Source: a virus
Length of the DNA stretch: 64,000 bases
Reading direction: 5' to 3' (one strand)
Virus record (IMG/VR): IMGVR_UViG_3300012964_000002
Coordinates: 25,427 to 89,426 of that record
The notes under the pieces were generated by a model. That model made no database searches, was not told the origin of the DNA, and was given only the letters and a program-made list of their open reading frames with translations. Positions 1-64,000 of this stretch are shown here, one piece after another; the stretch's first letter is position 1; every line of letters starts with the position of its first letter. Both the position numbers and the translations under genes were made by a program.

Positions 1-1
1 C

Positions 2-856
2 GGCGCGCGCACCGGGCGCTGCTCCTGCGTCGAGCCGAACCTCCAGAACATCCCGCGGACCTCCACCGACGAGGGGAAGATGGCGCGCAACATCTTCGCC
101 GCGCGCCCGGGCTGGGTGATGGTCCACTGCGACTTCGCGCAGCTCGAGTACCGCATCGCCGCCATGCTCTCCGGAGATCCGGAGATGCGCGCCATCCTGG
201 ACAAGGGGATCGACTTCCACACCGGCACCGCGATGGTGATCGCGCCCTACCTCTGGCACGTCACGTACACGGACCCGGGCCAGGTCGCGAAGGCGCACAG
301 GGACGACGCGAAGACCATCAACTTCGCGCTGCTCTACGGGCAGGGGGACGGGAGCACGGCGCGAAAGCTGCACACGTCGCTCGCGGAGGCGGAGCGGGTG
401 CGACTGGCGGTGCTCGGCAAGTTCCGCCTGCTCGCCCAGTGGATCAACCGCACGACGCGCGAGAGCAAGCTGTCGGGCTTCTCGCGGACGTGGTGGGACG
501 GGGCTCCCGCGCGCTGGCGCCCGATCTACTCCCTCGGAGACCCGGACGAGGGGCGGCGCGCGGACGGGGAGCGGCGCGCCGTGAACAGCCCGATTCAGGG
601 AACGGCGGCCGACTTCCTGAACGCCTCGATCGCGCTGGTCTCGGATTGGATCCGGGACAACGCGGCGCCGGCCGAGCTCTGCCTCGCCATCCACGACGCG
701 CTCCTCCTCCACGTCCGCGAGGACGCCGTCGAGGAGGTGGCGTGGAACGTGCGCCGTCTCATGCTCTCGCACCCGAGCAGCGGGATCCCGCTCGACGTGG
801 ACGTGGAGGTCGGTCGGGCGTGGGGAAGCCTCTCGAAGATCAAGCTGGCGGCGTGA
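2..856 (+). CDS. polA: Family A DNA polymerase, C-terminal part (5' truncated by window)
   Basis: RTGR..S..PNLQNIP from nt 2; motif A DFAQLEYR; motif B AKTINFALLYG; NSPIQGTAAD; motif C IHDALL. Confidence 0.95.
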   Translation, partial: GARTGRCSCVEPNLQNIPRTSTDEGKMARNIFAARPGWVMVHCDFAQLEYRIAAMLSGDPEMRAILDKGIDFHTGTAMVIAPYLWHVTYTDPGQVAKAHRDDAKTINFALLYGQGDGSTARKLHTSLAEAERVRLAVLGKFRLLAQWINRTTRESKLSGFSRTWWDGAPARWRPIYSLGDPDEGRRADGERRAVNSPIQGTAADFLNASIALVSDWIRDNAAPAELCLAIHDALLLHVREDAVEEVAWNVRRLMLSHPSSGIPLDVDVEVGRAWGSLSKIKLAA

Positions 857-906
857 CCGCCAAAACGCGGCCGGCGCGGGCAAGCCCGGTAAGGAGGAGG
901 AACACC

Positions 907-1389
907 ATGGTGGAGCAGAGGCAGATGACGCTTCCGGCGGACGACCCGGAGAAGTACCTGAGCGAGTGCACGAAGATCGAGCCGGTCGCCATCGACGAGG
1001 AGTTCATTCGGACGCCGTCGGACGTGGCGTTCTGGAACGCGCGGTTCGCGGACGCGCTCGAGGTCTACCTCAAGGCCAAGGCGCACATGGAGACGGAGTG
1101 GGCTCGCCTGCGCCTCCTCACGCGCGAGGAGCTGCTCGCCAAGGGAGAGAAGGCCACCGAGTCGGCCATCGACAACAACACGGAGGTCCGGCCGGAGTGG
1201 GCGGCGGCGCGCCTGACCTTCATCGAGGCGGAGGTTCAGAAGGCGCGGATCGCTGGCTCGTGCGAGGCGGTTCGCACCAAGAAGGAGATGCTCCAGAGCC
1301 TCGGCGCGAAGCTCCGCATCGAGATGGGGAGCGACCCGATGGTGCGCGCGGAGCAGGCGGCGGCCAGCGGCGCGGCGCGCGGGAGGTAG
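907..1389 (+). CDS. UvsY-like recombination mediator
   Basis: GGAGGAGG RBS then ATG 907; helical protein with KATESAID...EAVRTKKEMLQSLG; lies before SSB and RecA. Confidence 0.65.
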   Translation: MVEQRQMTLPADDPEKYLSECTKIEPVAIDEEFIRTPSDVAFWNARFADALEVYLKAKAHMETEWARLRLLTREELLAKGEKATESAIDNNTEVRPEWAAARLTFIEAEVQKARIAGSCEAVRTKKEMLQSLGAKLRIEMGSDPMVRAEQAAASGAARGR

Positions 1390-1494
1390 GGCGTCAGACG
1401 TCCGCGGGAAAATGCGCGGAGGAAAGGCAAGTCAGGAACGGAAGCGAGAGGCCAGAAGCCAGACCACAGACCCTAGACGAGAGCGAGAGACGAG

Positions 1495-2259
1495 ATGGCG
1501 AACATCGTGAAGCACGGGACGTTCACGGCCGAGGCGGCGGAGAAGGAGGAGCAGGAGATCCAGACCTCCGGCGCCTTCCTGAAGTTGGGCGTCGGGAAGA
1601 CGACGATCCGGGTCCTCCCGCCGCCCGCGGGGCAGAACCTCCCCTGGGTGAAGACTCAGGAGCACTTCATCAAGACGCCGGGGGCGCAGCGCGCGGCGAT
1701 CTTCGCCTGCCCGCGGGTGCTGGCGAAGCAGCCCTGCCCGGCGTGCGCGATCGCGGACAAGCTGAACAGCTCGGGCAACCCGGTGGACCGCGACCGCGCC
1801 TGGGAGTACCGCCCCAAGATGCGCGCGTACATGAACGTGATCGCGCGGAAGGAGCCCGAGAAGGGCGTGCAGGTGCTCGCGGTCGGCAAGACCATCCTCG
1901 AGAAGATGATCAAGATCCGGAAGGACGAGGACGCGGGCGGCGACTTCACCGACGTCGTCAACGGCTTCGACCTCATCATCGACCGCACGGGGACCGGGAA
2001 GAACGACACCGAGTACGAGGTGATGGCGTCCCGCAAGATCACGCCGCTCGGGGACGACAGCTGGCTGGACCAGGCCCACGACCTCACGCGGCACACGAAG
2101 GTCCGGACGGCCGCCGAGATCCAGGCCGAGCTCTCGGGCGAGGAGGAGAACGTCGCCGCCTCCGGGGCCCGCGACGTGGGCCGCGGCAGCACCGGCGGCG
2201 GGCAGCAGCGGCGCCGCACGGCGCAGGACGACATCGAGGATCCCGTCGACGCGACGTAG
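1495..2259 (+). CDS. T4 gp32-like ssDNA-binding protein
   Basis: IRVLPP...EHF...CP...CPAC zinc motif; GFDLIIDRTGTGKNDTEY; acidic C-terminal tail. Confidence 0.85.
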   Translation: MANIVKHGTFTAEAAEKEEQEIQTSGAFLKLGVGKTTIRVLPPPAGQNLPWVKTQEHFIKTPGAQRAAIFACPRVLAKQPCPACAIADKLNSSGNPVDRDRAWEYRPKMRAYMNVIARKEPEKGVQVLAVGKTILEKMIKIRKDEDAGGDFTDVVNGFDLIIDRTGTGKNDTEYEVMASRKITPLGDDSWLDQAHDLTRHTKVRTAAEIQAELSGEEENVAASGARDVGRGSTGGGQQRRRTAQDDIEDPVDAT

Positions 2260-2364
2260 TCGCGTCTCGGGCAGGGGTGCGCGGCCTCCCGCGCGCGTGG
2301 ACAGTGTGCGCTGCTCCGCGCGCGGGAGGCCCGCCCCGTTCTCTCAACCGCAAGGGAGGCATCC

Positions 2365-3408
2365 GTGGCCGGTCGTTCCGCTGGCGCGAAGGCGTTGAAG
2401 GACATCGCCGCCGCGATCAACAAGGCGTTCGGGAAGGGCGCCGCCCAGGTGCTCGGGGACGACGCGGAGGTCCGCGGCGAGGTGACGGACGTCATCCCTC
2501 TCGGCATCGGCGTTCTCGACAACTACGTGATCGGCGTGGGCGGGTTGCCCTGCGGGCGCGTCGTGGAGGTCTACTCGGAGGAGGGCGGGGGCAAGACGTC
2601 GCTGCTGCTCGCCGCGCTCGCCGGCGCGCAGCGGGAGGGCGGGCTCGCCGCGCTGGAGGAGACCGAGAACGCGCTCCAGACCGACCGCCTCGTCGTCTTC
2701 GGCGTGGACAAGGAGCAGCTCCTCGTGGCCCAGCCGGACTCGATGGAGGAGGTGCTTCAGGAGATGCAGCTCATCCTCGAGCACGCGCCGAAGGGCGGCG
2801 GGCCGATCCTGATCGGCTGGGACTCCGTGGCGGCCACGCCGACCGCGGCCGAGGTCGAGGGCGGGATCGCTCCCGACAAGGGGATGGACGTCCGCGCGAA
2901 GATCCTCTCCGCGGCGTTCCGCCAGCTCGTGCCGCTCGCCGCGGAGAAGCGGGCGTGCATCCTCGTCGTGAACCAGACGCGCGAGAAGATCGGCGTCATG
3001 TTCGGAGACAAGACGACGACGCCGGGCGGGAAGGCCATCAAGTTCGCGGCGAGCGTCCGCCTCCAGATCCTAGGCGGCAAGGCGGTGAAGCGCGGCGAGG
3101 GGCACGTCGGCAAGGACGTGACCATCATCGCGTCGAAGAACAAGCTCGCCCCGCCGTGGCGGAAGGCGCGCGTCCGGCTCTCCTACGACTCCGGCTGGGA
3201 CGACGAGTGGTCGACGCTCGAGTTCGCCAAGGACTTGCAGATCATCGAGCAGGACGCGAGGGGGGAGCAGGCGCTCGCGGAGGCGCGCGAGAAGCTCGCC
3301 GCGTGCGGCTGGAGCCCCTCGCGCGTGACGCAGGAGATGCTCGTCGACCCGTCCGCGTCGCGGAAAAAGAAGGACGACGAGGGCAAGAACACGGGACAGG
3401 AGGATTGA
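2365..3408 (+). CDS. recA: RecA/UvsX recombinase
   Basis: GGLPCGRVVEVYSEEGGGKT (Walker A), DSVAA, NQTREKIGVMFG, TTPGGKAIKFAASVRL. Confidence 0.95.
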   Translation: MAGRSAGAKALKDIAAAINKAFGKGAAQVLGDDAEVRGEVTDVIPLGIGVLDNYVIGVGGLPCGRVVEVYSEEGGGKTSLLLAALAGAQREGGLAALEETENALQTDRLVVFGVDKEQLLVAQPDSMEEVLQEMQLILEHAPKGGGPILIGWDSVAATPTAAEVEGGIAPDKGMDVRAKILSAAFRQLVPLAAEKRACILVVNQTREKIGVMFGDKTTTPGGKAIKFAASVRLQILGGKAVKRGEGHVGKDVTIIASKNKLAPPWRKARVRLSYDSGWDDEWSTLEFAKDLQIIEQDARGEQALAEAREKLAACGWSPSRVTQEMLVDPSASRKKKDDEGKNTGQED

Positions 3409-3409
3409 C

Positions 3410-4282
3410 ATGGCGGCGAACGGACCTGGTTGGAAGATCGAGTGGGTGAAGTTCACGAAGGCCGACGCGCAGCAGGCGTTGGCGAAGTTCAAGGAAGATC
3501 GCGGCGTCGACGCGGCATGGGTTGACGCGCTCTCTCGCACGATGGACGCCGGGCTGTGGGAGGTCTACAGCCCGTCGCAGACGCCGATCGCGTTCGACCG
3601 TGGCGGCAACAGGCTGAACGGCAAGCACCGCCTCCTCGCGTTCATCAAGTCGAAGCTCGACGAGATCATCTTCCCCGTCGTTCGCAACCTCGACCCGGAC
3701 GAGTTCCGCAACTTCGACCAGAACGTGAAGCTGCGGAAGCATACCAACGCCCACCCTGGGCACATCAACCTTTTCCGCGACGAGGCGCGCGTCGGCTGGC
3801 TCGAGGTGATCGTTTCGGCGGACAAGAGCGTCAAGATGACCACTCAGCTGTTCGACCACCTGTGCGGTGGGAAGTGGAAGCGTCAGGTCAGGTGGGCCAC
3901 GGACAAGCTTCAGTCCCAGTCCAGGCAGGGCAAGGCTCCCTACGCCGCGGCCTTCATGTACGTTCATCGGCTGGATCCGGTGTTCGCTGACAAGGTCGTC
4001 GAGATGTGGCGCGACGGTCCGGACGGGAGCAAGCATCCGCACCTTCGTCGGATCCGCGACCGCGCGATGTCCGTGACGAAGAACGGTCACGGGGGGCGCG
4101 GGGAGCGCGAGGTGGACATGCTTCGTCTTCTTGGTGTGCTCGCGTACATGCATCAGGACAGGCCGCTTCCTAACAGGCTGTCGAACATTCTGGTCGGGAT
4201 CCGCTACTTCTCCGAGAAGCTGCGGGACGGGGCTGCCGCCCGCTGGGAAAAGCGGACGATTGTCGGGGCGGATGAGGTGTGA
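3410..4282 (+). CDS. ParB/DGQHR-like N-terminal domain protein
   Basis: IAFDRGGNRLNGKHRLLA resembles the ParB-like DGQHRL motif; lower-GC codon usage. Confidence 0.55.
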   Translation: MAANGPGWKIEWVKFTKADAQQALAKFKEDRGVDAAWVDALSRTMDAGLWEVYSPSQTPIAFDRGGNRLNGKHRLLAFIKSKLDEIIFPVVRNLDPDEFRNFDQNVKLRKHTNAHPGHINLFRDEARVGWLEVIVSADKSVKMTTQLFDHLCGGKWKRQVRWATDKLQSQSRQGKAPYAAAFMYVHRLDPVFADKVVEMWRDGPDGSKHPHLRRIRDRAMSVTKNGHGGRGEREVDMLRLLGVLAYMHQDRPLPNRLSNILVGIRYFSEKLRDGAAARWEKRTIVGADEV

Positions 4283-5037
4283 TCGTGGACTCCGGGCTCA
4301 TCAGGATCGGGAACATCGAGGTTCATCCGGCGGCGCGCCTGTTTCCGGAGATGGGGGAGGATGACCTTCGCGAGCTGTACGAGAGCGTCAAGGTCAACGG
4401 TGTGCGGTCTCCCCTCCAATTCTTTGAGGGGAAGCTTCTCGACGGGCGAAACCGTGTCCGCGCGGCGCTCATGGCGGGTCTCGACGTCGCGAATCTGCCG
4501 CGTCGCAACCTCAGTCCTGACACGGATCCGTTTCAGTATGCGTGGGACGCGAACTGCGAGCGGCTCAACTACGCCCCGAAGACGAAGGCGGACATCGCCG
4601 TCAAGATCGCCGAGGCCTCCGGAGAGCTCGCGCGCCTGCGCGCCGGGGCGGCGGCGAGGGCGAACGCCTCCCGGTCGGAGAAGGCGAAGGCGCAGATCGC
4701 GGAGCAGCCGCGGGACGGCGCGGGGAAGGTGAGGCCGGGTGGAGCGCCACGTGACGCTCGACCCGGCCTGCCTCCCCCGCCGCGGAAGATCGCCAAGGAG
4801 ATCGCGGAGAAGGCGGGCGTGAGCACGCGGACGGCGGAGCGCGCGCTGCGGCGGCGGAGGGAGGGCCCGGAGGCCCTCGACGGCGTCGCCGACGGGCCCC
4901 CCGCGCGCACCAAGCGGCGCCCCTCGAAGTGGAGCGTCCCGCGCGACGTCGGCGACATGGCGAAGTTTCTGCGCGAGCGGCTCACGCTGGCTGAGATCAC
5001 GCGGCTCGTCAAGCTCCTGACGGAGAGCAAGTTATGA
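4279..5037 (+). CDS. ParB-like N-terminal domain plus C-terminal HTH
   Basis: HPAARLFPEM...LLDGRNRVRA; IAEKAGVSTRTAERA HTH. Confidence 0.7.
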   Translation: MIVDSGLIRIGNIEVHPAARLFPEMGEDDLRELYESVKVNGVRSPLQFFEGKLLDGRNRVRAALMAGLDVANLPRRNLSPDTDPFQYAWDANCERLNYAPKTKADIAVKIAEASGELARLRAGAAARANASRSEKAKAQIAEQPRDGAGKVRPGGAPRDARPGLPPPPRKIAKEIAEKAGVSTRTAERALRRRREGPEALDGVADGPPARTKRRPSKWSVPRDVGDMAKFLRERLTLAEITRLVKLLTESKL

Positions 5038-6158
5038 GAGTGGGTCTGATCGCTGACGTACACCTCGGGAACCACCGCCGGTTCGGCGGCCCGCTCGAGG
5101 CCGGCCTGAACCGCAGGTGCCGGCAGGCGGTGGCGGCGCTCCGGAACGCCGCGGAGGAGGCGGGCCGCCAGAAGTGCGACGCGCTCGTGGTCGCCGGCGA
5201 CCTCTTCGACTCGGCGCGTCCGGAGCCGCAGGTGATCGCCGCCGCGATGCGAGCGCTCCGCGCCGGCCCGCCCGCTCTCGTCCTCAAGGGCAACCACGAC
5301 AGCGTCAGCGACGCGCCCGGGGACAACGCGCTCGGCCCGCTGACGCAGGGGATGTTCGACGTCTTTGAGCGGCCGGCGCGCGTTCCGGGAGCGGGCGTGG
5401 ACCTCCTCCTCGTGCCCTTCCGCGCGGGGGACGCGCGGGAGTGGCTGCCGTCCGCGGTCGACGAGGCGCTGGGGAAGATCAAGGTGCCGAGGCGGCGCGT
5501 CGAGCTGGCCCTGTTCGTCCACCTCGGGATCGCTGACGACGACACGCCGGAGTGGCTGCGCGGCTCCCGCGACTCCGTGGACGTCTCGACGCTGGAGAAG
5601 TTGTGCGCGGAACGCGGGATCTCCTTCGTCGGCGCCGGCAACTGGCACAACCCCGAGAGCTGGCAGATGGACGGGGGTGGTCAGATCGTGCAGGTCGGCG
5701 CGCTCTGCCCCACCGGGTTCGACAACGAGGGGCTCGACTGCGGGAGCCTGGCGGTCTGGGACTCCGAGACGGGGGAGGTCGCGCGGCACGAGATCCCCGG
5801 GCCGCGCTTTCTTCGTCTGAACGTTGGCTGGGCGAGCGCAGAGGCCGCGCGCCTGGCGACCAAGGCGGGGCACGGAGTCTACGCGGAGATCGTGCACTCT
5901 CCGGACCTCGCCGCCGAGGCGGCAACGCGCCTGCGGACGCTGATCGACGAGGGTTCGCTGATCGACGGCGAGCTCCGTCCGGACGGCGACGTGGCGGAGG
6001 CGGCCGCGCGGAGCGCCGCGGCCGCCGTGCGCGGGGCGGACACGCTCGACGCCGCGCTCGCCGGCTACGTGGGCGAGATGCAGCTCGAGGACGGCGTCGT
6101 GCGGACCGCCGTCTTGGAGCGCGCCAAGAAGTACCTGGCCGCCGCGGAGGAGCGATGA
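5034..6158 (+). CDS. Mre11/SbcD-like metallophosphoesterase nuclease
   Basis: ADVHLG, AGDLFD, GNHD, GNWH motifs; upstream of Rad50-like ATPase. Confidence 0.9.
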   Translation: MRVGLIADVHLGNHRRFGGPLEAGLNRRCRQAVAALRNAAEEAGRQKCDALVVAGDLFDSARPEPQVIAAAMRALRAGPPALVLKGNHDSVSDAPGDNALGPLTQGMFDVFERPARVPGAGVDLLLVPFRAGDAREWLPSAVDEALGKIKVPRRRVELALFVHLGIADDDTPEWLRGSRDSVDVSTLEKLCAERGISFVGAGNWHNPESWQMDGGGQIVQVGALCPTGFDNEGLDCGSLAVWDSETGEVARHEIPGPRFLRLNVGWASAEAARLATKAGHGVYAEIVHSPDLAAEAATRLRTLIDEGSLIDGELRPDGDVAEAAARSAAAAVRGADTLDAALAGYVGEMQLEDGVVRTAVLERAKKYLAAAEER

Positions 6159-6391
6159 GCGGACGAAGGGGGTTTGGAGTCCTGCTGCTGGGAGACGGGG
6201 TGCCCGGCTTCCTCGCGCCCGACTTGCTCGCGGCAGGTGGGGAGGTCTTCGCAAGCGAGGCGGTCGCGGAGCGGTGGATTCTGGCCTCCGCCGACGCGCT
6301 GCGCAAGCTTCGCCTGAGCGCCCGCGTCGTGGCGGTGGCCCGGTGCGGGGAGTGCGGGCACGTCAGGCGCGTGCCGGAAGGGGGTGGATGA
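6155..6391 (+). CDS. Small hypothetical protein with CxxC
   Basis: ATGA overlap with upstream stop; CGEC. Confidence 0.5.
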   Translation: MSGRRGFGVLLLGDGVPGFLAPDLLAAGGEVFASEAVAERWILASADALRKLRLSARVVAVARCGECGHVRRVPEGGG

Positions 6392-6576
6392 TGGAGCGCG
6401 GCGGCGACTTCGGCCACAGCAGCGCGTGCAGGTGCGGAGCGCAGGGCAAGTCCGTTCACGAGATGGGGAAGTGCCCGCACCTGTTCCACGCCTGCGCGGA
6501 GGCGTGCGGGAGGCAGTACGCGGCCGCGGCCAAGACCGGCTTCGCGGCGCGTGAGCTCGGCAAGGAGTGTTCGTGA
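6388..6576 (+). CDS. Small Cys/His-rich hypothetical protein
   Basis: Translationally coupled; CRC..H...CPH...C..AC. Confidence 0.5.
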   Translation: MMERGGDFGHSSACRCGAQGKSVHEMGKCPHLFHACAEACGRQYAAAAKTGFAARELGKECS

Positions 6577-6845
6577 TGCGTGTTCCGTTCGCGTTCGTGG
6601 TGACGGTGGACGACGGTGGCGTGTGGAGCGCCGCGCAGATCGAGGGTCCGGCTCTGTCGATGGGGACCGGCAGCAACATCCCGGGGCCGTGGCTGCACGA
6701 GCAGCCGCTCAACCTCAACTGCAACGGCTTGTCGATCCACTACCGCAACCGCCTCAACTCCTTCGAGGACGCGATCGCGTTTCTGCGGGAGCGGGTCGCC
6801 GGCGAGGCCGCGAAGCTGCTCGGCACGAAGGGAGGTCAGGGGTGA
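6576..6845 (+). CDS. Hypothetical protein
   Basis: Coupled ORF; C-terminal FLRERVAGEAAKLLG helix. Confidence 0.55.
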   Translation: MRVPFAFVVTVDDGGVWSAAQIEGPALSMGTGSNIPGPWLHEQPLNLNCNGLSIHYRNRLNSFEDAIAFLRERVAGEAAKLLGTKGGQG

Positions 6846-7024
6846 GCTACGTGATTCAGCGGGAGGACGGGATGTTCGTGGCGCCGTCTGGCATGGCCAG
6901 GTCGTACACGTCGATGCTTCAGCGCGCGCGCCTGTTCCCGTCCAGGGAGGCGGCCCAGAGCGAGGCGTGCGGGAACGAGCGGGTGCTCTCGCTGGAGGAG
7001 GCGGCCGCGGGGAGGCTTCCGTGA
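6842..7024 (+). CDS. Small hypothetical protein
   Basis: GTGA overlaps at both ends. Confidence 0.5.
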   Translation: MSYVIQREDGMFVAPSGMARSYTSMLQRARLFPSREAAQSEACGNERVLSLEEAAAGRLP

Positions 7025-8694
7025 ACGTCCGCCGCCTCGAGCTCGTGAACGTGCTCGGCCACAAGAGGACCGAGCTGAACCTCCCGGAGCGCGGCGTGGT
7101 TCTCGTGACGGGCCCGAACGGCGCCGGGAAGTCGGCGCTGCCCGAGGCCGCCTCGTACGCGGTCTGGGGAAAGACCCTGCGCGGCACGCCGCCCTGGCGC
7201 AAGGACGGGTCTCCCGGGACCGTGGCGTGCGCGGCGGACTCCGTGGACGTCACGCGGGAGCGCTCCGGCTCCCGCGTCGGCCTGAGCTGGAAGGTTCCGG
7301 GCGACGAGGACCCGGCCGAGTTCGACACGACCACCAAGGCGCAGGAGGCGCTGGAGCACGTCGTCGGCTCGTGGGACGTCTGGCGGCGAACGTGCGTGTT
7401 CTCCTCCGCGGACGCCTCCCACTTCTCCGGGGCGACCGACGGGGAGCGGAAGCGCTTGCTCGAGGAGATCCTGGGGCTGGGTCGCTTCGACGTCGCGCTC
7501 GCCGCGTGCCGCGCGGACCTCAGGGCGGTGGAGACGCGCCGCTCGGCGGCCGACGGTGACGCGCGGGTCTTGCGGGAGCGGGTTCAGCGGATGAAGGACA
7601 GCCTGGGGCAGGCCCGCGCCTCGCTGCGCGCGCTTCCGGCGGCCCCGCCGCTCCCGACTTCCGCGTCCGCGGACCTCCTCCGGCTGAAGCTGGACAAGCT
7701 CAGGCAGAGCCGCGCCACCTGCGACCGCGAGCTCGCCACGGCGCAGGCGGCGCTTCGGTCCGCGGAGGCGCGCCGCGGGGCCGCCGAGAGCACGGTCGCC
7801 GCCCTGGAGCGGCAGGCGGCACGCACGAAGGAGAGCGTCTGCCACACCTGCGGGCAGACTATCAACGCGGGGCAGCGCGCGAAGATCGAGGCGGAGCTGG
7901 GCGCCGCGCGCGGGGAGGCGGCGAAGGCCGGAGGAGTCGCCACCGCCGCCGCGGACGAGGTGGCGGAGTCGGTCAAGGATCTGGAGGCGGAGCGTCAGGA
8001 CATCGACGAGGCCCTCCACCGCGTCCAGAAGGAGCAGAGCGCCGCGGAGGAGGCGGCCCGCTCCGCGCGGGCGCGCGAGACCCTGACCGCGCAGGCGGAC
8101 CAGGCGGAGAAGCACCTCAAGGGCGGGGAAGAGGAGCTGTTCAAGGCCGAGGCCGCGCTTGCCGTCGCCGTCTCCGAGGCGGCCGTCCTCGGCGCCGTCG
8201 AGCAGGTCTTGGGACTGCGCGGCGTGCGGGCGTCCATCCTCGGGCGCGCTCTCTCCGGGCTCGAGGTGGCGGTCAACGCGCGGGTCGCGCGCCTCTTCCG
8301 GGGTGGGGGCGTCGCGGTCGAGCTCAAGGCGTGGTCGGAGAAGAAGACGGGCGGGATCTCCGACGCCATCAGCATGGCCGTCTCGGGAGTGGGGGACGGG
8401 CACGGGTACAAGGCGGCGAGCCAGGGGCAGCGGCGCCGCCTCGACGTGGCGATGCTCCTCGCTCTCGCGGACGTCGCGGCCGCGGCGCACGGCGCGCGCG
8501 CCGGAACCATCTGGATGGACGAGGTCTTCGACGCGCTGGACCCGGAGGGAGAGGACGCCGTCTGCGGGCTGCTGCCGGAGATCGCGGCGGAGCGCTGCGT
8601 GGTGGTGATCACCCACTCCCCCTCCCTCGTTCAGCGGCTCCCTGCTACGATGCGAGTTCAGGTGGCGGACGGCGGCAAGCTGTCCGTCTCGTGA
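7021..8694 (+). CDS. Rad50/SbcC-like ATPase
   Basis: GPNGAGKS Walker A, coiled coil with CHTC zinc hook, ASQGQRRR signature, MDEVFDALD Walker B, VVITH. Confidence 0.92.
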   Translation: MNVRRLELVNVLGHKRTELNLPERGVVLVTGPNGAGKSALPEAASYAVWGKTLRGTPPWRKDGSPGTVACAADSVDVTRERSGSRVGLSWKVPGDEDPAEFDTTTKAQEALEHVVGSWDVWRRTCVFSSADASHFSGATDGERKRLLEEILGLGRFDVALAACRADLRAVETRRSAADGDARVLRERVQRMKDSLGQARASLRALPAAPPLPTSASADLLRLKLDKLRQSRATCDRELATAQAALRSAEARRGAAESTVAALERQAARTKESVCHTCGQTINAGQRAKIEAELGAARGEAAKAGGVATAAADEVAESVKDLEAERQDIDEALHRVQKEQSAAEEAARSARARETLTAQADQAEKHLKGGEEELFKAEAALAVAVSEAAVLGAVEQVLGLRGVRASILGRALSGLEVAVNARVARLFRGGGVAVELKAWSEKKTGGISDAISMAVSGVGDGHGYKAASQGQRRRLDVAMLLALADVAAAAHGARAGTIWMDEVFDALDPEGEDAVCGLLPEIAAERCVVVITHSPSLVQRLPATMRVQVADGGKLSVS

Positions 8695-8705
8695 GGAGGT
8701 CCGAC

Positions 8706-8897
8706 GTGGACCAGCGCCCCGGCTTCTGCAAGCACGTCAAGGTGTGCCCCGGAGATCCCGAGGAGCGCGTCGTCAAGTTGCCGTGCGGGAACCACGCGCG
8801 GGATGGGGCGGACTTCTGCTACGTGCACGACCCGAAGACGAAGAGGCGGCGCGATGAGAGCGCGGCCCGCGTCTCGGTGCTGATGCGGGCGCGCTGA
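8706..8897 (+). CDS. Small zinc-finger protein
   Basis: GAGGAGG RBS; C...C...C...CYVH. Confidence 0.5.
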   Translation: MDQRPGFCKHVKVCPGDPEERVVKLPCGNHARDGADFCYVHDPKTKRRRDESAARVSVLMRAR

Positions 8898-8908
8898 GGA
8901 GGTGCATC

Positions 8909-9607
8909 GTGGAGCAGCCGAAGGTTCACTGGGTCCCGATCGAGCAGACGCGGCCCCACCCTCGCAACTACCGCAAGCACCCGGAGGACCAGCTCGAGCA
9001 CATCGTCGCGTCGCTCCGTCAGCACGGGTTCTACCGCAACGTCGTGCTCGCCCGCGACGGGACGGTCCTCGCCGGGCACGGCGTGCGCGAGGCGACGGAG
9101 AGGATGAAGGGCACGCACCTTCCCGCCATCGTCCTCGACCTCGACCCGAACGACCCCCGCGCGCTGAAGGTGCTCGCGGGCGATAACGAGATCGGGAAGC
9201 TGGCCGAGACGGACGACCGCGCCCTGACCGAGCTCCTGAAGGAGGTTCTCCGGTCCGACGACGCGTTCGGGAAGCTCTCCGGGACCGGGTTCAACGAGGA
9301 GCAGCTCGCGGCGCTCGTCTTCACGACGCGGCCGGCCAGCGAGGTTCAGAGCATGGACGAGGCGGCCGCCTGGGTCGGGATGCCTGAGTACGAGGAGGGC
9401 GGCAGCACGATCAAGCTGGTCATCTCCTTCAAGTCGGACGAGGACCGCGCGCGCTTCCTCGCGGAGACGGGCATCCGCATCGACAAGAGCGCCATCAAGG
9501 GCAGCACGTGGTCGACGCGCTGGCCGTGGACCGACCGCGAGGACTCCGCGTCCGTGCGCTTCGAGACGAAGGAGGAGCCCCCGCCCGCGCCTCCCGAGGC
9601 GGCGTGA
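8909..9607 (+). CDS. ParB-like domain protein of the modification cluster
   Basis: PHPRNYRKH...SLRQHGF...VLAGHG...ALKVLAGDN. Confidence 0.8.
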   Translation: MEQPKVHWVPIEQTRPHPRNYRKHPEDQLEHIVASLRQHGFYRNVVLARDGTVLAGHGVREATERMKGTHLPAIVLDLDPNDPRALKVLAGDNEIGKLAETDDRALTELLKEVLRSDDAFGKLSGTGFNEEQLAALVFTTRPASEVQSMDEAAAWVGMPEYEEGGSTIKLVISFKSDEDRARFLAETGIRIDKSAIKGSTWSTRWPWTDREDSASVRFETKEEPPPAPPEAA

Positions 9608-10377
9608 CCGGGGCTCTCCCGCGCTACCCCGTGTACGTGCTCTCCAAGGGCAGGAGCGACCGCTGCCTGACGGCGAGGTTCCTGCTCCGCGACGGGGTGC
9701 CGTTCATCATCGCCGTGGAGCCGCACGAGGCCGACCTGTACGCCGCGGAGTTCGGGCGCGAGCGCCTGCTGATTCTCCCCTTCCGCGACGCCGGGACCGC
9801 CACGCCCGCGAGGAACGCCGTCAAGGAGCGCTCCGTCGCGGCTGGCGACGCGAGGCACTGGCAGCTCGACGACAACATCCGAGGAATCCGAGGCTACGTC
9901 GACGGCAAGCGCGTCCGGGTGAGGGGCGGGCCGGCGCTCCGCGAGGTCGAGGAGCTGGTGGACGGCTACGAGAACGTGGGCATCGCGGGCCTTCAGCACA
10001 CCGTCTTCCAGGACCGCTCGCGGCCGTTCCTCGTGAACCGTCAGGTCTACTCGTGCGTGCTGGTGGACAACCGTCTGCCGTTCCGCTGGCGCGGGGTGGC
10101 GCACCACGACACCGACTACTCTCTTCAGGTGCTCGTGGCCGGCCACTGCACGATCCTCGTCTGCGCCTTCGGCATCGAGAAGGCACAGACCATGTCGATG
10201 AAGGGCGGGATGACCGACGCCTACCTGGGCGACGGGAAGCTGCGGAAGGCCCACGAGATCCAGCGGCGGTGGCCCGGGCGCGGCATCAAGATCGTGCGGC
10301 GCAACGGCGTCCCAAGCGCCAGCATGGGGCGCGTCTGGTCGAAGTTCACCACCCCGCTGCGCCCGAGGTCCCCGTGA
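9604..10377 (+). CDS. TAGT/GREB1-like DNA glycosyltransferase, paralog 1
   Basis: YPVYVLSKGR, HWQLDDNI, YSCVLVDN, WRG..HHDTDYSLQVL, MKGG. Confidence 0.8.
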   Translation: MTGALPRYPVYVLSKGRSDRCLTARFLLRDGVPFIIAVEPHEADLYAAEFGRERLLILPFRDAGTATPARNAVKERSVAAGDARHWQLDDNIRGIRGYVDGKRVRVRGGPALREVEELVDGYENVGIAGLQHTVFQDRSRPFLVNRQVYSCVLVDNRLPFRWRGVAHHDTDYSLQVLVAGHCTILVCAFGIEKAQTMSMKGGMTDAYLGDGKLRKAHEIQRRWPGRGIKIVRRNGVPSASMGRVWSKFTTPLRPRSP

Positions 10378-11261
10378 CGCTCCCGCGCTACCCGGTGTAC
10401 GTGATCTCGAAGGGGCGGCATGACTGCTGCCTGACCGCCCGCGCGTTCGTGAAGGATGGGGTGCCCTTCCGCCTGGTGGTGGAGCCGCAGGAGCGGGAGC
10501 TGTACGCGCGGGAGTTCGGGGGCGGCCCGCTGCTGGTGACGCCCTTCTCGAACCTCGGCCTGGGCTCGATCCCCGTCCGCAACTTTGTCTGGGAGCACGC
10601 GAAGGCTTCCGGCGCGGAGCGGCACTGGATCTTCGACGACAACATCTCCGGCATCTGGCGCCGCTGGAAGGCGCGGAAGATCCGGTGCGAGGCCGGCGTC
10701 GCGCTCGCCGCCTCCGAAGACTTCGTCGACCGCTACGAGAACGTCGCGATCGCGGGCCTCAACTACTACATGTTCTCGGTGAACAAGACGAAGCAGCCGC
10801 CCTTCTACCTGAACGTCCACGTCTACTCGGCGCTGCTGATCCTGAACGACCTGCCGTTCCGCTGGCGCGGCCGCTACAACGAGGACACCGACCTCTGCCT
10901 CCAGGTGCTCTCCGCCGGCTGGTGCACGGTCCTCTTCAACGCCTTCCTCGCGTGGAAGATGACGACCATGACGATGAAGGGCGGGAACGCGGCCGAGCTC
11001 TACAAGGGCGACGGGCGCCTCAAGATGGCGCGGTCGCTCGAGCGGGCGTGGCCGGGCGTCGTCACGACGCGGCGCCGCTTCCGCCGCCCGCAGCACGTCG
11101 TGAAGGGAGCGTGGCGCGGGTTCGACACGCCGCTCAAGCTCAGGCCGGGCGTGGACCTTTCCGCGCTTCCGAAGGTGGACGAGCGGGGGATGGAGATCGT
11201 CCGCGTGAAGGAGATCCGGAGCGCGGAGCTCAGGCAGATGGTCGAGGAGCGGGAGAGGTGA
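10374..11261 (+). CDS. TAGT/GREB1-like DNA glycosyltransferase, paralog 2
   Basis: YPVYVISKGR, HWIFDDNI, WRGRYNEDTDLCLQVL, MKGGN. Confidence 0.85.
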   Translation: MTLPRYPVYVISKGRHDCCLTARAFVKDGVPFRLVVEPQERELYAREFGGGPLLVTPFSNLGLGSIPVRNFVWEHAKASGAERHWIFDDNISGIWRRWKARKIRCEAGVALAASEDFVDRYENVAIAGLNYYMFSVNKTKQPPFYLNVHVYSALLILNDLPFRWRGRYNEDTDLCLQVLSAGWCTVLFNAFLAWKMTTMTMKGGNAAELYKGDGRLKMARSLERAWPGVVTTRRRFRRPQHVVKGAWRGFDTPLKLRPGVDLSALPKVDERGMEIVRVKEIRSAELRQMVEERER

Positions 11262-11494
11262 GCTGGATTTCGCTGAGCGACGCGGCCGACCGCCTGGGGC
11301 TGCTCCCCGACGAGCTTTCCAAGATGATGCTCGTCACGCACCGGAACGGCACGTCCTTGGTGATGCATCCTCCGCGCAAGTGCTTCAGCGGCAAGATCCG
11401 GGTGACGCACGGGCCGCGCGTGTGGGAACCAGACTTGGAGCCGTGGGCCGCGGAAAGGGCGGCGGGGCTGATCCCGTGGGGAACAATCTCGTGA
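11258..11494 (+). CDS. Xis/MerR-like HTH family paralog
   Basis: SWISLSDAADRLGL...RVWEPDLEPWAAERAAGLI. Confidence 0.7.
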   Translation: MSWISLSDAADRLGLLPDELSKMMLVTHRNGTSLVMHPPRKCFSGKIRVTHGPRVWEPDLEPWAAERAAGLIPWGTIS

Positions 11495-11994
11495 GCGGGC
11501 TCCGTCCTCTTCGTCCTGTGCTGGTCGGGCAGGCGCCCGGGCCGGGCGGCGCCCCGCTCGGCCCGCTGCGGGGCGGGCGCGTCGGGCGCCGCCTCGCGGA
11601 CGCGGCGGGGCTTCCGGAGGAGCGGCTCGCGGAGGTCTTCGAGCTGTGGAACCTCCTCGGCGCCTGGCCGGGCCGCGCCGGCGAGAAGGGGGACCGCTTC
11701 CCGCTCCCGGCCGCCCGCGCGGCCGCGGCGCGCCTGCTGCCTCTCCTTGACGGGCACCACGTCGTCCTGCTGGGGTGGAACGTCGAGCGTGCGTTCGGGC
11801 TGGGAATCGAGGCGCCGCTCCGCTGGCTGCAGCACGAGTGGGCGGAGGGCGAGATGCTGGTCGCCGTTCTGCCCCACCCGTCGGGCGTGAACCTCTGGTG
11901 GAACCGGGCGGAGAACGTCGCGGCGGCGCGCGTGTTCATGCGCGGGCTCGTCGAGCACGCCGCCGACCTGCGCGAGGGCGCGCCCCGTGCTTGA
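11491..11994 (+). CDS. Uracil-DNA glycosylase-like protein
   Basis: LVGQAPG motif 1; VVLLG; VLPHPSGVNLWWN motif 2. Confidence 0.8.
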   Translation: MSGLRPLRPVLVGQAPGPGGAPLGPLRGGRVGRRLADAAGLPEERLAEVFELWNLLGAWPGRAGEKGDRFPLPAARAAAARLLPLLDGHHVVLLGWNVERAFGLGIEAPLRWLQHEWAEGEMLVAVLPHPSGVNLWWNRAENVAAARVFMRGLVEHAADLREGAPRA

Positions 11995-12775
11995 CGTCCT
12001 GCTCGACGCGGGGAAGGGGCAGGGAGCCGTCGTTGTCCACGGCGACGGGATGGAGCTGCTCCGCGCGCGCCCCGACCGATCCGCCGGCCTCGTCCTGACC
12101 GACCCTCCCTACGACCCGCGGACGCACGAGGGGGCGCGCACGAACCGGGAGGGGGCGGGCGACAAGTCGCCCATCCTGTTCGCGCCGTTCTCCGAGGAGC
12201 AGGTGCGCGAGCTGGCGCGCGAGGCGTGCCGCGTCACCCGCGCCTGGGTGGTGATGACGCTGGAGTACAGGATGGCCGTCCACTTGGAGGACGACCCGCC
12301 GCCGGGCGTGCGGTTCGTGCGCCTGGGGATCTGGGACAAGCTCCGCACCGGCGCGCCCCAGAAGTCGGGTGACCGCCCCGGGATGGGGTACGAGGCGGTC
12401 GCGATCCTCCACCGCGACGACGTCGGTCGGATGCGCTGGAACGGGCACGGGCGTGACGCGGTCTTCCGCCACGCCGTCGTGCGCGGCGGGCACCCCACGG
12501 AGAAGCCGGTCGGCCTGGGCGTCGAGCTCGTGCGGCTGTTCTCCGACCCGGGCGACGAGGTGATCGATCCCTTCTGCGGCTCCGGCGCGTTCTTGGAGGC
12601 CGCGAAGGTGGAGGGACGTCGCGCGGTCGGCGTCGAGCTCGACCTGGCGTGGGCCAGGAGGGCGGCGCGCCGGCTCTCCCAGGCGGTCATCGCCGCGCCC
12701 GCGGCGCCCCGCGCTGAGCAGCCCGATCTCCTCGTGGTGCCTCGGACGAGGCGCCCCCGTGCCGCCCTTCCTTGA
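11987..12775 (+). CDS. DNA N6-adenine/N4-cytosine methyltransferase (beta class)
   Basis: TDPPY, HPTEKP, IDPFCGSG order. Confidence 0.92.
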   Translation: MLDVLLDAGKGQGAVVVHGDGMELLRARPDRSAGLVLTDPPYDPRTHEGARTNREGAGDKSPILFAPFSEEQVRELAREACRVTRAWVVMTLEYRMAVHLEDDPPPGVRFVRLGIWDKLRTGAPQKSGDRPGMGYEAVAILHRDDVGRMRWNGHGRDAVFRHAVVRGGHPTEKPVGLGVELVRLFSDPGDEVIDPFCGSGAFLEAAKVEGRRAVGVELDLAWARRAARRLSQAVIAAPAAPRAEQPDLLVVPRTRRPRAALP

Positions 12776-12799
12776 CTTGTCAGAGGTCTCGGCTATGTT
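12772..12799 (+). promoter_or_regulatory. Putative sigma70-type promoter
   Basis: TTGACT-N16-TATGTT in a locally AT-richer patch ahead of the HNH/HTH array. Confidence 0.5.
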
Positions 12800-12814
12800 G
12801 GTGATGTGCTCGCC

Positions 12815-13006
12815 ATGGGTGCCACCGTCTCCAGCTCCGCGCTTCCGCGCCTCCGCCTCGTGCCGAACGATCTCGAGGCGCGCCCGCACAACCCGCTGGC
12901 GCCGCTCGCGCACGTCGCGTTCTGCTACCGCTGCGCCCTCTTCTGCGTCCCGCTCGGGACGAAGGAGCGCTGCCCGGAGTGCCAGATGGTGTACCCGCGG
13001 GAATAG
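12815..13006 (+). CDS. Small zinc-ribbon protein
   Basis: CYRC...CPEC. Confidence 0.55.
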   Translation: MGATVSSSALPRLRLVPNDLEARPHNPLAPLAHVAFCYRCALFCVPLGTKERCPECQMVYPRE

Positions 13007-13033
13007 CGGCACGTTCCGGGCAAGTCTCAGTCC

Positions 13034-13516
13034 ATGAGCCTGCGTCGGAAGCACGGGCACTCTTACGGTTCTGACGGCAAGCCGTCCCGCACGTACAAGA
13101 GCTGGCAGGCCATGATCGAGCGGTGCACGCGGCCGGCGCACCACGCGTGGTCTAACTACGGGGGGCGCGGAATCGAGGTCTGCGAGCGATGGCGCTCCTT
13201 CGAGGCGTTCCTCGCCGACATGGGCGAACGTCCCGTCGGGAAGACGCTGGACCGCTACCCCAACCGTGACGGAAACTACGAGCCCGGCAACTGCCGGTGG
13301 GCGACGTGGGCTGAGCAGCGTAGCAACTCCAGGCAGAACCACATGCTGACGTTCCGGGGTGAGGAGTGCACGCTTACGGAGTGGTCTCGGCGCGTCGACA
13401 TTGGCAAGTCCACAATACGGCAGCGCTTGCTGAAGGGGTGGAGCGTGGAGGCCGCGCTGACGACGGCACCGTTGCCGCACGAGCACTGCGGTAGCATCAG
13501 AAAGCGGACGTCGTGA
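13034..13516 (+). CDS. HNH homing endonuclease-like protein
   Basis: YKSWQAMIERC...YGGRGIEVCERW...TLDR..NRDGNYEPGNCRWAT. Confidence 0.9.
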   Translation: MSLRRKHGHSYGSDGKPSRTYKSWQAMIERCTRPAHHAWSNYGGRGIEVCERWRSFEAFLADMGERPVGKTLDRYPNRDGNYEPGNCRWATWAEQRSNSRQNHMLTFRGEECTLTEWSRRVDIGKSTIRQRLLKGWSVEAALTTAPLPHEHCGSIRKRTS

Positions 13517-13842
13517 GGCAGCGCGGGGCCGTCGTCGGGCGTCTCCCGCGCGGGTGGGTATCGTTGGACGCAGCGGCCGCGCTCCTCTGCATGGAGCCGT
13601 GGCAGTTCTATAAGTGCCTGAGCGACCGCGAGATTTCATTTTACCCGCGGGGGGTTTCGCACTACCGCTGGGGCGCCGCCAACCTGCTCAACCGCCTGCC
13701 CGCGCTCGAGCTCGTAGGCTGGCGCGGCAGCAGGCACCTGTACGACTGGAACACGCGCGAGCACCGCGCGACGCACGTGCGGAGGCGCGCCGTCGTGGAG
13801 TGGATCGCGCTGCGCGCAGCGCGGCTGCTCTCAGCCGGCTGA
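13513..13842 (+). CDS. HTH family paralog
   Basis: GWVSLDAAAALLC...ATHVRRRAVVEWIALRAARLLS. Confidence 0.7.
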   Translation: MRQRGAVVGRLPRGWVSLDAAAALLCMEPWQFYKCLSDREISFYPRGVSHYRWGAANLLNRLPALELVGWRGSRHLYDWNTREHRATHVRRRAVVEWIALRAARLLSAG

Positions 13843-13874
13843 GAATGCGCGGCGCGGAGGGCAAGACCTCGGGC

Positions 13875-14096
13875 GTGACCGACGACGGATGGATCCCGCT
13901 CGAGGAGGCCGCGGAGCGCGCCGGGTTTGCCGACAAGAACGACCTCCTGCGTTCGCTCCCGTCCGTCCTCTTCGACGACGCCAGCATGGACCAGGGGCCG
14001 ACGGAGATCCTCGCAAGCTACCTGGAAAACTGGATGGCGCGCCGCGTCGTCCTGATGCTAGAAGTCGACGCTCCGGCGGTGAGGTCCCGTGGCTGA
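13875..14096 (+). CDS. HTH family paralog, short form
   Basis: GWIPLEEAAERAGF...LENWMARRVVLML; alternative ATG at 13845. Confidence 0.65.
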   Translation: MTDDGWIPLEEAAERAGFADKNDLLRSLPSVLFDDASMDQGPTEILASYLENWMARRVVLMLEVDAPAVRSRG

Positions 14097-14505
14097 CGAG
14101 TGGATCACGCTGGAGGAGGCGGCCGACGTCCTCCGGACCACGGTCGGGGACCTGGCAACGGAGCTGTCTCGCTCTGGATCCCTGCTGTCGAGTGGGCAGC
14201 TTCCGCCGTCTGTCGAGCTCACGCCGGCGTGGCCGAACGTGCGTGTGTGGCACATCTGGACGCCCAAAGGGATCGGTGCGCAGGGCAACCGGTTCGACGA
14301 GGTCAGCCTGCGGTCGCGCTCGCTCGGCGCGTTCAAGGCCACGCACGTCCACTCCGGGGACCTCGAGGTGTGGGCCGCCGACCGCGCCGCGCGCCTCGTG
14401 AGCACGTGCAAGGTGTGCTTCGGAAAGGGGTTCGTTCCGTCGAAGCCGCCGATGCGAGCGGTGGTTCCGTGCCCGATGTGCGGCGGATCGGCCAGGCGAC
14501 CGTGA
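14089..14505 (+). CDS. HTH family paralog with C-terminal DnaJ-like zinc finger
   Basis: EWITLEEAADVL...ATHVHSGDLEVWAADRAARLVS CKVCFGKG...CPMCGG. Confidence 0.75.
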   Translation: MADEWITLEEAADVLRTTVGDLATELSRSGSLLSSGQLPPSVELTPAWPNVRVWHIWTPKGIGAQGNRFDEVSLRSRSLGAFKATHVHSGDLEVWAADRAARLVSTCKVCFGKGFVPSKPPMRAVVPCPMCGGSARRP

Positions 14506-14855
14506 GCGAGTGGCTCACCGTGAAGGCGGCCGCGCGGGAGGCCGGGTACATCGACTGGGTAGACCTCGTGTTCGACCTGGAGAGCTCGCTCGCGCCGCCG
14601 GGCATGATCTTCGACGTCTCGCTGGTGAAGACGGAGCTGCGCCGCGGGGTGGAGCAGTTCACCGGCACGTACCGGTGGAGCCCTTATGGGCCCAAGACGT
14701 TCATGTTCTCGCACCTGCACGCGGAGGACTTCAGCGCGTGGGTGGCGCGTCGCGCGGAGCGCATGCTGTCGAGCCGGTGCCGCCGATGCGGGGGAACTGG
14801 CCAGGTTGTCAACCAGGGGATCCGGGAGAGGTGCGAGTGCCGCGGCCTTCGATGA
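14502..14855 (+). CDS. HTH family paralog with zinc finger
   Basis: EWLTVKAAAREAG...SHLHAEDFSAWVARRAERMLS CRRCGGTG...CEC. Confidence 0.75.
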   Translation: MSEWLTVKAAAREAGYIDWVDLVFDLESSLAPPGMIFDVSLVKTELRRGVEQFTGTYRWSPYGPKTFMFSHLHAEDFSAWVARRAERMLSSRCRRCGGTGQVVNQGIRERCECRGLR

Positions 14856-15274
14856 TCTTCTCGTTCGACGAGGGAATGTGGCTGCGCTGCGTGTCGCCGA
14901 AGACGCCGTGGCACCGCCACGACGAGGGGATGTGGCTGTCGGAAGCGCGCGCGGCCGAGCTGCTCGACCTCGGCGACTGCGGGTGCCGAGGTGAGTGGAG
15001 GTGCGGGCCGTGGCCGAGGCACGCGCGGATGGCGGAGACGAGTCCCTTCAACGGGCGAGAGCTGGCCTTCCCGAAGGGGGTTGGCGGACCTCCGGAGCTG
15101 CGGTTCGCCTGGCAGCGCCGCGACGCTCTCGGACGCTGGAAGCCGCCCGGAGACGACTCCTACTTTTGGCGTCCGGACGTCGAGCGGTTCGTCGCGTGGT
15201 ACGTGGAGCACCTGGCGGAGCAGTCGGCGCGGTTGCTGTCGAACGGCGGATCGGAAGAGGAGCTGGCCGGGTGA
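14852..15274 (+). CDS. HTH family paralog
   Basis: MWLSEARAAELLDL...FWRPDVERFV...AEQSARLLS. Confidence 0.65.
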   Translation: MIFSFDEGMWLRCVSPKTPWHRHDEGMWLSEARAAELLDLGDCGCRGEWRCGPWPRHARMAETSPFNGRELAFPKGVGGPPELRFAWQRRDALGRWKPPGDDSYFWRPDVERFVAWYVEHLAEQSARLLSNGGSEEELAG

Positions 15275-15537
15275 GCGCGAGCCACGAGCACGCCGGGACG
15301 TTGATGCTTCGCGTCGTTCTCGCCACCGCCAGAGGTTCCACGGAGCGTTGGCCGTCCGACACCTTCGTGGAGGAGATGACGGTGTGTGCGGAGTGCGGCG
15401 CGCTGTTCGTGCCGCCGGACCAGATCGAGGAGGTCGCCGCGCGCGCGTCGGAGCGCATCCTGCGCGACCGTCAGCAGCAGGTTCCCCGGACGGAGCACGA
15501 ATCGACCGCGTCCGTCGGCCCTTGGAAGCGGCGATGA
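15271..15537 (+). CDS. Hypothetical protein with CxxC
   Basis: Coupled ORF; CAECG; EEVAARASERIL. Confidence 0.55.
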   Translation: MSASHEHAGTLMLRVVLATARGSTERWPSDTFVEEMTVCAECGALFVPPDQIEEVAARASERILRDRQQQVPRTEHESTASVGPWKRR

Positions 15538-15854
15538 CCGGCTGGCTGACCGTCAGGAAGGCGGCGGAGCGCGCGGGGCTTTCCCCAGAGGCGATGGCCG
15601 GCCTGCTGCTGGGGTACGCACCACTGCTTGAGCTCAGGGGGCCGGAGGGGAAGCCGCTGTTCTCCGACGTCGACCGCTTCCTCGTGCGCGAGCGGGACGT
15701 GGATCGCGTGCTCGCCGACGGCGCCGCGCGAATGATGTCGTCGTGCAGGGTGTGCAGCGACACGGGGTCCGTCACGGTGGAGGACATGAACGGGCCGCCC
15801 TACTCGGTGCTGTGCCCGAGCTGCCGTCCTGACAGGGGGTCGGCGTGGCGGTGA
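15534..15854 (+). CDS. HTH family paralog with zinc finger
   Basis: GWLTVRKAAERAGLS...VRERDVDRVLADGAARMMS CRVC...CPSC. Confidence 0.75.
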   Translation: MTGWLTVRKAAERAGLSPEAMAGLLLGYAPLLELRGPEGKPLFSDVDRFLVRERDVDRVLADGAARMMSSCRVCSDTGSVTVEDMNGPPYSVLCPSCRPDRGSAWR

Positions 15855-16345
15855 ACGTCGATCTCGAGCTCTGGGTGCCACTCGACGAGGCGAGCGAGCT
15901 TCTCGCCTTGGACCTGGCGCGGGAGCTGGGGGACTCGCTGAACGGTTGGGTGTGGTTCGCGCGGCACTTCGTTCTCGGGACGACGCCGCCGGACATGCGG
16001 AGGCCGGACGGGATGACGCTTCTGCTGGCCAACGTGCCTGGCGTGTCCGCCTGGCCGGTTCGCGTCAGAAAGGGGAACGTGCGACCCACGCCTTCGTGGG
16101 GCGGCGACGTGCTGGTCTGCATGGTCAGCCACGTGTGGAGAGGCGACGTCGACGTGTTCCTCGCGGAGCGCGCCGCCGCGCTGCTCGGGACGGGGGGCGT
16201 CGCGGTGAGGAGGGGGCGAACGCACTACTTCTGCCCGGTGTGCCAGACGAACGTGATGCCGGTCCTGATTGGAATAACCAGGGTGAACCTGCCGCCCGCG
16301 TGCTTTCGGTGCGGCGCGCGGTTCATCGGGGCGGAGCGCGGGTGA
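15851..16345 (+). CDS. HTH family paralog with zinc ribbon
   Basis: LWVPLDEASELLAL...VSHVWRGDVDVFLAERAAALLG...CPVC...CFRC. Confidence 0.75.
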   Translation: MNVDLELWVPLDEASELLALDLARELGDSLNGWVWFARHFVLGTTPPDMRRPDGMTLLLANVPGVSAWPVRVRKGNVRPTPSWGGDVLVCMVSHVWRGDVDVFLAERAAALLGTGGVAVRRGRTHYFCPVCQTNVMPVLIGITRVNLPPACFRCGARFIGAERG

Positions 16346-16689
16346 GCTGGGTGCCGATCGAGGAGGCGGCCGCCGCGCGCGGCCTGTCCGGCGGAGACCT
16401 CGCCGACGTGCTTCAGCATCGGGTGGTGGTCAGGAACAGAAGGAACGCCAGGCTTCGCGGCGAGACGTGGGCGCGCGGGATCGTCGCGGTGAAGGAGGGC
16501 AGGCTTGGCGTGCCGTGGTGGGCCGTCAAGACCGGCGACGACGTGGCCTTCGTGTCGCACGTCTGGGGCCCGGACGTGGACGGCGCCCTCGCCGCCGCGG
16601 CGGCCGAGCACCTCGAGGTGGACGCGCATCGCGCGCGCCTGGCCAAGGAGCTGAAGATGCTCCGCGAGAGCAAGACGAGGCGGCGGTGA
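16342..16689 (+). CDS. HTH family paralog
   Basis: SWVPIEEAAAARGLS...VSHVWGPDVDGALAAAAAEHL. Confidence 0.75.
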   Translation: MSWVPIEEAAAARGLSGGDLADVLQHRVVVRNRRNARLRGETWARGIVAVKEGRLGVPWWAVKTGDDVAFVSHVWGPDVDGALAAAAAEHLEVDAHRARLAKELKMLRESKTRRR

Positions 16690-17066
16690 GCTGGATCTCC
16701 TGGGACGAGGCGGCCGCGCGCGCCGGCGTGCCCGTCCTCGAGTTCGCGCGCTCCGTCGCGCGCACTTCCTGGACGGTCTCGTGGTCGATCTTTTCTCCGC
16801 AGGACCGGGCGTTCAAGCAGGCGACGTCGTACAGCTGCTGGACGCAGGACACGGTGCGCGCCGTCGTCGTGCGGGTGGTGTCGTTCGACGGCGACACCTC
16901 GCTCGAGGCCGTCGCCAGAAGGGAGCGCGACTCCGGGGTGTGGCGCGGGGCGGACGGGTGGGCCGGGTCCCTGCTCGACTCGACGCACCTGTGGGACGAG
17001 GACGTGAACAGGCTGGCGGCCATGCTCGCCGCCGAGCTCGTCGAGGACGGGGCGAGGGCGCGATGA
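16686..17066 (+). CDS. HTH family paralog
   Basis: SWISWDEAAARAGV...STHLWDEDVNRLAAMLAAELV. Confidence 0.75.
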   Translation: MSWISWDEAAARAGVPVLEFARSVARTSWTVSWSIFSPQDRAFKQATSYSCWTQDTVRAVVVRVVSFDGDTSLEAVARRERDSGVWRGADGWAGSLLDSTHLWDEDVNRLAAMLAAELVEDGARAR

Positions 17067-17522
17067 GCTGGGTGACCTTGGAAGAGGCGGCGGAGCGCCT
17101 CGGGCTGTCGAAGGAGGACTTCGCGCTGGAGCTGGCCGAGTCCGGCGCCGCCGAGCGCTGGTGGGCCAAGAGCGATCCGAAGAATCCGAATCTGTTCCGC
17201 GGGGCGCTGCGCGTGACGACCCGGCAGGGGCCGACCGTTTCCCTGAGGAAGGGGATGCACAGGGGCACGCGCCTCGGGGCGATCGCCGCCTCGCACGTCT
17301 GGGAGCCGGACCTCGAGCCCTGGGCCGCCTGGTGGGCCGCCGAGCAGCTCCGGGACCGCTCGCTCGACTACGTGGCCGACTTCGCCGACGGCGACCGGCT
17401 CGACAGGGTGGCGCGCGACTGGGGGGTTCCTGCGCCACCCCGGGGAGGACGACGTCGCCTTCCGCGGCCGCCTCGCCGCCGCCTCGGCCCTCTTCGCCGG
17501 AAAGGGGCCCGACGTCCCCTAG
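17063..17522 (+). CDS. HTH family paralog with apparent frameshift at a G6 run (17421-17426)
   Basis: SWVTLEEAAERLGLS...ASHVWEPDLEPWAAWWAAEQL; removing one G gives DWGFLRHPGEDDVAFRGRL...DVP* ending 17522. Confidence 0.6.
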
Positions 17523-17691
17523 CCCGGGCCGGCCGCCCCCGGAGGTTCCCGGCACCTCCCCGGCGCCCCGGGGAGCCTCGCGCCGCCCCGCCCCCCTCCT
17601 CCCGCCCCTCCCCGGGGAGGAAAGGCGCCCGCGCGGCCCGCCGGAACCTCCCCCTTGACCGCCGCCGCCCCTCGGAGGGAGAGTTTCCCGC

Positions 17692-18480
17692 ATGGGCTCA
17701 GGCCGCGTCCCCTACACCCGCGAGCTGTACGACATCCTCGTCGCCGCCTTCCGGGAGGCCCCCGGCAACTACGCGCACGCCCTCCGCAGGTCCGGCATGT
17801 CCGACAGGAAGGCCATGCGCCGCGTCTGGGAGAAGGGCTGGAAGAATCTCCCGTGGGCGCGCCCGATTCGGCTCGTGCTGGAGGAGGAGCAGAGGGACGC
17901 CCTGCTCGAGGTGGCGCGCCTGAAGGAGCGGGAGCGCGAGGAGCAGGAGAGGCGGCGCGAGGAGGTCAGGGCGGAGGCCATCAAGTCGCGCGTGGAGGAG
18001 GGGCAGGCGGCCGACCTCGCGCGGCGGAACAGCATCGCGGCCATGGCGTCGATGCGCCCGCTGCTCGTCGGCATCCACAAGCTCGCGCCTCGGCTCGAGG
18101 CGGTGCTCTCGGACCCGCAGCTAAAGGTGGACCCGGAGAAGGCGGCGAAGCTCATCCTCGACATCTCGCGGGCGTCGAAGTTCGCGGGGGAGACGGCCCA
18201 CCGCGCCATCGTGATGAGCCGCCTCATCCTCGGGAAGCCTACCGACATCCTCGGCATCGGCGGCGCGGCCGACGACGTGGACGACATGTCCATGGAGCAG
18301 TGCCTGGAGGAGCTCAAGGTCATCGAGCAGGAGGCGCGCGAGGCGCTCACGACCGCGGCCGCCCCGCGCGAGCTCACCGTCATCCAGGGCGGGAAGCAGG
18401 CGGCGGACGGCACCCCGCCGCCCGACGACGACGGCAAGGGCCGCGGCGGTTCCGGGTCTCCGCCTCCGCCCGCACCGTGA
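17692..18480 (+). CDS. Possible terminase small subunit / DNA-binding protein
   Basis: Helical protein with coiled coil and ILGKPTDI; upstream of TerL; strong codon bias. Confidence 0.5.
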   Translation: MGSGRVPYTRELYDILVAAFREAPGNYAHALRRSGMSDRKAMRRVWEKGWKNLPWARPIRLVLEEEQRDALLEVARLKEREREEQERRREEVRAEAIKSRVEEGQAADLARRNSIAAMASMRPLLVGIHKLAPRLEAVLSDPQLKVDPEKAAKLILDISRASKFAGETAHRAIVMSRLILGKPTDILGIGGAADDVDDMSMEQCLEELKVIEQEAREALTTAAAPRELTVIQGGKQAADGTPPPDDDGKGRGGSGSPPPPAP

Positions 18481-18491
18481 AGGGAGAGGTC

Positions 18492-18758
18492 ATGACGCGG
18501 CTCAAGGCGTGGTTCAAGCGGCTTCGCGCGGCGCTCGCTCGATGGCAGGAGCGCCGCGAGCGCGCTCGCGCGGTGGAGCGGTGGGACGGGGAGCGGTGCT
18601 GGATGTGCCGCGCCAGGAAGGACGCGCACGTCGGGCGCATGGGTGAGACCTGCCCCGACGGCAGCGGGGGGTTCGTCGGGCAGCACATCAGGCGGCGGCC
18701 GGGCGCGGAGATCGAGCGGGCACTCGCTGCCCATCCCGTGCGGGGCGCGTGCCTGTGA
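18492..18758 (+). CDS. Hypothetical protein
   Basis: GGAGAGG RBS; CWMC...H...C. Confidence 0.5.
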   Translation: MTRLKAWFKRLRAALARWQERRERARAVERWDGERCWMCRARKDAHVGRMGETCPDGSGGFVGQHIRRRPGAEIERALAAHPVRGACL

Positions 18759-19117
18759 GCCCCTGCGTGAGGGCGATCACCGTCAGGTTCGAGGTCGTGC
18801 AACAGAACGGTCTCGAGATCGAGTTCGACGAGACCTTCGCGACGGACTCGGTGGAGAGGGCGCTCGAGCTAGCGGAAGAGTACCGCCACGTTCCGCCGCT
18901 TCCGCTGGCCATGGCCGCCCGGGTCGTGGCTGACGACCTGTACGAGAACGGGAGGACGTACCCCAGGAAGAACTGGTGCGTCACGCACCAGCGACCGATG
19001 CCAGCTCACGACGTGACGTCGGCGTGCCGCACCCAGAAGCTGACCGAGGCGATGTTCGCCTCCGCCTCGGCGTCCATGCTGGAGGAGGACGCGCGTCGCC
19101 GCGCGCGCCGCTCGTGA
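18755..19117 (+). CDS. Hypothetical protein
   Basis: GTGA overlaps at both ends. Confidence 0.5.
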   Translation: MSPCVRAITVRFEVVQQNGLEIEFDETFATDSVERALELAEEYRHVPPLPLAMAARVVADDLYENGRTYPRKNWCVTHQRPMPAHDVTSACRTQKLTEAMFASASASMLEEDARRRARRS

Positions 19118-20613
19118 ACCCCTCTGGCTTCGCCGCCACGGCCGTTCGCCGGAAGCTGCGCCACGCGCGGCAGCTGCGCGCCCGCGTCGCGCGGGACGAC
19201 GTCAACGCCTTCATGCAGTTCGTGATGCGGGACGAGAAGACGAACGTCCCGATCCGCCAGGCACCCGTTCACAAGGCGTGGCAGTGGGAGGTGTCGCACC
19301 ACAACCGGGTGCTGATCTGGTCCCACCCCGAGAGCGGGAAGACGCAGCAGCTGTCGATCGGCCGCGTGCTCTGGGAGCTGGGGAGGAACACCGCGCTGCG
19401 CGTCGCCGTCATCTCCAGGACGGACAACCTCGCCACGAAGATCGTGACGACCGTCGGGAACCTCGTCCTCAAGAGCGAGGAGCTCAGGGCCGTCTTCCCC
19501 CACCTCCGCAAGAGCACGACCGCGCGCGACTCGTGGACCACGCACGCCATCACCGTCGAGCGCAACAACCCCGGCATGAAGGAGCCCAGCGTCCAGGCGT
19601 TCGGCGCGAGCTCGCGGTCCCTCATCGGCAACCGCCTCGACCTCCTCGTCATCGACGACATCCTCGACGACCAGAACACCAACTCCGCAAAGCAGATGGA
19701 GGACATGTGGGTCTGGTACAACTCCCTGGTCGAGGGGCGTCTCGACACGAACGGGCGCGTCATCGTCGTGGGGAACGCCTGGCACCCGCAGGACTTCCTC
19801 CACCGCCTCGCGCGCCAGCCGGGGTGGAAGGCGCTCCGCTACCCGGTGGTGGACGACGAGACGGGAGAGCCGCGCTGGCCGGAGCGCTGGCCCACGAAGC
19901 GCATCCTCGAGACGAAGACCAAGCTCGACTCCGCGCGCGCCGGCGAGTTCGCCCGCACGATGCTCTGCCTCGCGCGCGACGACGCGCAGAGCCGCTTCCA
20001 CCAAAAGAGCATCGACGCCTGCAAGGCGCTCGGCGCCGGCATGCGTCTCTGGGGTGGCCTGCGAGAGGTTCCGGCGGGTCACCGCGTCTACACCGGGGTC
20101 GACCTGGCCGTGAAGCGCGACGCCAGCGCGGACTTCACCTGCCTGTTCACCATCATCGTGCACCCGGACGGCTCGCGACAGGTGCTCAACATCCAGACCG
20201 GGCGCTGGCGCAAGAGCGAGATCGTCAACCGCATCATCCACGTCCACGCCCGCTTCAACGGCATCGTCATGGTCGAGGACAACGCCGCCCAAGACTACAT
20301 CTTGCAGGACGTCGTCGACCGCTCCTCCGTGCCGGTCAAGCCGTTCACGACGGGGCGCAACAAGATGAACATCGAGTACGGCGTCGAGTCCCTCTCCGCC
20401 GAGATGGACAACGGAAAGTGGATAATCCCGTCCGAGGGGGGCAAGTCTCATCCCGAGGTGGAAGCGTGGATCCTCGAGATGCTCTACTACGACCCGCGGA
20501 AGCACACGGGGGACCGCCTGATGGCCTCGTGGATCGCGCGGGAGGCGGCGCGGACCGGGGGCGGAGAGGGCGTGCGCGCGTGGGCCGGGTCTCTGGACAC
20601 GATGGCTCGCTGA
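19114..20613 (+). CDS. terL: Terminase large subunit
   Basis: HPESGKT Walker A, LLVIDD Walker B, VVGNAWH, WPERWP, GVDLA...DFT nuclease, HTGDRLMA. Confidence 0.93.
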   Translation: MNPSGFAATAVRRKLRHARQLRARVARDDVNAFMQFVMRDEKTNVPIRQAPVHKAWQWEVSHHNRVLIWSHPESGKTQQLSIGRVLWELGRNTALRVAVISRTDNLATKIVTTVGNLVLKSEELRAVFPHLRKSTTARDSWTTHAITVERNNPGMKEPSVQAFGASSRSLIGNRLDLLVIDDILDDQNTNSAKQMEDMWVWYNSLVEGRLDTNGRVIVVGNAWHPQDFLHRLARQPGWKALRYPVVDDETGEPRWPERWPTKRILETKTKLDSARAGEFARTMLCLARDDAQSRFHQKSIDACKALGAGMRLWGGLREVPAGHRVYTGVDLAVKRDASADFTCLFTIIVHPDGSRQVLNIQTGRWRKSEIVNRIIHVHARFNGIVMVEDNAAQDYILQDVVDRSSVPVKPFTTGRNKMNIEYGVESLSAEMDNGKWIIPSEGGKSHPEVEAWILEMLYYDPRKHTGDRLMASWIAREAARTGGGEGVRAWAGSLDTMAR

Positions 20614-20852
20614 CGTCGGAGGAGCTCGACGCGCGGCTGGCCGTCTTCGAGCTGCGCGAGGAAGCCGTCCTCCATCACGCCTCTCGAGCAGGGTGGAGGT
20701 GCGAGTGGTGCGGCGTCGGGTTCGACCACCTGATCCGCGTCGGCAGCTCGCGCTTCGTGGACGAGGCGCGGACGGCGCGGGAGGTCGCAAAGGAGAATCA
20801 CGGCAGCGTTCCCTGCTGGGAGCTCGTCGGAAGGGACGGCCCCCGTGGCTGA
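20610..20852 (+). CDS. Small CxWC...H...CWE protein, paralog 1 (start uncertain)
   Basis: WRCEWCG...HGSVPCWEL. Confidence 0.5.
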   Translation: MTSEELDARLAVFELREEAVLHHASRAGWRCEWCGVGFDHLIRVGSSRFVDEARTAREVAKENHGSVPCWELVGRDGPRG

Positions 20853-20870
20853 CGCGCCCGAGGAGGCGGC

Positions 20871-21137
20871 TTGAGGATCGTCACGCGGAAGGAGGAGCGG
20901 GACCGCGCGTTTCGCGCCGCCGCGCTTCTCTCGCGCGTCGTCGTGGTGCACCAGCAGCCGGACCCGCCCACGCTCGAGGGGTGGTTCCGCTGTGGCTGGT
21001 GCGAGCGCATCGTGCCGATGAAGGAGATGCGGTCGCACGGCGGAACCGCGGTGTGGTCCGATCAGCCGAAGGAGAGGGTCGACGACCTCGGGCCCGGCGT
21101 CGTCGGCTGCTGGGAGATGTACCCGTCGGAGGCGTGA
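20871..21137 (+). CDS. Small CxWC...H...CWE protein, paralog 2
   Basis: WFRCGWCERIVPMKEMRSHGG...GCWEM. Confidence 0.65.
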   Translation: MRIVTRKEERDRAFRAAALLSRVVVVHQQPDPPTLEGWFRCGWCERIVPMKEMRSHGGTAVWSDQPKERVDDLGPGVVGCWEMYPSEA

Positions 21138-21421
21138 TGGGGTGTCACGTCGAGGTCGAGGAGCTGCGTCTGGCGCGGGAGGCCGCGGCGCTTCTGGTCG
21201 ACAGGGATGTCGTTCACCAGCGGCCGCCCGGCGCGGCCGAGCTGCTGGCCGACTCACCCGACTCCTACTTCCAGTGTGACTGGTGCGGCCGCCTGGTCTT
21301 CATGCGCGAGATGCGGAGTCACGGCGGCAAAGGCGTGTGGTCGGAGATCACGCGCGAACGCCGGGAGACGGTGCTCGTCAATATGCGCGAGATCGGCTGC
21401 TGGGAGCTCGCGCCGCCGTGA
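21137..21421 (+). CDS. Small CxWC...H...CWE protein, paralog 3
   Basis: YFQCDWCGRLVFMREMRSHGG...GCWEL. Confidence 0.65.
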   Translation: MGCHVEVEELRLAREAAALLVDRDVVHQRPPGAAELLADSPDSYFQCDWCGRLVFMREMRSHGGKGVWSEITRERRETVLVNMREIGCWELAPP

Positions 21422-21741
21422 GGATCACTCGCGACCATCCCGACTTCGAGCACATCTCCGTGCTCCTGCGCGGAGAGGAGCTGGGCTTCGAGGATGTCGC
21501 GGCCCTGCTCGAGGCGGACACCGGCGGCGGGTACGTGGTCGTCGAGGTGGAGCTCAAGCCACGCAACCCGCTCCTCGGTCCCATGCCGCGGATGCGCGGC
21601 GGCGACAGGCGCGTGCTGCGCGGCGAGGTTCGTCTCATCGACCGGCGCACGGGCGGTCCGTACGACCCGCTGCTCCAGGCCGCGGAGGAGGCGGCGAAGG
21701 AGGAGGCCCTGTCGTTCAACGGGAACAGGGGCTGGAAGTGA
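21418..21741 (+). CDS. Hypothetical protein
   Basis: Coupled ORF with typical codon bias. Confidence 0.55.
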   Translation: MRITRDHPDFEHISVLLRGEELGFEDVAALLEADTGGGYVVVEVELKPRNPLLGPMPRMRGGDRRVLRGEVRLIDRRTGGPYDPLLQAAEEAAKEEALSFNGNRGWK

Positions 21742-22034
21742 TCGCGCTCGCCGTCATCGTGGTCTGCGTCGCCGCCGCCGCCGCGACGCGCTGGGCGTAC
21801 CGCCTGGGCAAGCGGATCGGGGAGTGGGACAGCGACGCCGCGGCGTCCGGCCACATCCTGTCGGAGCGCGCCGCGATGCTGGCCGAGCTCGAGACGGTCG
21901 TCGGGATCGCCGAGTGGCTGTCCGGCTCCGAAGACTTCGGTCCGGGGGGCAAGGCGGAGGAGGGTTGGGAGACGGCGCGACAGAAGCTGGACGAGACGCG
22001 CGCGCTGATCGTGTTCTGGAGGCATCATGGCTGA
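21738..22034 (+). CDS. Membrane-anchored hypothetical protein
   Basis: N-terminal hydrophobic segment. Confidence 0.55.
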   Translation: MIALAVIVVCVAAAAATRWAYRLGKRIGEWDSDAAASGHILSERAAMLAELETVVGIAEWLSGSEDFGPGGKAEEGWETARQKLDETRALIVFWRHHG

Positions 22035-22221
22035 CGAGGTGTGCATGGCCTGGGTAACCCCGATCCAAGAGCGCCGAGCCCGCGCCTGCGGGCGGCCGGC
22101 GACGCACATCGTGGGGTTCCAGCGGGTGCCGCGCTGCTCGAGGCACGCCATGATCGCTCGGAAGCGCGGCGAGCTCGTCGCGAAGATCCGGGACGGAAGG
22201 AAGGAGTCCGTCGGTGTCTGA
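22027..22221 (+). CDS. Small Cys/His protein
   Basis: C...CGRPATH...CSRH. Confidence 0.5.
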   Translation: MADEVCMAWVTPIQERRARACGRPATHIVGFQRVPRCSRHAMIARKRGELVAKIRDGRKESVGV

Positions 22222-22573
22222 CTGGCGCGTCGTCTTCGACGGGGTTCACCCCGTTCTGTTCGTCGTCGTCGCGAGCTGGCTGCTGGGCGTGGCGTGCCGG
22301 CACGGCGAGAAGAGGGGCGCCTTCGAGGAGCGGCAGCGGATCTGCTCGGAGGGCGCGGAGGCGGCGGCCGTCGCGTACATGCTCGACGAGCGGCACGCCA
22401 TCCTGAGGGTCGCGGAGGAGATGTCGTCGCTCGCGCAGTCCCAGCTTGTGATGCTACCGTCTGTCCTGTCTAGCACCATCGCCATCGCCGACCTGCCCAG
22501 CATCATCGCCGACCAGCAGGAGCGCGTCTTCGACGCGCAGCTCAAGATTCGCGCGTGGAGGTCCCGTGGCTGA
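22214..22573 (+). CDS. Membrane-anchored hypothetical protein
   Basis: N-terminal TM followed by G...G..EER. Confidence 0.55.
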   Translation: MSDWRVVFDGVHPVLFVVVASWLLGVACRHGEKRGAFEERQRICSEGAEAAAVAYMLDERHAILRVAEEMSSLAQSQLVMLPSVLSSTIAIADLPSIIADQQERVFDAQLKIRAWRSRG

Positions 22574-22805
22574 CCTCGCCGCCGCGCTCGGCAGGAAGCG
22601 GGCGCCCCCGCGCTCGCGCGCTCCGCGCCCGCCGCGCGTCTTCGACGCCGACGGGAACGAGGTCTTCATCACGATGCTCTGCCCGCGCTGCCGGAAGCTG
22701 CGGCCGCTGTGTCAGTTCGGGCTTCGGCGGATGGCCGGCGGGCAGATCCGCAACTGCCCGTGGTGCAAGACGTGCCGGAGCGGGCCGGCCAGGAGGCAAG
22801 CGTGA
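22566..22805 (+). CDS. Small zinc-finger protein
   Basis: CPRC..LRPL..F...WCKTC. Confidence 0.6.
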   Translation: MADLAAALGRKRAPPRSRAPRPPRVFDADGNEVFITMLCPRCRKLRPLCQFGLRRMAGGQIRNCPWCKTCRSGPARRQA

Positions 22806-23044
22806 CCGTCGACTTCTCGCAGGCCGTCCACGCGCGGGACGGAGCCTGGGCGCTCTGCCGCGCCTACAGGCCGTGCATGGGGACCGAGACCCTGACGCTC
22901 CAGAAGCCAAAGCGCGGCCCGCGCACCGTCACCTGCCCGGCCTGCCTGAAGAAGCTGCGGCGGCGCGCGCTCCGCGGCGTGCTCGACGTCTCGTGGCAGG
23001 AGCGGCTCCGGGAGTTCCACTCCGTCACGACGAGGGAACCATGA
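22802..23044 (+). CDS. Small zinc-binding protein
   Basis: VH...ALC...VTCPAC. Confidence 0.5.
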   Translation: MTVDFSQAVHARDGAWALCRAYRPCMGTETLTLQKPKRGPRTVTCPACLKKLRRRALRGVLDVSWQERLREFHSVTTREP

Positions 23045-23322
23045 TGACGCCCGCGCGTGTCTTCGCTCTCTGCGTCGCTGGGATGGTGCTCTGCGTCCTG
23101 CTGGCCGTCGCGCTCGTCCCGCAGCCCGCTCCGGAGCGTCCGCCGCTCCCGGACGTGCTCGAGGACGCCGCCTTTCTCTCCCTGCGCGTGGACCGCCTCG
23201 CGGACGAGCTCGTCCGCTCCCGCCGGATCCTGAACGCGCAGCGGGAGTTCATGCTCGCCAGGACCAAGCGGGAGAGACGGGAGGCCGCGCGGGCGGCCAT
23301 GGTGGCGTGGAGCGAGCCGTGA
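23041..23322 (+). CDS. Membrane-anchored hypothetical protein
   Basis: N-terminal TM followed by coiled coil. Confidence 0.5.
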   Translation: MMTPARVFALCVAGMVLCVLLAVALVPQPAPERPPLPDVLEDAAFLSLRVDRLADELVRSRRILNAQREFMLARTKRERREAARAAMVAWSEP

Positions 23323-23380
23323 GCGCGGAGCGACGACGCGCCAGCGCCAAGATCGCCGCGGCGCGGGCAAGGGAGTAATC

Positions 23381-24478
23381 ATGCGCAGAGAATTCGAGAT
23401 GACCGAGGACGAGGAAAAGGAGATCCTCTGGGCCGCCTGGAAGCCGGTCCCGTACATGGTGGTCGGGGGGCTCGAGCCCGAGTCGCCGCAGGAGCGCGCG
23501 AACCGTGCCTGGCAGGCTCTGGGGCGGAAGCGTGGCTTCGACGGCACGACGGCCGAGCCCGTGCCTGGGAAGGGGCAACGCTTCTTCTCGGCTGAAGTGG
23601 TCCCTAGTTGTCCGGAAGGCTGCCGAGGCGTCGAGATTGCGCCGGACGACTGGAGCGGCTGCGCTTGCCCGGGCACCGCGACCTGCGACTGTCCTCAGCA
23701 TCCGCGCGCGGAGGCGGCCCCGGACTCCCGTCTCACCTGTGGTGTGCCGAGGCGGGCCTGCGTGGACCTGTTCTCCCCGGCGGAGCGCGCCATCTACGAC
23801 GCGATGGGATCGGTCGAGGCCGCGGGCGCCGACCTCGCCCTGACCGACGCCGTGGTGCTCCTCCAGGCGGCGCGCGAGCGCGTGGCCGACTTCGTGGACG
23901 GCGTGCCGGGGAAGCGGACGCTGCCCCGCGAGTACCTCGAGCCCGCCCCCTCCGCCATCGAACCCCCAGCGCAGCAACGAGGAGGTGATGCGTCTGAACA
24001 CCGGACCGATCCCGCAACGGAGCCCGCTGGGCTACGACTGGAACCCGCCGGTCGTGCCTCAGTGACGATGGGGGCGGCGGAGTCGCCGGCCGTCGCCCCC
24101 TCCCCTGCGGAGGCGCCCGCGCGAGCCTGCAACGAAGACGGACACGGCGAGTACGGCAAGACGTGCTTCCACCACGCCGCCAAGCCTGACGGCGCCGCGC
24201 CCCCTGCGGACGCGGGACCGAGCGACGAGGCGCTGATCAAGGCCCTGATCGCGACGGCGGCTCGGAACGGTCCCCAGGGGCCGCTCGTGGCCGCGGATCA
24301 ACATGCCCTCCTCACCCGCCTGCGCGAGTACCGGGAGGCGCTCGACGCGCAGGCGAAGCGCGTGCTGCCGGACGGGACGCGGTGCTGGTGCCAAGAACCG
24401 CGCCTGCCGGTCGGTGGCGAACCCGCACACTGGCATCACTGCGAGAGCGCCCGCGCCCTCTCCCGGAGGAATCGATGA
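23381..24478 (+). CDS. Mosaic multi-domain hypothetical protein
   Basis: GGGAG RBS; several Cys clusters and helical modules joined by Pro/Ala linkers. Confidence 0.6.
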   Translation: MRREFEMTEDEEKEILWAAWKPVPYMVVGGLEPESPQERANRAWQALGRKRGFDGTTAEPVPGKGQRFFSAEVVPSCPEGCRGVEIAPDDWSGCACPGTATCDCPQHPRAEAAPDSRLTCGVPRRACVDLFSPAERAIYDAMGSVEAAGADLALTDAVVLLQAARERVADFVDGVPGKRTLPREYLEPAPSAIEPPAQQRGGDASEHRTDPATEPAGLRLEPAGRASVTMGAAESPAVAPSPAEAPARACNEDGHGEYGKTCFHHAAKPDGAAPPADAGPSDEALIKALIATAARNGPQGPLVAADQHALLTRLREYREALDAQAKRVLPDGTRCWCQEPRLPVGGEPAHWHHCESARALSRRNR

Positions 24479-25617
24479 ACGACTACCTCGTGACGTGCGA
24501 GCACAACGCCTTCCCGCACTTGGTGGGCTCGTGTTCCCCCGCGTGCTTGAATCCGCACGGCCCTGTAGCGCCCGCCCCCGCCGCGTCGCAGGTGTCCGCG
24601 TTCGCCGCTCTCGTGGACGCCGTTCGGGAGGAGGGCCGCGAGTTGGGAATGGCGCAAGCTAAGGGGCACGCGCTTCTCTTCAAGGACTCGCGTCCCGCTC
24701 TCCTCGCCGCCCACCGGGCCGTCGAGGCGGAGCGGGACCGGGCGCGCCGGCACGAGCTCGCGTTCAGCCGGATGTACGACAGCATGCAGAAGGAGCGGGA
24801 CGAGGCCCGGGCCGCCATCGCCGCGGCGACGAGGCGGGCGGAGGCCGCCGAGCGGTTCGTGAAGGACGCCGAGCTGGCCTACGTCGGAAGCGAGGTCATG
24901 ACGGACGTGCTCGTCTTCTTCGAGGCCGCGGGCTGCGGCCGACCGGGCACGCCGAACACGCTGTGGTCGATGACGCAGGAGATCATCGCGCGCGAGGCCG
25001 CGTCCCGTGCCGAGGCGGAGGAATTGCGGCGCCGGCTGGGTCCGGTTCCCGAGCGACGCGCGGTCCTGCGGTACGTCTCGTGGGGGGACGCGCAGGACAT
25101 CCACGCGCTGGCGCAGCCGCTCGTGGACCACGTCGAGGCGGGGAAGCTGGCGAAGCGCGTCTGCGACTTCCTGACTCCGGGCGCCGTCCTCGACCTCGTT
25201 GCGCCCGCCGCCCCGGATGACGATGCTCCGGTCTGCGATCCGGAGCCGCGCTGCGGGGAGTGCGGCTCGCCGATGGAGCTGCGGCTCTCCCGCTACGGGC
25301 GGTTCTGGGGCTGCGTCCGCTTCCCGACGTGCCGTGGGACGCACGGCGCGCACCAGAGCACCGGCGCCCCACTTGGCGTTCCGGCGGACAAGGCCACCCG
25401 GGAGGCGCGGGTCATGGCGCACGCCTCGCTCGACGCGCTGTGGAAGAAGGGCCTGATGAGCCGCCGCGCGGCCTACCGCTGGCTGCAGGAGGCGATGGGT
25501 CTCTCCGTGGAGGAGGCGCACATCGGAAAGTTCACCACCGAGCAGTGCAACCGCCTGATCGAGTTGGCGCGCGGGCGTCAGCCGCGGGTCGCGCCGCTCA
25601 AGCCGAAGAAGTCGTGA
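24475..25617 (+). CDS. Protein with C-terminal topoisomerase-type C4 zinc ribbon and DUF3268-like region
   Basis: CGECGSPMELR..RYGRFWGC.RFPTC; PLGVPAD...AH..LD.LW...R..AY.WL...HIGKF. Confidence 0.7.
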   Translation: MNDYLVTCEHNAFPHLVGSCSPACLNPHGPVAPAPAASQVSAFAALVDAVREEGRELGMAQAKGHALLFKDSRPALLAAHRAVEAERDRARRHELAFSRMYDSMQKERDEARAAIAAATRRAEAAERFVKDAELAYVGSEVMTDVLVFFEAAGCGRPGTPNTLWSMTQEIIAREAASRAEAEELRRRLGPVPERRAVLRYVSWGDAQDIHALAQPLVDHVEAGKLAKRVCDFLTPGAVLDLVAPAAPDDDAPVCDPEPRCGECGSPMELRLSRYGRFWGCVRFPTCRGTHGAHQSTGAPLGVPADKATREARVMAHASLDALWKKGLMSRRAAYRWLQEAMGLSVEEAHIGKFTTEQCNRLIELARGRQPRVAPLKPKKS

Positions 25618-26180
25618 GCGCGCTTGGCGAGCTCGCTTGGCAGTTCCGCGTCGCGTTCTCTCGGCGGTGGAACTGGGACGAGCTTCCGGAGGGCCTGCCG
25701 CCCGGCTGGCCGGACGGGGACCCGGCGCGTCGAGAGCGGCACGAGGCGCTGTCGGCCGCCGTCATGCTGGCGGGCTTCAGCCCGGGGCCCGTGCTCGAGG
25801 CGATGCGGATGATCGAGCGAGGGCGGTTCGTGCTCGTGGGGACCGCCGCGCTCCGCCTCCGCGGGCACGACGTCGCCGCGAGCGACCTCGACTTCCTCTG
25901 CGAGCACGCGCCGGGAGGGCTCGAGGACGGGACGGGCAGCGGCGGCTCCACGGTGCGGGAGGTCGTGCTTCCGCAGCTTCGCGGATTCGTCTCGCACTCG
26001 CGCGTCAAGGTCGACTTCATCTACGCGGACAGGCCGCGGCGTCCGTTCCTGACGCGGTTCCCGGACGTCATCCTTGGCGTGCCAGTGGCGAGCGAGGAGG
26101 ACGTGATCGGCCTCAAGGCGTGGGCGAACAGGGACAAGGATCGTTGGTTCCTCGCCAGGTGGAGGGCCGGGTGTGCCTGA
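25614..26180 (+). CDS. Pol-beta superfamily nucleotidyltransferase-like protein
   Basis: LVGTAAL..RG...SDLDF, KVDF, VPVAS...LK....R.KD. Confidence 0.7.
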   Translation: MSALGELAWQFRVAFSRRWNWDELPEGLPPGWPDGDPARRERHEALSAAVMLAGFSPGPVLEAMRMIERGRFVLVGTAALRLRGHDVAASDLDFLCEHAPGGLEDGTGSGGSTVREVVLPQLRGFVSHSRVKVDFIYADRPRRPFLTRFPDVILGVPVASEEDVIGLKAWANRDKDRWFLARWRAGCA

Positions 26181-26523
26181 CGAGTGGATCTCCAGCGTGG
26201 AGTTCGAGCGGGACCTCCGCTCCGAGCTCCTGCCTCCTCTTCAGGTGGCTCACGGGACTCCGACGCCGGCGAGAGGCCCGAACGTCAAGGGGGAGCCCGT
26301 GATCCGCTTCCGCCTGCGGCCCGGCGCGAAGAAGATGTCGAGCAAGCTGGACTTCGAGTACAACGTCGCGGACTTCGAGCGCTGGAAGGCGTGGCGCGCG
26401 GCGCGGATGCTCCGCGAGGACATCGTGTCGATCACCCTGACGTGCGAGCACGGCGTCGCCTCGTCGCGCCCCTGCGACGAGTGCGTCTACACGTGGCTGC
26501 GCAAGCTGCGACCGACCCCTTGA
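26173..26523 (+). CDS. Dispersed HTH family paralog
   Basis: DEWISSVEF...DFERWKAWRAARML, then CEHG...CDEC. Confidence 0.55.
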   Translation: MPDEWISSVEFERDLRSELLPPLQVAHGTPTPARGPNVKGEPVIRFRLRPGAKKMSSKLDFEYNVADFERWKAWRAARMLREDIVSITLTCEHGVASSRPCDECVYTWLRKLRPTP

Positions 26524-26573
26524 CTCCGCGCTCGCGGAGCGCGACGAGTAGGTCTTCCCACCAGGAGGAGCAC

Positions 26574-26873
26574 ATGGCCAAGCCGCCCGTCGTCAACGTC
26601 CCGCCTCCCCCGCCCGTTCCGGGTGACCCCCTCCCCGCGACCGAGGCGCGGGTTCCGGAGCGTCCGCAGCTCTCCCCGGGCGGCGTCGTGGCCGCTCAGG
26701 TGTCCGGGCACGCCGCGGAGGTCACGCGGCTCTCCGCCGAGGTCGGCCGCCGCCACACGGACGTCGTCGCTCTCCGCCGCGCGCTCGAGGCGTGGATGAC
26801 CACGCACGGCGCCGCCTGCGCCTGCGACCGCTGCGTCGCGACTCGTGGGGTCCTCGCGGAGACCCGCCTGTGA
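26574..26873 (+). CDS. Hypothetical protein
   Basis: AGGAGGAG RBS; Pro-rich N-terminus; CACDRC. Confidence 0.55.
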   Translation: MAKPPVVNVPPPPPVPGDPLPATEARVPERPQLSPGGVVAAQVSGHAAEVTRLSAEVGRRHTDVVALRRALEAWMTTHGAACACDRCVATRGVLAETRL

Positions 26874-27223
26874 CGGTGATCGGTCCGGACGGGAAGGTGG
26901 TAGCCGGCGCCTACCCGGAGATGGCGTCGATGTACAACGGCACGGCGACGTGCTGCCTCAAGGAATGCACGAACCCGACGCGCTGGATGCCCGTCGTGGA
27001 GATCCGCCCGCGCGCTCCGCTCGAGGGCGTGATGCCGATGGGGCTTCTGGGGCTCGGCCTCTGCGACGAGCACAAGGCCACGTTCGGGCTCCCCGACGTG
27101 GAGGACGGCTCCGACCGCGGGATCTTGGCGCACGCGCGGAGAATCCTCGCGGCGCAGGGCAAGGCGGAGCCGGACCCGGAGAGGACGACGGTGGTGTTCT
27201 GCCAGGTCGCCAAGGAGGCGTGA
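26870..27223 (+). CDS. Hypothetical protein
   Basis: Coupled; CC..C...CDEH. Confidence 0.55.
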   Translation: MTVIGPDGKVVAGAYPEMASMYNGTATCCLKECTNPTRWMPVVEIRPRAPLEGVMPMGLLGLGLCDEHKATFGLPDVEDGSDRGILAHARRILAAQGKAEPDPERTTVVFCQVAKEA

Positions 27224-27224
27224 C

Positions 27225-27731
27225 GTGACGAACGGACAGGCGTCGGTGCACCTGCAGAAGCACCCCGTGGCCGTGGACGGCTGCCTGGAGTGCCTGGAGC
27301 TGGCGATCGTCCACGACGAGGCGCGGAAGGCGGCGGGGCGAGTGGCCGCGCCCGGTTGCGCGCACGCCCGCCCCATGTTCGGGTGCATCCCCTGCTTCGA
27401 GCGACTGCTGCGCGAGCTCGCGTCCGACACGGCGCAGCGCGCGGTCGGGGACCCGCCCCCGGACCCGTTCCGTTCCCACATCGCCGGCGTGCTCGAGGCG
27501 CAGCGGCGTCCCCGCGATCCCGAGCCCGTCATCCTGTCGCAGGAGATCGAGATGGCGCAGGCGGCCAAGGAGGCGGCGCGCTCCTGCGCGGAGGCGGCCG
27601 CCGCCGCCGCGGCGAAGCTCACCACGGACCCGACGCAGGAGGGGGCGGGGCGGCTCGCCGACATCGTCACGCGGGCGTCGGAGGCGGCCCAGCGCCTCGA
27701 CCACGTCGGCGACAAGATGCTCTCGCGGTGA
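27225..27731 (+). CDS. Hypothetical protein
   Basis: AAGGAGG RBS; two H...GCxxC units. Confidence 0.55.
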   Translation: MTNGQASVHLQKHPVAVDGCLECLELAIVHDEARKAAGRVAAPGCAHARPMFGCIPCFERLLRELASDTAQRAVGDPPPDPFRSHIAGVLEAQRRPRDPEPVILSQEIEMAQAAKEAARSCAEAAAAAAAKLTTDPTQEGAGRLADIVTRASEAAQRLDHVGDKMLSR

Positions 27732-27904
27732 GCCGCTCCAACCGAAAGCGCCGCCTCCGGAGGCGGGAGAGGACCCGCGCCGAGCGCGAGGAGCGCGCGT
27801 CGGCTGAGGCGGCCGCCGCTCTCCTGAAGGGCCCGAGGTTCCCGGACGGGATCATCGACCCGGCGAACGTGTGGCAGGCGCAGGTCAAGATCAGAACCCC
27901 GTGA
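27728..27904 (+). CDS. Small basic hypothetical protein
   Basis: GTGA overlaps; Arg-rich N-terminus. Confidence 0.4.
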   Translation: MSRSNRKRRLRRRERTRAEREERASAEAAAALLKGPRFPDGIIDPANVWQAQVKIRTP

Positions 27905-28299
27905 GCATCCGCTCCCGCAAGCGCAGGCGCTGGCTCCGCACCGAGCGCGGGCGTGCGGAGGCCGCGGTATTTATTCTGCGCCCGCCGGGGACTATTTCCA
28001 CGAGCATGCAAGGCGTCGACTGTTCAGAGTGCGAAGACGGCACGCCGCACCAACATGCTTCACCGTGGACAGGTGAGGTCTGGAAGTCGGTGTGAAGGTG
28101 AAGTCGTAGGCGTTCACGCGGGCGAGCTGCGGCGGAACGCGGGGCGGCCGACCGGAGCCCGCCGGGATCGGTAGCGGGCGGAGACCAGCCGAAGCGGCGG
28201 GAGGTCTCCGGCGGCGCCGGGAGGGTGGGGCCCGGCGCGGGACGCGCTGGCGGCGCGCCCCCGGTTCGTGGCAGAGTGCGGGGCGGAGGACCACCCCGC

Positions 28300-29976
28300 A
28301 TGAGCAGCGCGACGAAGGTCGAACCCTACGCCGCGAGGAAGCTCGCCGGCGCGGCCGGGCGCCAGGTGATGGACGGCATCGCCCGCCTCGGCCTCTCCCC
28401 CCGGCAGCAGGCCCTGAACGACCTCTGGGCCTGGTACCGCTGCCAGCACTACGACGCGCGCGCGACCGACTGGGACGGCTCGAAGAGGAGCGAGGGGCTC
28501 GACCGCGAGGTCATCGCGACGGCGGGGTTCATCCCGCCCGGCTTCTACGACGCCTCGAGCGCGATGCTGCCGCTGAAGTTCCGGCGGCCGAGCGCGCCCT
28601 ACGCGCTCGCCAAGGTCATCGTCGACCGCTTCACCGGGCTGCTGTTCTCCGAGCGGCACCACCCGGAGGTTCGCGTCGAGGGGGACCCGAAGACCGAAGA
28701 CTACATGCGCGCGCTCGCGGAGGAGGGGCGGCTCTGGCCGTCGATGGTCCAGGCGCGCACCTACGGGGGCGCGATGGGCTCCGTCGCGCTCGGCTTCCAG
28801 CTCGTGGACGGCCGCCCGCGCTTCGAGGTTCACGACGCCCGTTGGTGCATCCCCGACTTCGCCGACCGCTCGACGCTCCGTCTCCGCTCCATCGAGAAGC
28901 GCTACCAGTACCCGGTCGAGCGGCGCGACGAGTACACCGGGAAGTGGGAGGAGGTGCCTCACTGGTACCGCCGCGTCATCGACGAGGAGAACGACACGCT
29001 GTACGAGCCTGCCGAGGTTCCGGAGGACGGGTCCGAGCCGGAGTGGGTGGTGCAGGAAGAGGTCAAGCACGGGCTCGGCTTCTGCCCGGTGGTCTGGCTC
29101 CAGAACCTTCCGGTGCAGGACTCCGTAGACGGCGACCCCGACTGCCACGGGATCTACGACCTCATCGAGAGCATCGACGCGCTCGTCGCGCAGGCGAACG
29201 TCGGCGTCATCGCGAACTGCGACCCGACCACCGTCATCACGACGGACGCCCAGATGCCGGAGGTCCAGAAGGGCTCGCGCCACGCCATCAAGCTTCCCGC
29301 CAACTCGAACGCGAAGTACCTCGAGCTCACCGGCTCCGGACCGGAGTCGGCGTTCAAGGCGGCGGACAAGCTCAGGGCCTACGCGCTCGAGGTCGCGCAG
29401 TGCGTCCTCGACAACCCCGACGACGCCGTCCAGAAGACGGCCACGGAGATCGAGCGCGTCTACTCCTCGATGCTCTCGAAGGCCGACGTGCTCCGCGAGC
29501 AGTACGGGCAGAAGGGCGTGCTGCCCGTGCTCGACATCGCGGTTCGCGCGGTCAAGCGGATCTCCAAGCCTCGCCCGGTGGCGGCGCCCGCGGACGGCGA
29601 GAAGCCGTCCGTCGTCGTGCAGACGGTCGCGCTCCCGCCGAAGCTGGAGCCCCAGCCGGACGGCACGGTCAAGACCGTGAAGCGCGAGCTCGGGCCGGGC
29701 GGGAACCCGCAGCTCCAGTGGGGCCCCTACTTCCCGCCGTCGCTCACCGACGTCCAGAACGCCGTCACGGCGGCCGGCAAGGCGAAGGACTCCGGGCTCA
29801 TCGACAGGGAGCACGCGAGCGGGTACGTCGCCTCGATGTTCCACATCGAGGACGTGCCCCAGATGCTCGAGAAGATCCGGACGGAGAAGGAGGAGGAGGA
29901 GCGCCGCGTGATGGAGCAGATGCTGCCTCCCGGCGGCGGAGACTTCGGCGGCGGGCCCGAGGGAGGCAACGTGTGA
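28300..29976 (+). CDS. Portal protein
   Basis: About 558 aa; KVIVDRFTGLLFS, HGLGFCPVVW.QN typical of SPP1-like portals; between TerL and head genes. Confidence 0.85.
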   Translation: MSSATKVEPYAARKLAGAAGRQVMDGIARLGLSPRQQALNDLWAWYRCQHYDARATDWDGSKRSEGLDREVIATAGFIPPGFYDASSAMLPLKFRRPSAPYALAKVIVDRFTGLLFSERHHPEVRVEGDPKTEDYMRALAEEGRLWPSMVQARTYGGAMGSVALGFQLVDGRPRFEVHDARWCIPDFADRSTLRLRSIEKRYQYPVERRDEYTGKWEEVPHWYRRVIDEENDTLYEPAEVPEDGSEPEWVVQEEVKHGLGFCPVVWLQNLPVQDSVDGDPDCHGIYDLIESIDALVAQANVGVIANCDPTTVITTDAQMPEVQKGSRHAIKLPANSNAKYLELTGSGPESAFKAADKLRAYALEVAQCVLDNPDDAVQKTATEIERVYSSMLSKADVLREQYGQKGVLPVLDIAVRAVKRISKPRPVAAPADGEKPSVVVQTVALPPKLEPQPDGTVKTVKRELGPGGNPQLQWGPYFPPSLTDVQNAVTAAGKAKDSGLIDREHASGYVASMFHIEDVPQMLEKIRTEKEEEERRVMEQMLPPGGGDFGGGPEGGNV

Positions 29977-30233
29977 CGCGCACCGCGTTTCCCAACAGGG
30001 ACGCGATCCCCACGGTCATCCATCGGCCGCCCTACGGCCAGGGCTGGGGCAGGGAGGCGGAGGTCTACCTCGCGCACCCGACCGTCACGCCGGACGACGT
30101 CGCCCGCCTGCTCCACACCGGCAAGCTCCTCGTCTGGCGGGAGGAGCCCGCCGGCGTGATCTGGGTTCGCGCCTCCGTGTCCTGGGAAGAGGTCGAGGCA
30201 GAGCTCGCGCGCTCTCCGGGGCGCGCGCCGTGA
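29973..30233 (+). CDS. Hypothetical protein
   Basis: Coupled ORF. Confidence 0.45.
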   Translation: MTRTAFPNRDAIPTVIHRPPYGQGWGREAEVYLAHPTVTPDDVARLLHTGKLLVWREEPAGVIWVRASVSWEEVEAELARSPGRAP

Positions 30234-30454
30234 CGGATCCGACCGCCGGGTGGCTCACGGCGGCGGAGGCCGCGGCCGCGTTCCCCGGGCTGACCCCGGA
30301 GCGGCTCGCCGCCTTCGCCGCGCTCGGGGCGCTCCGGCAGAAGCTGCTGCACCTCGAGCCCGGGCGCCCGACCGTGCCGCTCTACGACCGGGACGAGCTC
30401 GAGGTGCTGGCGGCGGCGGACGCCGCCTCGCTCCTCGCGGGCCCGCGCGCCTGA
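30230..30454 (+). CDS. Minimal Xis/MerR-like HTH protein (family prototype)
   Basis: GWLTAAEAAA..PGLT...LYDRDELE..AAADAASLL. Confidence 0.7.
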   Translation: MTDPTAGWLTAAEAAAAFPGLTPERLAAFAALGALRQKLLHLEPGRPTVPLYDRDELEVLAAADAASLLAGPRA

Positions 30455-30460
30455 CCCGGC

Positions 30461-30489
30461 TTGCCGGTCCCCGCGCGGGCTGGTACTGA
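30461..30489 (+). promoter_or_regulatory. Putative promoter of the exported-protein island
   Basis: TTGCCG-N17-TACTGA with TG extension. Confidence 0.45.
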
Positions 30490-30521
30490 TCTTGTTCCGA
30501 ACCCAACGGAGGAACACGCAC

Positions 30522-30884
30522 ATGATCAAGAGGATCCTGCTCGCGGCCGCGTCCTTGCTTCTTCTCGTCGGGATCGTTCTCGCCGCGGACCCGTCGCAGT
30601 TCGCGTACCCGATCCAGGGGCCGCCCGTCGCGGGCGTCTCCGTCTCGGTCGTGAGCGCGAGCACGCCCACGCTCTCGGGCGGAACGTGCTACCGCGTCGC
30701 CTGCACCACCACGGTCTTCTGGCGCGTCGGGACCCTGCCGCTCACCGCGCTCATCACCGACAACCCGATGTTCGGGCCCGCCGTCGAGCTGATCTGCCTG
30801 CGCAACGGGTACAACGGCGTCGCCTTCATCACCGCCGCCGGCACCGGCACCTGCACGCTCAACTCCTACGCCCCGTCGCCGTAG
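30522..30884 (+). CDS. Exported beta-rich protein with signal peptide
   Basis: MIKRILLAAASLLLLVGIVLAA. Confidence 0.7.
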   Translation: MIKRILLAAASLLLLVGIVLAADPSQFAYPIQGPPVAGVSVSVVSASTPTLSGGTCYRVACTTTVFWRVGTLPLTALITDNPMFGPAVELICLRNGYNGVAFITAAGTGTCTLNSYAPSP

Positions 30885-30911
30885 GCTCGCCGTCCGGGAG
30901 GAGGTTCCATC

Positions 30912-32891
30912 ATGCGCGCGAAGCTTCTGCTTCTCGTCACCCTGCTCGTCCCGGCTCTCGTCTCGGCGCGCGCGTACCACGCGCTCCAGCCGCAGCCTGC
31001 CAGCCAGCTCCGCGGTTCCGCGTCGCTCGGCGGTGACACGCCCGTCGTCGTCAGTCTGCCGTTCTCCACGACGGGACGGATCCCCGACGACGCGAACGTT
31101 GTTTCACACGTCATCTTCGATGGAGCCAAGCTCGTCCCCATCATCGGTCCCGACTGGACGCAGAACGGCACCGTGCCGCAGAACGTCGCGTCGCCGTTCT
31201 ACCCGAGCGGCTTCTCCGGAGCGCAGCAAAAGGGATCTGGTCCATATTCGACGCTCAACTACTACTCGATTCCGGCGACGAACCCGTTGCAGTTCACGGG
31301 CGACTACTCCTGCCACGCGGTGGTGATCCCGGCCACATTCGCCGCCGCGCCCACCATCGCCGCGAACTCGAACGCGACGCCCAACCTCGGGTGGATCGCG
31401 CAGTTCAGCGGGACGGGCGCGGCCAGGATCTGGAGCAACGGAGTTTTCACCGACACCGCCAACTCCGCGGTCGCGAATGCTCCGGCGGTCGTGTCGTGGG
31501 GCCGTTCCGGCACTTCGCACTTCATCAAGCTGAACCTCGGGACGACGGCGACGGCAGTCACGCCGATCACGGCGGCCGTCGCGAACCCCGCGACCATCGG
31601 TGTCTTCGGCGGGATCGGTGCGCCCTTCACCGGAACGATTGTGGAGGTGGCGTGCTCTACCACGCCGTTCGTGGAAGTGACCGCGGGGACGGTTCAGCAG
31701 CGCGTCTTCGGCATGCTCGCGACGAGCGGCGCGTCGATCTCCGTCGCGCGCGCCATGACGGGCACGTACACGACGCCGGACGGGAACCTCTGGACCGCTC
31801 CTGCGGGCATCCTGCGCGTCGGTTGTGAGGACACCGCGGTGACGAAGTGCGGTGGGCTCGGAGAGCCCACGAGAACGAACCTTGCGCTTCAGTCCGAGGC
31901 GCTAGACAACGTCGCGTGGACGACGTCCGGAACTTGCACCGTCACGGCGAATCAAGGAACGATTCCGGGCTGGACTCCGGGCACGCTGGACAAGGTGCAG
32001 TGCACCGGGGCCGCGACGGACATTCGCTTTCAGACGGTGACGGTCGCGTCTTCCACCGGTCCGTTCACGTTCTCGTCGTGGGTGGCGGCCGACGCCGGGT
32101 CCAAGGTCGAGTCGATCAGGATGGGGGGGCTCACGGGAGGTGCCACTGGCTGTTCCTGCGCTCGCTCCGACGGTGGGGTCTGCACGACGGCCACGGCCAC
32201 GACGGACGGATGGGCCTACGGAACGTTCGGCACGACGCCTGCGCGTTTGATGCTCACCTGCTCCTCGACGGCGGCGACGGTTTCTGTCACGCCGTCCGTT
32301 CACGACGGGCAGTTCACTGTTACGTTCAACGTCGGAGGAATCTTCGGAGGCGCGCAGTTCGAGGTTGGTTCCTACGCCACGAGCTACGTCCCGACGACGA
32401 CCGTCGCCGTCGCGCGCAACGCCGATGGTGTGACGGTCGCGAACCCCGCTACGGTACAAAGCGCCTTGTGCGGGGACGGCACGTTCACGCCAGAGAACGG
32501 TGGATCGTGGATTGTACTTCCTAGCGGAGATCACTGGCCTTGGATGATCGGAACGTATGGCGTGACTGGTGGTTCTGGTCTTTCGGCCTCTAGTTCGGGA
32601 AGCATTTTCGCAGCGGGGACAAACGCACCAAACAGTGTGTTTTTCTCTTCTGTGGTTACACCGTTCGCGGCGGGGACGCCGCACAGGATCGCGGCTGGTT
32701 TCGCGGTCGGTGCAGCACCGACCTTGGCATTCGACGGTGTGAGTCAGACGGTGCTTCCTGGAGGTTCAGTGCCAGAGGTCTCGCCGCCGTCTGGCACCAT
32801 CACGCTCGGCGCGAGTGGCGCAGGCGCCAACGTGGGGAACTTCCCCGGGTACATCCGGAACCTCAAGATCCTGCGGAGCGTTTGCCGGTGA
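30912..32891 (+). CDS. Large LamG/ConA-like lectin or head-spike-like protein with signal peptide
   Basis: MRAKLLLLVTLLVPALVSARA; EPTRTNL..QSE, GAQFEVGSYATSYVPTT..AVARNAD motifs; Thr/Gly rich. Confidence 0.7.
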   Translation: MRAKLLLLVTLLVPALVSARAYHALQPQPASQLRGSASLGGDTPVVVSLPFSTTGRIPDDANVVSHVIFDGAKLVPIIGPDWTQNGTVPQNVASPFYPSGFSGAQQKGSGPYSTLNYYSIPATNPLQFTGDYSCHAVVIPATFAAAPTIAANSNATPNLGWIAQFSGTGAARIWSNGVFTDTANSAVANAPAVVSWGRSGTSHFIKLNLGTTATAVTPITAAVANPATIGVFGGIGAPFTGTIVEVACSTTPFVEVTAGTVQQRVFGMLATSGASISVARAMTGTYTTPDGNLWTAPAGILRVGCEDTAVTKCGGLGEPTRTNLALQSEALDNVAWTTSGTCTVTANQGTIPGWTPGTLDKVQCTGAATDIRFQTVTVASSTGPFTFSSWVAADAGSKVESIRMGGLTGGATGCSCARSDGGVCTTATATTDGWAYGTFGTTPARLMLTCSSTAATVSVTPSVHDGQFTVTFNVGGIFGGAQFEVGSYATSYVPTTTVAVARNADGVTVANPATVQSALCGDGTFTPENGGSWIVLPSGDHWPWMIGTYGVTGGSGLSASSSGSIFAAGTNAPNSVFFSSVVTPFAAGTPHRIAAGFAVGAAPTLAFDGVSQTVLPGGSVPEVSPPSGTITLGASGAGANVGNFPGYIRNLKILRSVCR

Positions 32892-33280
32892 GGTTCCTGA
32901 TCGTCATCCTGGCGCTCGCCGCCTGCGCGCCCTGCCCTTCCCAGGGGGCGGGCCCGGTCACCCACGTCGGCGCGCCTCCGCCCGGCGCCGACGTGGTGGT
33001 CGCGGTCGCGCGCGAGCGATGCGCCTTCTCCGGCACGGTGACGTGGCAGGCCGGCCTCTTCGTCTGCGACTACTCGGGCATTCCCTACTGCTCCGGATGG
33101 CAGCGCGCGTACCCAGCTTGCGCGCCGCTCGACGCCTGGGTGGCCTACGCCGAGCCCGTCACGAGAAGCGCGCTCGCGTGGGAGGTCGGGAATTACTGCC
33201 TCGACAACGAGGATGGCCCACGGGTGGCGGAGTGGTCCGAGGCGGTCAACGCGGAAGCGTCGAGGAGGATGGCCCCGTGA
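32888..33280 (+). CDS. Predicted lipoprotein
   Basis: MRFLIVILALAAC lipobox. Confidence 0.65.
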   Translation: MRFLIVILALAACAPCPSQGAGPVTHVGAPPPGADVVVAVARERCAFSGTVTWQAGLFVCDYSGIPYCSGWQRAYPACAPLDAWVAYAEPVTRSALAWEVGNYCLDNEDGPRVAEWSEAVNAEASRRMAP

Positions 33281-33735
33281 TCTTCGCGGTGGACTTCGAC
33301 GGCACGATCGTCTCGATGGACCGCCGCTACGACGACGTGACGTCCCCGCTCCGCTTCCTCCCCGGGGCGAGGGCGGGCCTCCTCGCGCTCCGGCGCGCCG
33401 GGCACCACCTGCTGCTCTGGTCCGCCCGGGCCTCGCCGGCCCTCCTCGACTCCCCGGAGCTCGACCCGCTCGTGCGCGCCGGCGTGACTTCGCGCGGCGC
33501 CTGGGAGAAGATGCTGGCTGTGAACCGCGCCCGCCACCGTCAGATGCTCGAGTTCGTGGAGCGGGAGCTGCCTGGCGTCTTCGCCGCGGTCGACGACGGG
33601 CGCGGCGGGAAGCCGGTGAACGTGGACGTGTTCCTGGACGACAGGGCGGTTCGTCTCGGGCGCGGGGCCGGCGCCTTCTCCTGGCGCGAGGTCGCGCGAA
33701 GCTGGGGAGAGCCGGCGCAGAGGAGGAGCGCATGA
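33277..33735 (+). CDS. HAD-family phosphatase-like protein
   Basis: AVDFDGT, WSAR, GKP..DVFLDDRA. Confidence 0.85.
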   Translation: MIFAVDFDGTIVSMDRRYDDVTSPLRFLPGARAGLLALRRAGHHLLLWSARASPALLDSPELDPLVRAGVTSRGAWEKMLAVNRARHRQMLEFVERELPGVFAAVDDGRGGKPVNVDVFLDDRAVRLGRGAGAFSWREVARSWGEPAQRRSA

Positions 33736-33941
33736 CGACGATGAACGTGCACAAGGTCCCGGCGAAGCAGTGGCGTCGCTGGGGAGATCGCGCGCGGCGG
33801 GTCTTCAACGCCGTGTACTCCAGCATGTCGGACCAGCAGCTGTTCGCCCACCCGAAGGCGGAGAAGATCAGGCCCGCGTTCTGGAAGACGACGCGCTGGA
33901 ACGCGGCGTGGATCGCCGCGGACGCGGCGGAAGGCGCGTGA
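33732..33941 (+). CDS. Hypothetical protein
   Basis: AGGAGG RBS; Trp-rich. Confidence 0.6.
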   Translation: MTTMNVHKVPAKQWRRWGDRARRVFNAVYSSMSDQQLFAHPKAEKIRPAFWKTTRWNAAWIAADAAEGA

Positions 33942-34101
33942 CGGGCGCCCGCCGCTCTCGCGCGCGCCCGCCCCGGAGGCGCTGGCTCGCCTGGCGCGAG
34001 GCGGCCGCGCCGCGCCCGGGGAGCCCCGCCGAGATGGAGAAGTTCAAGCGGTACAGGCGGATGTCCGGAACCGGAATCTCGTTCGGCTTCTGGTGGGAGC
34101 C

Positions 34102-34503
34102 GTGAGGGTGACGATGAGCGACGGCAAGATCATCCACGTCAAGAAGTTCGCGGGCGGGCGGGAGACGCCGCAGGAGATGCACGCGCGCGTCGCGTGGGCG
34201 GGGCGGCGCTGCGCCGCCTGCAAGGGGCCGCCGGCCATCCGCATCAAGGTCTTCGCGCCCGTCGCCGAGCTCGTGCAGCGAAGCCCCCAGCTGATGGGCG
34301 TGCTCGCCGCGCGGGCCGGCGGGAACCTTCCGGTCGTCCCGACGACGGCCGGGAACATGCTCAAGACCTCCGATCTCTGCTTCTGCGCGCTCTGCGCGCC
34401 GACGGCGGAGCGCGTTGCCGCGAAGGGTCCGAGCTGGGCCATCGTCGAGATCGACCGCGGGCCCGACCCCACGAACCGGGTCGCGACCGGGTACAGGGGC
34501 TGA
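34102..34503 (+). CDS. Zinc-binding hypothetical protein
   Basis: CAAC...CALC. Confidence 0.6.
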   Translation: MRVTMSDGKIIHVKKFAGGRETPQEMHARVAWAGRRCAACKGPPAIRIKVFAPVAELVQRSPQLMGVLAARAGGNLPVVPTTAGNMLKTSDLCFCALCAPTAERVAAKGPSWAIVEIDRGPDPTNRVATGYRG

Positions 34504-34505
34504 GC

Positions 34506-34961
34506 GTGGGCGAGGCCGCCGTCAGGTACGAGAAGGCCCGGCGGCGCGCCGGGGACGGAGAGAAGCGTCCGAAGCGTTCTCCCGCGGACCGCAAGGCGCT
34601 CGACACCATGCGGCGGGAGGCGGACGAGCACGGCGTGGAGCTCGAGAACGACGGCGAGGGCGGGCTCCCTTCCTCGCTCGTGCTCGAGGTGATGCGGCGT
34701 GACAAGTACCGCTGCAAGCGGCACGGCGGGCGCGACAAGCCGATCACCGTCCACCACAAGGGCGGAATCGTCGAGTCGGAGTGGCTCTCGAAGAAGGGGC
34801 ACAAGAACGAGGCGAACAACCTCGTCACCCTCTGCGCGGACTGCCACGACGACGTGCACGACGAGGCGCGCGAGGACGGGGTGGACTCCTCGCAGAAGAC
34901 GGCGAAGGGCGACCGGGGCGATCCGAAGCACGACCCGGGCGCGCGGAAGGGAAAGGACTGA
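34506..34961 (+). CDS. HNH endonuclease, possibly packaging-associated
   Basis: RDKYRC...ITVHH...NLVTLCADCHDDVH. Confidence 0.85.
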   Translation: MGEAAVRYEKARRRAGDGEKRPKRSPADRKALDTMRREADEHGVELENDGEGGLPSSLVLEVMRRDKYRCKRHGGRDKPITVHHKGGIVESEWLSKKGHKNEANNLVTLCADCHDDVHDEAREDGVDSSQKTAKGDRGDPKHDPGARKGKD

Positions 34962-34965
34962 GGTC

Positions 34966-35487
34966 ATGGCCGACGCGAGGAAGCTGAAGGCGATGCTCGA
35001 CACGATGAACCCGGTGCCCGGCGGAAGCGCCGACTACGGCGGCGCGGTGCTCGACCTCATGCACGAGGCCCGGGAGGAGGAGCACGGGGGCGAGGGGGCC
35101 GTGCCCGACGAGACGTCCGAGGAGGCGATCATCGTCCGGAAGATCGGCGTCGGGTACATGGAGATCGACGCCGACGCGGGCGGGTTCTCCTGCGGGACCT
35201 GCCGCTATGTCGCGCCCGGTCCGAGCGAGGACGAGGGCAGCTGCATGCACATCCAGGTGCGCGCGCCCGTCTCCGCGACCCACGGCTGCTGCAACCTCTT
35301 CTGGCCGGACGAGGGCGAGGTCGTCTTCCCGGTCGGCGCGCTCGACCCCGACGGAGAGCCCCGGGAGCCTCGCGGCGAGCCCGGGGAGGGCGGGGAAGGG
35401 CGGGAGGGTCCGGAGGGGGGCGGGGACGCGGACGACGGCGGAGGGGGCGGCCCCGACGAGGACGATGGCGGCGGCAACCCGTACTAG
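34966..35487 (+). CDS. Acidic protein with HiPIP-like Cys motif
   Basis: CGTCRY...GSC...VSATHGCCNLF. Confidence 0.55.
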   Translation: MADARKLKAMLDTMNPVPGGSADYGGAVLDLMHEAREEEHGGEGAVPDETSEEAIIVRKIGVGYMEIDADAGGFSCGTCRYVAPGPSEDEGSCMHIQVRAPVSATHGCCNLFWPDEGEVVFPVGALDPDGEPREPRGEPGEGGEGREGPEGGGDADDGGGGGPDEDDGGGNPY

Positions 35488-35490
35488 GAC

Positions 35491-36447
35491 GTGCCCGCGG
35501 CGCGCAAGAGCCTGGTTCCGTTCTACGAGGCGCTGGCCGAGCACCGGCGGCGCCTCGCGCGCGTGGCGGACCGCCGCGCCCTCCCCCGCCTGAAGCGCCT
35601 CTACGACGAGGCCCACGACGCCCTGGCGCGCGCGCTCCGCACGCGGCTCCGCGCCGGCCTGGGGGACACGTTCACGACCCACCAGCAGCGCATCGTCCTG
35701 GCGCAGCTCCGCCTCGGGCAGCGGGGTCTCGCCGCCGGGATGGCCGGCGAGCTCGCGGACGTGACCTCGGAGGCGAGCGTCGACTCGGTCCGCGCGCTCG
35801 CGCGCGGCATCGCCAGGCTCGAGAAGCACTTCACGGGCGCCGAGGTGACGGTTCCCATCGACTCGGCCTGGAAGCTGCGCGAGCTGGTCACGAAGCGGCG
35901 CGCCTCGCTCGACACGATGCACCGGAGGAGCATGGCGCGCTGGGGCGCGCGCCTCTTCACCAAGGTCCACGAGCAGACCTCGCTCGCCCTGGCGATGGAG
36001 AAGACGACGGCGCAGGCCATCGAGATGATCCCCGAGGCGGCCGCGGCGGAGTGGTGGCAGGGCGAGCGCATCGTTCGGACCGAGACCTCCTGGGCCATCA
36101 ACTCCACGAACGCGGACGGCATCAAGGAGGCGGCGGACGTCCTGCCGGACATCAAGAAGCGCTGGTCGGAGCACGTGGACGACGACACCCTCCAGCCCCT
36201 GGACGACCGCGTGGCGCCCGACTCGCTCGCCATGCACGGGCAGGTCGTGGACGCAGACGGCGAGTTCCGGTTCCCCGACGCGGACCCGGGCGAGGTCGGC
36301 GAGAAGGAGGCGGCGCGGCTCTCCGCGGCCGGACCGTGGTTCGCGCCGCCCAACCGCCCGAACGACCGCGCGACCATCCAGCCGTGGCGGCGGGAGTGGG
36401 GAATCTCCGCCTGGATCTGGGACGGCGGCCGGAAGGTGTGGCTGTGA
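35491..36447 (+). CDS. Head morphogenesis / minor capsid protein (Mu gpF / SPP1 gp7-like)
   Basis: ERIVRTE, KKRW, MHGQ, PPNRPNDR. Confidence 0.85.
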   Translation: MPAARKSLVPFYEALAEHRRRLARVADRRALPRLKRLYDEAHDALARALRTRLRAGLGDTFTTHQQRIVLAQLRLGQRGLAAGMAGELADVTSEASVDSVRALARGIARLEKHFTGAEVTVPIDSAWKLRELVTKRRASLDTMHRRSMARWGARLFTKVHEQTSLALAMEKTTAQAIEMIPEAAAAEWWQGERIVRTETSWAINSTNADGIKEAADVLPDIKKRWSEHVDDDTLQPLDDRVAPDSLAMHGQVVDADGEFRFPDADPGEVGEKEAARLSAAGPWFAPPNRPNDRATIQPWRREWGISAWIWDGGRKVWL

Positions 36448-36731
36448 GGCGCCGCGGCCCGCTGACGGAGATCCCGGAGCTCGACGCGCGGGCGGCGCCG
36501 GAGCGCCTCGAGGCGGCGTTTCGCGTCGGGGACCTCGCCGCCGTCAGGACGCACCGGAACGTCCACTGCCCGCTCTACGACCGATGTCTCGACCACGTCG
36601 TCGCCGCCGACTGGACGAACTTCTCCTGCCGGAGCTGCGCGCTGTTCACCTTCTTGCCGGCAGGCGACGCGCGCGGTAGCCTCGACGCACCTCAGGAGGT
36701 CACATGTCTCGCATCCCCCCGAAGAAGCTGA
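36444..36731 (+). CDS. Small 4-Cys protein
   Basis: HRNVHCPLYDRCLD...FSCRSC. Confidence 0.55.
   Translation: MRRRGPLTEIPELDARAAPERLEAAFRVGDLAAVRTHRNVHCPLYDRCLDHVVAADWTNFSCRSCALFTFLPAGDARGSLDAPQEVTCLASPRRS
36654..36682 (+). promoter_or_regulatory. Putative promoter
   Basis: TTGCCG-N17-TAGCCT ahead of AGGAGG and ATG 36704. Confidence 0.5.
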
Positions 36732-37192
36732 AGGCGTTCGCCGAGCAGGGCAAGAAGGGCAAGAAGGGCAAGCGCCCGGACGAGGAGGACGAGCGCGAGG
36801 AGGACGAGGACGACGAGGAGCGTGAGGAGCGCGACGAGAAGGGCGAGGACGAGGGCGGCGGGGAGGACGGCGCGGAGGAGGACGAGACCGACGACGAGGA
36901 CGAGGAGGAGGACGAGGACGACGCGGCCGTCGCGAAGTTCGTCCACGAGGAGGGGAAGCGGGTCAACGACGGGAAGCACGACGGTCAGCTCAAGAAGCTG
37001 ATGGCCGGGTTCGACCCCGAGGAGAACCCGCCCGCCTGGGTCGGCGACGAGGCGAAGTGGGATCGCGCGAAGGAGGCGGTCGACCCCGAGGGCGACGGCG
37101 AGGAGAAGTACGACGACCCCTGGGCCGTCGTCGCGCACGTCTACAAGCGGATGGGCGGGAAGATCAAGGGCGGCGGGAAGGGGAAGGGGTAG
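36704..37192 (+). CDS. Highly acidic protein with ChaB-like C-terminal region
   Basis: Long D/E tract; KWDRAKEAV...WAVVAHVYKRMGG. Confidence 0.65.
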   Translation: MSRIPPKKLKAFAEQGKKGKKGKRPDEEDEREEDEDDEEREERDEKGEDEGGGEDGAEEDETDDEDEEEDEDDAAVAKFVHEEGKRVNDGKHDGQLKKLMAGFDPEENPPAWVGDEAKWDRAKEAVDPEGDGEEKYDDPWAVVAHVYKRMGGKIKGGGKGKG

Positions 37193-37195
37193 GTC

Positions 37196-37585
37196 ATGGC
37201 CGGCCGACGCTACGATCCTCCCGGAAGCTCCTTCCGCCCGTTCGGCGGGACCCCGCGGGTGAAGATGCCGGAGTCGGGTCCGCGCATCTACGAGGCGAGG
37301 CAGCAGAGCGCTCGCGCGCAGTCGCGCACGTCGCACGTCTCCGGCGGCATGTTCAAGCCGCCGGGGGAGAGCCATCACCATCCCGACTCGCAGGTCGCGA
37401 GCATGCACGAGGCGAGCACGCACATGGCCGCGTCAGCGAGCCGCGCCGCGCGGGAGGGGTTCCCGAAGCTGGCCAGCGCGATGGCCGCGAAGTCGCGCGA
37501 GTACGGACGCGCGGCCCAGCAGCAGTCCGGTCCCCGTGGTGGCAGGTACGTGCTTCTGCCCGGCGGAGGCAAGAAGTACCTCTGA
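37196..37585 (+). CDS. Basic disordered hypothetical protein
   Basis: Ends GPRGGRY....GKKYL. Confidence 0.6.
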   Translation: MAGRRYDPPGSSFRPFGGTPRVKMPESGPRIYEARQQSARAQSRTSHVSGGMFKPPGESHHHPDSQVASMHEASTHMAASASRAAREGFPKLASAMAAKSREYGRAAQQQSGPRGGRYVLLPGGGKKYL

Positions 37586-37605
37586 CCCCCTCCTCCAGCC
37601 GAATC

Positions 37606-37634
37606 TTGCGCGCGCGCGCGTCTCCGCGTAGTCT
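37606..37634 (+). promoter_or_regulatory. Putative promoter overlapping an RBS-sequestering hairpin
   Basis: TTGCGC-N17-TAGTCT. Confidence 0.5.
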
Positions 37635-37655
37635 TCCCTGGCAGAGAGGCGCGCG

Positions 37656-37895
37656 ATGGCCACCAAGCAGCTCTGGAACACCAGCATCCCCCACGACGAG
37701 CCGGTCCTCATCCGGCCCGGCGTGACGCACCGCGAGGCGGACTTCCACGGCAGCATGAAGCAGATCGCGCTCGAGCCGGAGCACCCGGAGCGCGCGGCCA
37801 AGGGTGACGTCGGGTTCGCCAGCATGAAGCCCTCCGACTACTCGTTCGAGTCCGAGGCGCCGTTCCCCTTCGCCAACCTCAAGAAGCAGCGGTAG
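37656..37895 (+). CDS. Small hydrophilic protein (PF motif)
   Basis: Ends APFPFANLKKQR. Confidence 0.65.
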   Translation: MATKQLWNTSIPHDEPVLIRPGVTHREADFHGSMKQIALEPEHPERAAKGDVGFASMKPSDYSFESEAPFPFANLKKQR

Positions 37896-37904
37896 GAGGA
37901 GCTC

Positions 37905-38129
37905 ATGCACAAGGCCACCCCCGGCGTCCACCGCTCCCTCCGCCAGATCGCGGAGAAGCACGTTCAGCCGTCGAACGTCCAGCCGCTCGAGGGGTACGAC
38001 GTCGCGGCCGGCGTCCCGACCCCCGTCGCCGGTGGCACGTACAGCACCGCGGTCGCCGACCAGGCGCACGCGCGCAACGGCGCCCCCGCCCCCGCCACGA
38101 AGTCGCCGTTCAAGCTCGGAGGGAAGTGA
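37905..38129 (+). CDS. Small hydrophilic protein (PF motif)
   Basis: AGGAGGAG RBS; ends KSPFKLGGK. Confidence 0.65.
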   Translation: MHKATPGVHRSLRQIAEKHVQPSNVQPLEGYDVAAGVPTPVAGGTYSTAVADQAHARNGAPAPATKSPFKLGGK

Positions 38130-38132
38130 GCC

Positions 38133-38306
38133 ATGCCGGACCAGCCCAACTGGAAGGAGCTCGGCCAGAAGGCCGGGCAGGGCCCGCAGAAGGACGTCAC
38201 GCAGGTGTACGACGACAGGTACGGCCGGTACCAGGACCGCGCCGAGCACGAGAAGGGCACGAAGCCGCCCCCGGAGACGATCCCCCACCCCTTCGCCGCG
38301 AAGTAG
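38133..38306 (+). CDS. Small hydrophilic protein, 57 aa (not in the supplied ORF track)
   Basis: MPDQPNWKELG...IPHPFAAK, GGAGGG RBS. Confidence 0.6.
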   Translation: MPDQPNWKELGQKAGQGPQKDVTQVYDDRYGRYQDRAEHEKGTKPPPETIPHPFAAK

Positions 38307-38334
38307 GCGAGCGAAGAGATCGAGGAGAAGCAAG

Positions 38335-38547
38335 ATGAGCACGAAGAACAGCGAGCTCGCCTCCGGCGTCGGCGAGGGCAGCACCCCGGACGTCGTGACC
38401 AAGTACGACCGCGAGAACGGCTCGTACAAGGACGAGGTCGTGGCGATCCCGGAGGAGCAGCGGCTCCCGACGGTGAACATGCCGAAGGCGCCGGACCCCT
38501 CGCCCTTCACCCTCGGCTCGATGACCCCGGGCGGCCGCTCCGAGTAG
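38335..38547 (+). CDS. Small hydrophilic protein (PF motif)
   Basis: GAGGAG RBS; DPSPFTLG. Confidence 0.65.
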   Translation: MSTKNSELASGVGEGSTPDVVTKYDRENGSYKDEVVAIPEEQRLPTVNMPKAPDPSPFTLGSMTPGGRSE

Positions 38548-38550
38548 CGC

Positions 38551-38931
38551 GTGAGCGACGCGTTCACGCTTCAGGGGTCGTATGCCGTCACCCCGCTCAC
38601 GCCGCCGGCGAGCGGGGACTTCGACGTCATCGCCTCGATCGACGAGCGCGTCGTGCTCCGGCACAAGCACGCCGACTCCATCGACCTCTCCGCCGACCCG
38701 GCGCAGCCGGTCAACTTCGGCGGCGTGGTGGGCGCGCACGTCGTCGTGCTCAAGTCGCTCGGCGGGAAGGTCGACGCCATCGTCACCACCGCGGACGGGG
38801 CGGCGCAGATCATCCCGTTCGAGACGTTCCTCGTGCTCATCAACCAGACCGTGCCGGTCACCGCCCTCAGCCTCCAGCGGGTCGTCGCGACCCTCACCAC
38901 CGTGAAGGTGTTCCTCGGCGAGCGGGCGTAG
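38551..38931 (+). CDS. Putative virion structural protein
   Basis: Beta-rich; located in head module. Confidence 0.55.
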   Translation: MSDAFTLQGSYAVTPLTPPASGDFDVIASIDERVVLRHKHADSIDLSADPAQPVNFGGVVGAHVVVLKSLGGKVDAIVTTADGAAQIIPFETFLVLINQTVPVTALSLQRVVATLTTVKVFLGERA

Positions 38932-38967
38932 GCCCCGTCGCCCACCCACCGCAGAAGGAGAGAAAAG

Positions 38968-39447
38968 ATGCCCGTCACCGCCACGAAGAACGACACGCTC
39001 CAGCAGGCGCTCGACCGCGCCTCGCCGGACCAGCTCGCCGACGCCCTCCGCAGGATCGCCCTGGCCAAGGTGCTCGACCCGGTGAAGGTGACGTTCGTCG
39101 GCCTCGCGTCCGCGGCCGCGCAGAACATCACCACGGCCGCCGCGCGCGCCGCCGCGACCATCAACCAGGGCCTCAAGAGCCTGGGCGCGACCGACCTGCT
39201 CCCGGCCATCCTGGAGGTCGGCACGCTCCGCGTCACGGCGGGCACGCTCGCCGCTGGCCCCGCCATCGTGACGGACTCCGGCGGCACCCCGACCGCCATC
39301 GGCGCGGGCACCGCGCACGTCGCGACGCTCTCGGACGACGGGACGACGCTCACCTTCCAGGCCGCGGTCACCGCCTTCGTGCTCGAGTACGTCCCGAGGT
39401 CGAGCACCGACTTCGCGACGCTGTTCGCGCCGAACCCGAAGGCGTAG
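38968..39447 (+). CDS. Putative head decoration protein
   Basis: AAGGAG RBS; Ala/Thr rich; upstream of scaffold and capsid. Confidence 0.5.
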   Translation: MPVTATKNDTLQQALDRASPDQLADALRRIALAKVLDPVKVTFVGLASAAAQNITTAAARAAATINQGLKSLGATDLLPAILEVGTLRVTAGTLAAGPAIVTDSGGTPTAIGAGTAHVATLSDDGTTLTFQAAVTAFVLEYVPRSSTDFATLFAPNPKA

Positions 39448-39559
39448 GCAGTTCCACGTAGCCGGGGGCGGAGACCTCGCCCCCGGCGAATCGAAAGTGC
39501 ATCCTCGTCGTGCACGCGCACGGCGGCGGTGAACAGCCGGGAAACCGGACGAGGCGCAC

Positions 39560-40447
39560 ATGACTCCCGAGGAGCAGAAGACGCAGGCGGAGGCCGAGGC
39601 CAAGAAGGCGGCCGAGGCGAAGGCGGCGGCGGAGAAGGCGGAGGCCGCGAAGGCGGCCGCGGCCGGCGCGACCCCGAACAGCGACGGGACGGTGACCCTG
39701 GCGGACGGCAAGGTCCAGGTGCTCTCCCCCGGCGCCTACAAGCGCATCAAGGAGGACGCGGCGAAGCGCGGCGCGGCCCGCGAGCGCGCGGCGCTCGAGG
39801 AGCAGGCCAAGGCGGCGGGCTTCGCCTCCCTCGATGACGCTCTCCGGCAGCTCCGCGACGGGCACCGGCGGGAGCCCCGCCGCGAGGAGCGGCCGGCCGG
39901 CGCGGCGGCGAGCGCTCGTCCCAACGGCGAGCAGCCCCCGACGCCGCCGGAGCGCCCGACGCACGGCGCCGGGCGGAAGGCGTGGGAGCGCTACGAGCGC
40001 GCGCGGAAGCAGTTCGATCACGATGTCCAGGCGTACCGGGAGCGCACGAACCGCGCGACCGCCCGCGCCCGCGACCTCGAGAAGCGGCTGGAGGCGCAGG
40101 AGGCGGAGCAGGCCCTGCGCGAGAAGGCGATCATGTCGGGCGTCACCGACGTCGACTACGCCATCGCGCTCCTCAAGCGCGACCTCTCCGGGAAGACGGA
40201 GGAGGAGCTCGGCAAGTTCGACGAGGCCAAGTGGTTCGAGGCGCTGCGCGCCTCCAAGCCGTACCTGTTCGGCGTGAAGGAGGTTCCCGCGAACACGGGC
40301 ACCGCCGGCACGACGCCGGCCCCCGCCACGCCGGGGCAGATCGCCGCCGCGGCCGCGCGAGACGGGCAGTTCGACGGGCGGAAGGTGTCGAAGCAGGAGT
40401 TCAACGACAGGCTGCAGAAGATGGGCATCAGCTCGCCGACGGTGTAG
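39560..40447 (+). CDS. Capsid scaffolding protein
   Basis: Charged coiled coil with KPYLF near the C-terminus; directly before MCP. Confidence 0.75.
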   Translation: MTPEEQKTQAEAEAKKAAEAKAAAEKAEAAKAAAAGATPNSDGTVTLADGKVQVLSPGAYKRIKEDAAKRGAARERAALEEQAKAAGFASLDDALRQLRDGHRREPRREERPAGAAASARPNGEQPPTPPERPTHGAGRKAWERYERARKQFDHDVQAYRERTNRATARARDLEKRLEAQEAEQALREKAIMSGVTDVDYAIALLKRDLSGKTEEELGKFDEAKWFEALRASKPYLFGVKEVPANTGTAGTTPAPATPGQIAAAAARDGQFDGRKVSKQEFNDRLQKMGISSPTV

Positions 40448-40503
40448 CCGGCGCGCGGCGTCGCTCGCCTCCTTGCGGCCGAGGCAAGAAGCATCGAGGT
40501 TTG

Positions 40504-40533
40504 TTGACAGGTCAGAGCCGCAGGACGTAACCT
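40504..40533 (+). promoter_or_regulatory. Putative capsid-gene promoter
   Basis: TTGACA-N18-TAACCT. Confidence 0.65.
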
Positions 40534-40575
40534 CGCGCCAGCTCGATCAGGCGCCACCCAAGAAGGAGACGAGCG

Positions 40576-41967
40576 ATGCCGGACTTCTCTACCATCCTCC
40601 AGGCCCCGGAGATCCGGGCCATCGTCCAGGAGAACCTCCTCGAGCGCGCGTTCCACGACGCGCTGTTCCCCCGGCTCCTCTTCCGCGGAGAGGCGACGCC
40701 GCAGGTCTGGCCGGCCAGCGTCGGCGACACGATGGTCTTCTCGGGCGTGGGGCTCATCAAGCCGAAGATGGCCGCCCTCCCGCCCGGCGTCGACCCCCTG
40801 CCCTCGTCCTACCAGAGCGAGCAGTGGACCGCGCAGCTCCAGCAGTACGCGGACACGATCGACACGCACATGCCGACGAGCATCGTGGCGATCGCCAACC
40901 TGTTCCTCCGGAACGCGCACCAGCTCGGCCTCTCCGCCGGGCAGGCGCTGAACCGCGTCGTGCGCGACCGCCTCTACAACATCGGCGCGAGCGGCAACAC
41001 CGTCACGACCGCGGCGGCCGTCGCGCCGACCAACCTGGTTCCGGTGGCCCGTCTCGGCGGGTTCACCCGCGCGCGCAACCCGCTGCTCGCCGGCGGCTCG
41101 CCGGTGCGCTTCGACGCCGTCTCCGCCGCGAACCCGCTCGCCGCGACCGTCGGAGGCGTGGCCGTCTCCATCGTCGGCTTCGCGGCCGCGACGCCCGGCG
41201 ACGAGGTCGGTCCCGGCACGCTCACGCTCGCCGCGAACATCGCCGCGTTCGCGCTCCGCGCCGCGGTCGTGGCGACCGACGCCAGCGTGATCCAGCGGGT
41301 CGGGGGCGGCACCACCATCGACGCGCTCGTGGCGGCGAACATCCTCACGCTCGCCGACATGCGCTCCGCCGTGGCCCGCTTCCGCCAGCAGAACGTCCCC
41401 GAGCAGCCGGACGGACAGTTCCACTGCCACCTCAGCCCCCGGGCCGAGGGCGAGCTGTTCGCCGACAACGAGTTCCAGCGGCTGCTCACTGCCCTGCCCG
41501 ACTACTACATGTACAAGCAGTTCGCGATCGGGCAGCTCCTCGGCATCGCGTTCTTCCGGAACAGCGAGGCGCCCATCGCCCAGACCGTGTCGGGCGGCGC
41601 GACGGCGAGCTACGACCCGGCGGACCCGCTCGGCCTCGAGCTGTTCGTCGGCGGCACGACCGCCGGGCTCGCCGTGGAGCACTCGCTCCTCGTGGGCCAG
41701 GGCGCGATCTACGAGTACCACCAGGACCTCTCGCAGCTCATCACCGAGGCCGGCGTGACCGGCCGCGTGGGCGAGCCCCGGATCACGAACAACGGCATCG
41801 AGGTCTTCACGGACCGGATCCAGCTCATCATCCGCTCGCCGCTGAACCGGCTCCAGGATCTCGTCGCGACGTCCTGGCGGTTCATCGGCGACTGGCCGGC
41901 CCGCACGGACGCCACCGTCGGCGACGCCGCCCGCTACAAGCGCGTGGTCGTCATCGAGCACGCGTAG
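40576..41967 (+). CDS. Major capsid protein
   Basis: 463 aa after scaffold; VGDTMVF, LGLSAGQALNRVVRD long helix; strongest codon bias. Confidence 0.85.
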   Translation: MPDFSTILQAPEIRAIVQENLLERAFHDALFPRLLFRGEATPQVWPASVGDTMVFSGVGLIKPKMAALPPGVDPLPSSYQSEQWTAQLQQYADTIDTHMPTSIVAIANLFLRNAHQLGLSAGQALNRVVRDRLYNIGASGNTVTTAAAVAPTNLVPVARLGGFTRARNPLLAGGSPVRFDAVSAANPLAATVGGVAVSIVGFAAATPGDEVGPGTLTLAANIAAFALRAAVVATDASVIQRVGGGTTIDALVAANILTLADMRSAVARFRQQNVPEQPDGQFHCHLSPRAEGELFADNEFQRLLTALPDYYMYKQFAIGQLLGIAFFRNSEAPIAQTVSGGATASYDPADPLGLELFVGGTTAGLAVEHSLLVGQGAIYEYHQDLSQLITEAGVTGRVGEPRITNNGIEVFTDRIQLIIRSPLNRLQDLVATSWRFIGDWPARTDATVGDAARYKRVVVIEHA

Positions 41968-42489
41968 GAGCGCGCACCCGGTGGGGGACCTCCTCCACAC
42001 CTCGGGGCGGTCGGTCGGCGAGGCCGGCCGCCCCATCACTTTGCCCGCCTCGCGCGGGCATCGCGCCGACCTCGCGTCGGCACCAGGGATGTGCGCTCGA
42101 CAGAGCGTCACCAGCCAGGCTGACACCGAGGCTGGACATCCCGCCGGCTCTTGCGACTCTCCCGAGTCGCGTGTCAGGGAGCCGCGTCATGCACGGGCCT
42201 CGTGCCCGTCGAACGGCACCAGCGCAAACCCCGGCTTCGCGCCGCGGAACCGCGCCTGCCGAAACAATGGTGGCCCCGCCTTTCGGCGCTTCGGCGCCAA
42301 CCCCGGCGGAGACATCTCGGACGCTCCGAGCCTTCGTGCTCACCCCCCGCGTCCTCGTAGGGCTCGTCGCACCGTCATCGCGCTCACCCCACGGCGGGGG
42401 CTTCCGCCGGTCAACCGCGCGAAGATCGCGACGAGCCCTGCCACCGCTTTCTGAACCTCGAGAACCGAAGCCCAGGACGGAGACGGAAG
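41968..42489 (+). ncRNA. Candidate large structured non-coding RNA
   Basis: More than 10 nested helices, G-U pairs, a UUCG tetraloop and a 7-bp pseudoknot; no credible CDS. Confidence 0.6.
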
Positions 42490-42894
42490 ATGGCGGCCCC
42501 GGCGAGCAGCGGAAAGAAGCGCGGGTGGGACCCTGTGGCGGCCGCCGGCATCCCCGGCGAGCCTCTGGACGTGACCCCCTCGAAGCCGGAGGCGGATCCG
42601 GTGAACCCTTCCATCCACGACCCCACGCCCCCTCCTCCGCCCCCGAACCCGGAGAGCAGCGCGACCGTGGAGAGGCTGCAGCGCGCCATCGAGGCGGCGA
42701 AGCGCGAGCCCGCGCTCGTCCCCCCTCCGCCGACGCCCCCGCCCCCGGTCGGCCCGGCGTTCCGCGTCCGGGAGACCCGCGTCGTCAACCTGCGCGGAAG
42801 CCTCACGACGCTCGCGCGCGGCAGCATCGTGCGCGCGGTCTCGCACGACCTCGCCTCGATCCGGGAGCAGGGCGTGCCGCTCGACCCGGTGTAG
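42490..42894 (+). CDS. Pro-rich head-associated hypothetical protein
   Basis: Follows MCP; small globular C-terminal domain. Confidence 0.6.
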   Translation: MAAPASSGKKRGWDPVAAAGIPGEPLDVTPSKPEADPVNPSIHDPTPPPPPPNPESSATVERLQRAIEAAKREPALVPPPPTPPPPVGPAFRVRETRVVNLRGSLTTLARGSIVRAVSHDLASIREQGVPLDPV

Positions 42895-42930
42895 GATCGG
42901 CCGGGAGCTCGACGTGGACGGAGGACGCTG

Positions 42931-43338
42931 GTGGCGCTCAACGATTCTGAGAAGGAGCGGGTGAGGTATCACCTCGGCTACATCGAGGTGCAGCCCGCGG
43001 CGTCCATCCAGCTCGGCATCCCCCGCCCGATCCAGACCGTCTTCCTCGTCGAGCAGGCGATGAACAACGTCATCGGCGCCGCCGAGGACCGCGTCCGCCG
43101 CATCCTCGGCGTGATGGACGGCATCGAGGACCAGCTCGTCGACGCGCAGCCGCGTCTCGCCGCCGAGAAGCTGGACGAGCTCACCATCCGGAAGGACGAG
43201 ACGGACGCGCTCGACAGGGAGTACGTGCGATGGGGCTCGCGCCTCGCCGACATCCTGGGCGTGCCGATCTACCCGTACAGCGCGCGCTACCGCAACGTGA
43301 TGGGCAGCGGAGCGGGCTCCATCCCGGTGAGGGGGTAG
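42931..43338 (+). CDS. Head-tail adaptor-like protein
   Basis: MALNDSEKERVRYHLGY; position. Confidence 0.65.
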   Translation: MALNDSEKERVRYHLGYIEVQPAASIQLGIPRPIQTVFLVEQAMNNVIGAAEDRVRRILGVMDGIEDQLVDAQPRLAAEKLDELTIRKDETDALDREYVRWGSRLADILGVPIYPYSARYRNVMGSGAGSIPVRG

Positions 43339-43341
43339 CTC

Positions 43342-43884
43342 GTGCCCTTCCCGGTCCGCCCTCGCCGCTTCACCGACCTCTCCGGGCTCGACCTCTCGAG
43401 GACGCTGGCGCGCCGCCTCGTGCCCGTGGCCGACATGCTGCGCGATCTCCGCACGAAGTTCGGCATGCGGCCGTACGAGGTTCACGTCATCCGCTCCGCG
43501 TGGACGGGCGGAGAGCGCGGCGTGGGGGTCGAGCAGGTGACCTCGGACGTGGTCATCCTCCCGACGCCGCGCATCGTCGACCTGACCTCGCTCACGGAGA
43601 TCGTGCAGCCCGTCGGCCTGGACGAGGTCGGGCAGGTCACGCTCGACGAGGTCTCCGGAAGGTTCACCGAGGATCAGCTCCTCGGGAGGCACGACGACGG
43701 GTCGCCGCTCCGTCCCGACGAGACGGTGTTCTACGAGGTGCTGTTCCCGCTCCCGGACGGGCGCGCCGGCAACGTCGAGCGACGCCGATTCTACCCGACG
43801 AGCGCGCCGCACTACGCCGCCGGGAAGTTCGAGTGGGTGGTCCGCCTGGAGCGCCAGCGGCCCGACGCCGGGAGGGGCTTCTGA
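43342..43884 (+). CDS. Head closure / neck protein
   Basis: Position; beta-rich. Confidence 0.55.
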   Translation: MPFPVRPRRFTDLSGLDLSRTLARRLVPVADMLRDLRTKFGMRPYEVHVIRSAWTGGERGVGVEQVTSDVVILPTPRIVDLTSLTEIVQPVGLDEVGQVTLDEVSGRFTEDQLLGRHDDGSPLRPDETVFYEVLFPLPDGRAGNVERRRFYPTSAPHYAAGKFEWVVRLERQRPDAGRGF

Positions 43885-44402
43885 TGGAGCGCACGATCGT
43901 CATCGACGCGCGCGACTACGAGGCGTGGCTGCTCAAGCTGGCGCAGGAGAAGATCCCGGAGGCCATGGAGCGCGGCGCCGTCTCCGGTGCCGCTCGCTGC
44001 ATTCCGCTGCTCCACACGGCCACGGACACCGCCCCGCCGGCCAACCCCTCCGGGAAGGGCAGCGGCGGCGCCTTCAGCTCGGGGAAGTACAAGTCGATGT
44101 GGCGCTCCCGCCCGATCCGCGGCGGAGCTCAGGTCTTCAACGACGCGTCCTACGCCGCCGTGATCGAGGAGGGGCGCCGCCCGGGCGCGAAGGGGCCGCC
44201 GTTCACCCCCGACGTCATCGCGGGCTGGGCGCAGCGTCGCCTGGGGCTGTCGGCCAAGGAGGCCAAGAACGCCGCGTTCGCCATCCGACGCGCCATCAAG
44301 GTGCGCGGCCTTCGCGCCCGCAAGGTGCTCACGACCTCCATCCCGAAGATGACCGACGTCGTGCTCGAGGAGATCGTGCGCGAGCTGGAGCGTGCCTGGT
44401 GA
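43884..44402 (+). CDS. HK97 gp10-like neck/tail component
   Basis: YAAVIEEGRRPG...PP...I..W...AFAIRRAIKVRG. Confidence 0.7.
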   Translation: MERTIVIDARDYEAWLLKLAQEKIPEAMERGAVSGAARCIPLLHTATDTAPPANPSGKGSGGAFSSGKYKSMWRSRPIRGGAQVFNDASYAAVIEEGRRPGAKGPPFTPDVIAGWAQRRLGLSAKEAKNAAFAIRRAIKVRGLRARKVLTTSIPKMTDVVLEEIVRELERAW

Positions 44403-45130
44403 CGATGACGGATCCCCGCCTTCCGGACCCGCCTCCGCCGCTCCCGCCGCCCGGAGGAACGCGCCTCGTGACGGACTCCGGGACGGCCCCGACGCTCTCC
44501 CTGCGCCAGGACTCGGACGCGCGGACCGCCGTCTGCCGCGGACTCGCGGAGTACATCGAGCAGCTCGAGTGGACGATGCCGGGCGGGCGGCTCCTCCGCT
44601 TCGCCAAGGTCTTCGACACCTGGGCGGGCGCGGAGGATCAGGCCAAGTACCCCTCCGCCATCGTCGAGGCGGCGCCCGACGGCGAGTACGACGGGGCGCG
44701 CTTCACGCCGGCGGCGGACGACGCGGACGTCGAGGGGTCCTCCCTCGTGCAGACCTGCGAGCTCAAGACGGAGCTCAGGGTCGGGGTCTGGGCGACCGAC
44801 CGCAAGGAGCGCAGCGGCCTCGTCGCCATGCTGGAGGCGCGCCTCATCGCGCCCACGACGTGGATGTACGGGACGATGCTCGAGCTGCCCCACTACTTCG
44901 GCGTGCGCGCCTCGTACGAGCCGACCGGCGTCTCCTTCGACGACACCTCCGAGAGCGCGCTGCGCCGCTACCGCGTCGCGACGATGCGCGTGCGCGCCGC
45001 CATGCCGATGGTCGTGGTCGCCAAGATTCCGCGTCTCGCGGTCGGGCAGCCGAAGCTCGACCTTCGGGAGATCGGCGAGAGAACGGAGTTCGCGCCGACG
45101 GACATGGCGTTCTCGGCGGGGAGGATGTAG
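44399..45130 (+). CDS. Tail terminator-like protein
   Basis: KYPSAIV; position before sheath. Confidence 0.55.
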   Translation: MTMTDPRLPDPPPPLPPPGGTRLVTDSGTAPTLSLRQDSDARTAVCRGLAEYIEQLEWTMPGGRLLRFAKVFDTWAGAEDQAKYPSAIVEAAPDGEYDGARFTPAADDADVEGSSLVQTCELKTELRVGVWATDRKERSGLVAMLEARLIAPTTWMYGTMLELPHYFGVRASYEPTGVSFDDTSESALRRYRVATMRVRAAMPMVVVAKIPRLAVGQPKLDLREIGERTEFAPTDMAFSAGRM

Positions 45131-45132
45131 CC

Positions 45133-45372
45133 GTGCCGGTGCGAACGCTCAACGAGGTTCCCGGCGCCGCCGCGGGGCAGACCATCGAGGGGGTCTCCCT
45201 GATCGACGCGATGGGGTTCGGCGTGGGTGCCCCCTCGACGTGCCAGCTCCCGGCGCCGCCCGTGGTCGACGCGGCCGGTCGCCCCGTCCCCACCGCGCCG
45301 TCCGGCAGCTTCGTGCTGGACAACCTGCTCGTGCCCGTCACGGACAACGGCATGACGGTGGTGACCGTCTAG
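45133..45372 (+). CDS. Small hypothetical protein
   Basis: GGGAGG RBS; fills the gap between genes. Confidence 0.5.
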   Translation: MPVRTLNEVPGAAAGQTIEGVSLIDAMGFGVGAPSTCQLPAPPVVDAAGRPVPTAPSGSFVLDNLLVPVTDNGMTVVTV

Positions 45373-45386
45373 GAAGGGTGGCACGC

Positions 45387-45938
45387 ATGCCTCTCCACAA
45401 GGACCTGACTCTGGCGAACATGCACGTGCTCCACGCGTTCGAGTTCGCCGACGCGCCGACCATGCGCGCCGCCGCCATGACGCTCGCCGACGTCGGAAAG
45501 ATCGCCCGCGTGGCGGCCGACGCGTCGTTCTGGCAGCTGATCGACCACTTCGCGCCGACGACCTGGTTCCCCGTCTCGCCGCCGTTCGAGTTCGTCTCCG
45601 GCAACCTCGCGGTCACCGGGCTCACCGCCGCCGTGAACACTCCGTTCCTCGCGCACATCTTCGGTGGCAACCTCGTGGCGCTGAAGGTTCGCGCCGCGGC
45701 CGGCGTGAGCAACGCGCTGACCATGACGCTCACCGGGCTGCCCGCGTCGCTGATCCCCAACCTGGCGATGGTGTCCGTCATCGCCGCGCAGGACAACGGC
45801 GTCCAGATCATCGGCAGCGCGGCGCTTCTCTCCTCCGGCACGATTCAGCTGTACGCTGGCGGGACCAACGCTCCCTGGACCGCGGCGGGCGCAAAGGGGT
45901 TCTCCTCGTTCGAACTGGTGTATCCGCTCGTGTCGTAG
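45387..45938 (+). CDS. Short fibre/appendage protein
   Basis: N-terminal domain shared with 60647..61330; fibre-like beta C-terminus (GLPASLIP). Confidence 0.6.
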   Translation: MPLHKDLTLANMHVLHAFEFADAPTMRAAAMTLADVGKIARVAADASFWQLIDHFAPTTWFPVSPPFEFVSGNLAVTGLTAAVNTPFLAHIFGGNLVALKVRAAAGVSNALTMTLTGLPASLIPNLAMVSVIAAQDNGVQIIGSAALLSSGTIQLYAGGTNAPWTAAGAKGFSSFELVYPLVS

Positions 45939-45993
45939 CGCGACGGATCCGTCCGCTTGTGGTAGAAAACTCAGGACTGTCAAGGAGGCGCAG

Positions 45994-47982
45994 ATGGCCG
46001 GCTTCATCAGGCGGTTCGCGTCCGACCCCGGGTCGGACGTCATCACCCAGATCGAGGGCGCCGTCATCGTGGACTCGGCGCCCCCCGGCTCCATCTCCGG
46101 CATCCAGACCGGGGTGGTCGCCATCGTCGGCGAGTTCGCCGACATGAGCTCTGGCGTCAGCGTGGACGCCTCCGGGACCGTGACCACCAAGCCCGTGCCG
46201 GTGGAAATCTTCTCGGCGCAGGATCTCGTGACGAAGCTCGGCGGCTTCGACGAGACCCTGGGCGAGTTCGGCGTCTCGGGAGGCAACGGCTTCGCCGCGC
46301 TGCGCAACAAGCGGTTCAGCCGGCTCCTCGCCGTGGCCGCCAACCTCGCCTCGAGCAAGGGCGTCCGGATCTTCCGCCAGCTCCCCACGTGCAAGGGCGC
46401 CACGGACCCGACGCCGATCACGCCCGTGCAGGCCGCGGTGGTCGCGGCGGGGCGCGAGTTCAAGGCGGCGGCCAACCGCGCGCGCCTCTGCGCCGCCGCG
46501 AAGTTCACCGGCGACATCGACTACATCCGGGCGACGGACGGCAGCGTCACCGCCGCGGGCCTCCCGGCCGCGACGCAGCCCTTCACCTCCGCCTCCGGCG
46601 ACTTCGTGAACCGCGGCGTGAAGGTGGGCGACCTCGTGGTCATCGGCGTCATCGGCGGCGCGGCCGGGCTCGGCGCGAACGCGGCGACCTACCGCGTCAA
46701 CGCGGTGACCAGCGCGACGATCCTCGTTCTCGAGAAGCTCGACGGAACGACCTTCGACTGGACGACCACCGCGGCGCTCCCGTACCGCGTTCACCCGGGC
46801 GCGGCGGGCGACTCCGCGCCGGCGACCGGCTTCAACATCGCGGCGGCCGGCGGCGCCGCCGTCCCCGCGCGCCCGCTCGACGCCACCATCGTCGGCTCGA
46901 CGGTCCTCACGCCCTCCGTCGTCCCGGCCGCCCCGACCGCGACCTCCTGGGATCCGCTCTCCGGACTTCAGGGGCGGACCTCTCCCGGAACCCCCGCCGG
47001 CGACCTCGTCTACACGGCGGCGGTGCAGGCGCCGAACGCGGTCAGCGCGGCGGCCATCGACGCGCTGTACTCGACCGCGATCGACTCGCTCCTCTCCGAC
47101 GACCCGCCCGGGCGCGACGCCAACATCATCTGGGCCGCGCGCACGAGCTCGACCATCCGGGCGAAGCTCAAGAGCCACGTGCTCGACGCGAGCTCGCGCG
47201 GCCTCGGCCGCGAGGCGGTCATCTCCCCGGAGATCAGCCAGGTGACCGAGGGGACCATCCTCGGGGACGCCGACCCGGGCGTCGGCGCGAACCGCGACGA
47301 GCGCGTCATCTACAACTGGCCGGGCGCCGTCCACTTCGTGCCGGAGGCGGTGGGCTTCCTGCTCAAGACCGCGCTCGGCACGAGCCTCGCGGACGGACTC
47401 CTCGACGACCGCCTGGACGGCTGGATGGCCTCCGTCCTCTCGAACCTTCCGCCGGAGCAGAACCCCGGCCAGAGCGGCTCGCCGGTCTCCGACGTGATGG
47501 CCCCGATCCGGGGGTTCCAGCGCGGCGTCTCGGGGCTCGGCCTGCCCGACTACATCCAGTTCCGGCAGCGCGGCATCGCGGCGCTCCGCCTCGACAGGAC
47601 GGACGGTCCGATCTTCCAGTCCGGAATCACCGCGAGCCTGACCGCCGGGCGCAAGAACATCGCGCGTCGACGGATGGCCGACTTCATCGAGGACTCGGTC
47701 GCGCAGCGCTACAACCAGTTCGCCAAGAAGCTGCTCACGAACCAGCTCAAGGACTCCATCGTCGGGGAGACGGTGGCGTTCCTCCTCGACCTCCTCTCGC
47801 CGAACAACCCGCCCGCGCAGCGCATCAGCGCCTTCTCCGTCGACTCGAAGGCGGGGAACACGCCCGCCACGGAGGCGCAGGGCATCTTCGTCGTCATCGG
47901 GAAGGTTCGCACGCTCGCCTCGGCCGACTTCATCGTCTTCCAGGCCGAGATCGGCGAGTCGGTCAACGTCACCACGTCGTAG
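45994..47982 (+). CDS. Contractile tail sheath protein
   Basis: TGVVAIVGEF; RRRMADFI; C-terminal ADFIVFQAEIG. Confidence 0.9.
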   Translation: MAGFIRRFASDPGSDVITQIEGAVIVDSAPPGSISGIQTGVVAIVGEFADMSSGVSVDASGTVTTKPVPVEIFSAQDLVTKLGGFDETLGEFGVSGGNGFAALRNKRFSRLLAVAANLASSKGVRIFRQLPTCKGATDPTPITPVQAAVVAAGREFKAAANRARLCAAAKFTGDIDYIRATDGSVTAAGLPAATQPFTSASGDFVNRGVKVGDLVVIGVIGGAAGLGANAATYRVNAVTSATILVLEKLDGTTFDWTTTAALPYRVHPGAAGDSAPATGFNIAAAGGAAVPARPLDATIVGSTVLTPSVVPAAPTATSWDPLSGLQGRTSPGTPAGDLVYTAAVQAPNAVSAAAIDALYSTAIDSLLSDDPPGRDANIIWAARTSSTIRAKLKSHVLDASSRGLGREAVISPEISQVTEGTILGDADPGVGANRDERVIYNWPGAVHFVPEAVGFLLKTALGTSLADGLLDDRLDGWMASVLSNLPPEQNPGQSGSPVSDVMAPIRGFQRGVSGLGLPDYIQFRQRGIAALRLDRTDGPIFQSGITASLTAGRKNIARRRMADFIEDSVAQRYNQFAKKLLTNQLKDSIVGETVAFLLDLLSPNNPPAQRISAFSVDSKAGNTPATEAQGIFVVIGKVRTLASADFIVFQAEIGESVNVTTS

Positions 47983-48002
47983 GCTTCAACGGGAGGTTCG
48001 CC

Positions 48003-48617
48003 GTGGCGAGGACCATGATCCAGAACGTGAGCGGCGGCCCCGCGCCGCTGTTCCCCTACGCCGGGTCGCTCGCTCCGGGCAAGGGCGTCGTCGTGGCGGA
48101 CGACGTCCCGACCGTCGTCGCGAACCTCGGGGCGTCCGCCGTTGGGCCCGTGTTCCGAGTCACGGCTGTGCCGGACGCCGGGCCCGTCTCCGCGGTGATC
48201 GCCCAGATGACGAGCGCGCAGATCGGCTCTCAGGCTGTCGGGCCTAACCAGCTTGCGGTCAAGGACGCGCACGGCGCGTCCGTCGGGATGATCATCGACT
48301 TCCACGCCACCGCCGGTGTTGGCGGCGTGGCCGACGACGTGATCATCTACGACGCCAACGCGCCGTTCGCCTTCGAGCTCGAGGATCTCGTCTTCTCCGT
48401 CGAGACGCCTCAGGCGGGAAGCTCCGTCGTGATGCGCGACGCGAAGGGCGGGCTGGGCAACGCGCTCTCCTCCGTCCTCCCCACCGTGGCGGCCGGCAAG
48501 CAGTGGGACTCCGGGTCGGCGCTCGTCCCCGTCGCGGCGGGCGGAACGCTCGTGCTGCGGCGGTCGAACAACCTCGTCGTCGGCGAGATCATCCTTCACG
48601 TCGTGCGGGTTCCCTGA
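48003..48617 (+). CDS. Putative structural protein
   Basis: GGGAGG RBS; beta-rich C-terminal domain. Confidence 0.55.
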   Translation: MARTMIQNVSGGPAPLFPYAGSLAPGKGVVVADDVPTVVANLGASAVGPVFRVTAVPDAGPVSAVIAQMTSAQIGSQAVGPNQLAVKDAHGASVGMIIDFHATAGVGGVADDVIIYDANAPFAFELEDLVFSVETPQAGSSVVMRDAKGGLGNALSSVLPTVAAGKQWDSGSALVPVAAGGTLVLRRSNNLVVGEIILHVVRVP

Positions 48618-48621
48618 TCCG

Positions 48622-49080
48622 ATGGAGGCCATGGTGGCGGCGCTGACGAGGCTGACGGCCGGGGCGTGGGACTTCGTGGCGCCGCTGCGCCTTCCCGGCG
48701 CCGCGCTCCTCGTGCTGTCCGCGCCGCTGGCCCCGTCCTACTCCCTGATGTACTCGGTGATCGTCATCTCGGCGGTGATCATGCTGGGGCAGCGGATCGT
48801 GTCCAGGACGGACATCAGGCAGCACGAGGCGAGGGAGTCCGCGGACCGAAAGAACCTCGTCAACGACGTGCTCGCCACCGGGCGCAGCTTCGACGCGATG
48901 GCGGGCAACCTCATGCGCGAGGTCAAGGCCGTCAAGAGCGATGTGGAGGTGCTGCGCGGGGACGTGTCCAGGGACCGCGAAGAGAGGGAGAAGCTGTACG
49001 CGGAGATCCGCGCCCTTCAGGACCACCCGATCCTCAGGGCCGGGAGGCCGGGAGGCCCAGGCGGGCGCCGCGGACCTTGA
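48622..49080 (+). CDS. Membrane protein with coiled coil (holin/antiholin/spanin-like)
   Basis: Two hydrophobic segments then a heptad region. Confidence 0.55.
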   Translation: MEAMVAALTRLTAGAWDFVAPLRLPGAALLVLSAPLAPSYSLMYSVIVISAVIMLGQRIVSRTDIRQHEARESADRKNLVNDVLATGRSFDAMAGNLMREVKAVKSDVEVLRGDVSRDREEREKLYAEIRALQDHPILRAGRPGGPGGRRGP

Positions 49081-49105
49081 CGCGCCGCGCGCGGCGCGCT
49101 ACGGA
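49077..49105 (+). promoter_or_regulatory. Putative promoter for tail tube
   Basis: TTGACG-N17-TACGGA. Confidence 0.45.
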
Positions 49106-49228
49106 TCTTGTCGTCACCTCCGCCGCACCGGTCGAGCCTCCCGCGGCCCGACGGGATAGGGCGGGCAGCAACTCCCCCCCGGATGCTGCCCGCCCTACTT
49201 GCGTTCGGGGCTCGAAAGGAGAACGACC

Positions 49229-49666
49229 GTGGCGAACCAGAGGATCAAGGGCCAGGAGGTCGAGGTCATGGTGGTGGTGGACGGGCGCGCCCTGTCCACC
49301 GTCACCGACGTCCGCAGCTTCGAGGTCGGGCCCCAGCTCGAGATCAAGCGCGAGGGCTACCTCGGAGAGACGACCGACCGCCGCGACGAAATCTTCAACG
49401 GCGTGACCGGACGGATGGAGCTGCACTTCGAGAACCAGGACATCTTCGGCCTCTTCACCGCGGTCGTCGACCGCGCGCGCCGCCGGACGCCCGGCGTGAA
49501 GATCAACATCAAGGCGACGCTCAACTTCCCGGGCGGCGACCGCCCGCGCGTCCTCATCAACGACGCCTTCTTCGGCCCGTTCCCGATCAACTTCGCGGGC
49601 CGTGGCGACTACGGCGCCGTGACCGTCGACTTCGAGTCGAGCGACATCAGCTTCATCACCGCGTAG
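49229..49666 (+). CDS. Tail tube protein
   Basis: 145 aa, beta-rich, AAAGGAG RBS, between sheath and chaperone. Confidence 0.8.
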   Translation: MANQRIKGQEVEVMVVVDGRALSTVTDVRSFEVGPQLEIKREGYLGETTDRRDEIFNGVTGRMELHFENQDIFGLFTAVVDRARRRTPGVKINIKATLNFPGGDRPRVLINDAFFGPFPINFAGRGDYGAVTVDFESSDISFITA

Positions 49667-49679
49667 CGGGAGGCGTCAC

Positions 49680-50051
49680 ATGGGAGTCCTCGAGGAGAAG
49701 CTGGCCGCGGCCAGGAAGCCGCGCGCCATTCACACGTTCACGTTCCCGACCAAGATCGCCGCCGACGTCCGCACGATCTCCTTCAAGGAGCTGACCGCGG
49801 AGGACGAGCTCGTCTCGTCGAAGCGCGCCGGACAGGACGCCTTCCGGATCATCTACGAGCGCGTGCGCGAGTCGCTCGTGGAGGCGGACGGGAAGCCGAT
49901 CAGCCTCTCGGACGGCACCGCCGACGCGGTCTGGGCCGGCCTGCCGCCCCCGGCGCGCGAGCTCGCGATCGCGGCCTTCCAGTCCATCCACAGCGCGCCG
50001 GAGGACACCGCCAAGGATTTTCTCGCGAGCCAGTCCGTCCGGGTCGACTGA
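49680..50051 (+). CDS. Tail assembly chaperone (G)
   Basis: Between tube and tape measure; FKELTAEDE. Confidence 0.8.
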   Translation: MGVLEEKLAAARKPRAIHTFTFPTKIAADVRTISFKELTAEDELVSSKRAGQDAFRIIYERVRESLVEADGKPISLSDGTADAVWAGLPPPARELAIAAFQSIHSAPEDTAKDFLASQSVRVD

Positions 50052-50257
50052 GCCTGGGCGCTCTGGCCTCGATCGTCGCCGGGATGCCCCGGCCCGAGGA
50101 GCAAATCTGGGAGCTGGCTGCGTTCCTCGGGAGGTACGCGAACCAGCCGGTCAGCGAGGTGCTCGGGCTTCCGGTGACGGACCTCCGGAGGTTCACGCAG
50201 GCGACGAGAAGGATCCTGAACGAGGAGGCGGAGGCGGCCAAGAATCCGCGGGAGTGA
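50015..50257 (+). CDS. Tail assembly chaperone -1 frameshift extension (T)
   Basis: G GAT TTT at 50015-50021; -1 frame open to 50257 (IWELAAFLGRYANQP..EVLGLP). Confidence 0.7.
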   Translation, partial: GFSREPVRPGRLSLGALASIVAGMPRPEEQIWELAAFLGRYANQPVSEVLGLPVTDLRRFTQATRRILNEEAEAAKNPRE

Positions 50258-50260
50258 CCG

Positions 50261-51931
50261 ATGGCGGTGGAGCACAAGGTCCAGGCCAACTACACCGTCA
50301 ACCCCGGGCCGGCGCTCGGGGCGCTCGGCCGCATCGCCTCCGCGGCCGGGAAGATCAACACCACCTTCAACGCCGCCTCCCGCATCCTCGGGGGCGTCGC
50401 GGCGGTCGGCGGCTCCGTCGCCGCCGCGTTCTCCTTCCAGGAGATCATCCACTCCACGAGGGAGCACCTCGAGATGGTGAAGCGCATCAGCGCGCTCACC
50501 AAGACCGGGGCGTCCGAAGCCGACGCGATGGTCGAGACGTTCGCTCGGGTCGGCATCGCGGGGGAGGACGCCGAGCGGATCATGATGGGCATGAGCCGCC
50601 GCGCGTCCATGATGGACATCGGGATGCAGGGCGTGAACCGGACCCTCGGCGGAACGCGCGGGCTCTTTCAGTCGCTCGGCATCGACGTGCGCAAGGGCAT
50701 CGAGCCGGCGCTTCTCCGGATGTCCGCCCTCTACAAGAAGGGCAAGCTCGACGTCAGCCAGATCGGAATCGCGTTCGGCGTCCCCCGCATGCAGGCGCTC
50801 CGGATGGTCGAGCTCTTGGAAAAGGGCCCCGACCGAATCAGGAAGATGATCGAGGAGGGAAAGCGCTTCGCCATCGGCGAGGGCACGATGGAGCAGATGG
50901 AGCGCATGGAGATGGCGTCCAACGGCGCGCGGGCGGCCCTCAAGCGCATGCAGGTGATGGTCGGGTCCGAGCTGCTTCCGGTCCTCGCCGACCTGATGGA
51001 GGACGCCTCGAACCGGATCCGGTCGTGGCTGCCCGACGTTCGGAAGTTCGGCGAGTTCCTGCGAGACAACCTGCACCAGGCTCTCAACATCGTCATCCGG
51101 ATCGGGAAGGTGCTGCTCGCCAACTACGCGCTGATGAAGGCCACGGGAACCGGCGTCGGGGGGTGGGCGGCGCGCGGCCTCAGCTTCGTGACGGGCGGCG
51201 GAGGGCCGGGCGGGATGGCCGCGGGAGCGGTCAGGGCGGGCGCCGGCCTTCTCGGAGGAGGCGGGATCGGACCGATGACGCAGGGCGTGGCCATGCTCGT
51301 GCGCGTCCTCTCGATGGTCGGGCGGCTCACGATCATCGGAACGGTGGCGCTCATCGCGTGGAAGGCGTTCGAGGCCATCAAGAACAACACGCTGGGGATC
51401 CGCGACTCGCTCCTCTCCTTCTGGCGCCGCCTCCAGGCGCACTTCGCCGTCATCTTCAAGCTGTTCTCCGGGGTCGCCAAGCTGTTCTCCGGCGACGGCG
51501 TCATCGGCAAGTTTTTCACCGTGCTGCTCGTGACGGCGATCCAGACCGTGGTCGATCTCGTCGACGGGATCATGACGACCGTCGAGGTCATCATCATCGC
51601 GGTCAAGAAGCTCGTCGCGCAGCCGACGCGCTTCTTCGACATGGTCGACCTGTTCACGGAGTCGTACAAGGAGCAGCAGAAGATGCACAAGGACGCGCTC
51701 GCGACGCAGGAGGCGGAGCGCCGCGCCCGCGAGTCCCTGGACCGCGGCGCTCCCGGGGAGCGCGCGGGAACCAACTTCAACTTCCCCAACGCGCGCTTCG
51801 ACATCACGCAGAAGTTCGAGGAGGGATTCGACCCGGACCGCATCGCCGTCGCCTTCGCCAACGACCTCGCCGCGCTCGGCGAGCGGCGCGTGCAGGGGCA
51901 GCTCTCCCTCGCCGGCGCGTTCTCGAGGTGA
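50261..51931 (+). CDS. Tape measure protein
   Basis: Ala/Gly-rich amphipathic helices with TM-like stretches; follows chaperones. Confidence 0.85.
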   Translation: MAVEHKVQANYTVNPGPALGALGRIASAAGKINTTFNAASRILGGVAAVGGSVAAAFSFQEIIHSTREHLEMVKRISALTKTGASEADAMVETFARVGIAGEDAERIMMGMSRRASMMDIGMQGVNRTLGGTRGLFQSLGIDVRKGIEPALLRMSALYKKGKLDVSQIGIAFGVPRMQALRMVELLEKGPDRIRKMIEEGKRFAIGEGTMEQMERMEMASNGARAALKRMQVMVGSELLPVLADLMEDASNRIRSWLPDVRKFGEFLRDNLHQALNIVIRIGKVLLANYALMKATGTGVGGWAARGLSFVTGGGGPGGMAAGAVRAGAGLLGGGGIGPMTQGVAMLVRVLSMVGRLTIIGTVALIAWKAFEAIKNNTLGIRDSLLSFWRRLQAHFAVIFKLFSGVAKLFSGDGVIGKFFTVLLVTAIQTVVDLVDGIMTTVEVIIIAVKKLVAQPTRFFDMVDLFTESYKEQQKMHKDALATQEAERRARESLDRGAPGERAGTNFNFPNARFDITQKFEEGFDPDRIAVAFANDLAALGERRVQGQLSLAGAFSR

Positions 51932-51934
51932 CCG

Positions 51935-53131
51935 GTGATCAACACCTTCACCTCCAGCGACTCCCCCGCCTCCGCCTTCGTGGTAGAGGAGCTGTCCGGC
52001 GAGCGCCGCGTGATCTCCCTTCTCGGCCGCGCGCTCCCGTACCGCCCCATCGAGCTGTCGGGCACGATGCGGGCGACCACCACGTTCTACGCCGGCAACC
52101 CGATCGGGACGCTTCAGGTGCTCGGGGCGCAGGAGGAGCCGACCACGATCTCCGGCTTCTGGAAGGACCGCTTCATCCAGTCCGTCACGGCGGAGGGAGC
52201 GCCCGTGAACCCGGACGGTCGCGCGCTTCTCGGCGCGGCCGGCGCCGGAGACGTCGGGTCCGGCGCCGTCGCGGACGTGCGCGCCCTGGTCGCCCTCTTC
52301 GACGACGTTCGCCGCAAGGGGCAGCTCCTCGAGGTGCGATGGGATCAGCAGGTCCGGCGCGGCTTCCTCCAGAAGTTCGGGCAGAAGTGGCACAACCCGC
52401 ACGACTGCGAGTGGGAGGCGTCGTTCTCGTGGATCTCCCAGGGCGAGGACGACGCGCCGCCCGTCCTCGTCGACGCCGACCTCGTGGACGTGGCCGGTCG
52501 GATGGCGGCGGACGCGCGCGAGCTCCAGGCGTCCGCGCTCCAGCAGGTGGACGGCGCGCTCGGCGGGTTCCGCGGCCTCCTCAACGTCGCGAACGACTTC
52601 GTGGACGCCGTGGCGGCCCCGGTGGCGGAGGTCGTCGCGACGGCCCAGTCGGCGAACGACGTGGCGGCGTCCGGCGTGCGCGCGCTCACGGACGAGGCCC
52701 CGCAGAAGATGATCGCCCTGCTCCAGGGCGCGATCGACCAGCCGAACATCCTCGTCCAGACCTGCCAGCGGGCGTCCCGGAACCTGCTCCAGGACACGGA
52801 CCCGGCCGCGATCACGCCGTCACGCGCCATCGCGATGGACGTCTACCTGCGCGGAGTCGTCTCCTCCTCCCGGCGCGCGCGCCGCACCGCGCTCGACCAG
52901 CGGCAGCGCCTGCGCTCCGCCTCGAGCACGGAGGGAGCCGTCGCGTCCGTGCGCGTTCGCGCCGGGGAAGACCTCCGCACCATCTCGACGCGCTTCTACG
53001 GCACGCCGGACGAGTGGCGCCGGATCCTCCAGTTCAACCCCGGGCTCACCGGCTCCGAGGTTCCCGCCAACACCGTCGTCCTCGTTCCGCCCGCCTCCCG
53101 CACCGGCGGGGCCGCGCTGGGGAGGGGCTGA
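51935..53131 (+). CDS. Tube initiator / P2 gpU-gpX-like protein with C-terminal LysM
   Basis: GEDLRTISTRFYGTPDEWRRILQFNP LysM-like. Confidence 0.75.
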   Translation: MINTFTSSDSPASAFVVEELSGERRVISLLGRALPYRPIELSGTMRATTTFYAGNPIGTLQVLGAQEEPTTISGFWKDRFIQSVTAEGAPVNPDGRALLGAAGAGDVGSGAVADVRALVALFDDVRRKGQLLEVRWDQQVRRGFLQKFGQKWHNPHDCEWEASFSWISQGEDDAPPVLVDADLVDVAGRMAADARELQASALQQVDGALGGFRGLLNVANDFVDAVAAPVAEVVATAQSANDVAASGVRALTDEAPQKMIALLQGAIDQPNILVQTCQRASRNLLQDTDPAAITPSRAIAMDVYLRGVVSSSRRARRTALDQRQRLRSASSTEGAVASVRVRAGEDLRTISTRFYGTPDEWRRILQFNPGLTGSEVPANTVVLVPPASRTGGAALGRG

Positions 53132-54942
53132 TGGCCTTCGACCCGGCCGGTTCCGCGTTCTACCCGAGCGTCGTGGTGAACCTCCGCGTGAGGTTCGACG
53201 AGTCGCTGCATGTCGGGGACGTCGGCCTGCCCGGCGCCGTCACCGTGGGGGACCCGCTCGTCACGTACCGCCGCGACTTCTCTCCGAACGACCTCGCGGG
53301 GGACCGCCCGCTCGCGCTCGCGGCGCCGGAGGACTCCCTGTCGTGGATCCGGAACCTCCTGCCCAAGGAGGCCACCGTCGAGCTCTCCGGCTACCGCCAG
53401 GCCGGGAAGTGGTCGCTCGGCTTCGAGTACAGGGACTTCCCACTCGACCCGCGCACCATCCGCGCGGTCGGCGCGGAGATCCACATCGGCGCCGTTCCCG
53501 CCGGAGACTTCGGGGATGGGATGGTCCGCACGAAGCCTGGCGGCGGGCGCCGCTCCGTGCTCGAGACGCGCGTCAACGGCGTGATGCGCGAGGACACGCT
53601 CATCATGGTCGGCACGGCCGACCTCATCCACAGCGAGTGGGGCAAGGACGGCGCCACGGTCAGGATGGAGGGGCGGGACCTTCGCGGCATCTTCCTCGAC
53701 TCCCCGGCGCGCCCGGACCTGCTCGCGCAGCTCGACCTGACCAAGGGCATCGACGACGTGGTGCGCCAGATCCTTCAGCTTCACGCCTTCGGCGGCGGGA
53801 TCGTGGTCGTGACGAACCCGGACGACTGGGAAAACGGCGTCGTGCCGGCTCCCGGGGACGGCGAGAACCTGACGCGGGTGAACATGGGGCTGGCCGGCGC
53901 CGCTCCTGGGATGGTCCCGCAGGGCGACCCGCACCGTCTCTCCGTCTGGGACATCGTCCTCAACTACTGCCAGATCCTCGGCGCCGTGCCCTACTTCGTT
54001 GGGCAGCGGCTCGTGATCCGCCCGGCGCGCTCCCTCTACGACCGCCGGAAGCTCGTCGGCGTGGACCCCTCCGAGCCGACCCCGTTCGCGGGCGGCCGCC
54101 CGCGCGAGGTGCGGACCTCCGGCGGAACGGAGCAGCTCAAGATCCGGCGCCTCGTGTACGGGCGCGACGTCGAGAGCCTCCAGTTCGAGCGGAAGCTGGG
54201 CGGCATCAAGGTGCCGATCATCGAGCTCTCCAGCTTCAACACGTCCGGCAAGCAGCGCGGCCGCGGCAAGCTGCTCGTGGTCCGCTACCCCGACCTGGCG
54301 ATGCAGGTCCCCGCGTCGAACGAGGTCGCCGGCGTCGATCCCTCCGGCGCGCAGCTGACGAGCATTTCCCCCTCGGGCGGCCAGGCGGACCGCCAGGTGA
54401 TCCGCATCAACTACCCCGGCATCTCGTCCGAGAAGGCGCTCCGGCGCATCGCCCAGGATCTCCATCAGGAGATCGGGCGCCAGGAGCTCGGTGGGAAGGT
54501 GCAGACGAAGCGGCTCTCGTCGTTCGGCGGGACGAACGCCGACCCGGACCTTCTGCACCTGCGAACCGGGGACCCGTTCGAGATCGTGATCGACCACCGC
54601 GCCATCACCGTGCAGCCGCCGCTCGCCAACGCCGTCACGGACGCGGCCGCCCGCACGCCGTTCGATCAGCTCGTGCGCGAGATGACGGCGCGGAACGGCG
54701 ACGAGAACCTCTCCCGCGTGCTCGTCGCCACCGCTCGCGGCCAGGTTCAGGAGCTTCAGTCGTTCTTCCGGGTGTCGAACGTCCGGTACAACTTCCAGGC
54801 GGAGACGGGCATCGACATCGCGTTCGACTTCCAGAATTACATCGAGGTGCGGTACGACGTCATGAAGCAGCAGGAGAACCGCGCCCCGGCCCACAAGCTG
54901 CGCGCGGGCGGCGCGTCGTCGCACACCGGCAGGCGGAGGTAG
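53131..54942 (+). CDS. Baseplate hub (gpD/gp27-like)
   Basis: RMEGRDLRGIFLD; position before spike. Confidence 0.7.
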   Translation: MAFDPAGSAFYPSVVVNLRVRFDESLHVGDVGLPGAVTVGDPLVTYRRDFSPNDLAGDRPLALAAPEDSLSWIRNLLPKEATVELSGYRQAGKWSLGFEYRDFPLDPRTIRAVGAEIHIGAVPAGDFGDGMVRTKPGGGRRSVLETRVNGVMREDTLIMVGTADLIHSEWGKDGATVRMEGRDLRGIFLDSPARPDLLAQLDLTKGIDDVVRQILQLHAFGGGIVVVTNPDDWENGVVPAPGDGENLTRVNMGLAGAAPGMVPQGDPHRLSVWDIVLNYCQILGAVPYFVGQRLVIRPARSLYDRRKLVGVDPSEPTPFAGGRPREVRTSGGTEQLKIRRLVYGRDVESLQFERKLGGIKVPIIELSSFNTSGKQRGRGKLLVVRYPDLAMQVPASNEVAGVDPSGAQLTSISPSGGQADRQVIRINYPGISSEKALRRIAQDLHQEIGRQELGGKVQTKRLSSFGGTNADPDLLHLRTGDPFEIVIDHRAITVQPPLANAVTDAAARTPFDQLVREMTARNGDENLSRVLVATARGQVQELQSFFRVSNVRYNFQAETGIDIAFDFQNYIEVRYDVMKQQENRAPAHKLRAGGASSHTGRRR

Positions 54943-54947
54943 CGCAG

Positions 54948-55574
54948 ATGCTCTCGAGGACCAGGGTCAGCGGGCAGATGGACGCGGCGCGTCTCTCCGC
55001 GCTCGTCTCGCGCCCGGGCATCGACCCCCGGATCTGGGCCTCCCTCGCCGTCGTGACCGCGGTGCAGGTGGCGGAAGACGGCGTGTTCGCCTCCCTCGTG
55101 CTCGTGCCGTCGGAGCTCGAAGTGACCGCGCGCGTGGCCGCGCTCTACGCCGGGCCCGGCTTCGGCCTGTACGCACCGGTCGAGGTGGACGACGAGGTGC
55201 TGGCGGTGGCCCCGTCCGGCGACCCGTCCGAGGGCTACGTGGTCCTGCCGCGCCTGTGGTCCGCCTCCGACCCGCCGCCGGCCGCCGCCCGGCAGAACCA
55301 GGGGGACCTCGTCCTCGTCGTGCGGGACGGGCGGAACCTCCGGGTTGACGTCTCCGGCGGTGGCAAGGTGATGGTGAACGGCGACGCGGACGCGCTCGCG
55401 CTCGCCTCGAAGGTGAAGGCCAACGTCGACGCGCTCCAGCAGAAGTTCGACCTGCACACCCACCCGGTTCCGGGAGTCGCCGCCGGCGGCGCCACCGTCG
55501 CCAGCCTCGTCACCGCGACGCCCGTCGGGCCGCTCCCCGGCACCGGCAGCGCCGTCGTCAAGGCGGGCGAATGA
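54948..55574 (+). CDS. Baseplate central spike (gpV-like)
   Basis: OB-fold P..DDEVLA...GDP; C-terminal HTH iron-binding motif (HTHP). Confidence 0.85.
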   Translation: MLSRTRVSGQMDAARLSALVSRPGIDPRIWASLAVVTAVQVAEDGVFASLVLVPSELEVTARVAALYAGPGFGLYAPVEVDDEVLAVAPSGDPSEGYVVLPRLWSASDPPPAAARQNQGDLVLVVRDGRNLRVDVSGGGKVMVNGDADALALASKVKANVDALQQKFDLHTHPVPGVAAGGATVASLVTATPVGPLPGTGSAVVKAGE

Positions 55575-56317
55575 ACTTCGTCTCCGCGATCGCCAAGGAC
55601 TCGAGGCGCGTGCGCGTCACGCTCTCCGCGGCGCCGCTCGCCACCTCGCCGGCGCTGGTCGGCGACGCGCTGAACCCCGCGACGTGGGCCGTGACGGAGG
55701 TCGGCGGGGGTGGGATCGTGCTCGAGGTGCTCAGGGCCGCGCTCGTGTCCGCGTCGGTCGTGGACGTCTTGGTGGACGCGCCGCTCGTCGCCTTCCCGGG
55801 AACGATGCGCGTCTCCGCCCCCACGCTTCTCGACGCGCTCGGGGTTCCCGTGACACCCCCGACCTTCGCGGACCTCTCCGGGCTCGGGGAGGCGTCCTCG
55901 CCGGCGCAGCCGCGGGGGCCGTCCGCGCCGGTGGACGTCAAGAACGAGCAGGTGCCGAGCGACGTCACGTTTGGGGGAACGCTCGTCGTCACCCCCGAGG
56001 GCGACTACGCGTCGGAGCAGGGAACGGCGCTCCTCAAGAAGCTGATGCTGCGGCGGCTGTTCACGGCGCCCGGCGACTTCTTCCACATCCCCACCTACGG
56101 GCTCGGGCTCCGGCCGAAGACCATCGTTGCGCCGTCCTCGCTCCCCACGCTCAAGAAGCGGGCCGAGCAGCAGATCGCGCTGGAGCCGGACGTCGCCGCG
56201 GTGTCCGTCTCGCTCTCGCTCGACGCGGGCGGGACGCTCACCGTTCGGGCGCGGGCGCGGCAGCGTTCCACCGGGCTCGTCGCCGAGGTAGAACAGCGTG
56301 TGGTGGTGCAGCTGTAG
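55571..56317 (+). CDS. Baseplate wedge gp25/W-like protein with N-terminal extra domain
   Basis: RRLFTAPG...PTYGLGL...EP.V. Confidence 0.75.
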   Translation: MNFVSAIAKDSRRVRVTLSAAPLATSPALVGDALNPATWAVTEVGGGGIVLEVLRAALVSASVVDVLVDAPLVAFPGTMRVSAPTLLDALGVPVTPPTFADLSGLGEASSPAQPRGPSAPVDVKNEQVPSDVTFGGTLVVTPEGDYASEQGTALLKKLMLRRLFTAPGDFFHIPTYGLGLRPKTIVAPSSLPTLKKRAEQQIALEPDVAAVSVSLSLDAGGTLTVRARARQRSTGLVAEVEQRVVVQL

Positions 56318-56326
56318 GAGGGCCGC

Positions 56327-57481
56327 GTGGACTTCTTGACCTTCAAGGACCTGTTCCGTGCCGCCCGCGACGAGGCCCTGTCGCGCAACCCGCGGCTCAC
56401 CCAGGACGCCATCGACCGCGACGGCTCCGACGCGAACGTGCTCGTCGCCTCCGCCTCGGCCGCCGCGGACGAGGTGCTCGGCCAGCTCGTTCTCGCCACC
56501 GCGTCCCTGTTCCTCGACTCGGCGAAGGAGACCGACCTCGAGCGGCTGGTCTTCGACCGCTACGGGCTGACCCGCAAGGCCGCCGCCCCCGCGCTCGGCG
56601 TCGTGCAGTTCCGCACCGCGACCGCGAACCCGGCGGCGTTCTCCATCCTCCAGGGAACGCTCCTCTCCACCGCGGACGGCAACCAGTTCCTGACCACGGA
56701 CCCGGCCGTCGTCTTCCCGCTCGGCTCCGTCGGGCCGATCTCCGTGAACGTTCGCTCGGTGCTCGCCGGGTCTTCCCAGCAGGCGGCCGCCGGAACGATC
56801 ACCAGCATCGTGGGGCAGATCGCCGGTTCCCCCGCCAACCTCACGGTGTCCAACTCCGCGGCCACGGCGGGCGCGGACGACGCGGAGAGCGACGAGTCGC
56901 TTCGGGACCGCGCGCGCCGCTTCTGGACCACGGTCAGGCGCGGGACGCGCGCCGCGCTGGTTGAGGGTGCCCTCGCCGTGCAGGGGGTGCGCTCCGCCGC
57001 CGTCTTCGAGGCGGTCGACGGCGTGGGTCTCCCGGGCGGTTCCGTCGAGCTCGTCGTCACCGACGCGTACACGGACGTGCTGGCCCAGCTCGCGGCGGTG
57101 CCGCCCGCCTACGCGGCGCAGGCGGCAGCGCTCGCCTCGGCCGTCATGCTCGGGCTCGACGACGTGCGCGCGCTCGGCGTCCGCGTGGTGGTGACCGTCG
57201 CGCAGGTCATCCTCCAGAACATCCAGATCCTCCTGGCGTTCACGGCCGGGGCGGACACCGCGGCCGTGACGGCGCAGGCGAAGGCGGCGGTGATCACGTA
57301 CACGAACGGACTCGCGCCCGGCCAGACGTGGTCGCGCGCTACCGCCGTGGCGCGCCTCCGCACCGTCGCGGGGCTCGTCGTCTCCGGCTCCGACGTCGTG
57401 CTCCCGGCCGGAGACGTTGTTCCCAACCCGCTGCAGGTCATCCGAACGAGCCCCACGCTCGTCACTCCGTTCACGCCATGA
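56327..57481 (+). CDS. Baseplate J-like protein
   Basis: YGLTRKAA..A.G.V.F; GADDAESDESLRDR. Confidence 0.9.
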   Translation: MDFLTFKDLFRAARDEALSRNPRLTQDAIDRDGSDANVLVASASAAADEVLGQLVLATASLFLDSAKETDLERLVFDRYGLTRKAAAPALGVVQFRTATANPAAFSILQGTLLSTADGNQFLTTDPAVVFPLGSVGPISVNVRSVLAGSSQQAAAGTITSIVGQIAGSPANLTVSNSAATAGADDAESDESLRDRARRFWTTVRRGTRAALVEGALAVQGVRSAAVFEAVDGVGLPGGSVELVVTDAYTDVLAQLAAVPPAYAAQAAALASAVMLGLDDVRALGVRVVVTVAQVILQNIQILLAFTAGADTAAVTAQAKAAVITYTNGLAPGQTWSRATAVARLRTVAGLVVSGSDVVLPAGDVVPNPLQVIRTSPTLVTPFTP

Positions 57482-58644
57482 TCGGCTGGAGCGAAACGAA
57501 CCAGGCGGCGGTCGACGCGGAGCGCAAGCTCCAGCAGTGGTTCCTCGACCTGTTCGACCGCGTCCTCCCGCCGAGCTACCTCACGTCGCTCAAGAATCCC
57601 GGGCCCGGGTACGAGCTGTTCCAGGCGTTCGCCAAGCTCGCGGAGCGGCTCTCGACGGCGGTCGCGCACACGAAGGTTGCCGGGCTCATCATGACCGCGG
57701 CCGGCCCGCAGCGCGCGCGCTGCACGGTGGCCTTCTCCCGAAGCCCGCCCGCGACGAACGCCGTGACGCTGAAGCTCGGGTCCGTCGTGCGCGCCTCGAA
57801 CGGGCAGCGCGACTACGTTCTCATGACCGACGTGGCGTTCGGCGCCGGCGACGTTGGTCCGCACAGCGTCGTCGTCGAGGCGGTCGCTCCCGACTACAAG
57901 TGGAACCTTCCCGGGCCCGTCACGACGCCCGGCGGGCACGTGATCCCCGGCGAGGTCGACACGGCGCAGGCGCTCATCCAGGAACCTCCGTTCTCCGACA
58001 CCACGTTCGTCGTCGCGCAGGTGGACGACGCCACCGGCGGGCAGGACGCGATGCTGGACCAGCACGGCCTGGACCGCGACATCGCGCGGAGGACCGGCGA
58101 GACCGACGCCTTCTACCGACTCCGCATCACCACCCTGCCCGACACGGTGAGCCCCGGGGCGATCAGCAGGTTCCTGCACTCCATTTTCGACCCGCTGGGC
58201 GTCTCGTTCGCGATCGTCGAGATGTGGAGTCCGGCGTTCCAGACCTGCTGGAACTGCCCCAGCGTGGCGCCCGCCGGCTCCGGGCTGGACACCAACCTCT
58301 TCGTCTACAACGACCCGCGCCCCGCCTGGCCCCCGTTCCGCAACCGTTGGATGAGCGGGATCGTGGGCTTCATCGTGGTGGTGCCCGCCATCTCCGTTCT
58401 CGAGCTCGGCCTGGCGTGGAACGACACGGCCATGACTCCGGCGGGCTTCCGGACCGGGCCGCTCGGCCTGGGGCAGCGGGCGTACACGGCGTGGAATGTC
58501 CCCAGCACCTTCTCGGCCGGGGTGCAGGGCGCGTGGAACGGGTTCGACGTCGGGGCTCCCTCGGTGTACAAGTCGATCTGGGACGGGCTGCTGGTGATCA
58601 GGGCCGCCGGGGTGGCCGTGAGCATCGAGCTGGAAGGGCAGTAG
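57478..58644 (+). CDS. Baseplate wedge subunit (gpI/J-related)
   Basis: LDQHGLDRDIARRTGETDAFYRLRI; follows J. Confidence 0.7.
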   Translation: MIGWSETNQAAVDAERKLQQWFLDLFDRVLPPSYLTSLKNPGPGYELFQAFAKLAERLSTAVAHTKVAGLIMTAAGPQRARCTVAFSRSPPATNAVTLKLGSVVRASNGQRDYVLMTDVAFGAGDVGPHSVVVEAVAPDYKWNLPGPVTTPGGHVIPGEVDTAQALIQEPPFSDTTFVVAQVDDATGGQDAMLDQHGLDRDIARRTGETDAFYRLRITTLPDTVSPGAISRFLHSIFDPLGVSFAIVEMWSPAFQTCWNCPSVAPAGSGLDTNLFVYNDPRPAWPPFRNRWMSGIVGFIVVVPAISVLELGLAWNDTAMTPAGFRTGPLGLGQRAYTAWNVPSTFSAGVQGAWNGFDVGAPSVYKSIWDGLLVIRAAGVAVSIELEGQ

Positions 58645-58659
58645 CACTCGGAGGAACGC

Positions 58660-60117
58660 ATGGCCAACCAGGACTTCGACCGCGAGATCATCAACCCGCT
58701 CGAGCGCCCGCTCGCGGACGACATCAATCAGGCGCAGAGCCAGATCGACCGCGGCGTGCGCGACATCCTCCGGGCGCTGTTCTCCACGGCGGCCGGCGCG
58801 ATCCAGAGCGGGTTCATCAGCACCGGGCTCAAGACCACGCAGAGCGCCGTGCCCGGCATGTCCGTGGAGATCCAGCCCGGGCTCGGATTTCAGGACAACG
58901 CCGGCGACGTGCCGACTTCCATCGGCGGCGTTGTCGGCCTGGACGACCTCTCCCCGTACAAGCCTCTCCCGCTCTCCGCCGTCCAGTCCATCGCCGTGGA
59001 CGCCGCGCCGATCGCCGGCCAGAACCGCATCGACATCGTCGAGGTGAAGGCGGACCGCCGCGCCGAGAACCCCAGCACGCGCGACATCCTCAACGTCATC
59101 ACCGGGATCTTCGCGCCCGGCCTCGTGAACAAGACCCTCGCCTTCAACCTCCTCGGCAGGAACGGGCGCGTTGTCTCCCCCGCCAACTCCACCACGGGCA
59201 TCGGCTACAAGGTCGGCGTCGCGGCCCCGGCCGGCACCGAGGTCGCCCCCGCCACGTCCCCCGGGTACATCAAGGTCTGCGAGATCCACGTCGTCGGCGC
59301 CGTCGCGAGCATCCTCAACGCCGACATCACGGACTTCCGCACCCTCGTCGGCAACTGGGCGTTCCTGACGCTGGCGAACACCTGGTCCATGCTCCAGACC
59401 TTCTTGGCCGGGATCTCCGTCGTGGGCGCGGCCGCCGCGGTGGGCGTCACGGCGACAGGCGGGGCCGGCTCGGCCGCCGGCGTGCTGGGAACCGGCACGG
59501 GGGCCGGCATCGGAGTCTCCGGACAGGGCGGGCCGACGAGCGGCATCGGGGCCAAGGGCGTCGGCGGCGCTCCCAACGGGATCGGGGTTCAGGGCGTTGG
59601 CACCGGGAGCGGCAACGGCGTGGACGGATCCGCCACGTCCGCGCTCGCGGACGGCGTCTCCGGCCGAGGAAACGGGGCCGGCGCCGCGGCCGGGAGCAAC
59701 GCGGGTGTGCACGGGCGCGGAGGAACGACCAGCGGAGCCGGAGTGATCGGTTCTGGCGGGACGCCCGACGGGAACGGCGTGCTCGCCTCCGGCAGCGGCA
59801 ACGGATCGGGCGTGAGCGCGACCGGAGGGGGAACCAGCGGCACGGGCGTGAGCGGAGTTGGAGGCGCTCCGAACGGTGACGGAGTTATCGGCACCGGCGT
59901 CGGCACGGGGGCCGGCGTCAGGGGAACTTCCGCGGCCGGGTCCGGCCCCGGCGCGGTGTTCACCGGCAACGCGACGCGTGGGCCGCTGAGCATCACCACC
60001 ATGGCGGCCGACCCCACGACGCCCGTCAACGGCGACGTCTGGATCAACAGCACCAGCGCGGAGCTCAAGTACAAGACGGGCGGGCTCGTCTACCGCGTCG
60101 CCGGCGTGAACCCGTAG
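58660..60117 (+). CDS. Tail fibre protein with Gly-rich repeats
   Basis: N-terminal attachment domain then many GV.G.GG repeats. Confidence 0.8.
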   Translation: MANQDFDREIINPLERPLADDINQAQSQIDRGVRDILRALFSTAAGAIQSGFISTGLKTTQSAVPGMSVEIQPGLGFQDNAGDVPTSIGGVVGLDDLSPYKPLPLSAVQSIAVDAAPIAGQNRIDIVEVKADRRAENPSTRDILNVITGIFAPGLVNKTLAFNLLGRNGRVVSPANSTTGIGYKVGVAAPAGTEVAPATSPGYIKVCEIHVVGAVASILNADITDFRTLVGNWAFLTLANTWSMLQTFLAGISVVGAAAAVGVTATGGAGSAAGVLGTGTGAGIGVSGQGGPTSGIGAKGVGGAPNGIGVQGVGTGSGNGVDGSATSALADGVSGRGNGAGAAAGSNAGVHGRGGTTSGAGVIGSGGTPDGNGVLASGSGNGSGVSATGGGTSGTGVSGVGGAPNGDGVIGTGVGTGAGVRGTSAAGSGPGAVFTGNATRGPLSITTMAADPTTPVNGDVWINSTSAELKYKTGGLVYRVAGVNP

Positions 60118-60130
60118 GTGGGAGGACAAG

Positions 60131-60634
60131 GTGATCTTGTTCCTCAGCGGCGTGCTGGTGACGCAGGCGGACCCGGCGCCGGGCGTCGCGCGAAATCCGC
60201 GCAAGGCGCTGTCCTTCCCGCTCGGGGCCGACGTGACGGTCCGGCTCCAGGTGGTGGACTCGAGCGGCGCCCCCGTGCCGCTCGACGGAGCTGGAACCTC
60301 CGCCGTTCTCACCATCAAGCGCGCGCCGAGCGCGGTCGACAAGCTGCTGTCGGTGCCGGGCGAGCTGCCCGGCCCGCTCGACCCCGACGTGGTCGGCGTC
60401 ATGATGTTCCAGATCACGGCGCTGGCGCAGCGGTCCGCCTTCGTGGAGGGCCCCGGGCAGGTCTGTTACGACGTGTGGCTCACCCGGTCTGGGAGACGCG
60501 ACGCCGTGGTTCCCGTCTCCCCGATGTACGTCGAGCCCGGGGTGGCCGACATCGTGATTCCGACGAACGGCGTCATCACGAACGCCGGCAGCAGGGTCAT
60601 CACCCGGGCCGGAGACCGCGTGATCCATCTGTAA
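60131..60634 (+). CDS. BppU-like / fibre-associated protein
   Basis: VVDSSGAPVPLDG...YDVWL pattern. Confidence 0.5.
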   Translation: MILFLSGVLVTQADPAPGVARNPRKALSFPLGADVTVRLQVVDSSGAPVPLDGAGTSAVLTIKRAPSAVDKLLSVPGELPGPLDPDVVGVMMFQITALAQRSAFVEGPGQVCYDVWLTRSGRRDAVVPVSPMYVEPGVADIVIPTNGVITNAGSRVITRAGDRVIHL

Positions 60635-60646
60635 GGAGACCACTTC

Positions 60647-61330
60647 ATGGCCGACGCACTTCACAGCTTGCTCGCCGGCGCCGACGTTCATCCGGCGCAC
60701 GCGTTCACGTTCGCGGACAGGACGGCGCGCCTCGCCGCCGTTCCGTCGGCCGCCGACGTCGGGAAGGTGGCGCTTCAGCAGAGCGACCAGACGCTGTGGG
60801 CGCTGGTCGGTGCGGCTCCCGCCGTGTGGCGTCTGCTCACGCCGTTCGGCCCCGGGGTGGAGGCGGTCACGTACCTGATCCGCCCTCGGGGCAACGTGGG
60901 CGATCCTCCGTCGATGACCGCGTTCATCGTGCACGGGCCGCACGTCACGAACTTCACGAGGCCGGACTCCGGGACCTATCTCATCACGCTCGACCGCGCC
61001 TACGAGGCGGACGAGGTGGCGGTCGTCGTCCTCGGGATGGGCGCCCTCGACGATCTGATCACCTACCCTTACGGCATCTGGGCGTCCGCCGGGAACCCGC
61101 CCGTCGGCGGGCAGTCCAACGGGCTCGTGAACGTCCCCACCGCGTGGCAGACCGGCCCGCTCGGGGAGAAGAACATGCGCGTGGTGACGGCCGCCGCCCT
61201 GGATCTGGGGAACAACGCCACGGTGCCTCCGAATCAGGTCACCTTCCTCGGGAAGCACAGCGACCCGCTGACCATCATGCTCGTGTTCCTCGACCGCACG
61301 AAGTCTCAGTTCAGGAGCACGCCGATCTAG
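60647..61330 (+). CDS. Short fibre/appendage protein
   Basis: N-terminal domain shared with 45387..45938; R..SGTYLITL. Confidence 0.6.
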   Translation: MADALHSLLAGADVHPAHAFTFADRTARLAAVPSAADVGKVALQQSDQTLWALVGAAPAVWRLLTPFGPGVEAVTYLIRPRGNVGDPPSMTAFIVHGPHVTNFTRPDSGTYLITLDRAYEADEVAVVVLGMGALDDLITYPYGIWASAGNPPVGGQSNGLVNVPTAWQTGPLGEKNMRVVTAAALDLGNNATVPPNQVTFLGKHSDPLTIMLVFLDRTKSQFRSTPI

Positions 61331-61338
61331 GAGGCACC

Positions 61339-61848
61339 GTGCCCGCCATGAATGCGAGCGATCGCCTCTCCCCGCATCTGACGTTCGGCGAGGCCGTCAC
61401 CACCGAGCACGTCGAGTTCCTCGAGCTGCAGCAGAACCCGCCCGCGGACATCCTCGCCAACCTCGCGCGGTTCGCGGCCGGGCTGTTCGAGAGCAGCCGC
61501 GCGATCATCGGGAGGCCGTGGCACGTCAACTCCATGTACCGCTGCCCGGAGCTCAACGCGGCGCTCCCGGGCCGCTCCAAGACGTCCCAGCACATGCGCG
61601 GGCTCGCCGGGGACCTCCTGCCGATCAGGCTTCCGCTCATGGACGCCTTCGAGAAGCTGCGCAAGGCCGTGCTGGACGGCTCCCTGCCGGCGGACCAGCT
61701 CATATGGGAGTACGGCCGATGGATCCACCTGGGGGACTCGATTGAGGGCTCCGCCGGCCCGCGCCGGCAGGTGATGATGATCTTCGAGCCCGGCGAGTAC
61801 CTGCCGTTCGACCGCGCGGATCCTCGGCTGCCGCCCAGCTCGGGGTAG
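61339..61848 (+). CDS. Endolysin, peptidase M15 family
   Basis: LSPHLTFGE, NSMYRCPELN, SQHMRGLAGD, WIHLG. Confidence 0.9.
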   Translation: MPAMNASDRLSPHLTFGEAVTTEHVEFLELQQNPPADILANLARFAAGLFESSRAIIGRPWHVNSMYRCPELNAALPGRSKTSQHMRGLAGDLLPIRLPLMDAFEKLRKAVLDGSLPADQLIWEYGRWIHLGDSIEGSAGPRRQVMMIFEPGEYLPFDRADPRLPPSSG

Positions 61849-61873
61849 ACACACGACCCTCCTTTCAGGGAAG

Positions 61874-62104
61874 ATGCCCGACGTGGACGAGAAGACGACT
61901 CTGACCGAGCGCCGCTCCGGAAGCTCCGACCTGCGGACCGCGACGGGCGTCTGGAGCCTCGTGACGAAGAGGTACGGCAAGCGCAAGTCCGACAAGCCGT
62001 ACCCGTGGCGGTGGCTCGTCACGTACAAGCTCGTCGAGCTGGCCTTCTACGTGGCAGGGGTCGTGCTCGGGCTGCTCGTCAAGAAGTGGATCTGGGGCCC
62101 GTAG
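61874..62104 (+). CDS. Small membrane protein (holin-like)
   Basis: C-terminal TM; follows endolysin. Confidence 0.5.
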   Translation: MPDVDEKTTLTERRSGSSDLRTATGVWSLVTKRYGKRKSDKPYPWRWLVTYKLVELAFYVAGVVLGLLVKKWIWGP

Positions 62105-62120
62105 GCCCCGAGGAGGAACG

Positions 62121-62852
62121 ATGGACTTCGCAAAGCAGCTCAGCGCGGTCGCGTACATGGTGTTCGGCGCCTCCTGGCGCTCGAGCCTCATCGGCTACAT
62201 GGGCACGGCGCTCATCGAGGTGGCCCTCGCCTTCGACGCGGTGCCGTCCGGCCCGAACGGCAAGTACAAGGCGATCTGGCACATCGCGGCGGTGCTCATC
62301 GGAGCGTTCGGCCGCGCCGTGAAGGACGGTGCCGTCACCGGCGGAACGATTCCCGCGACGGAGGAGGCGAAGGCCAGGCTCGACAAGGGGTTCGCCACCG
62401 TGCGGATCCTCCTCACGACGCTGGTGATCGCGATCGTCGTCGCGCTCCTCGCGCCCGGGCGAGCCCACGCGCAGACGTTCGGCGGCTGCCTCGCCAACAA
62501 GACCACCTGCTTCGGACCGACCGTGTCGGTGAACGTCCTCGCGATCTCGCTCAAGGACGGCACGGTGCAGACGTCATTCGCGCCCGGGCTCGGCTACGGG
62601 GTGACGTTCAGCACCGACCGGTGGTACCAGCACGGTCTCTCGGGCAACTTCGCGCTGCGCGGAACGGCCGAGGGGCAGAAGCCGCTCCTGTCCCTCAACG
62701 GCTCGTTCGCCAACTACCTGCACGCCGGGTTCGCCTACCAGATCGGCGGCGGAGGTTCGTTCAACGAGAACGCCTTCGTGCTGTTCTCGCTCGGCACGAA
62801 CGTCGACGCGACGCCGCCGCCGCAGGTGGTGGCGGCCAAGCCGTCGGTGTGA
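62121..62852 (+). CDS. Membrane protein: holin-like N-terminus, internal signal, beta-rich C-terminus
   Basis: Two TMs, then LLTTLVIAIVVALLAPGRAHA-QT, then amphipathic strands. Confidence 0.6.
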   Translation: MDFAKQLSAVAYMVFGASWRSSLIGYMGTALIEVALAFDAVPSGPNGKYKAIWHIAAVLIGAFGRAVKDGAVTGGTIPATEEAKARLDKGFATVRILLTTLVIAIVVALLAPGRAHAQTFGGCLANKTTCFGPTVSVNVLAISLKDGTVQTSFAPGLGYGVTFSTDRWYQHGLSGNFALRGTAEGQKPLLSLNGSFANYLHAGFAYQIGGGGSFNENAFVLFSLGTNVDATPPPQVVAAKPSV

Positions 62853-62860
62853 GGTGAGAC

Positions 62861-63154
62861 GTGGGCCTCGCGGAGCTCAAGATTCCGCCGGTCGTCTCCG
62901 CGCTCCTCCGCGCGGTGTGGGCGGCCGTGCCCCAGGCGGATAAGGACGAGATCGCCGCCTTCGCGATCCGCGAGGCGAAGGCGGCGGCGTGGTGGGGATT
63001 CAAGTGGGCGCTGTCCTACGCGCGGCGCCGGATCACGGAGGGCGCTCCGCCCGAGATGTTCGGCGACCTCGACGCCTTCCAGCGGGCACCCCCCTTCCCG
63101 ATGCCGGAGGGGGGCATGCCCGTGCCCGGTCCGTCCTCCGACCCGCAGCTCTGA
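62861..63154 (+). CDS. Hypothetical protein
   Basis: GAGG RBS. Confidence 0.55.
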   Translation: MGLAELKIPPVVSALLRAVWAAVPQADKDEIAAFAIREAKAAAWWGFKWALSYARRRITEGAPPEMFGDLDAFQRAPPFPMPEGGMPVPGPSSDPQL

Positions 63155-63160
63155 GCCCCC

Positions 63161-63370
63161 GTGCCGCCGCTCGGCGCATTCGTGAAGCACGGGATCGCGG
63201 GGCTCCTCCTCGCGGGGCTCCTGTGGGTCGTGCACGAGGTGGTCGCGACCATCGGCGGAAAGGTGGACGCGCTCTCGGCCAAGGTCGAGGCGTTGGCGCG
63301 GGAGACCGACGTCGTCGCGGACGCCGTGTACGACTCCTGCGACGCGAAGCGGCCGCCGCGGGTTCCCTAG
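63161..63370 (+). CDS. Small TM plus coiled-coil protein (spanin-like?)
   Basis: N-terminal TM, heptads, C-terminal Cys. Confidence 0.45.
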   Translation: MPPLGAFVKHGIAGLLLAGLLWVVHEVVATIGGKVDALSAKVEALARETDVVADAVYDSCDAKRPPRVP

Positions 63371-63372
63371 TC

Positions 63373-63657
63373 CTAGTTGTCGTCGAGCACGCCGAGCGGC
63401 GGCTCGAGCCCGCGGCGCGCGCGCCTGCGGCGCTCCTTCGCCCAGCGCTCCTCGTCGTTGATCTCGGACCGCGCCACCGCCGCGCGGTACGTCTCCGTGT
63501 CGAACCCGTTGGCGTAGGTGACCACGGGAGGCAGCTTTCCCCCCGGGGCCATCCTCCAGTTCCGCCAACCCCACACTCCGCACGCGCAGCGGTAGCGGGT
63601 GATCATCCGTCCGCTGAACTCCGGCTGCGGAGCCCAGACGTGCGCGTGGTCGCTCAA
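63373..63657 (-). CDS. Hypothetical protein, start of an opposite-strand block
   Basis: HAHVW...YRCACG; convergent with the lysis module. Confidence 0.6.
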   Translation of the reverse strand: MSDHAHVWAPQPEFSGRMITRYRCACGVWGWRNWRMAPGGKLPPVVTYANGFDTETYRAAVARSEINDEERWAKERRRRARRGLEPPLGVLDDN

Positions 63658-63908
63658 GGGGTGGGCTCCAGCTCAAAGTTGCACCGCTGATCCGTCGACT
63701 CCATGTGGTGAACCATCCCGGGCGAGATCCACTTCTCGTGCGCGTTCAGAAGCTGAGTCCACGACCGGATCTCCGTCCCGCACCACCCGCACCGCTGGGG
63801 AAGCTTCGGGGTGGTGTTCGTTCCGCCGTCCGCCGTCCTGAGAAGGTGCGTGACGTAGCCTCCGCGAATCTCGACCACCGCGCGCGCGGCCGCCACGCCG
63901 TCCCTCAC
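63654..63908 (-). CDS. Hypothetical protein
   Basis: Coupled with the downstream gene; CGWC. Confidence 0.5.
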   Translation of the reverse strand: MRDGVAAARAVVEIRGGYVTHLLRTADGGTNTTPKLPQRCGWCGTEIRSWTQLLNAHEKWISPGMVHHMESTDQRCNFELEPTP

Positions 63909-64000
63909 GCTACACCTCCACGACGCCGGAGACGGGGCGCAGCACCTCGAACGACACGACCAACGGCTCGTCGACGCGGCCGTTCCTGAATTCGACCCAC

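Follow-up and report, generated by a model that had tools for sequence, protein, structure and literature searches.

Tandem genes for a small protein family, probably built on a remodeled excisionase-type winged helix, in an uncultured wetland phage

An uncultured wetland phage carries, on the + strand between positions 11258 and 17522 of the window (the whole 64,000-nucleotide stretch of DNA that was analyzed), eleven tandem genes of a small, previously unnamed protein family, here called m1 to m11. They lie in an ORFan-rich variable accessory region, between a ParB-like gene (8909-9607) and the packaging genes, and every neighbor named here is likewise on the + strand. The ParB-like gene is followed by two TAGT glycosyltransferase genes (9631-10377 and 10374-11261), the second directly before m1, which sits inside this DNA-modification cassette; the GTG start of m1 and the stop of that second gene overlap by 4 nt. 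Between m1 and m2 come a UDG-like gene (11518-11994), an N6/N4 DNA methyltransferase (11987-12775), a 66-aa Cys-rich ORF termed zf66 (12806-13006) and, directly before m2, an HNH endonuclease (13034-13516) whose stop overlaps the m2 start by 4 nt. A sigma-70-like promoter is predicted upstream of the zf66-HNH-array run (12772..12799; TTGACT, 16 nt, TATGTT), the sole such match in 8500-19500 against a mean of 0.2 in shuffles. To the right of the array lie a conserved 262-aa gene with homologues in 38 of 81 related loci (17692-18480), a 120-aa ORF, and the large terminase (19114-20613). Both the TAGT genes and the array family are missing from all 80 related loci examined.

The eleven array ORFs and two dispersed ones exist as originally described, and the proposal that they form one paralogous family fared well when confronted with a profile built from 10 proteins of other phages and holding no window sequence (the outside-only profile). 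Among 745 six-frame ORFs, this profile recovers 11 window copies at E values from 9e-20 to 0.016, with no false match. Across all six reading frames of the 64-kb window, the N-terminal motif W[ILV][STP]..[EDKS]A[AS] occurs 9 times (12 in a relaxed form) and two C-terminal patterns occur 5 and 7 times, always on the + strand, never on the - strand, and only inside the named ORFs, with the N-terminal matches at ORF starts. These results support the view that the copies are genuine paralogues built on a single scaffold; in global alignment they are 19-40% identical. For ten of the 11 members, start and upstream stop overlap, by 4 nt (RTGA) or by 8 nt, in line with the translational coupling claimed for most copies, and GC3 is 0.88-0.95 in the named frames of the 8 array genes listed by the gene caller, whose thresholds excluded 11258, 14089 and 17063.

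The individual genes differ considerably in length and ornament. The minimal member m1 (11258..11494; 78 aa; outside-only profile E 2e-5) is followed, after the modification genes, by m2 (13513..13842; 109 aa; E 9e-7), with its conserved W at 13555, and by m3 (13875..14096; 73 aa; E 8e-5), which has the shortest middle and is acidic (pI 4.2); the public data call m3 as 83 aa with a start at 13845. Zinc-ribbon tails appear in m4 (14089..14505; 138 aa; E 9e-20, the best-scoring member), where the C-terminal pattern is CxxCxGxG...CPxC, and in m5 (14502..14855; 117 aa; E 3e-10). Divergent and carrying an insertion in its C-terminal helix, m6 (14852..15274; 140 aa) is missed by the outside-only profile, and its membership comes only from profiles that contain it; because its start region holds an 18-nt near-duplicate (14867-14884 and 14918-14935), translation may really begin at the ATG at 14927. 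Next comes an 88-aa non-member ORF (15271..15537, + strand) with one CxxC and no family-profile match, which may be the remnant of a gene junction, since short stretches of its DNA resemble the m8 end and the m10 start (repeats D8 and D11). Zinc-ribbon tails recur in m7 (15534..15854; 106 aa; E 0.016) and, in long form, in m8 (15851..16345; 164 aa; E 1.5e-9); the tail of m9 (16342..16689; 115 aa; E 8e-8) is helical and basic. The acidic m10 (16686..17066; 126 aa; E 0.012) differs by one residue in a sibling assembly (T>C at 16827). Finally, m11 (17063..17522; E 4e-13) changes frame at a G6 run (17421-17426) and reaches its TAG (17520-17522) only in the second frame; its orthologue P0012 (155 aa) is one unbroken ORF with a tail matching that of m11. 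The predicted extent of the array therefore holds, with the qualifications that a non-member lies inside it and that m11 attains 17522 only after the frame change. Of the two dispersed ORFs put forward as members, that at 26173..26523 (+ strand; 116 aa), divergent and bearing a Cys/His tail, is recovered through its C-terminal block only (E 0.005), and that at 30230..30454 (+ strand; 74 aa) is a possible minimal relative of uncertain membership: it is missed by the outside-only profile, has no HTH_17 match at E<=10, and scores E 1.4e-4 only with a profile that includes it.

The family is rare, with 15 outside proteins among 1.84 billion representatives. No window copy reaches a threshold in Pfam, PHROGs or NCBIfam, PDB sequences contain nothing relevant, 50,697 GenBank phage records hold no family match, and the ESM Atlas offers no family model and no usable match. 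The literature search likewise found no described equivalent of the array architecture, in agreement with the original statement that no such phage system was known.

What, then, is the scaffold? Several comparisons support reading the N-terminal block as an HTH_17/Xis-type helix-turn-helix. Its 26 residues align by hhalign with 19 HTH_17 repeats over 26 columns (probability 93.8%, E 1.7e-7), a comparison that is not fully independent, as the repeats were drawn from family-profile matches; with only the canonical HTH_17 protein of this genome as partner, the probability is 32%, in the same register. That one ordinary HTH_17 gene (G000 11869-12111, 36.4 bits) is unrelated to the array. All 12 distant family-profile matches are longer proteins, and each of the 10 that were scanned has a Pfam match to HTH_17, to other HTH families or to both; six reach HTH_17 at 2.4e-58 to 4.3e-15; in P0031, HTH_8 leads and HTH_17 scores only 7e-4. 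The weak HTH_17 matches of single members fall at the expected ends of the model: P0025 on positions 1-29 (E 0.021), m11 on positions 1-16 (E 0.15; 13.6 bits in the six-frame genome search), and the C-terminal block of P0016 on 32-51 (E 0.005, the best of 15 outside members). The curated HTH_17 (PF12728) cut-off of 27 bits is reached by none of the 13 window copies and by none of the 15 outside members. A MerR-family regulator was considered and rejected, the 13 window copies having no MerR or MerR_1 match (PF13411 / PF00376) at E<=1; the outside member P0024 matches MerR at E 0.064 over 16 residues. The C-terminal block aligns significantly neither with the HTH_17 repeats (hhalign probability 0.5%) nor with lambda Nu1 (probability 0.6%, E 0.099), so that the support for the predicted Xis-type winged helix concerns its N-terminal part.

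The middles of the proteins had been described as unrelated between copies, which they are not: in 26 of 28 rows they align over a strand of alternating hydrophobic residues and the Gly or Pro-Gly turn that comes after it. The variable parts fall between the second HTH helix and the conserved strand and helix, which is the wing position, as predicted. A conserved strand and Gly turn, and after them a strand and helix, stand in the order expected of a winged helix, but with long inserts between. A member runs from a conserved strand-helix-turn-helix of 26 residues into a first variable loop (0-34 aa) and a conserved wing strand, closed by the Gly or Pro-Gly turn; a further variable stretch and a conserved (S/T)H(V/L)W strand then lead to a fixed block of 22 residues that contains the helix D(L/V)xxWxAxRAAxLL, and the tail, often a zinc ribbon, is optional. 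This layout matches the order in RdfS, namely strand, two helices, two wing strands and last helix, as set out in the available portion of its description (PMC11963761).

Charge is distributed unevenly along the layout. The second HTH helix has a mean net charge of -0.86 in 28 members versus +2.84 in the 19 canonical repeats, and the HTH as a whole is net negative in 25 of 28 rows, whereas the mean net charge, summed from the per-member table, is about +2.2 for the middle and about +1.9 for the tail; pI ranges from 4.2 to 10.4 across members and is at most 6.2 in 11 of 28. Because the would-be recognition helix is acidic, classic HTH reading of DNA by the family seems doubtful. As to the tails, the four copies predicted to carry a C-terminal zinc finger (14089, 14502, 15534 and 15851) indeed have CxxC...CxxC-type ends, with Pfam support that is sub-threshold and limited to 14089, or m4 (Anti-TRAP E 5e-4, DnaJ_CXXCXGXG E 0.02). 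The form CxxCxGxG or one close to it, followed by a second CxxC, is found in the tails of m4, m5, m7, P0011, P0016 and P0022.

A sister phage, known from an 89,064-bp contig and 78% identical in TerL, allows the age of the copies to be judged. Five array copies have one-to-one orthologues there, at 43-64% identity: m4/P0041 (64%), m8/P0033 (46%), m9/P0013 (53%), m10/P0023 (43%) and m11/P0012 (43%), with supports for the five pairs of 99/99, 98/98, 99/94, 98/95 and 90/90. The array thus changes faster than the core, and in four of the five pairs the ends are better conserved than the middle. Each of the four outside contigs of at least 5.3 kb holds at least two members, from different clades.

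We favor, with about an even chance of its being right as a whole, an old lineage-specific expansion of one small family, comprising the eleven genes of the array and two dispersed ones, of which one is clear and the other doubtful, on a remodeled excisionase-type (HTH_17-like) winged helix whose loop region is enlarged and differs from copy to copy. Since their genes are co-oriented and translationally coupled, the proteins are probably produced together. The enlarged basic wing and the tail would most likely bind a different target in each copy, and the conserved, mostly acidic HTH and C-terminal helix would form the fold core and perhaps a shared contact surface. Nucleic acid or nucleoprotein is our first choice of target, and the copies may then act as phage regulators or DNA-coating factors.

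Fixed ends around a variable middle superficially resemble targeted diversification, and tandem amplification is a known phage response, as the accessible part of a T4 study describes (PMC9391042). Nevertheless, we find it very hard to credit active hypervariation, whether by a diversity-generating retroelement or by cassette shuffling, or a recent amplification under selection like that of T4 counter-defense. A search of the complete 89,426-bp genome for reverse transcriptase (RVT_1), with control matches in 3 of 14 genomes, found none, and 11000-17800 holds no near-identical repeat pair or template-variable repeat, on which grounds the candidate of retroelement target genes was rejected. At the DNA level, copies are only 63-85% identical over 17-60 nt, and this within the conserved blocks alone, and paralogues this divergent, five of them each with its own sister-phage orthologue, argue against recent amplification. 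Judged from these sequences, the array is old and not actively hypervariable, because it has one-to-one orthologues, no reverse transcriptase and no near-identical repeats, and the label "hypervariable" given to the middles is misleading. It is also improbable, though less so, that the family supplies subunits to target or read glycosylated or methylated phage DNA, or regulators for it, together with the adjacent hypermodification genes, a link raised in the original prediction. Such a role would suit the place of m1 within the cassette, its start overlapping the stop of the second TAGT gene, the start of the remaining array within the next 2 kb, and the joint absence of TAGT and family from the 80 related loci. 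However, only this one of the 11 copies is embedded in the cassette, the rest lying behind the promoter-like site and the HNH gene, and a shared absence counts for little in a variable region; a search for TET/JBP gave no match in the genome and none in the control genomes either, and was therefore uninformative.

More serious, if still clearly behind the expansion of nucleic-acid or nucleoprotein binders, is the possibility that the copies bind proteins, with a degenerate winged helix as a stable scaffold for enlarged loops and zinc knuckles, each of which would hold on to a different protein of host or phage, in host takeover, anti-defense or regulator inhibition, as with the excisionase TorI and its partners TorR and IntS. 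The acidic second HTH helix and the net negative HTH, the wide spread of pI, the ORFan-rich surroundings and the change faster than TerL would all fit, as would the CxxCxGxG tails, which match Anti-TRAP and the DnaJ zinc domain, both protein-binding modules, below threshold. TorI, itself of excisionase type, uses its C-terminal part for protein contacts, according to the portion of that work available (PMC3509656). Basic wings and tails, however, are expected for nucleic-acid contact, and one-to-one orthologues at 78% TerL identity point to a stable division of labor rather than rapid arms-race turnover. To our knowledge, moreover, all characterized HTH_17 proteins also bind DNA.

Compared with known systems, the family resembles the HTH_17 or excisionase-type winged helices (PF12728; Xis-type RDFs, RdfS, BldC, TorI) in its N-terminal signature, small size and phage setting, and RdfS further in the sequence of HTH, wing strands and last helix, within what the available part of that report covers (PMC11963761). 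It departs from HTH_17 in that all members are below the Pfam cut-off, two insertion points extend the wing from a few residues to tens, the second HTH helix is acidic and not basic as in canonical proteins, about half of the members add a zinc-ribbon tail, and eleven coupled copies stand here in place of one. The same N-terminal motif is reused in the single-chain tandem HTH_17 repeats of P0026, P0032, P0034 and P0035, the nearest outside family-profile matches (E 1e-6 to 8e-4), which have strong HTH_17 matches (2.3e-27 to 2.4e-58). There, compact canonical repeats of about 44 aa with basic recognition helices are fused in one polypeptide, whereas the array units are separate genes with enlarged wings.

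The N-terminal part of lambda gpNu1, the terminase small subunit, is a MerR-like winged helix, and the array lies just upstream of packaging genes; the family's C-terminal strand and helix fall on Nu1 residues 41-57, the expected post-wing register, in the non-significant alignment given above. A Nu1-type small terminase was rejected on that low probability and on the lack of any Phage_Nu1 (PF07471) match in the genome at E<=10. With DnaJ and Anti-TRAP the family shares, below Pfam cut-offs, the CxxCxGxG zinc modules of its tails, but these have a single knuckle pair, and other members carry plain zinc ribbons or no tail. In the T4 counter-defense study, the amplified copies are reportedly recent and near-identical. 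The array is like that segmental amplification, as far as the accessible text describes it (PMC9391042), in that a small accessory gene has been multiplied in tandem in a lytic phage, and unlike it in that the copies are 19-40% identical and have been kept as distinct orthologues.

All of the open reading frames (ORFs) listed for the array in the original prediction are present, and the shared ends described for them reappear on six-frame translation, the N-terminal motif nine times in its strict and 12 times in its relaxed form and the C-terminal motifs five and seven times, with every match on the plus strand within the named ORFs and none in the three minus-strand frames. A profile of the 13 window copies finds 14 matching stretches genome-wide, every one at these genes and none in the 25 kb preceding the window. 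The paralogy itself withstands a non-circular test, since a profile derived exclusively from other phages (10 proteins) matches 11 window ORFs, and no others, among 745 six-frame ORFs (E 9e-20 to 0.016), missing the copies at 14852 and 30230. GC3 is 0.88-0.95 in the named frames of the eight array genes listed by the gene caller. Translational coupling is evident, as 10 of the 11 members begin before the previous gene has ended, with an overlap of 4 or 8 nt at its stop, which suggests that the copies are made together, and zinc-finger-type tails (CxxC...CxxC) do occur in four in-array copies. The view of the middles as unrelated has to be given up: a strand with alternating hydrophobic residues (typically h-x-V-R-V), followed by a Gly or Pro-Gly turn, aligns in 26 of the 28 rows of the family alignment, which joins the window copies to 15 outside members, and the C-terminal block is a fixed 22 residues in 27 of them.

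The array also has irregularities. Its last gene, m11 (17063), does reach a TAG at 17520-17522, as had been claimed for its end at 17522, only in a second frame entered by a frame change at a run of six Gs (17421-17426). With one G fewer in that run, m11 would read through to this TAG with a tail matching that of its orthologue P0012, which is itself unbroken and whose tail corresponds to the second frame of m11. The run is identical in the one spanning contig, which may be the source assembly itself and hence is no independent test; the frame change might reflect a misassembly, a genuine break or programmed frameshifting. At 15271-15537 lies an 88-aa ORF that is coupled on both sides and carries a CxxC without being a family member; since short stretches of its DNA resemble the m8 end (16309-16335) and the m10 start (16704-16738), a deleted gene junction may have left it behind as a remnant, or fossil. 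Finally, the start region of m6 (14852) contains an 18-nt direct near-duplicate (14867-14884 and 14918-14935, 17 of 18 positions identical by eye), so that its protein opens with two copies of a six-residue N-terminal motif, and the true start may be the second ATG.

Standard family libraries do not name these proteins: nothing passes the cut-offs of Pfam or, via their alignment, PHROGs for the 13 window copies, or of NCBIfam for the 28 aligned rows. A QueC-like PHROG match (E 0.007) in one of the 13 copies and single NCBIfam matches (E 0.012-0.092), each in one of the 28 rows, look like noise; the weak single-sequence Pfam matches sit on the expected ends of the excisionase-type HTH_17 model (PF12728). 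Searched exhaustively with HMMER, 1.84 billion representative proteins gave 38 matches at E≤1e-3, comprising the window's own 11 (ten exact, one with a single-residue difference), 15 single-domain outside members and 12 longer proteins matched mainly via the N-terminal part of the profile. All 10 longer proteins that were scanned match HTH_17 and/or other HTH families in Pfam, six of them HTH_17 at 2.4e-58 to 4.3e-15, and P0031 is led by HTH_8, with HTH_17 at just 7e-4. Aligned with 19 full HTH_17 repeats, which were excised from longer proteins found by the family's own profile, the N-terminal block matches them, in line with the HTH type anticipated (probability 93.8%, E 1.7e-7, 26 columns); the C-terminal block gives no significant alignment with the same repeats. 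Lambda Nu1 has a MerR-like winged helix, and the best local alignment of the family with it covers residues 41-57 in a sensible register but is not significant (probability 0.6%). In the RdfS structure (PMC11963761), the elements of this excisionase-type protein run strand, two helices, two wing strands and last helix, the same order as in our family. We therefore read the family as a probable excisionase-type winged helix with two insertion points in the wing region, a fold deduced from sequence.

Searches for a structure or for further relatives were unrewarding. The 28-row profile found nothing relevant among PDB sequences, its best matches being a designed zinc finger, a designed repeat protein (on the N-terminal helix) and an ATP synthase epsilon subunit at E 0.7, and the matches of the 30230 copy to TALE-repeat proteins, in which no stretch passes alone, read as a short compositional match. 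The ESM Atlas gave no usable match or model for m4, and tblastn of m4 and of the outside member P0022 found no match in 50,697 GenBank phage records. The same phage also carries, outside the window at 11869-12111 of the complete genome (170-412 of locus L082), one ordinary 80-aa HTH_17 gene (36.4 bits; PHROG excisionase/regulator, E 8e-4), so the canonical form coexists with the remodelled family, which does not align with this canonical protein past the N-terminus.

The virus record is complete (89,426 bp with direct terminal repeats), has a GC content of about 70% and, by a GC3-based gene call, carries nearly all plausible genes on the plus strand. Near-identical DNA is contained in wetland metagenome runs of two studies, which may be the source samples; no RNA dataset is among the sequencing runs so listed. 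Upstream of the array lie an SbcC/Rad50-like gene, a ParB-like gene (PHROG 620, E 1.4e-25), two tandem TET-associated glycosyltransferase paralogues (9631-11261; PF20691, E 2.9e-30 and 8.4e-46), a UDG-like gene with an N6/N4 DNA methyltransferase, a 66-aa Cys-rich ORF that heads the HNH-array run, and an HNH endonuclease (phrog_3377, E 8.8e-51). The only sigma-70-like promoter match within 8500-19500 (12772-12799) falls within the 30 nt that separate the methyltransferase gene from the small Cys-rich ORF. Downstream follow a conserved 262-aa gene with no Pfam or PHROG match (17692-18480) and the large terminase gene, TerL (19114-20613; phrog_38, E 3.1e-55). Tet_JBP had no match in the complete genome, and since control genomes likewise gave none, its absence is not established. 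Rfam has no match within 11000-19200, folding of the 170-nt gap 3′ of the array does not surpass that of shuffled sequences (z 0.03), and blastn of 11001-19000 found nothing beyond short matches to the methyltransferase and HNH genes. The GC-rich intergenic bin at 17552-17785 reaches a summed contig depth of about 3300-3600 in two wetland runs, against at most 28 elsewhere in those runs, which points to very common or low-complexity DNA that other organisms also have; the short low-identity pieces and joints in the X2 and X3 contig comparison look like other organisms' DNA.

How old is the array, and how widely is it shared? Its paralogues are only 19-40% identical by global alignment, similarity between copies at the DNA level (63-85% over 17-60 nt) is confined to the conserved blocks, and the complete genome contains no reverse transcriptase, a combination that argues for old divergence and not for active hypervariation or recent amplification. 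Five proteins of an 89,064-bp contig pair one-to-one with m4, m8, m9, m10 and m11 at 64, 46, 53, 43 and 43% identity (tree support 99/99, 98/98, 99/94, 98/95 and 90/90, respectively). Between that phage and the window, TerL identity is 78%, so evolution is faster in the array than in the core. Of the five pairs, four have a middle (23-34% identical columns) that is less conserved than the ends; in the m4 pair the middle is conserved like the ends (66%). Contigs of 120,613, 19,500 and 5,302 bp hold two members each, from different clades, the TerL of the first being 58% identical.

Beyond these lies a ring of 80 IMG/VR loci (TerL 41-54% identical, about 1.07 Mb in total) with no family member at E≤0.01 and no TET-associated glycosyltransferase. 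The 262-aa gene has homologues in 38 of 81 loci (these 80 plus L001) and lies upstream of TerL where mapped (L015, L016, L027, L036 and L038); its product is a candidate small terminase or packaging partner, and the gene marks the right edge of the clade's variable region. From the SbcC- or ParB-like gene to the 262-aa gene the distance is 4.6-7.3 kb in the four loci with both flanks, compared with 8.1 kb here, and in two scanned loci three of 20 ORFs in that stretch have a Pfam match at E≤1e-3. The array thus fills the variable accessory region of this clade and is restricted to a narrow sub-lineage. Among the 8000 candidates considered, word-indexed protein searches with both alignments matched nothing beyond the proteins of the window itself and three from the 89,064-bp contig; no related locus was found with outside members P0012, P0016 and P0021 in viral contigs, P0022 in genome contigs or P0011 in metagenome contigs, and the window's TerL alone retrieved one distant fragment lacking the family. 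Tandem paralogues upstream of TerL were also sought by blastp in 38 related loci, but this screen is too insensitive to count, as it detects only one pair in the window's own array. The large TerL clade of environmental phages comprises at least 1052 scored candidates at E≤1e-10, many of them encoded on contigs of 80-120 kb, and includes proteins with intein-type insertions (PF14528 in two matches).

In canonical proteins the second HTH helix reads the major groove. Here that helix has a mean net charge of -0.86 in the 28 members, versus +2.84 in the 19 canonical repeats, and the whole HTH is net negative in 25 of the 28 rows; on average the middles and the tails are basic, and the pI values span 4.2 to 10.4. 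This pattern speaks against ordinary HTH reading and leaves two options, nucleic-acid binding via the enlarged wing and zinc tail, or protein binding. Zinc domains of Anti-TRAP and DnaJ bind proteins. Both kinds of binding occur among excisionase-type proteins: RdfS and BldC form head-to-tail polymers on DNA via wing-to-HTH contacts (PMC11963761), and the C-terminal part of TorI binds TorR and IntS (PMC3509656). We give an even chance to the reading in which the copies are specialised binders that share a winged-helix scaffold and whose preferred candidate target is nucleic acid or nucleoprotein; that they bind proteins is possible, if rather unlikely. A role tied to the DNA-modification cassette seems improbable, and given the old divergence, hypervariation as the origin of the array deserves little weight; for tandem segmental amplification, a study of T4 offers a comparison (PMC9391042).

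Full-text literature searches and family libraries yielded no described equivalent. Neither the fold class nor the general notion of small HTH proteins in phages is new; new are the remodelled domain and the stable eleven-gene array. The family illustrates how a very common small DNA-binding fold can be remodelled in a lytic phage, its wing enlarged, its reading helix turned acidic and zinc knuckles attached, and how this form can be multiplied into a dozen specialised copies that make up a stable set. Since Pfam, PHROGs and NCBIfam do not detect it, such arrays are at present labelled as series of hypothetical proteins. Should the copies differ in what they bind, the array would be a natural binder library on one scaffold and would offer compact access to functions in host takeover or DNA coating within a large clade of uncultured environmental phages (80-120 kb). 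Rarity and the lack of a cultured host limit immediate use.

An improbable but far-reaching alternative is that the products of the eleven coupled genes are subunits of a single co-assembling system, in which each copy would use its conserved acidic HTH and last-helix face to dock the basic wing of its neighbour. The paralogues would thereby assemble on hypermodified phage DNA, or on the host nucleoid, as mixed head-to-tail filaments or as a coat, with copy-specific wings and zinc tails facing outward. Such co-assembly would constitute a novel type of phage nucleoprotein, in which the phage builds a chromatin-like or decoy scaffold from multiple paralogues, without described counterpart. The contact it proposes between array copies is the wing-to-HTH, head-to-tail contact described for RdfS and BldC.

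Follow-up and report, generated by a model that had tools for sequence, protein, structure and literature searches.

A structured, conserved RNA occupies the 520-base gap 3' of the major capsid gene in the phage DNA analyzed here (positions 41968-42489 of the window, the whole stretch of 64,000 nucleotides) and is held to one genomic position in one phage clade. That this RNA is real, non-coding, and conserved is very nearly certain. We give about an even chance to its being an elaborated attenuator or 3'-end module of the capsid mRNA, acting in cis and sharing a trans-acting factor with a pseudoknot in the scaffold-gene leader. The RNA proper (41968-42453, about 486 nt; like every feature described below it lies on the + strand) begins directly past the capsid stop codon, where the first-pass annotation had placed it, and ends at a U-rich tract past a long-range helix, P1.

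Locus and non-coding character

The capsid gene (40576-41967, GC3 0.98) encodes a protein of 463 aa that matches the PHROG family phrog_1357 (major head protein, E 1e-13) and is 31% identical to the protein annotated as capsid in Streptomyces phage Kromp; it has seven matches only, all of them distant (26-31% identity). On the other side of the RNA, a Shine-Dalgarno-like GGAGA (42479-42483) and the next gene (42490-42894, GC3 0.93) together span 42479-42894. The Pro-rich product of this gene (134 aa) forms a single family in 60 loci, RNA-bearing and RNA-less alike, and has no Pfam or PHROG match; a lambda FI-like identity was rejected, the top Atlas match (0.79) being at chance level. The position of the RNA is constant, between the capsid gene and the g134-family gene and 15-45 nt 5' of the start of that same downstream gene, with no other location seen. 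The exact motif of its most conserved part, domain B, occurs in 51 viral contigs, in 48 of which it sits beside homologues of capsid, g135, or g180, and one of the 120 motif matches listed for prokaryote genome contigs is real. No promoter of its own is recognizable by the sigma-70 consensus. ARAGORN finds no tRNA genes in the 64-kb window, and a tRNA- or tmRNA-like identity of the RNA was rejected on the same result. Five sequencing runs match the sequence, none of them RNA, and the three with the full sequence are wetland metagenomes, from which the DNA may have come.

Codon-position GC content in 41968-42453 is flat (GC1/2/3 of 0.69/0.70/0.77), as against a GC3 of 0.93-0.98 in the flanking genes. 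An open frame of 157 codons (41981-42454) does run through the region, in the window and in six relatives a frame of 136-163 codons opens no more than about 100 nt past the capsid stop, and some of these frames show weak blastp similarity (L089 against L014, E 1e-19), which tracks nucleotide homology. The probability that the gap is protein-coding, whether through this frame or by read-through or frameshifting that lengthens the capsid protein, is nevertheless negligible. Besides the missing GC bias in the window, the longest open frames of 42 relatives are distributed 18/13/11 over the three frames relative to the capsid gene and are themselves flat in codon-position GC; indels relative to L002, which is the closest full-length relative (capsids 75% identical), do not come in multiples of three, and substitutions arrive as base-pair compensations. 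The frame at 41981-42454, whose conservation as protein the first-pass annotation had set against an RNA, finds no counterpart by tblastn in 48 related loci, belongs to no Pfam or PHROG family, and is devoid of both protein conservation and coding signature. A group I intron was also rejected: Intron_gpI gives no match at E up to 10, the capsid protein can be aligned to its last residue in relatives and has its own stop codon, and the next gene has its own ribosome site.

Architecture and covariation of the RNA

The minimum-free-energy fold of 41968-42489 reaches -274.4 kcal/mol, compared with -239.1 +/- 6.5 for shuffled sequence (z -5.43, with none of 100 dinucleotide shuffles equally good), while the reverse strand gives a z of -2.78. 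The region folds better than its shuffles, and all helices named in the first-pass annotation are present in the same places, the coordinates given there for three long-range pairs being the outer ends of the strands. These helices and a number of added ones, 119 pairs in 18 helices, were tested on a MAFFT alignment of the window with L002. Between the two, 88.9% of cells are paired, as against 35-43% when the partners are slid, and 33 of the 119 pairs have changed on both sides, as against 3-6 in slid controls; none of 500 shuffles reaches 33. As the structure was derived from the window sequence, only the L002 half of the comparison constitutes a test, and in that half alone about 89 of 115 cells pair. 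Covariation is abundant in homologs, in this comparison as in a set of 35 sequences for domain B (below), and together with the folding z it bears out the earlier proposal of a large structured RNA, which proves to be conserved on this strand.

In a genome of 72% GC anything folds stably, as the shuffled mean of -239 kcal/mol illustrates, and the fold could in principle be a chance structure of GC-rich spacer DNA, or the region might act as DNA, for instance in packaging or as a site of replication. Such an origin is scarcely credible. The z of -5.4 against dinucleotide shuffles and its strand asymmetry (-5.4 versus -2.8) argue against chance, as do the compensated pairs found in relatives of 55-57% GC and the restriction of the motif to one syntenic site across dozens of contigs; the covariation contradicts chance and a DNA signal alike.

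The 5' half of the fold opens with three hairpins (42004-42081), namely H1 (42004-42034; 13 bp including G-U pairs), H2 (42042-42060), and H3 (42065-42081), the last two having the loop CUCGC in common. By eye, L002 carries three hairpins at the same places, again with a loop common to the last two (CUUUGU); the H1-H3 columns are 64-78% paired against L002 in an alignment that is poor there. Because MAFFT is out of register in these 5' hairpins and in the inner stem of domain C, no column counts are relied on in those parts. The junction domain that follows (42086-42184) consists of a closing stem, GGGAUGU/ACAUCCC (42086-42092/42136-42142), a hairpin with a GACA loop (42093-42108), and a second junction hairpin (42111-42135), each with three compensated pairs against L002, together with a hairpin after the junction (42145-42184) and the pseudoknot PK1, CUGACAC/GUGUCAG (42120-42126/42171-42177). 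Its helices are 92-100% paired in the comparison with L002 (3 + 3 + 3 + 1 + 5 compensated pairs), and six of the seven PK1 pairs persist there, one of them having gone from A-U to G-C, while the seventh is mismatched. Beyond the junction domain the fold contains hairpin D (GUGCC/GGCAC, 42202-42219), for which relatives have, by eye, a hairpin 20-45 nt ahead of domain B whose loop is of the YUCGGUC type.

Domain B (42220-42258) is the most conserved part of the RNA and consists of an outer stem (42222-42225/42252-42255), an invariant 4 x 4 internal loop (AAAC 42226-42229/AACC 42248-42251), and a bulged hairpin (42230-42247). Among 35 distinct sequences (set A3), the capsids of which are only 50-75% identical, 15 of its positions are invariant, and 95.2% of cells are paired compared with 35-40% in slid controls. 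Its covariation score is 0.555 as against at most 0.126, with none of 500 shuffles equally high; six of its 12 pairs are fixed by the search pattern, and the covariation sits in the other six, which are free (columns 11-14 and 25-26). Domain B probably offers a conserved partner a second point of contact, or else serves tertiary docking.

The whole 3' domain is closed by P1, in which GGUGGC (42269-42274) pairs with GCCACC (42440-42445). This helix of 6-7 bp, five of them G-C, encloses about 165 nt; its 3' strand is followed by GC and, beginning 2 nt past the helix, by UUUCU (42448-42452), the segment as a whole covering 42440-42453. The P1 strands are identical in the window and L002, but across the family they covary, the strand pairs including GGCAGC/GCUGCC, GAUGGC/GCCGUC, GGCGGC/GCCGCC, AGAUGA/UCAUCU, and GGAGGU/ACCUCC, with the 5' strand lying 8-16 nt past domain B in at least 17 of 35 distinct sequences. 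Matched strands score a mean of 17.5 and mismatched strands 15.7 (Mann-Whitney p 0.006), a modest gap because GC-rich strands cross-pair. An automatic search that took in the entire 3' region gave spurious helices and was discarded.

Within P1, the fold contains variable middle hairpins (42276-42354), partly compensated in L002 and missing from the minimal relative L014; one (42276-42309) encloses a cUUCGg hairpin (42285-42298) and the other spans 42319-42354. Domain C (42357-42441) comprises a long stem of 12 bp (42359-42370/42428-42439; four compensated pairs against L002), an inner stem (42378-42383/42417-42422; five compensated pairs), and a pseudoknot in which CCCC (42387-42390) pairs with GGGG (42397-42400), next to stem S2 (42392-42396/42405-42409), with CUUC as loop 3. 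Twelve complementary combinations of the pseudoknot strands occur in 21 sequences, among them CGCG/CGCG, CCGC/GCGG, and a flipped CGGG/UCCG. A first pseudoknot scanner produced false sites, and a strict rule with a shuffle control was used instead; by this rule the pseudoknot is present in 16 of 32 AC..GG-flanked hairpins, whereas 200 shuffles average 5.4 and never exceed 11.

The first-pass annotation had seen no U-tract terminator in the region. For this high-GC member that statement stands insofar as a simple terminator scan finds no sites in 40400-43400, but it does not extend to the UUUCU past P1 or to relatives with clear U runs, in which the tract at the same position ranges from CUUUU up to U8. 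At least five T in eight are present within 32 nt upstream of the ribosome site in 14 of 30 distinct sequences, as against 11% of background windows. Domains B and C lie inside or beside P1, which precedes the U tract and the Shine-Dalgarno site. No conserved alternative pairing of the kind used in riboswitch or attenuator switching was found, and known aptamer models have no match in 41900-42560.

Distribution of the RNA and a related pseudoknot at the scaffold gene

By nhmmer the gap is homologous to those of L002 and L003 (E 5.6e-9), and iterated searches add L087, L092, L089, L014, and L009. Homologous post-capsid RNAs, about 385-600 nt in size, are found in dozens of uncultured phage contigs. 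Domain B is missing from about half of the clade, its model R1 finding nothing in 45 of 46 intervals classed as lacking it, and on a quick IQ-TREE tree of the capsids the RNA is patchy, with at least four and up to ten changes. Reduced variants occur as well, L014 being a minimal form of the RNA and L023 an exact deletion of the B hairpin. RNA-less relatives have in its place a gap of 80-170 nt with a GC hairpin of 9-17 bp, a U tract, a Shine-Dalgarno site, and the ATG, and RNA-bearing relatives have P1, then the U-rich tract, Shine-Dalgarno site, and ATG. The hairpins of the RNA-less relatives have the form of an intrinsic (rho-independent) terminator, a GC-rich stem with a run of U 0-2 nt behind it, and the terminator scan is positive in two of these relatives (L042, 1156-1177; L074, 4440-4475).

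A second pseudoknot, located by nhmmer, lies in the leader of the scaffold gene (39506-39552; the scaffold gene spans 39560-40447, its ATG being at 39560) and appears to be a paralogue of the domain C pseudoknot that is much more widespread than the RNA itself. It is present in 62 loci, in all of them 937-1149 nt upstream of the capsid start. In its stem S2 all 132 of 132 cells pair and three of the four pairs show compensation, and its pseudoknot strands are CGC/GCG in 28 sequences, CGU/ACG in two, and the wobble intermediate CGU/GCG in three. By eye the two pseudoknots have the same architecture, and both, like PK1, are H-type pseudoknots. The scaffold-leader model R3 matches window positions 42377-42422, within domain C, with 20.9 bits (E 0.012 in 430 kb), and gives the same match at E 1.5e-5 when run on the 522 nt alone. 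Conversely, the domain C model R2 matches the scaffold leader in ten loci (E 0.023-1); R2 holds 0.54 bits per position and has many chance matches at E 0.1-5, and only its matches at the two syntenic sites were used. With E-values this marginal (0.012-1), models of low information, and an architecture compared by eye, the resemblance could instead reflect convergence of two compact H-type pseudoknots. Rfam contains nothing relevant for the scaffold leader (39400-39620) at permissive E-values.

Function of the RNA and its place among known systems

The comparative picture, which is one of sequences, points to a cis-acting element at least as much as to a free-standing ncRNA. As an attenuator or 3'-end module, the RNA would be made within the late head transcript and would consequently serve the capsid mRNA as its 3' untranslated end and the next head gene as its leader; it would represent an elaborate form of the terminator or attenuator hairpin found there in RNA-less relatives. 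Because the 3' domain is closed by P1, behind which come a U-rich tract and then a ribosome site, the way this domain folds would set continuation, that is, the share of polymerases (and ribosomes) that pass from a presumably very abundant capsid message to head-completion genes expected to be expressed at low copy, and the folded RNA may at the same time shield the 3' end of the capsid mRNA. A single trans-acting factor, whether a ligand or a protein of the phage head or the host, probably recognizes the two pseudoknots and would couple the expression of scaffold, capsid, and downstream genes. Several observations sit uneasily with the attenuator model: the U tract of the window is weak (UUUCU) and the simple terminator scan empty, about 165 nt inside P1 is unusual for an intrinsic terminator stem, and a strong U run occurs in only 14 of 30 relatives. 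The model also explains the 5' half, with its three hairpins, junction domain, and PK1, by stability only.

About half of the clade lacks domain B, so that the RNA must be dispensable or replaceable, which would suit an accessory ncRNA equally well. A free-standing, trans-acting, large ornate RNA of the ROOL/GOLLD kind, which might work as a scaffold, a decoy, or an assembly made of RNA alone, would be freed by termination at P1 and 5' processing, the capsid gene lending only its strong late promoter. The size of the RNA in relatives, its many UUCG-capped hairpins, at least two pseudoknots and long-range helix, the 15 positions of domain B kept invariant despite capsid divergence to 50% identity, the patchiness on the capsid tree, and the gain and loss of modules seen in L014 and L023 all fit such an RNA, and ROOL as described in the text of PMC5737381 (581 nt, multistem junctions, three pseudoknots, often in prophages) is alike in kind. 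The one fixed intergenic site shortly before the start of the same gene, however, argues against it, as do the lack of a recognizable sigma-70 promoter, of neighboring tRNAs, and of any ROOL or GOLLD model match, and the simple cis element at the same spot in RNA-less relatives; we consider it possible but on the whole unlikely. A merely passive mRNA end, whose hairpins block 3' exonucleases or provide RNase III/E sites with no ligand, partner, or regulation involved, would suit a location at the 3' end of the most abundant late message, the many very stable hairpins, and the single strong hairpin that suffices in relatives. For such a barrier, 15 invariant unpaired or internal-loop nucleotides, two covarying pseudoknots, and an inner motif common to the scaffold leader would be superfluous, and this reading is decidedly improbable. 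Doubtful, though worth stating, is the idea that the 3' end of the capsid mRNA is a decoy of the scaffold pseudoknot operator, titrating a scaffold repressor and gating transcription of the head-completion genes, with domain B docking a second partner; the titrated factor might be free scaffold or capsid protein, and the partner of domain B, for example, RNA polymerase or the ribosome.

In keeping with the possibly new RNA that had been proposed, the sequence matches no Rfam family: the whole window gives no matches at gathering scores, and 41900-42560 gives, at E up to 10, no more than two unrelated chance matches. Likewise, blastn finds nothing similar to the gap in 50,697 deposited phage genomes. 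The textbook terminator following a phage major capsid gene is T-phi of T7, after gene 10, which occupies the same place in the operon. Here, however, the corresponding "stem" is a long-range helix whose interior of about 165 nt is conserved and pseudoknotted, a further 300 nt of conserved RNA precedes it, and the U tract of the window is weak. Compact H-type pseudoknots with an A-rich third loop are familiar from the T4 gene 32 leader, rpsO/S15, preQ1-I, and SAM-II, and post-transcriptional autoregulation of a scaffolding protein is known from P22. Domain C and the scaffold leader resemble such operators and aptamers: loop 1 is short and has A as its last base, loop 3 is often rich in A, and the pseudoknot sits within a stem that abuts a ribosome site. 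They differ in that no Rfam riboswitch or leader model matches either element and that the post-capsid pseudoknot is part of a far larger fold and lies at a distance of 60-110 nt from the ribosome site.

ROOL and GOLLD, reportedly the subject of the cryo-EM preprint 10.1101/2024.12.08.627333, are like the post-capsid RNA in their length of several hundred nt, multistem junctions, several pseudoknots, and few invariant nucleotides, and in being phage-borne and patchily distributed. Unlike them, the post-capsid RNA is fixed before a gene start in one capsid clade, has a terminator-like 3' end, has no tRNA genes as neighbors where theirs are frequent, and matches neither covariance model, even at E up to 10. 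Mu-gpT-DE, a small RNA motif in Rfam found downstream of Mu-type capsid genes, likewise forms a conserved RNA structure and likewise sits immediately 3' of a major capsid gene; it is small, however, and no Rfam model matches the post-capsid region. Mu-gpT-DE does not appear in the main text of PMC5737381, and a post-capsid RNA of the present kind is absent from the text, as distinct from the supplementary motif tables, of PMC10690425 and PMC5737381, and from the preprint 10.64898/2026.09.22.753630. From the intergenic regions of IMG/VR, 8,495 csRNAs have been predicted, including terminator-containing and gene-proximal motifs (PMC10690425). These derive from the same data source and are the same kind of object, but the text of that article names candidates upstream of a capsid family rather than after the capsid gene; the RNA or pieces of it may already be listed, unnamed, in its supplementary tables (PMC10690425).

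The locus has three unusual advantages. Its position is fixed and interpretable, with the most highly expressed late gene set against low-copy head genes; sister phages with a plain hairpin, a sister with a deletion of one domain, and a minimal form provide natural controls; and a second, more widespread pseudoknot is available at the scaffold gene. Together, they open to direct test, by means of defined RNA elements, the old question of how the proportions of scaffold, capsid, and head-completion proteins are adjusted post-transcriptionally in tailed phages. Large, intricately folded RNAs of bacteria and phages are rare, and most of those found so far perform sophisticated chemistry or regulation. 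If the decoy reading is true, the stoichiometry of capsid assembly would be under the control of an RNA, and large phage RNAs that act in cis and in trans would gain a new class. Even if it should prove a mere ornament of a terminator, it constitutes a new Rfam-type family with at least 40 distinct members, useful for annotating the genomes of uncultured phages and for avoiding false ORF calls in them.

The interval downstream of the capsid gene

The window corresponds to bases 25427-89426 of an 89,426-bp IMG/VR virus record that carries direct terminal repeats; its G+C content is about 72%, and wetland metagenomes were found to contain this DNA. On the + strand it encodes a scaffold protein (39560-40447; PF06810, E 1.1e-9) and a major capsid protein (40576-41967; PHROG 1357, E 1e-13; seven annotated capsid genes match it at 26-31% identity). 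The 522-nt gap under study separates the capsid stop codon from an ATG at 42490 and is followed by a gene for a small Pro-rich protein of 134 aa (42490-42894, +), whose single family is represented in 60 loci, both those that carry the post-capsid RNA and those that lack it. The position of this gene between the capsid gene and a homologue of g135, a head-region gene, recalls the lambda order E - FI - FII; the first Atlas match of its product was an FI-like cluster at 0.79, which is chance level. Further downstream, a listed 401-codon ORF (43925-45130) has a GC3 of only 0.80 versus 0.93-0.98 in its neighbors, and its start or frame may have been mis-called in the mechanical ORF list.

The first-pass annotation had read the gap as a candidate non-coding RNA of about 520 nt, and every helix it described was recovered in place. 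The + strand folded at -274.4 kcal/mol versus -239.1 +/- 6.5 for dinucleotide shuffles (z -5.43), compared with a z of -2.78 for the - strand; the signal is therefore strand-specific, as expected for an RNA with G-U pairs. The same annotation had named conservation of the ORF at 41981-42454 as protein as an outcome that would refute this reading. No such conservation was seen: a tblastn search of 48 related loci gave no match to this 157-codon ORF, neither Pfam nor PHROG yielded a family for it, and its GC1/2/3 values are 0.69/0.70/0.77, set against a GC3 of 0.93-0.98 in flanking genes. Comparable long open frames are also present 3' of the capsid gene in relatives, where the longest, counted against the capsid reading frame, is in frame 0 in 13 of 42 cases, in frame 1 in 18, and in frame 2 in 11, with flat codon-position GC in all. 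The gap is non-coding, and we consider a protein-coding explanation of it exceedingly improbable.

Architecture, covariation, and distribution of the post-capsid RNA

The post-capsid RNA, all on the + strand, contains three 5' hairpins (42004-42081), of which H2 and H3 (42042-42081) share the same loop within a genome. This loop is CUCGC twice in the window and CUUUGU twice in the counterpart (~5465-5505) of the related locus L002, and it differs between genomes; the identity suggests concerted change, for example of two sites for one dimeric partner. A junction domain (42086-42142) is tied to the hairpin at 42145-42184 by the pseudoknot PK1 (42120-42126 with 42171-42177). Hairpin D (42202-42219) precedes domain B (42220-42258), the best-conserved piece, in which a stem leads through an invariant 4x4 internal loop (AAAC/AACC) to a bulged hairpin. 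Variable hairpins (42276-42354) and domain C (42357-42441) are closed off by the long-range helix P1 (42269-42274 with 42440-42445). Domain C combines a 12-bp stem and a 6-bp inner stem with an H-type pseudoknot in which CCCC (42387-42390) pairs with GGGG (42397-42400) around the stem 42392-42396/42405-42409.

Covariation in homologs, which the first-pass annotation had proposed as a check, proved abundant in the comparison of the window with L002, in domain B, in the pseudoknot strands, and in P1. A capsid-protein search gave 48 viral and 43 metagenome loci. Gap positions 99-519 align with L002/L003 (nhmmer, E 5.6e-9), and iterated nhmmer added L087, L092, L089, L014, and L009. Of the 107 pairs that RNAalifold predicted for the window and L002, 38 differ in both bases. 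The structure tested, consisting of the annotated helices and added ones (119 pairs, 18 helices), had 88.9% of cells paired versus 35-43% when pairing partners were slid, and 33 compensated pairs versus 3-6, a value matched by none of 500 shuffles. Since this structure was derived from the window, the real test is the L002 half, in which ~89/115 cells are paired. Chance structure is a vanishingly improbable explanation of the gap.

The domain C pseudoknot strands vary yet stay complementary: 21 sequences show 12 combinations, such as CGCG/CGCG, CCGC/GCGG, and the flipped CGGG/UCCG. Among hairpins chosen without using the pseudoknot rule, 16 of 32 obeyed it, compared with 5.4 on average and at most 11 in 200 shuffles. 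The strands of P1 likewise change together across the family (e.g., GGCAGC/GCUGCC, GAUGGC/GCCGUC, AGAUGA/UCAUCU), and at least 17 of 35 sequences have its 5' strand 8-16 nt past domain B.

Searching with an exact IUPAC pattern located domain B in 51 viral contigs, in 48 of which it sits beside homologues of the capsid gene or of the head-region genes g135 or g180 in the expected order; the remaining three are without the hairpin. The same pattern gave at least 120 matches in 596 Gb of prokaryote genome contigs, and one among the matches listed was real. This locus (L250; JBAZTM010000029.1), a 39.7-kb contig binned with a Gemmatimonadaceae MAG, has a domain B identical to that of viral locus L097; the contig may belong to a phage that was binned with the MAG, or it may point to the host. 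Across 35 distinct B sequences 95.2% of cells were paired versus 35-40% in slid controls, the covariation score was 0.555 versus at most 0.126, and the six pairs left free by the search pattern showed three to six standard pair types each.

Domain B is present in 42 of 88 distinct capsid-to-g135 intervals, and its covariance model R1 found one further divergent copy among the other 46 (L010, E 0.0027). On a quick capsid tree of 71 rows this label changes 10 times by parsimony, at least four changes being forced by well-supported branches, which indicates that the RNA is old and has been repeatedly lost or remodelled. L023 is a natural deletion mutant of the domain B hairpin: relative to its sister L020 (capsid branches of 0.035 and 0.046), the deletion removes exactly this hairpin, and the remainder of the RNA is preserved with compensating changes. 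The middle hairpins are absent from L014, and a C-type pseudoknot occurs without B in L089, L039, L040, and L004. One relative carries an HNH endonuclease ORF (L135:3864-4523; PF01844, E 3.2e-9) between the capsid gene and the RNA; a 786-nt insert occupies the same place in L137/L102, where a CANCH-like motif is seen by eye and the frame tested has no Pfam match.

A pseudoknot in the scaffold-gene leader

In 10 loci the domain C covariance model R2 unexpectedly matched a site ~1 kb 5' of the capsid start, the scaffold-gene leader (E 0.023-1). In the window this element is a conserved H-type pseudoknot (39506-39552, +) just 5' of the Shine-Dalgarno site and the ATG at 39560. It was detected by nhmmer in 62 loci, always 937-1149 nt upstream of the capsid start, and is common to RNA-bearing and RNA-less phages. 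All 132 cells of its stem are paired and three of four pairs are compensated; 28 sequences have the pseudoknot strands CGC/GCG, 3 have CGU/GCG, and 2 have CGU/ACG.

Conversely, the leader model R3 matches domain C of the window (42377-42422, 20.9 bits; E 0.012 in a 430-kb search, 1.5e-5 within the gap alone), its best window match after the leader site itself, as well as the sequence after the capsid gene in L012 (E 0.088) and L002 (E 0.19). In both elements an enclosing stem is followed by the 5' strand of the pseudoknot, a short loop whose last base is A, and a 4-5 bp stem closed by C-G; then come the 3' strand of the pseudoknot, an often A-rich loop, and a return strand plus G leading into a GGU/A-N-A-A-type junction. 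Because the E-values are marginal and the models small, common descent or a common ligand of the two is offered as a reasoned hypothesis. The 3' strand of the leader stem, GCCGG, could instead pair with a downstream CCGG near the ribosome site (CCGG-GAAA-CCGG in the window), a predicted alternative that could make the leader a two-state switch. Just 5' of the leader in L035 and L047 (~2997-3026), the sequence resembles the 3' half of a tRNA gene (GGTTCGAGTCCCGC).

Terminator-like context and possible function

Among RNA-less intervals, the 17 in which a start is called within 180 nt mostly contain a single long GC hairpin, then a tail with U, a Shine-Dalgarno site, and ATG; a terminator scan gave hits at L042 1156-1177 (9 bp, tail TTTCTTTT) and at L074 4440-4475 (16 bp, tail TTTGTTTC). 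Loci with the RNA show a similar order, with a U-rich tract after the 3' strand of P1 and the ribosome site after that; at least five T in eight occur at this tract in 14 of 30 distinct sequences versus 11% of background windows. The window itself has only UUUCU there and a simple scan gives no terminator, in agreement with the earlier remark that a U-tract terminator is absent. From these parallel arrangements we infer that the post-capsid RNA is an elaboration of a terminator/attenuator and 3'-end element ancestral to this position. Post-capsid terminators are the nearest kind by position, and pseudoknot operators or aptamers the nearest for domain C.

No Rfam 15 family matches the RNA or the leader element, and parts of the RNA may be among the 8,495 candidate RNAs catalogued from IMG/VR (PMC10690425). 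In size and complexity the nearest kind, as outlined in PMC5737381, is ROOL/GOLLD, and a released, trans-acting ornate RNA of this sort is an alternative that we hold to be possible though rather unlikely. A passive stability element is less probable again.

The first-pass observation thus stands and its interpretation is partly supported: the post-capsid RNA forms a new family within a general kind of RNA already known, and its function is one that we infer. The most likely mechanism, to which we would give roughly an even chance, is that the RNA forms a module acting in cis where the capsid message ends. Within such a module, the fold of P1 and the U tract would set read-through into the head-completion genes and would also stabilize the capsid mRNA, domain C would be read by the factor that also controls the scaffold gene, and domain B, invariant across capsids only 50-75% identical, would probably serve for contact with a conserved partner or for tertiary docking.
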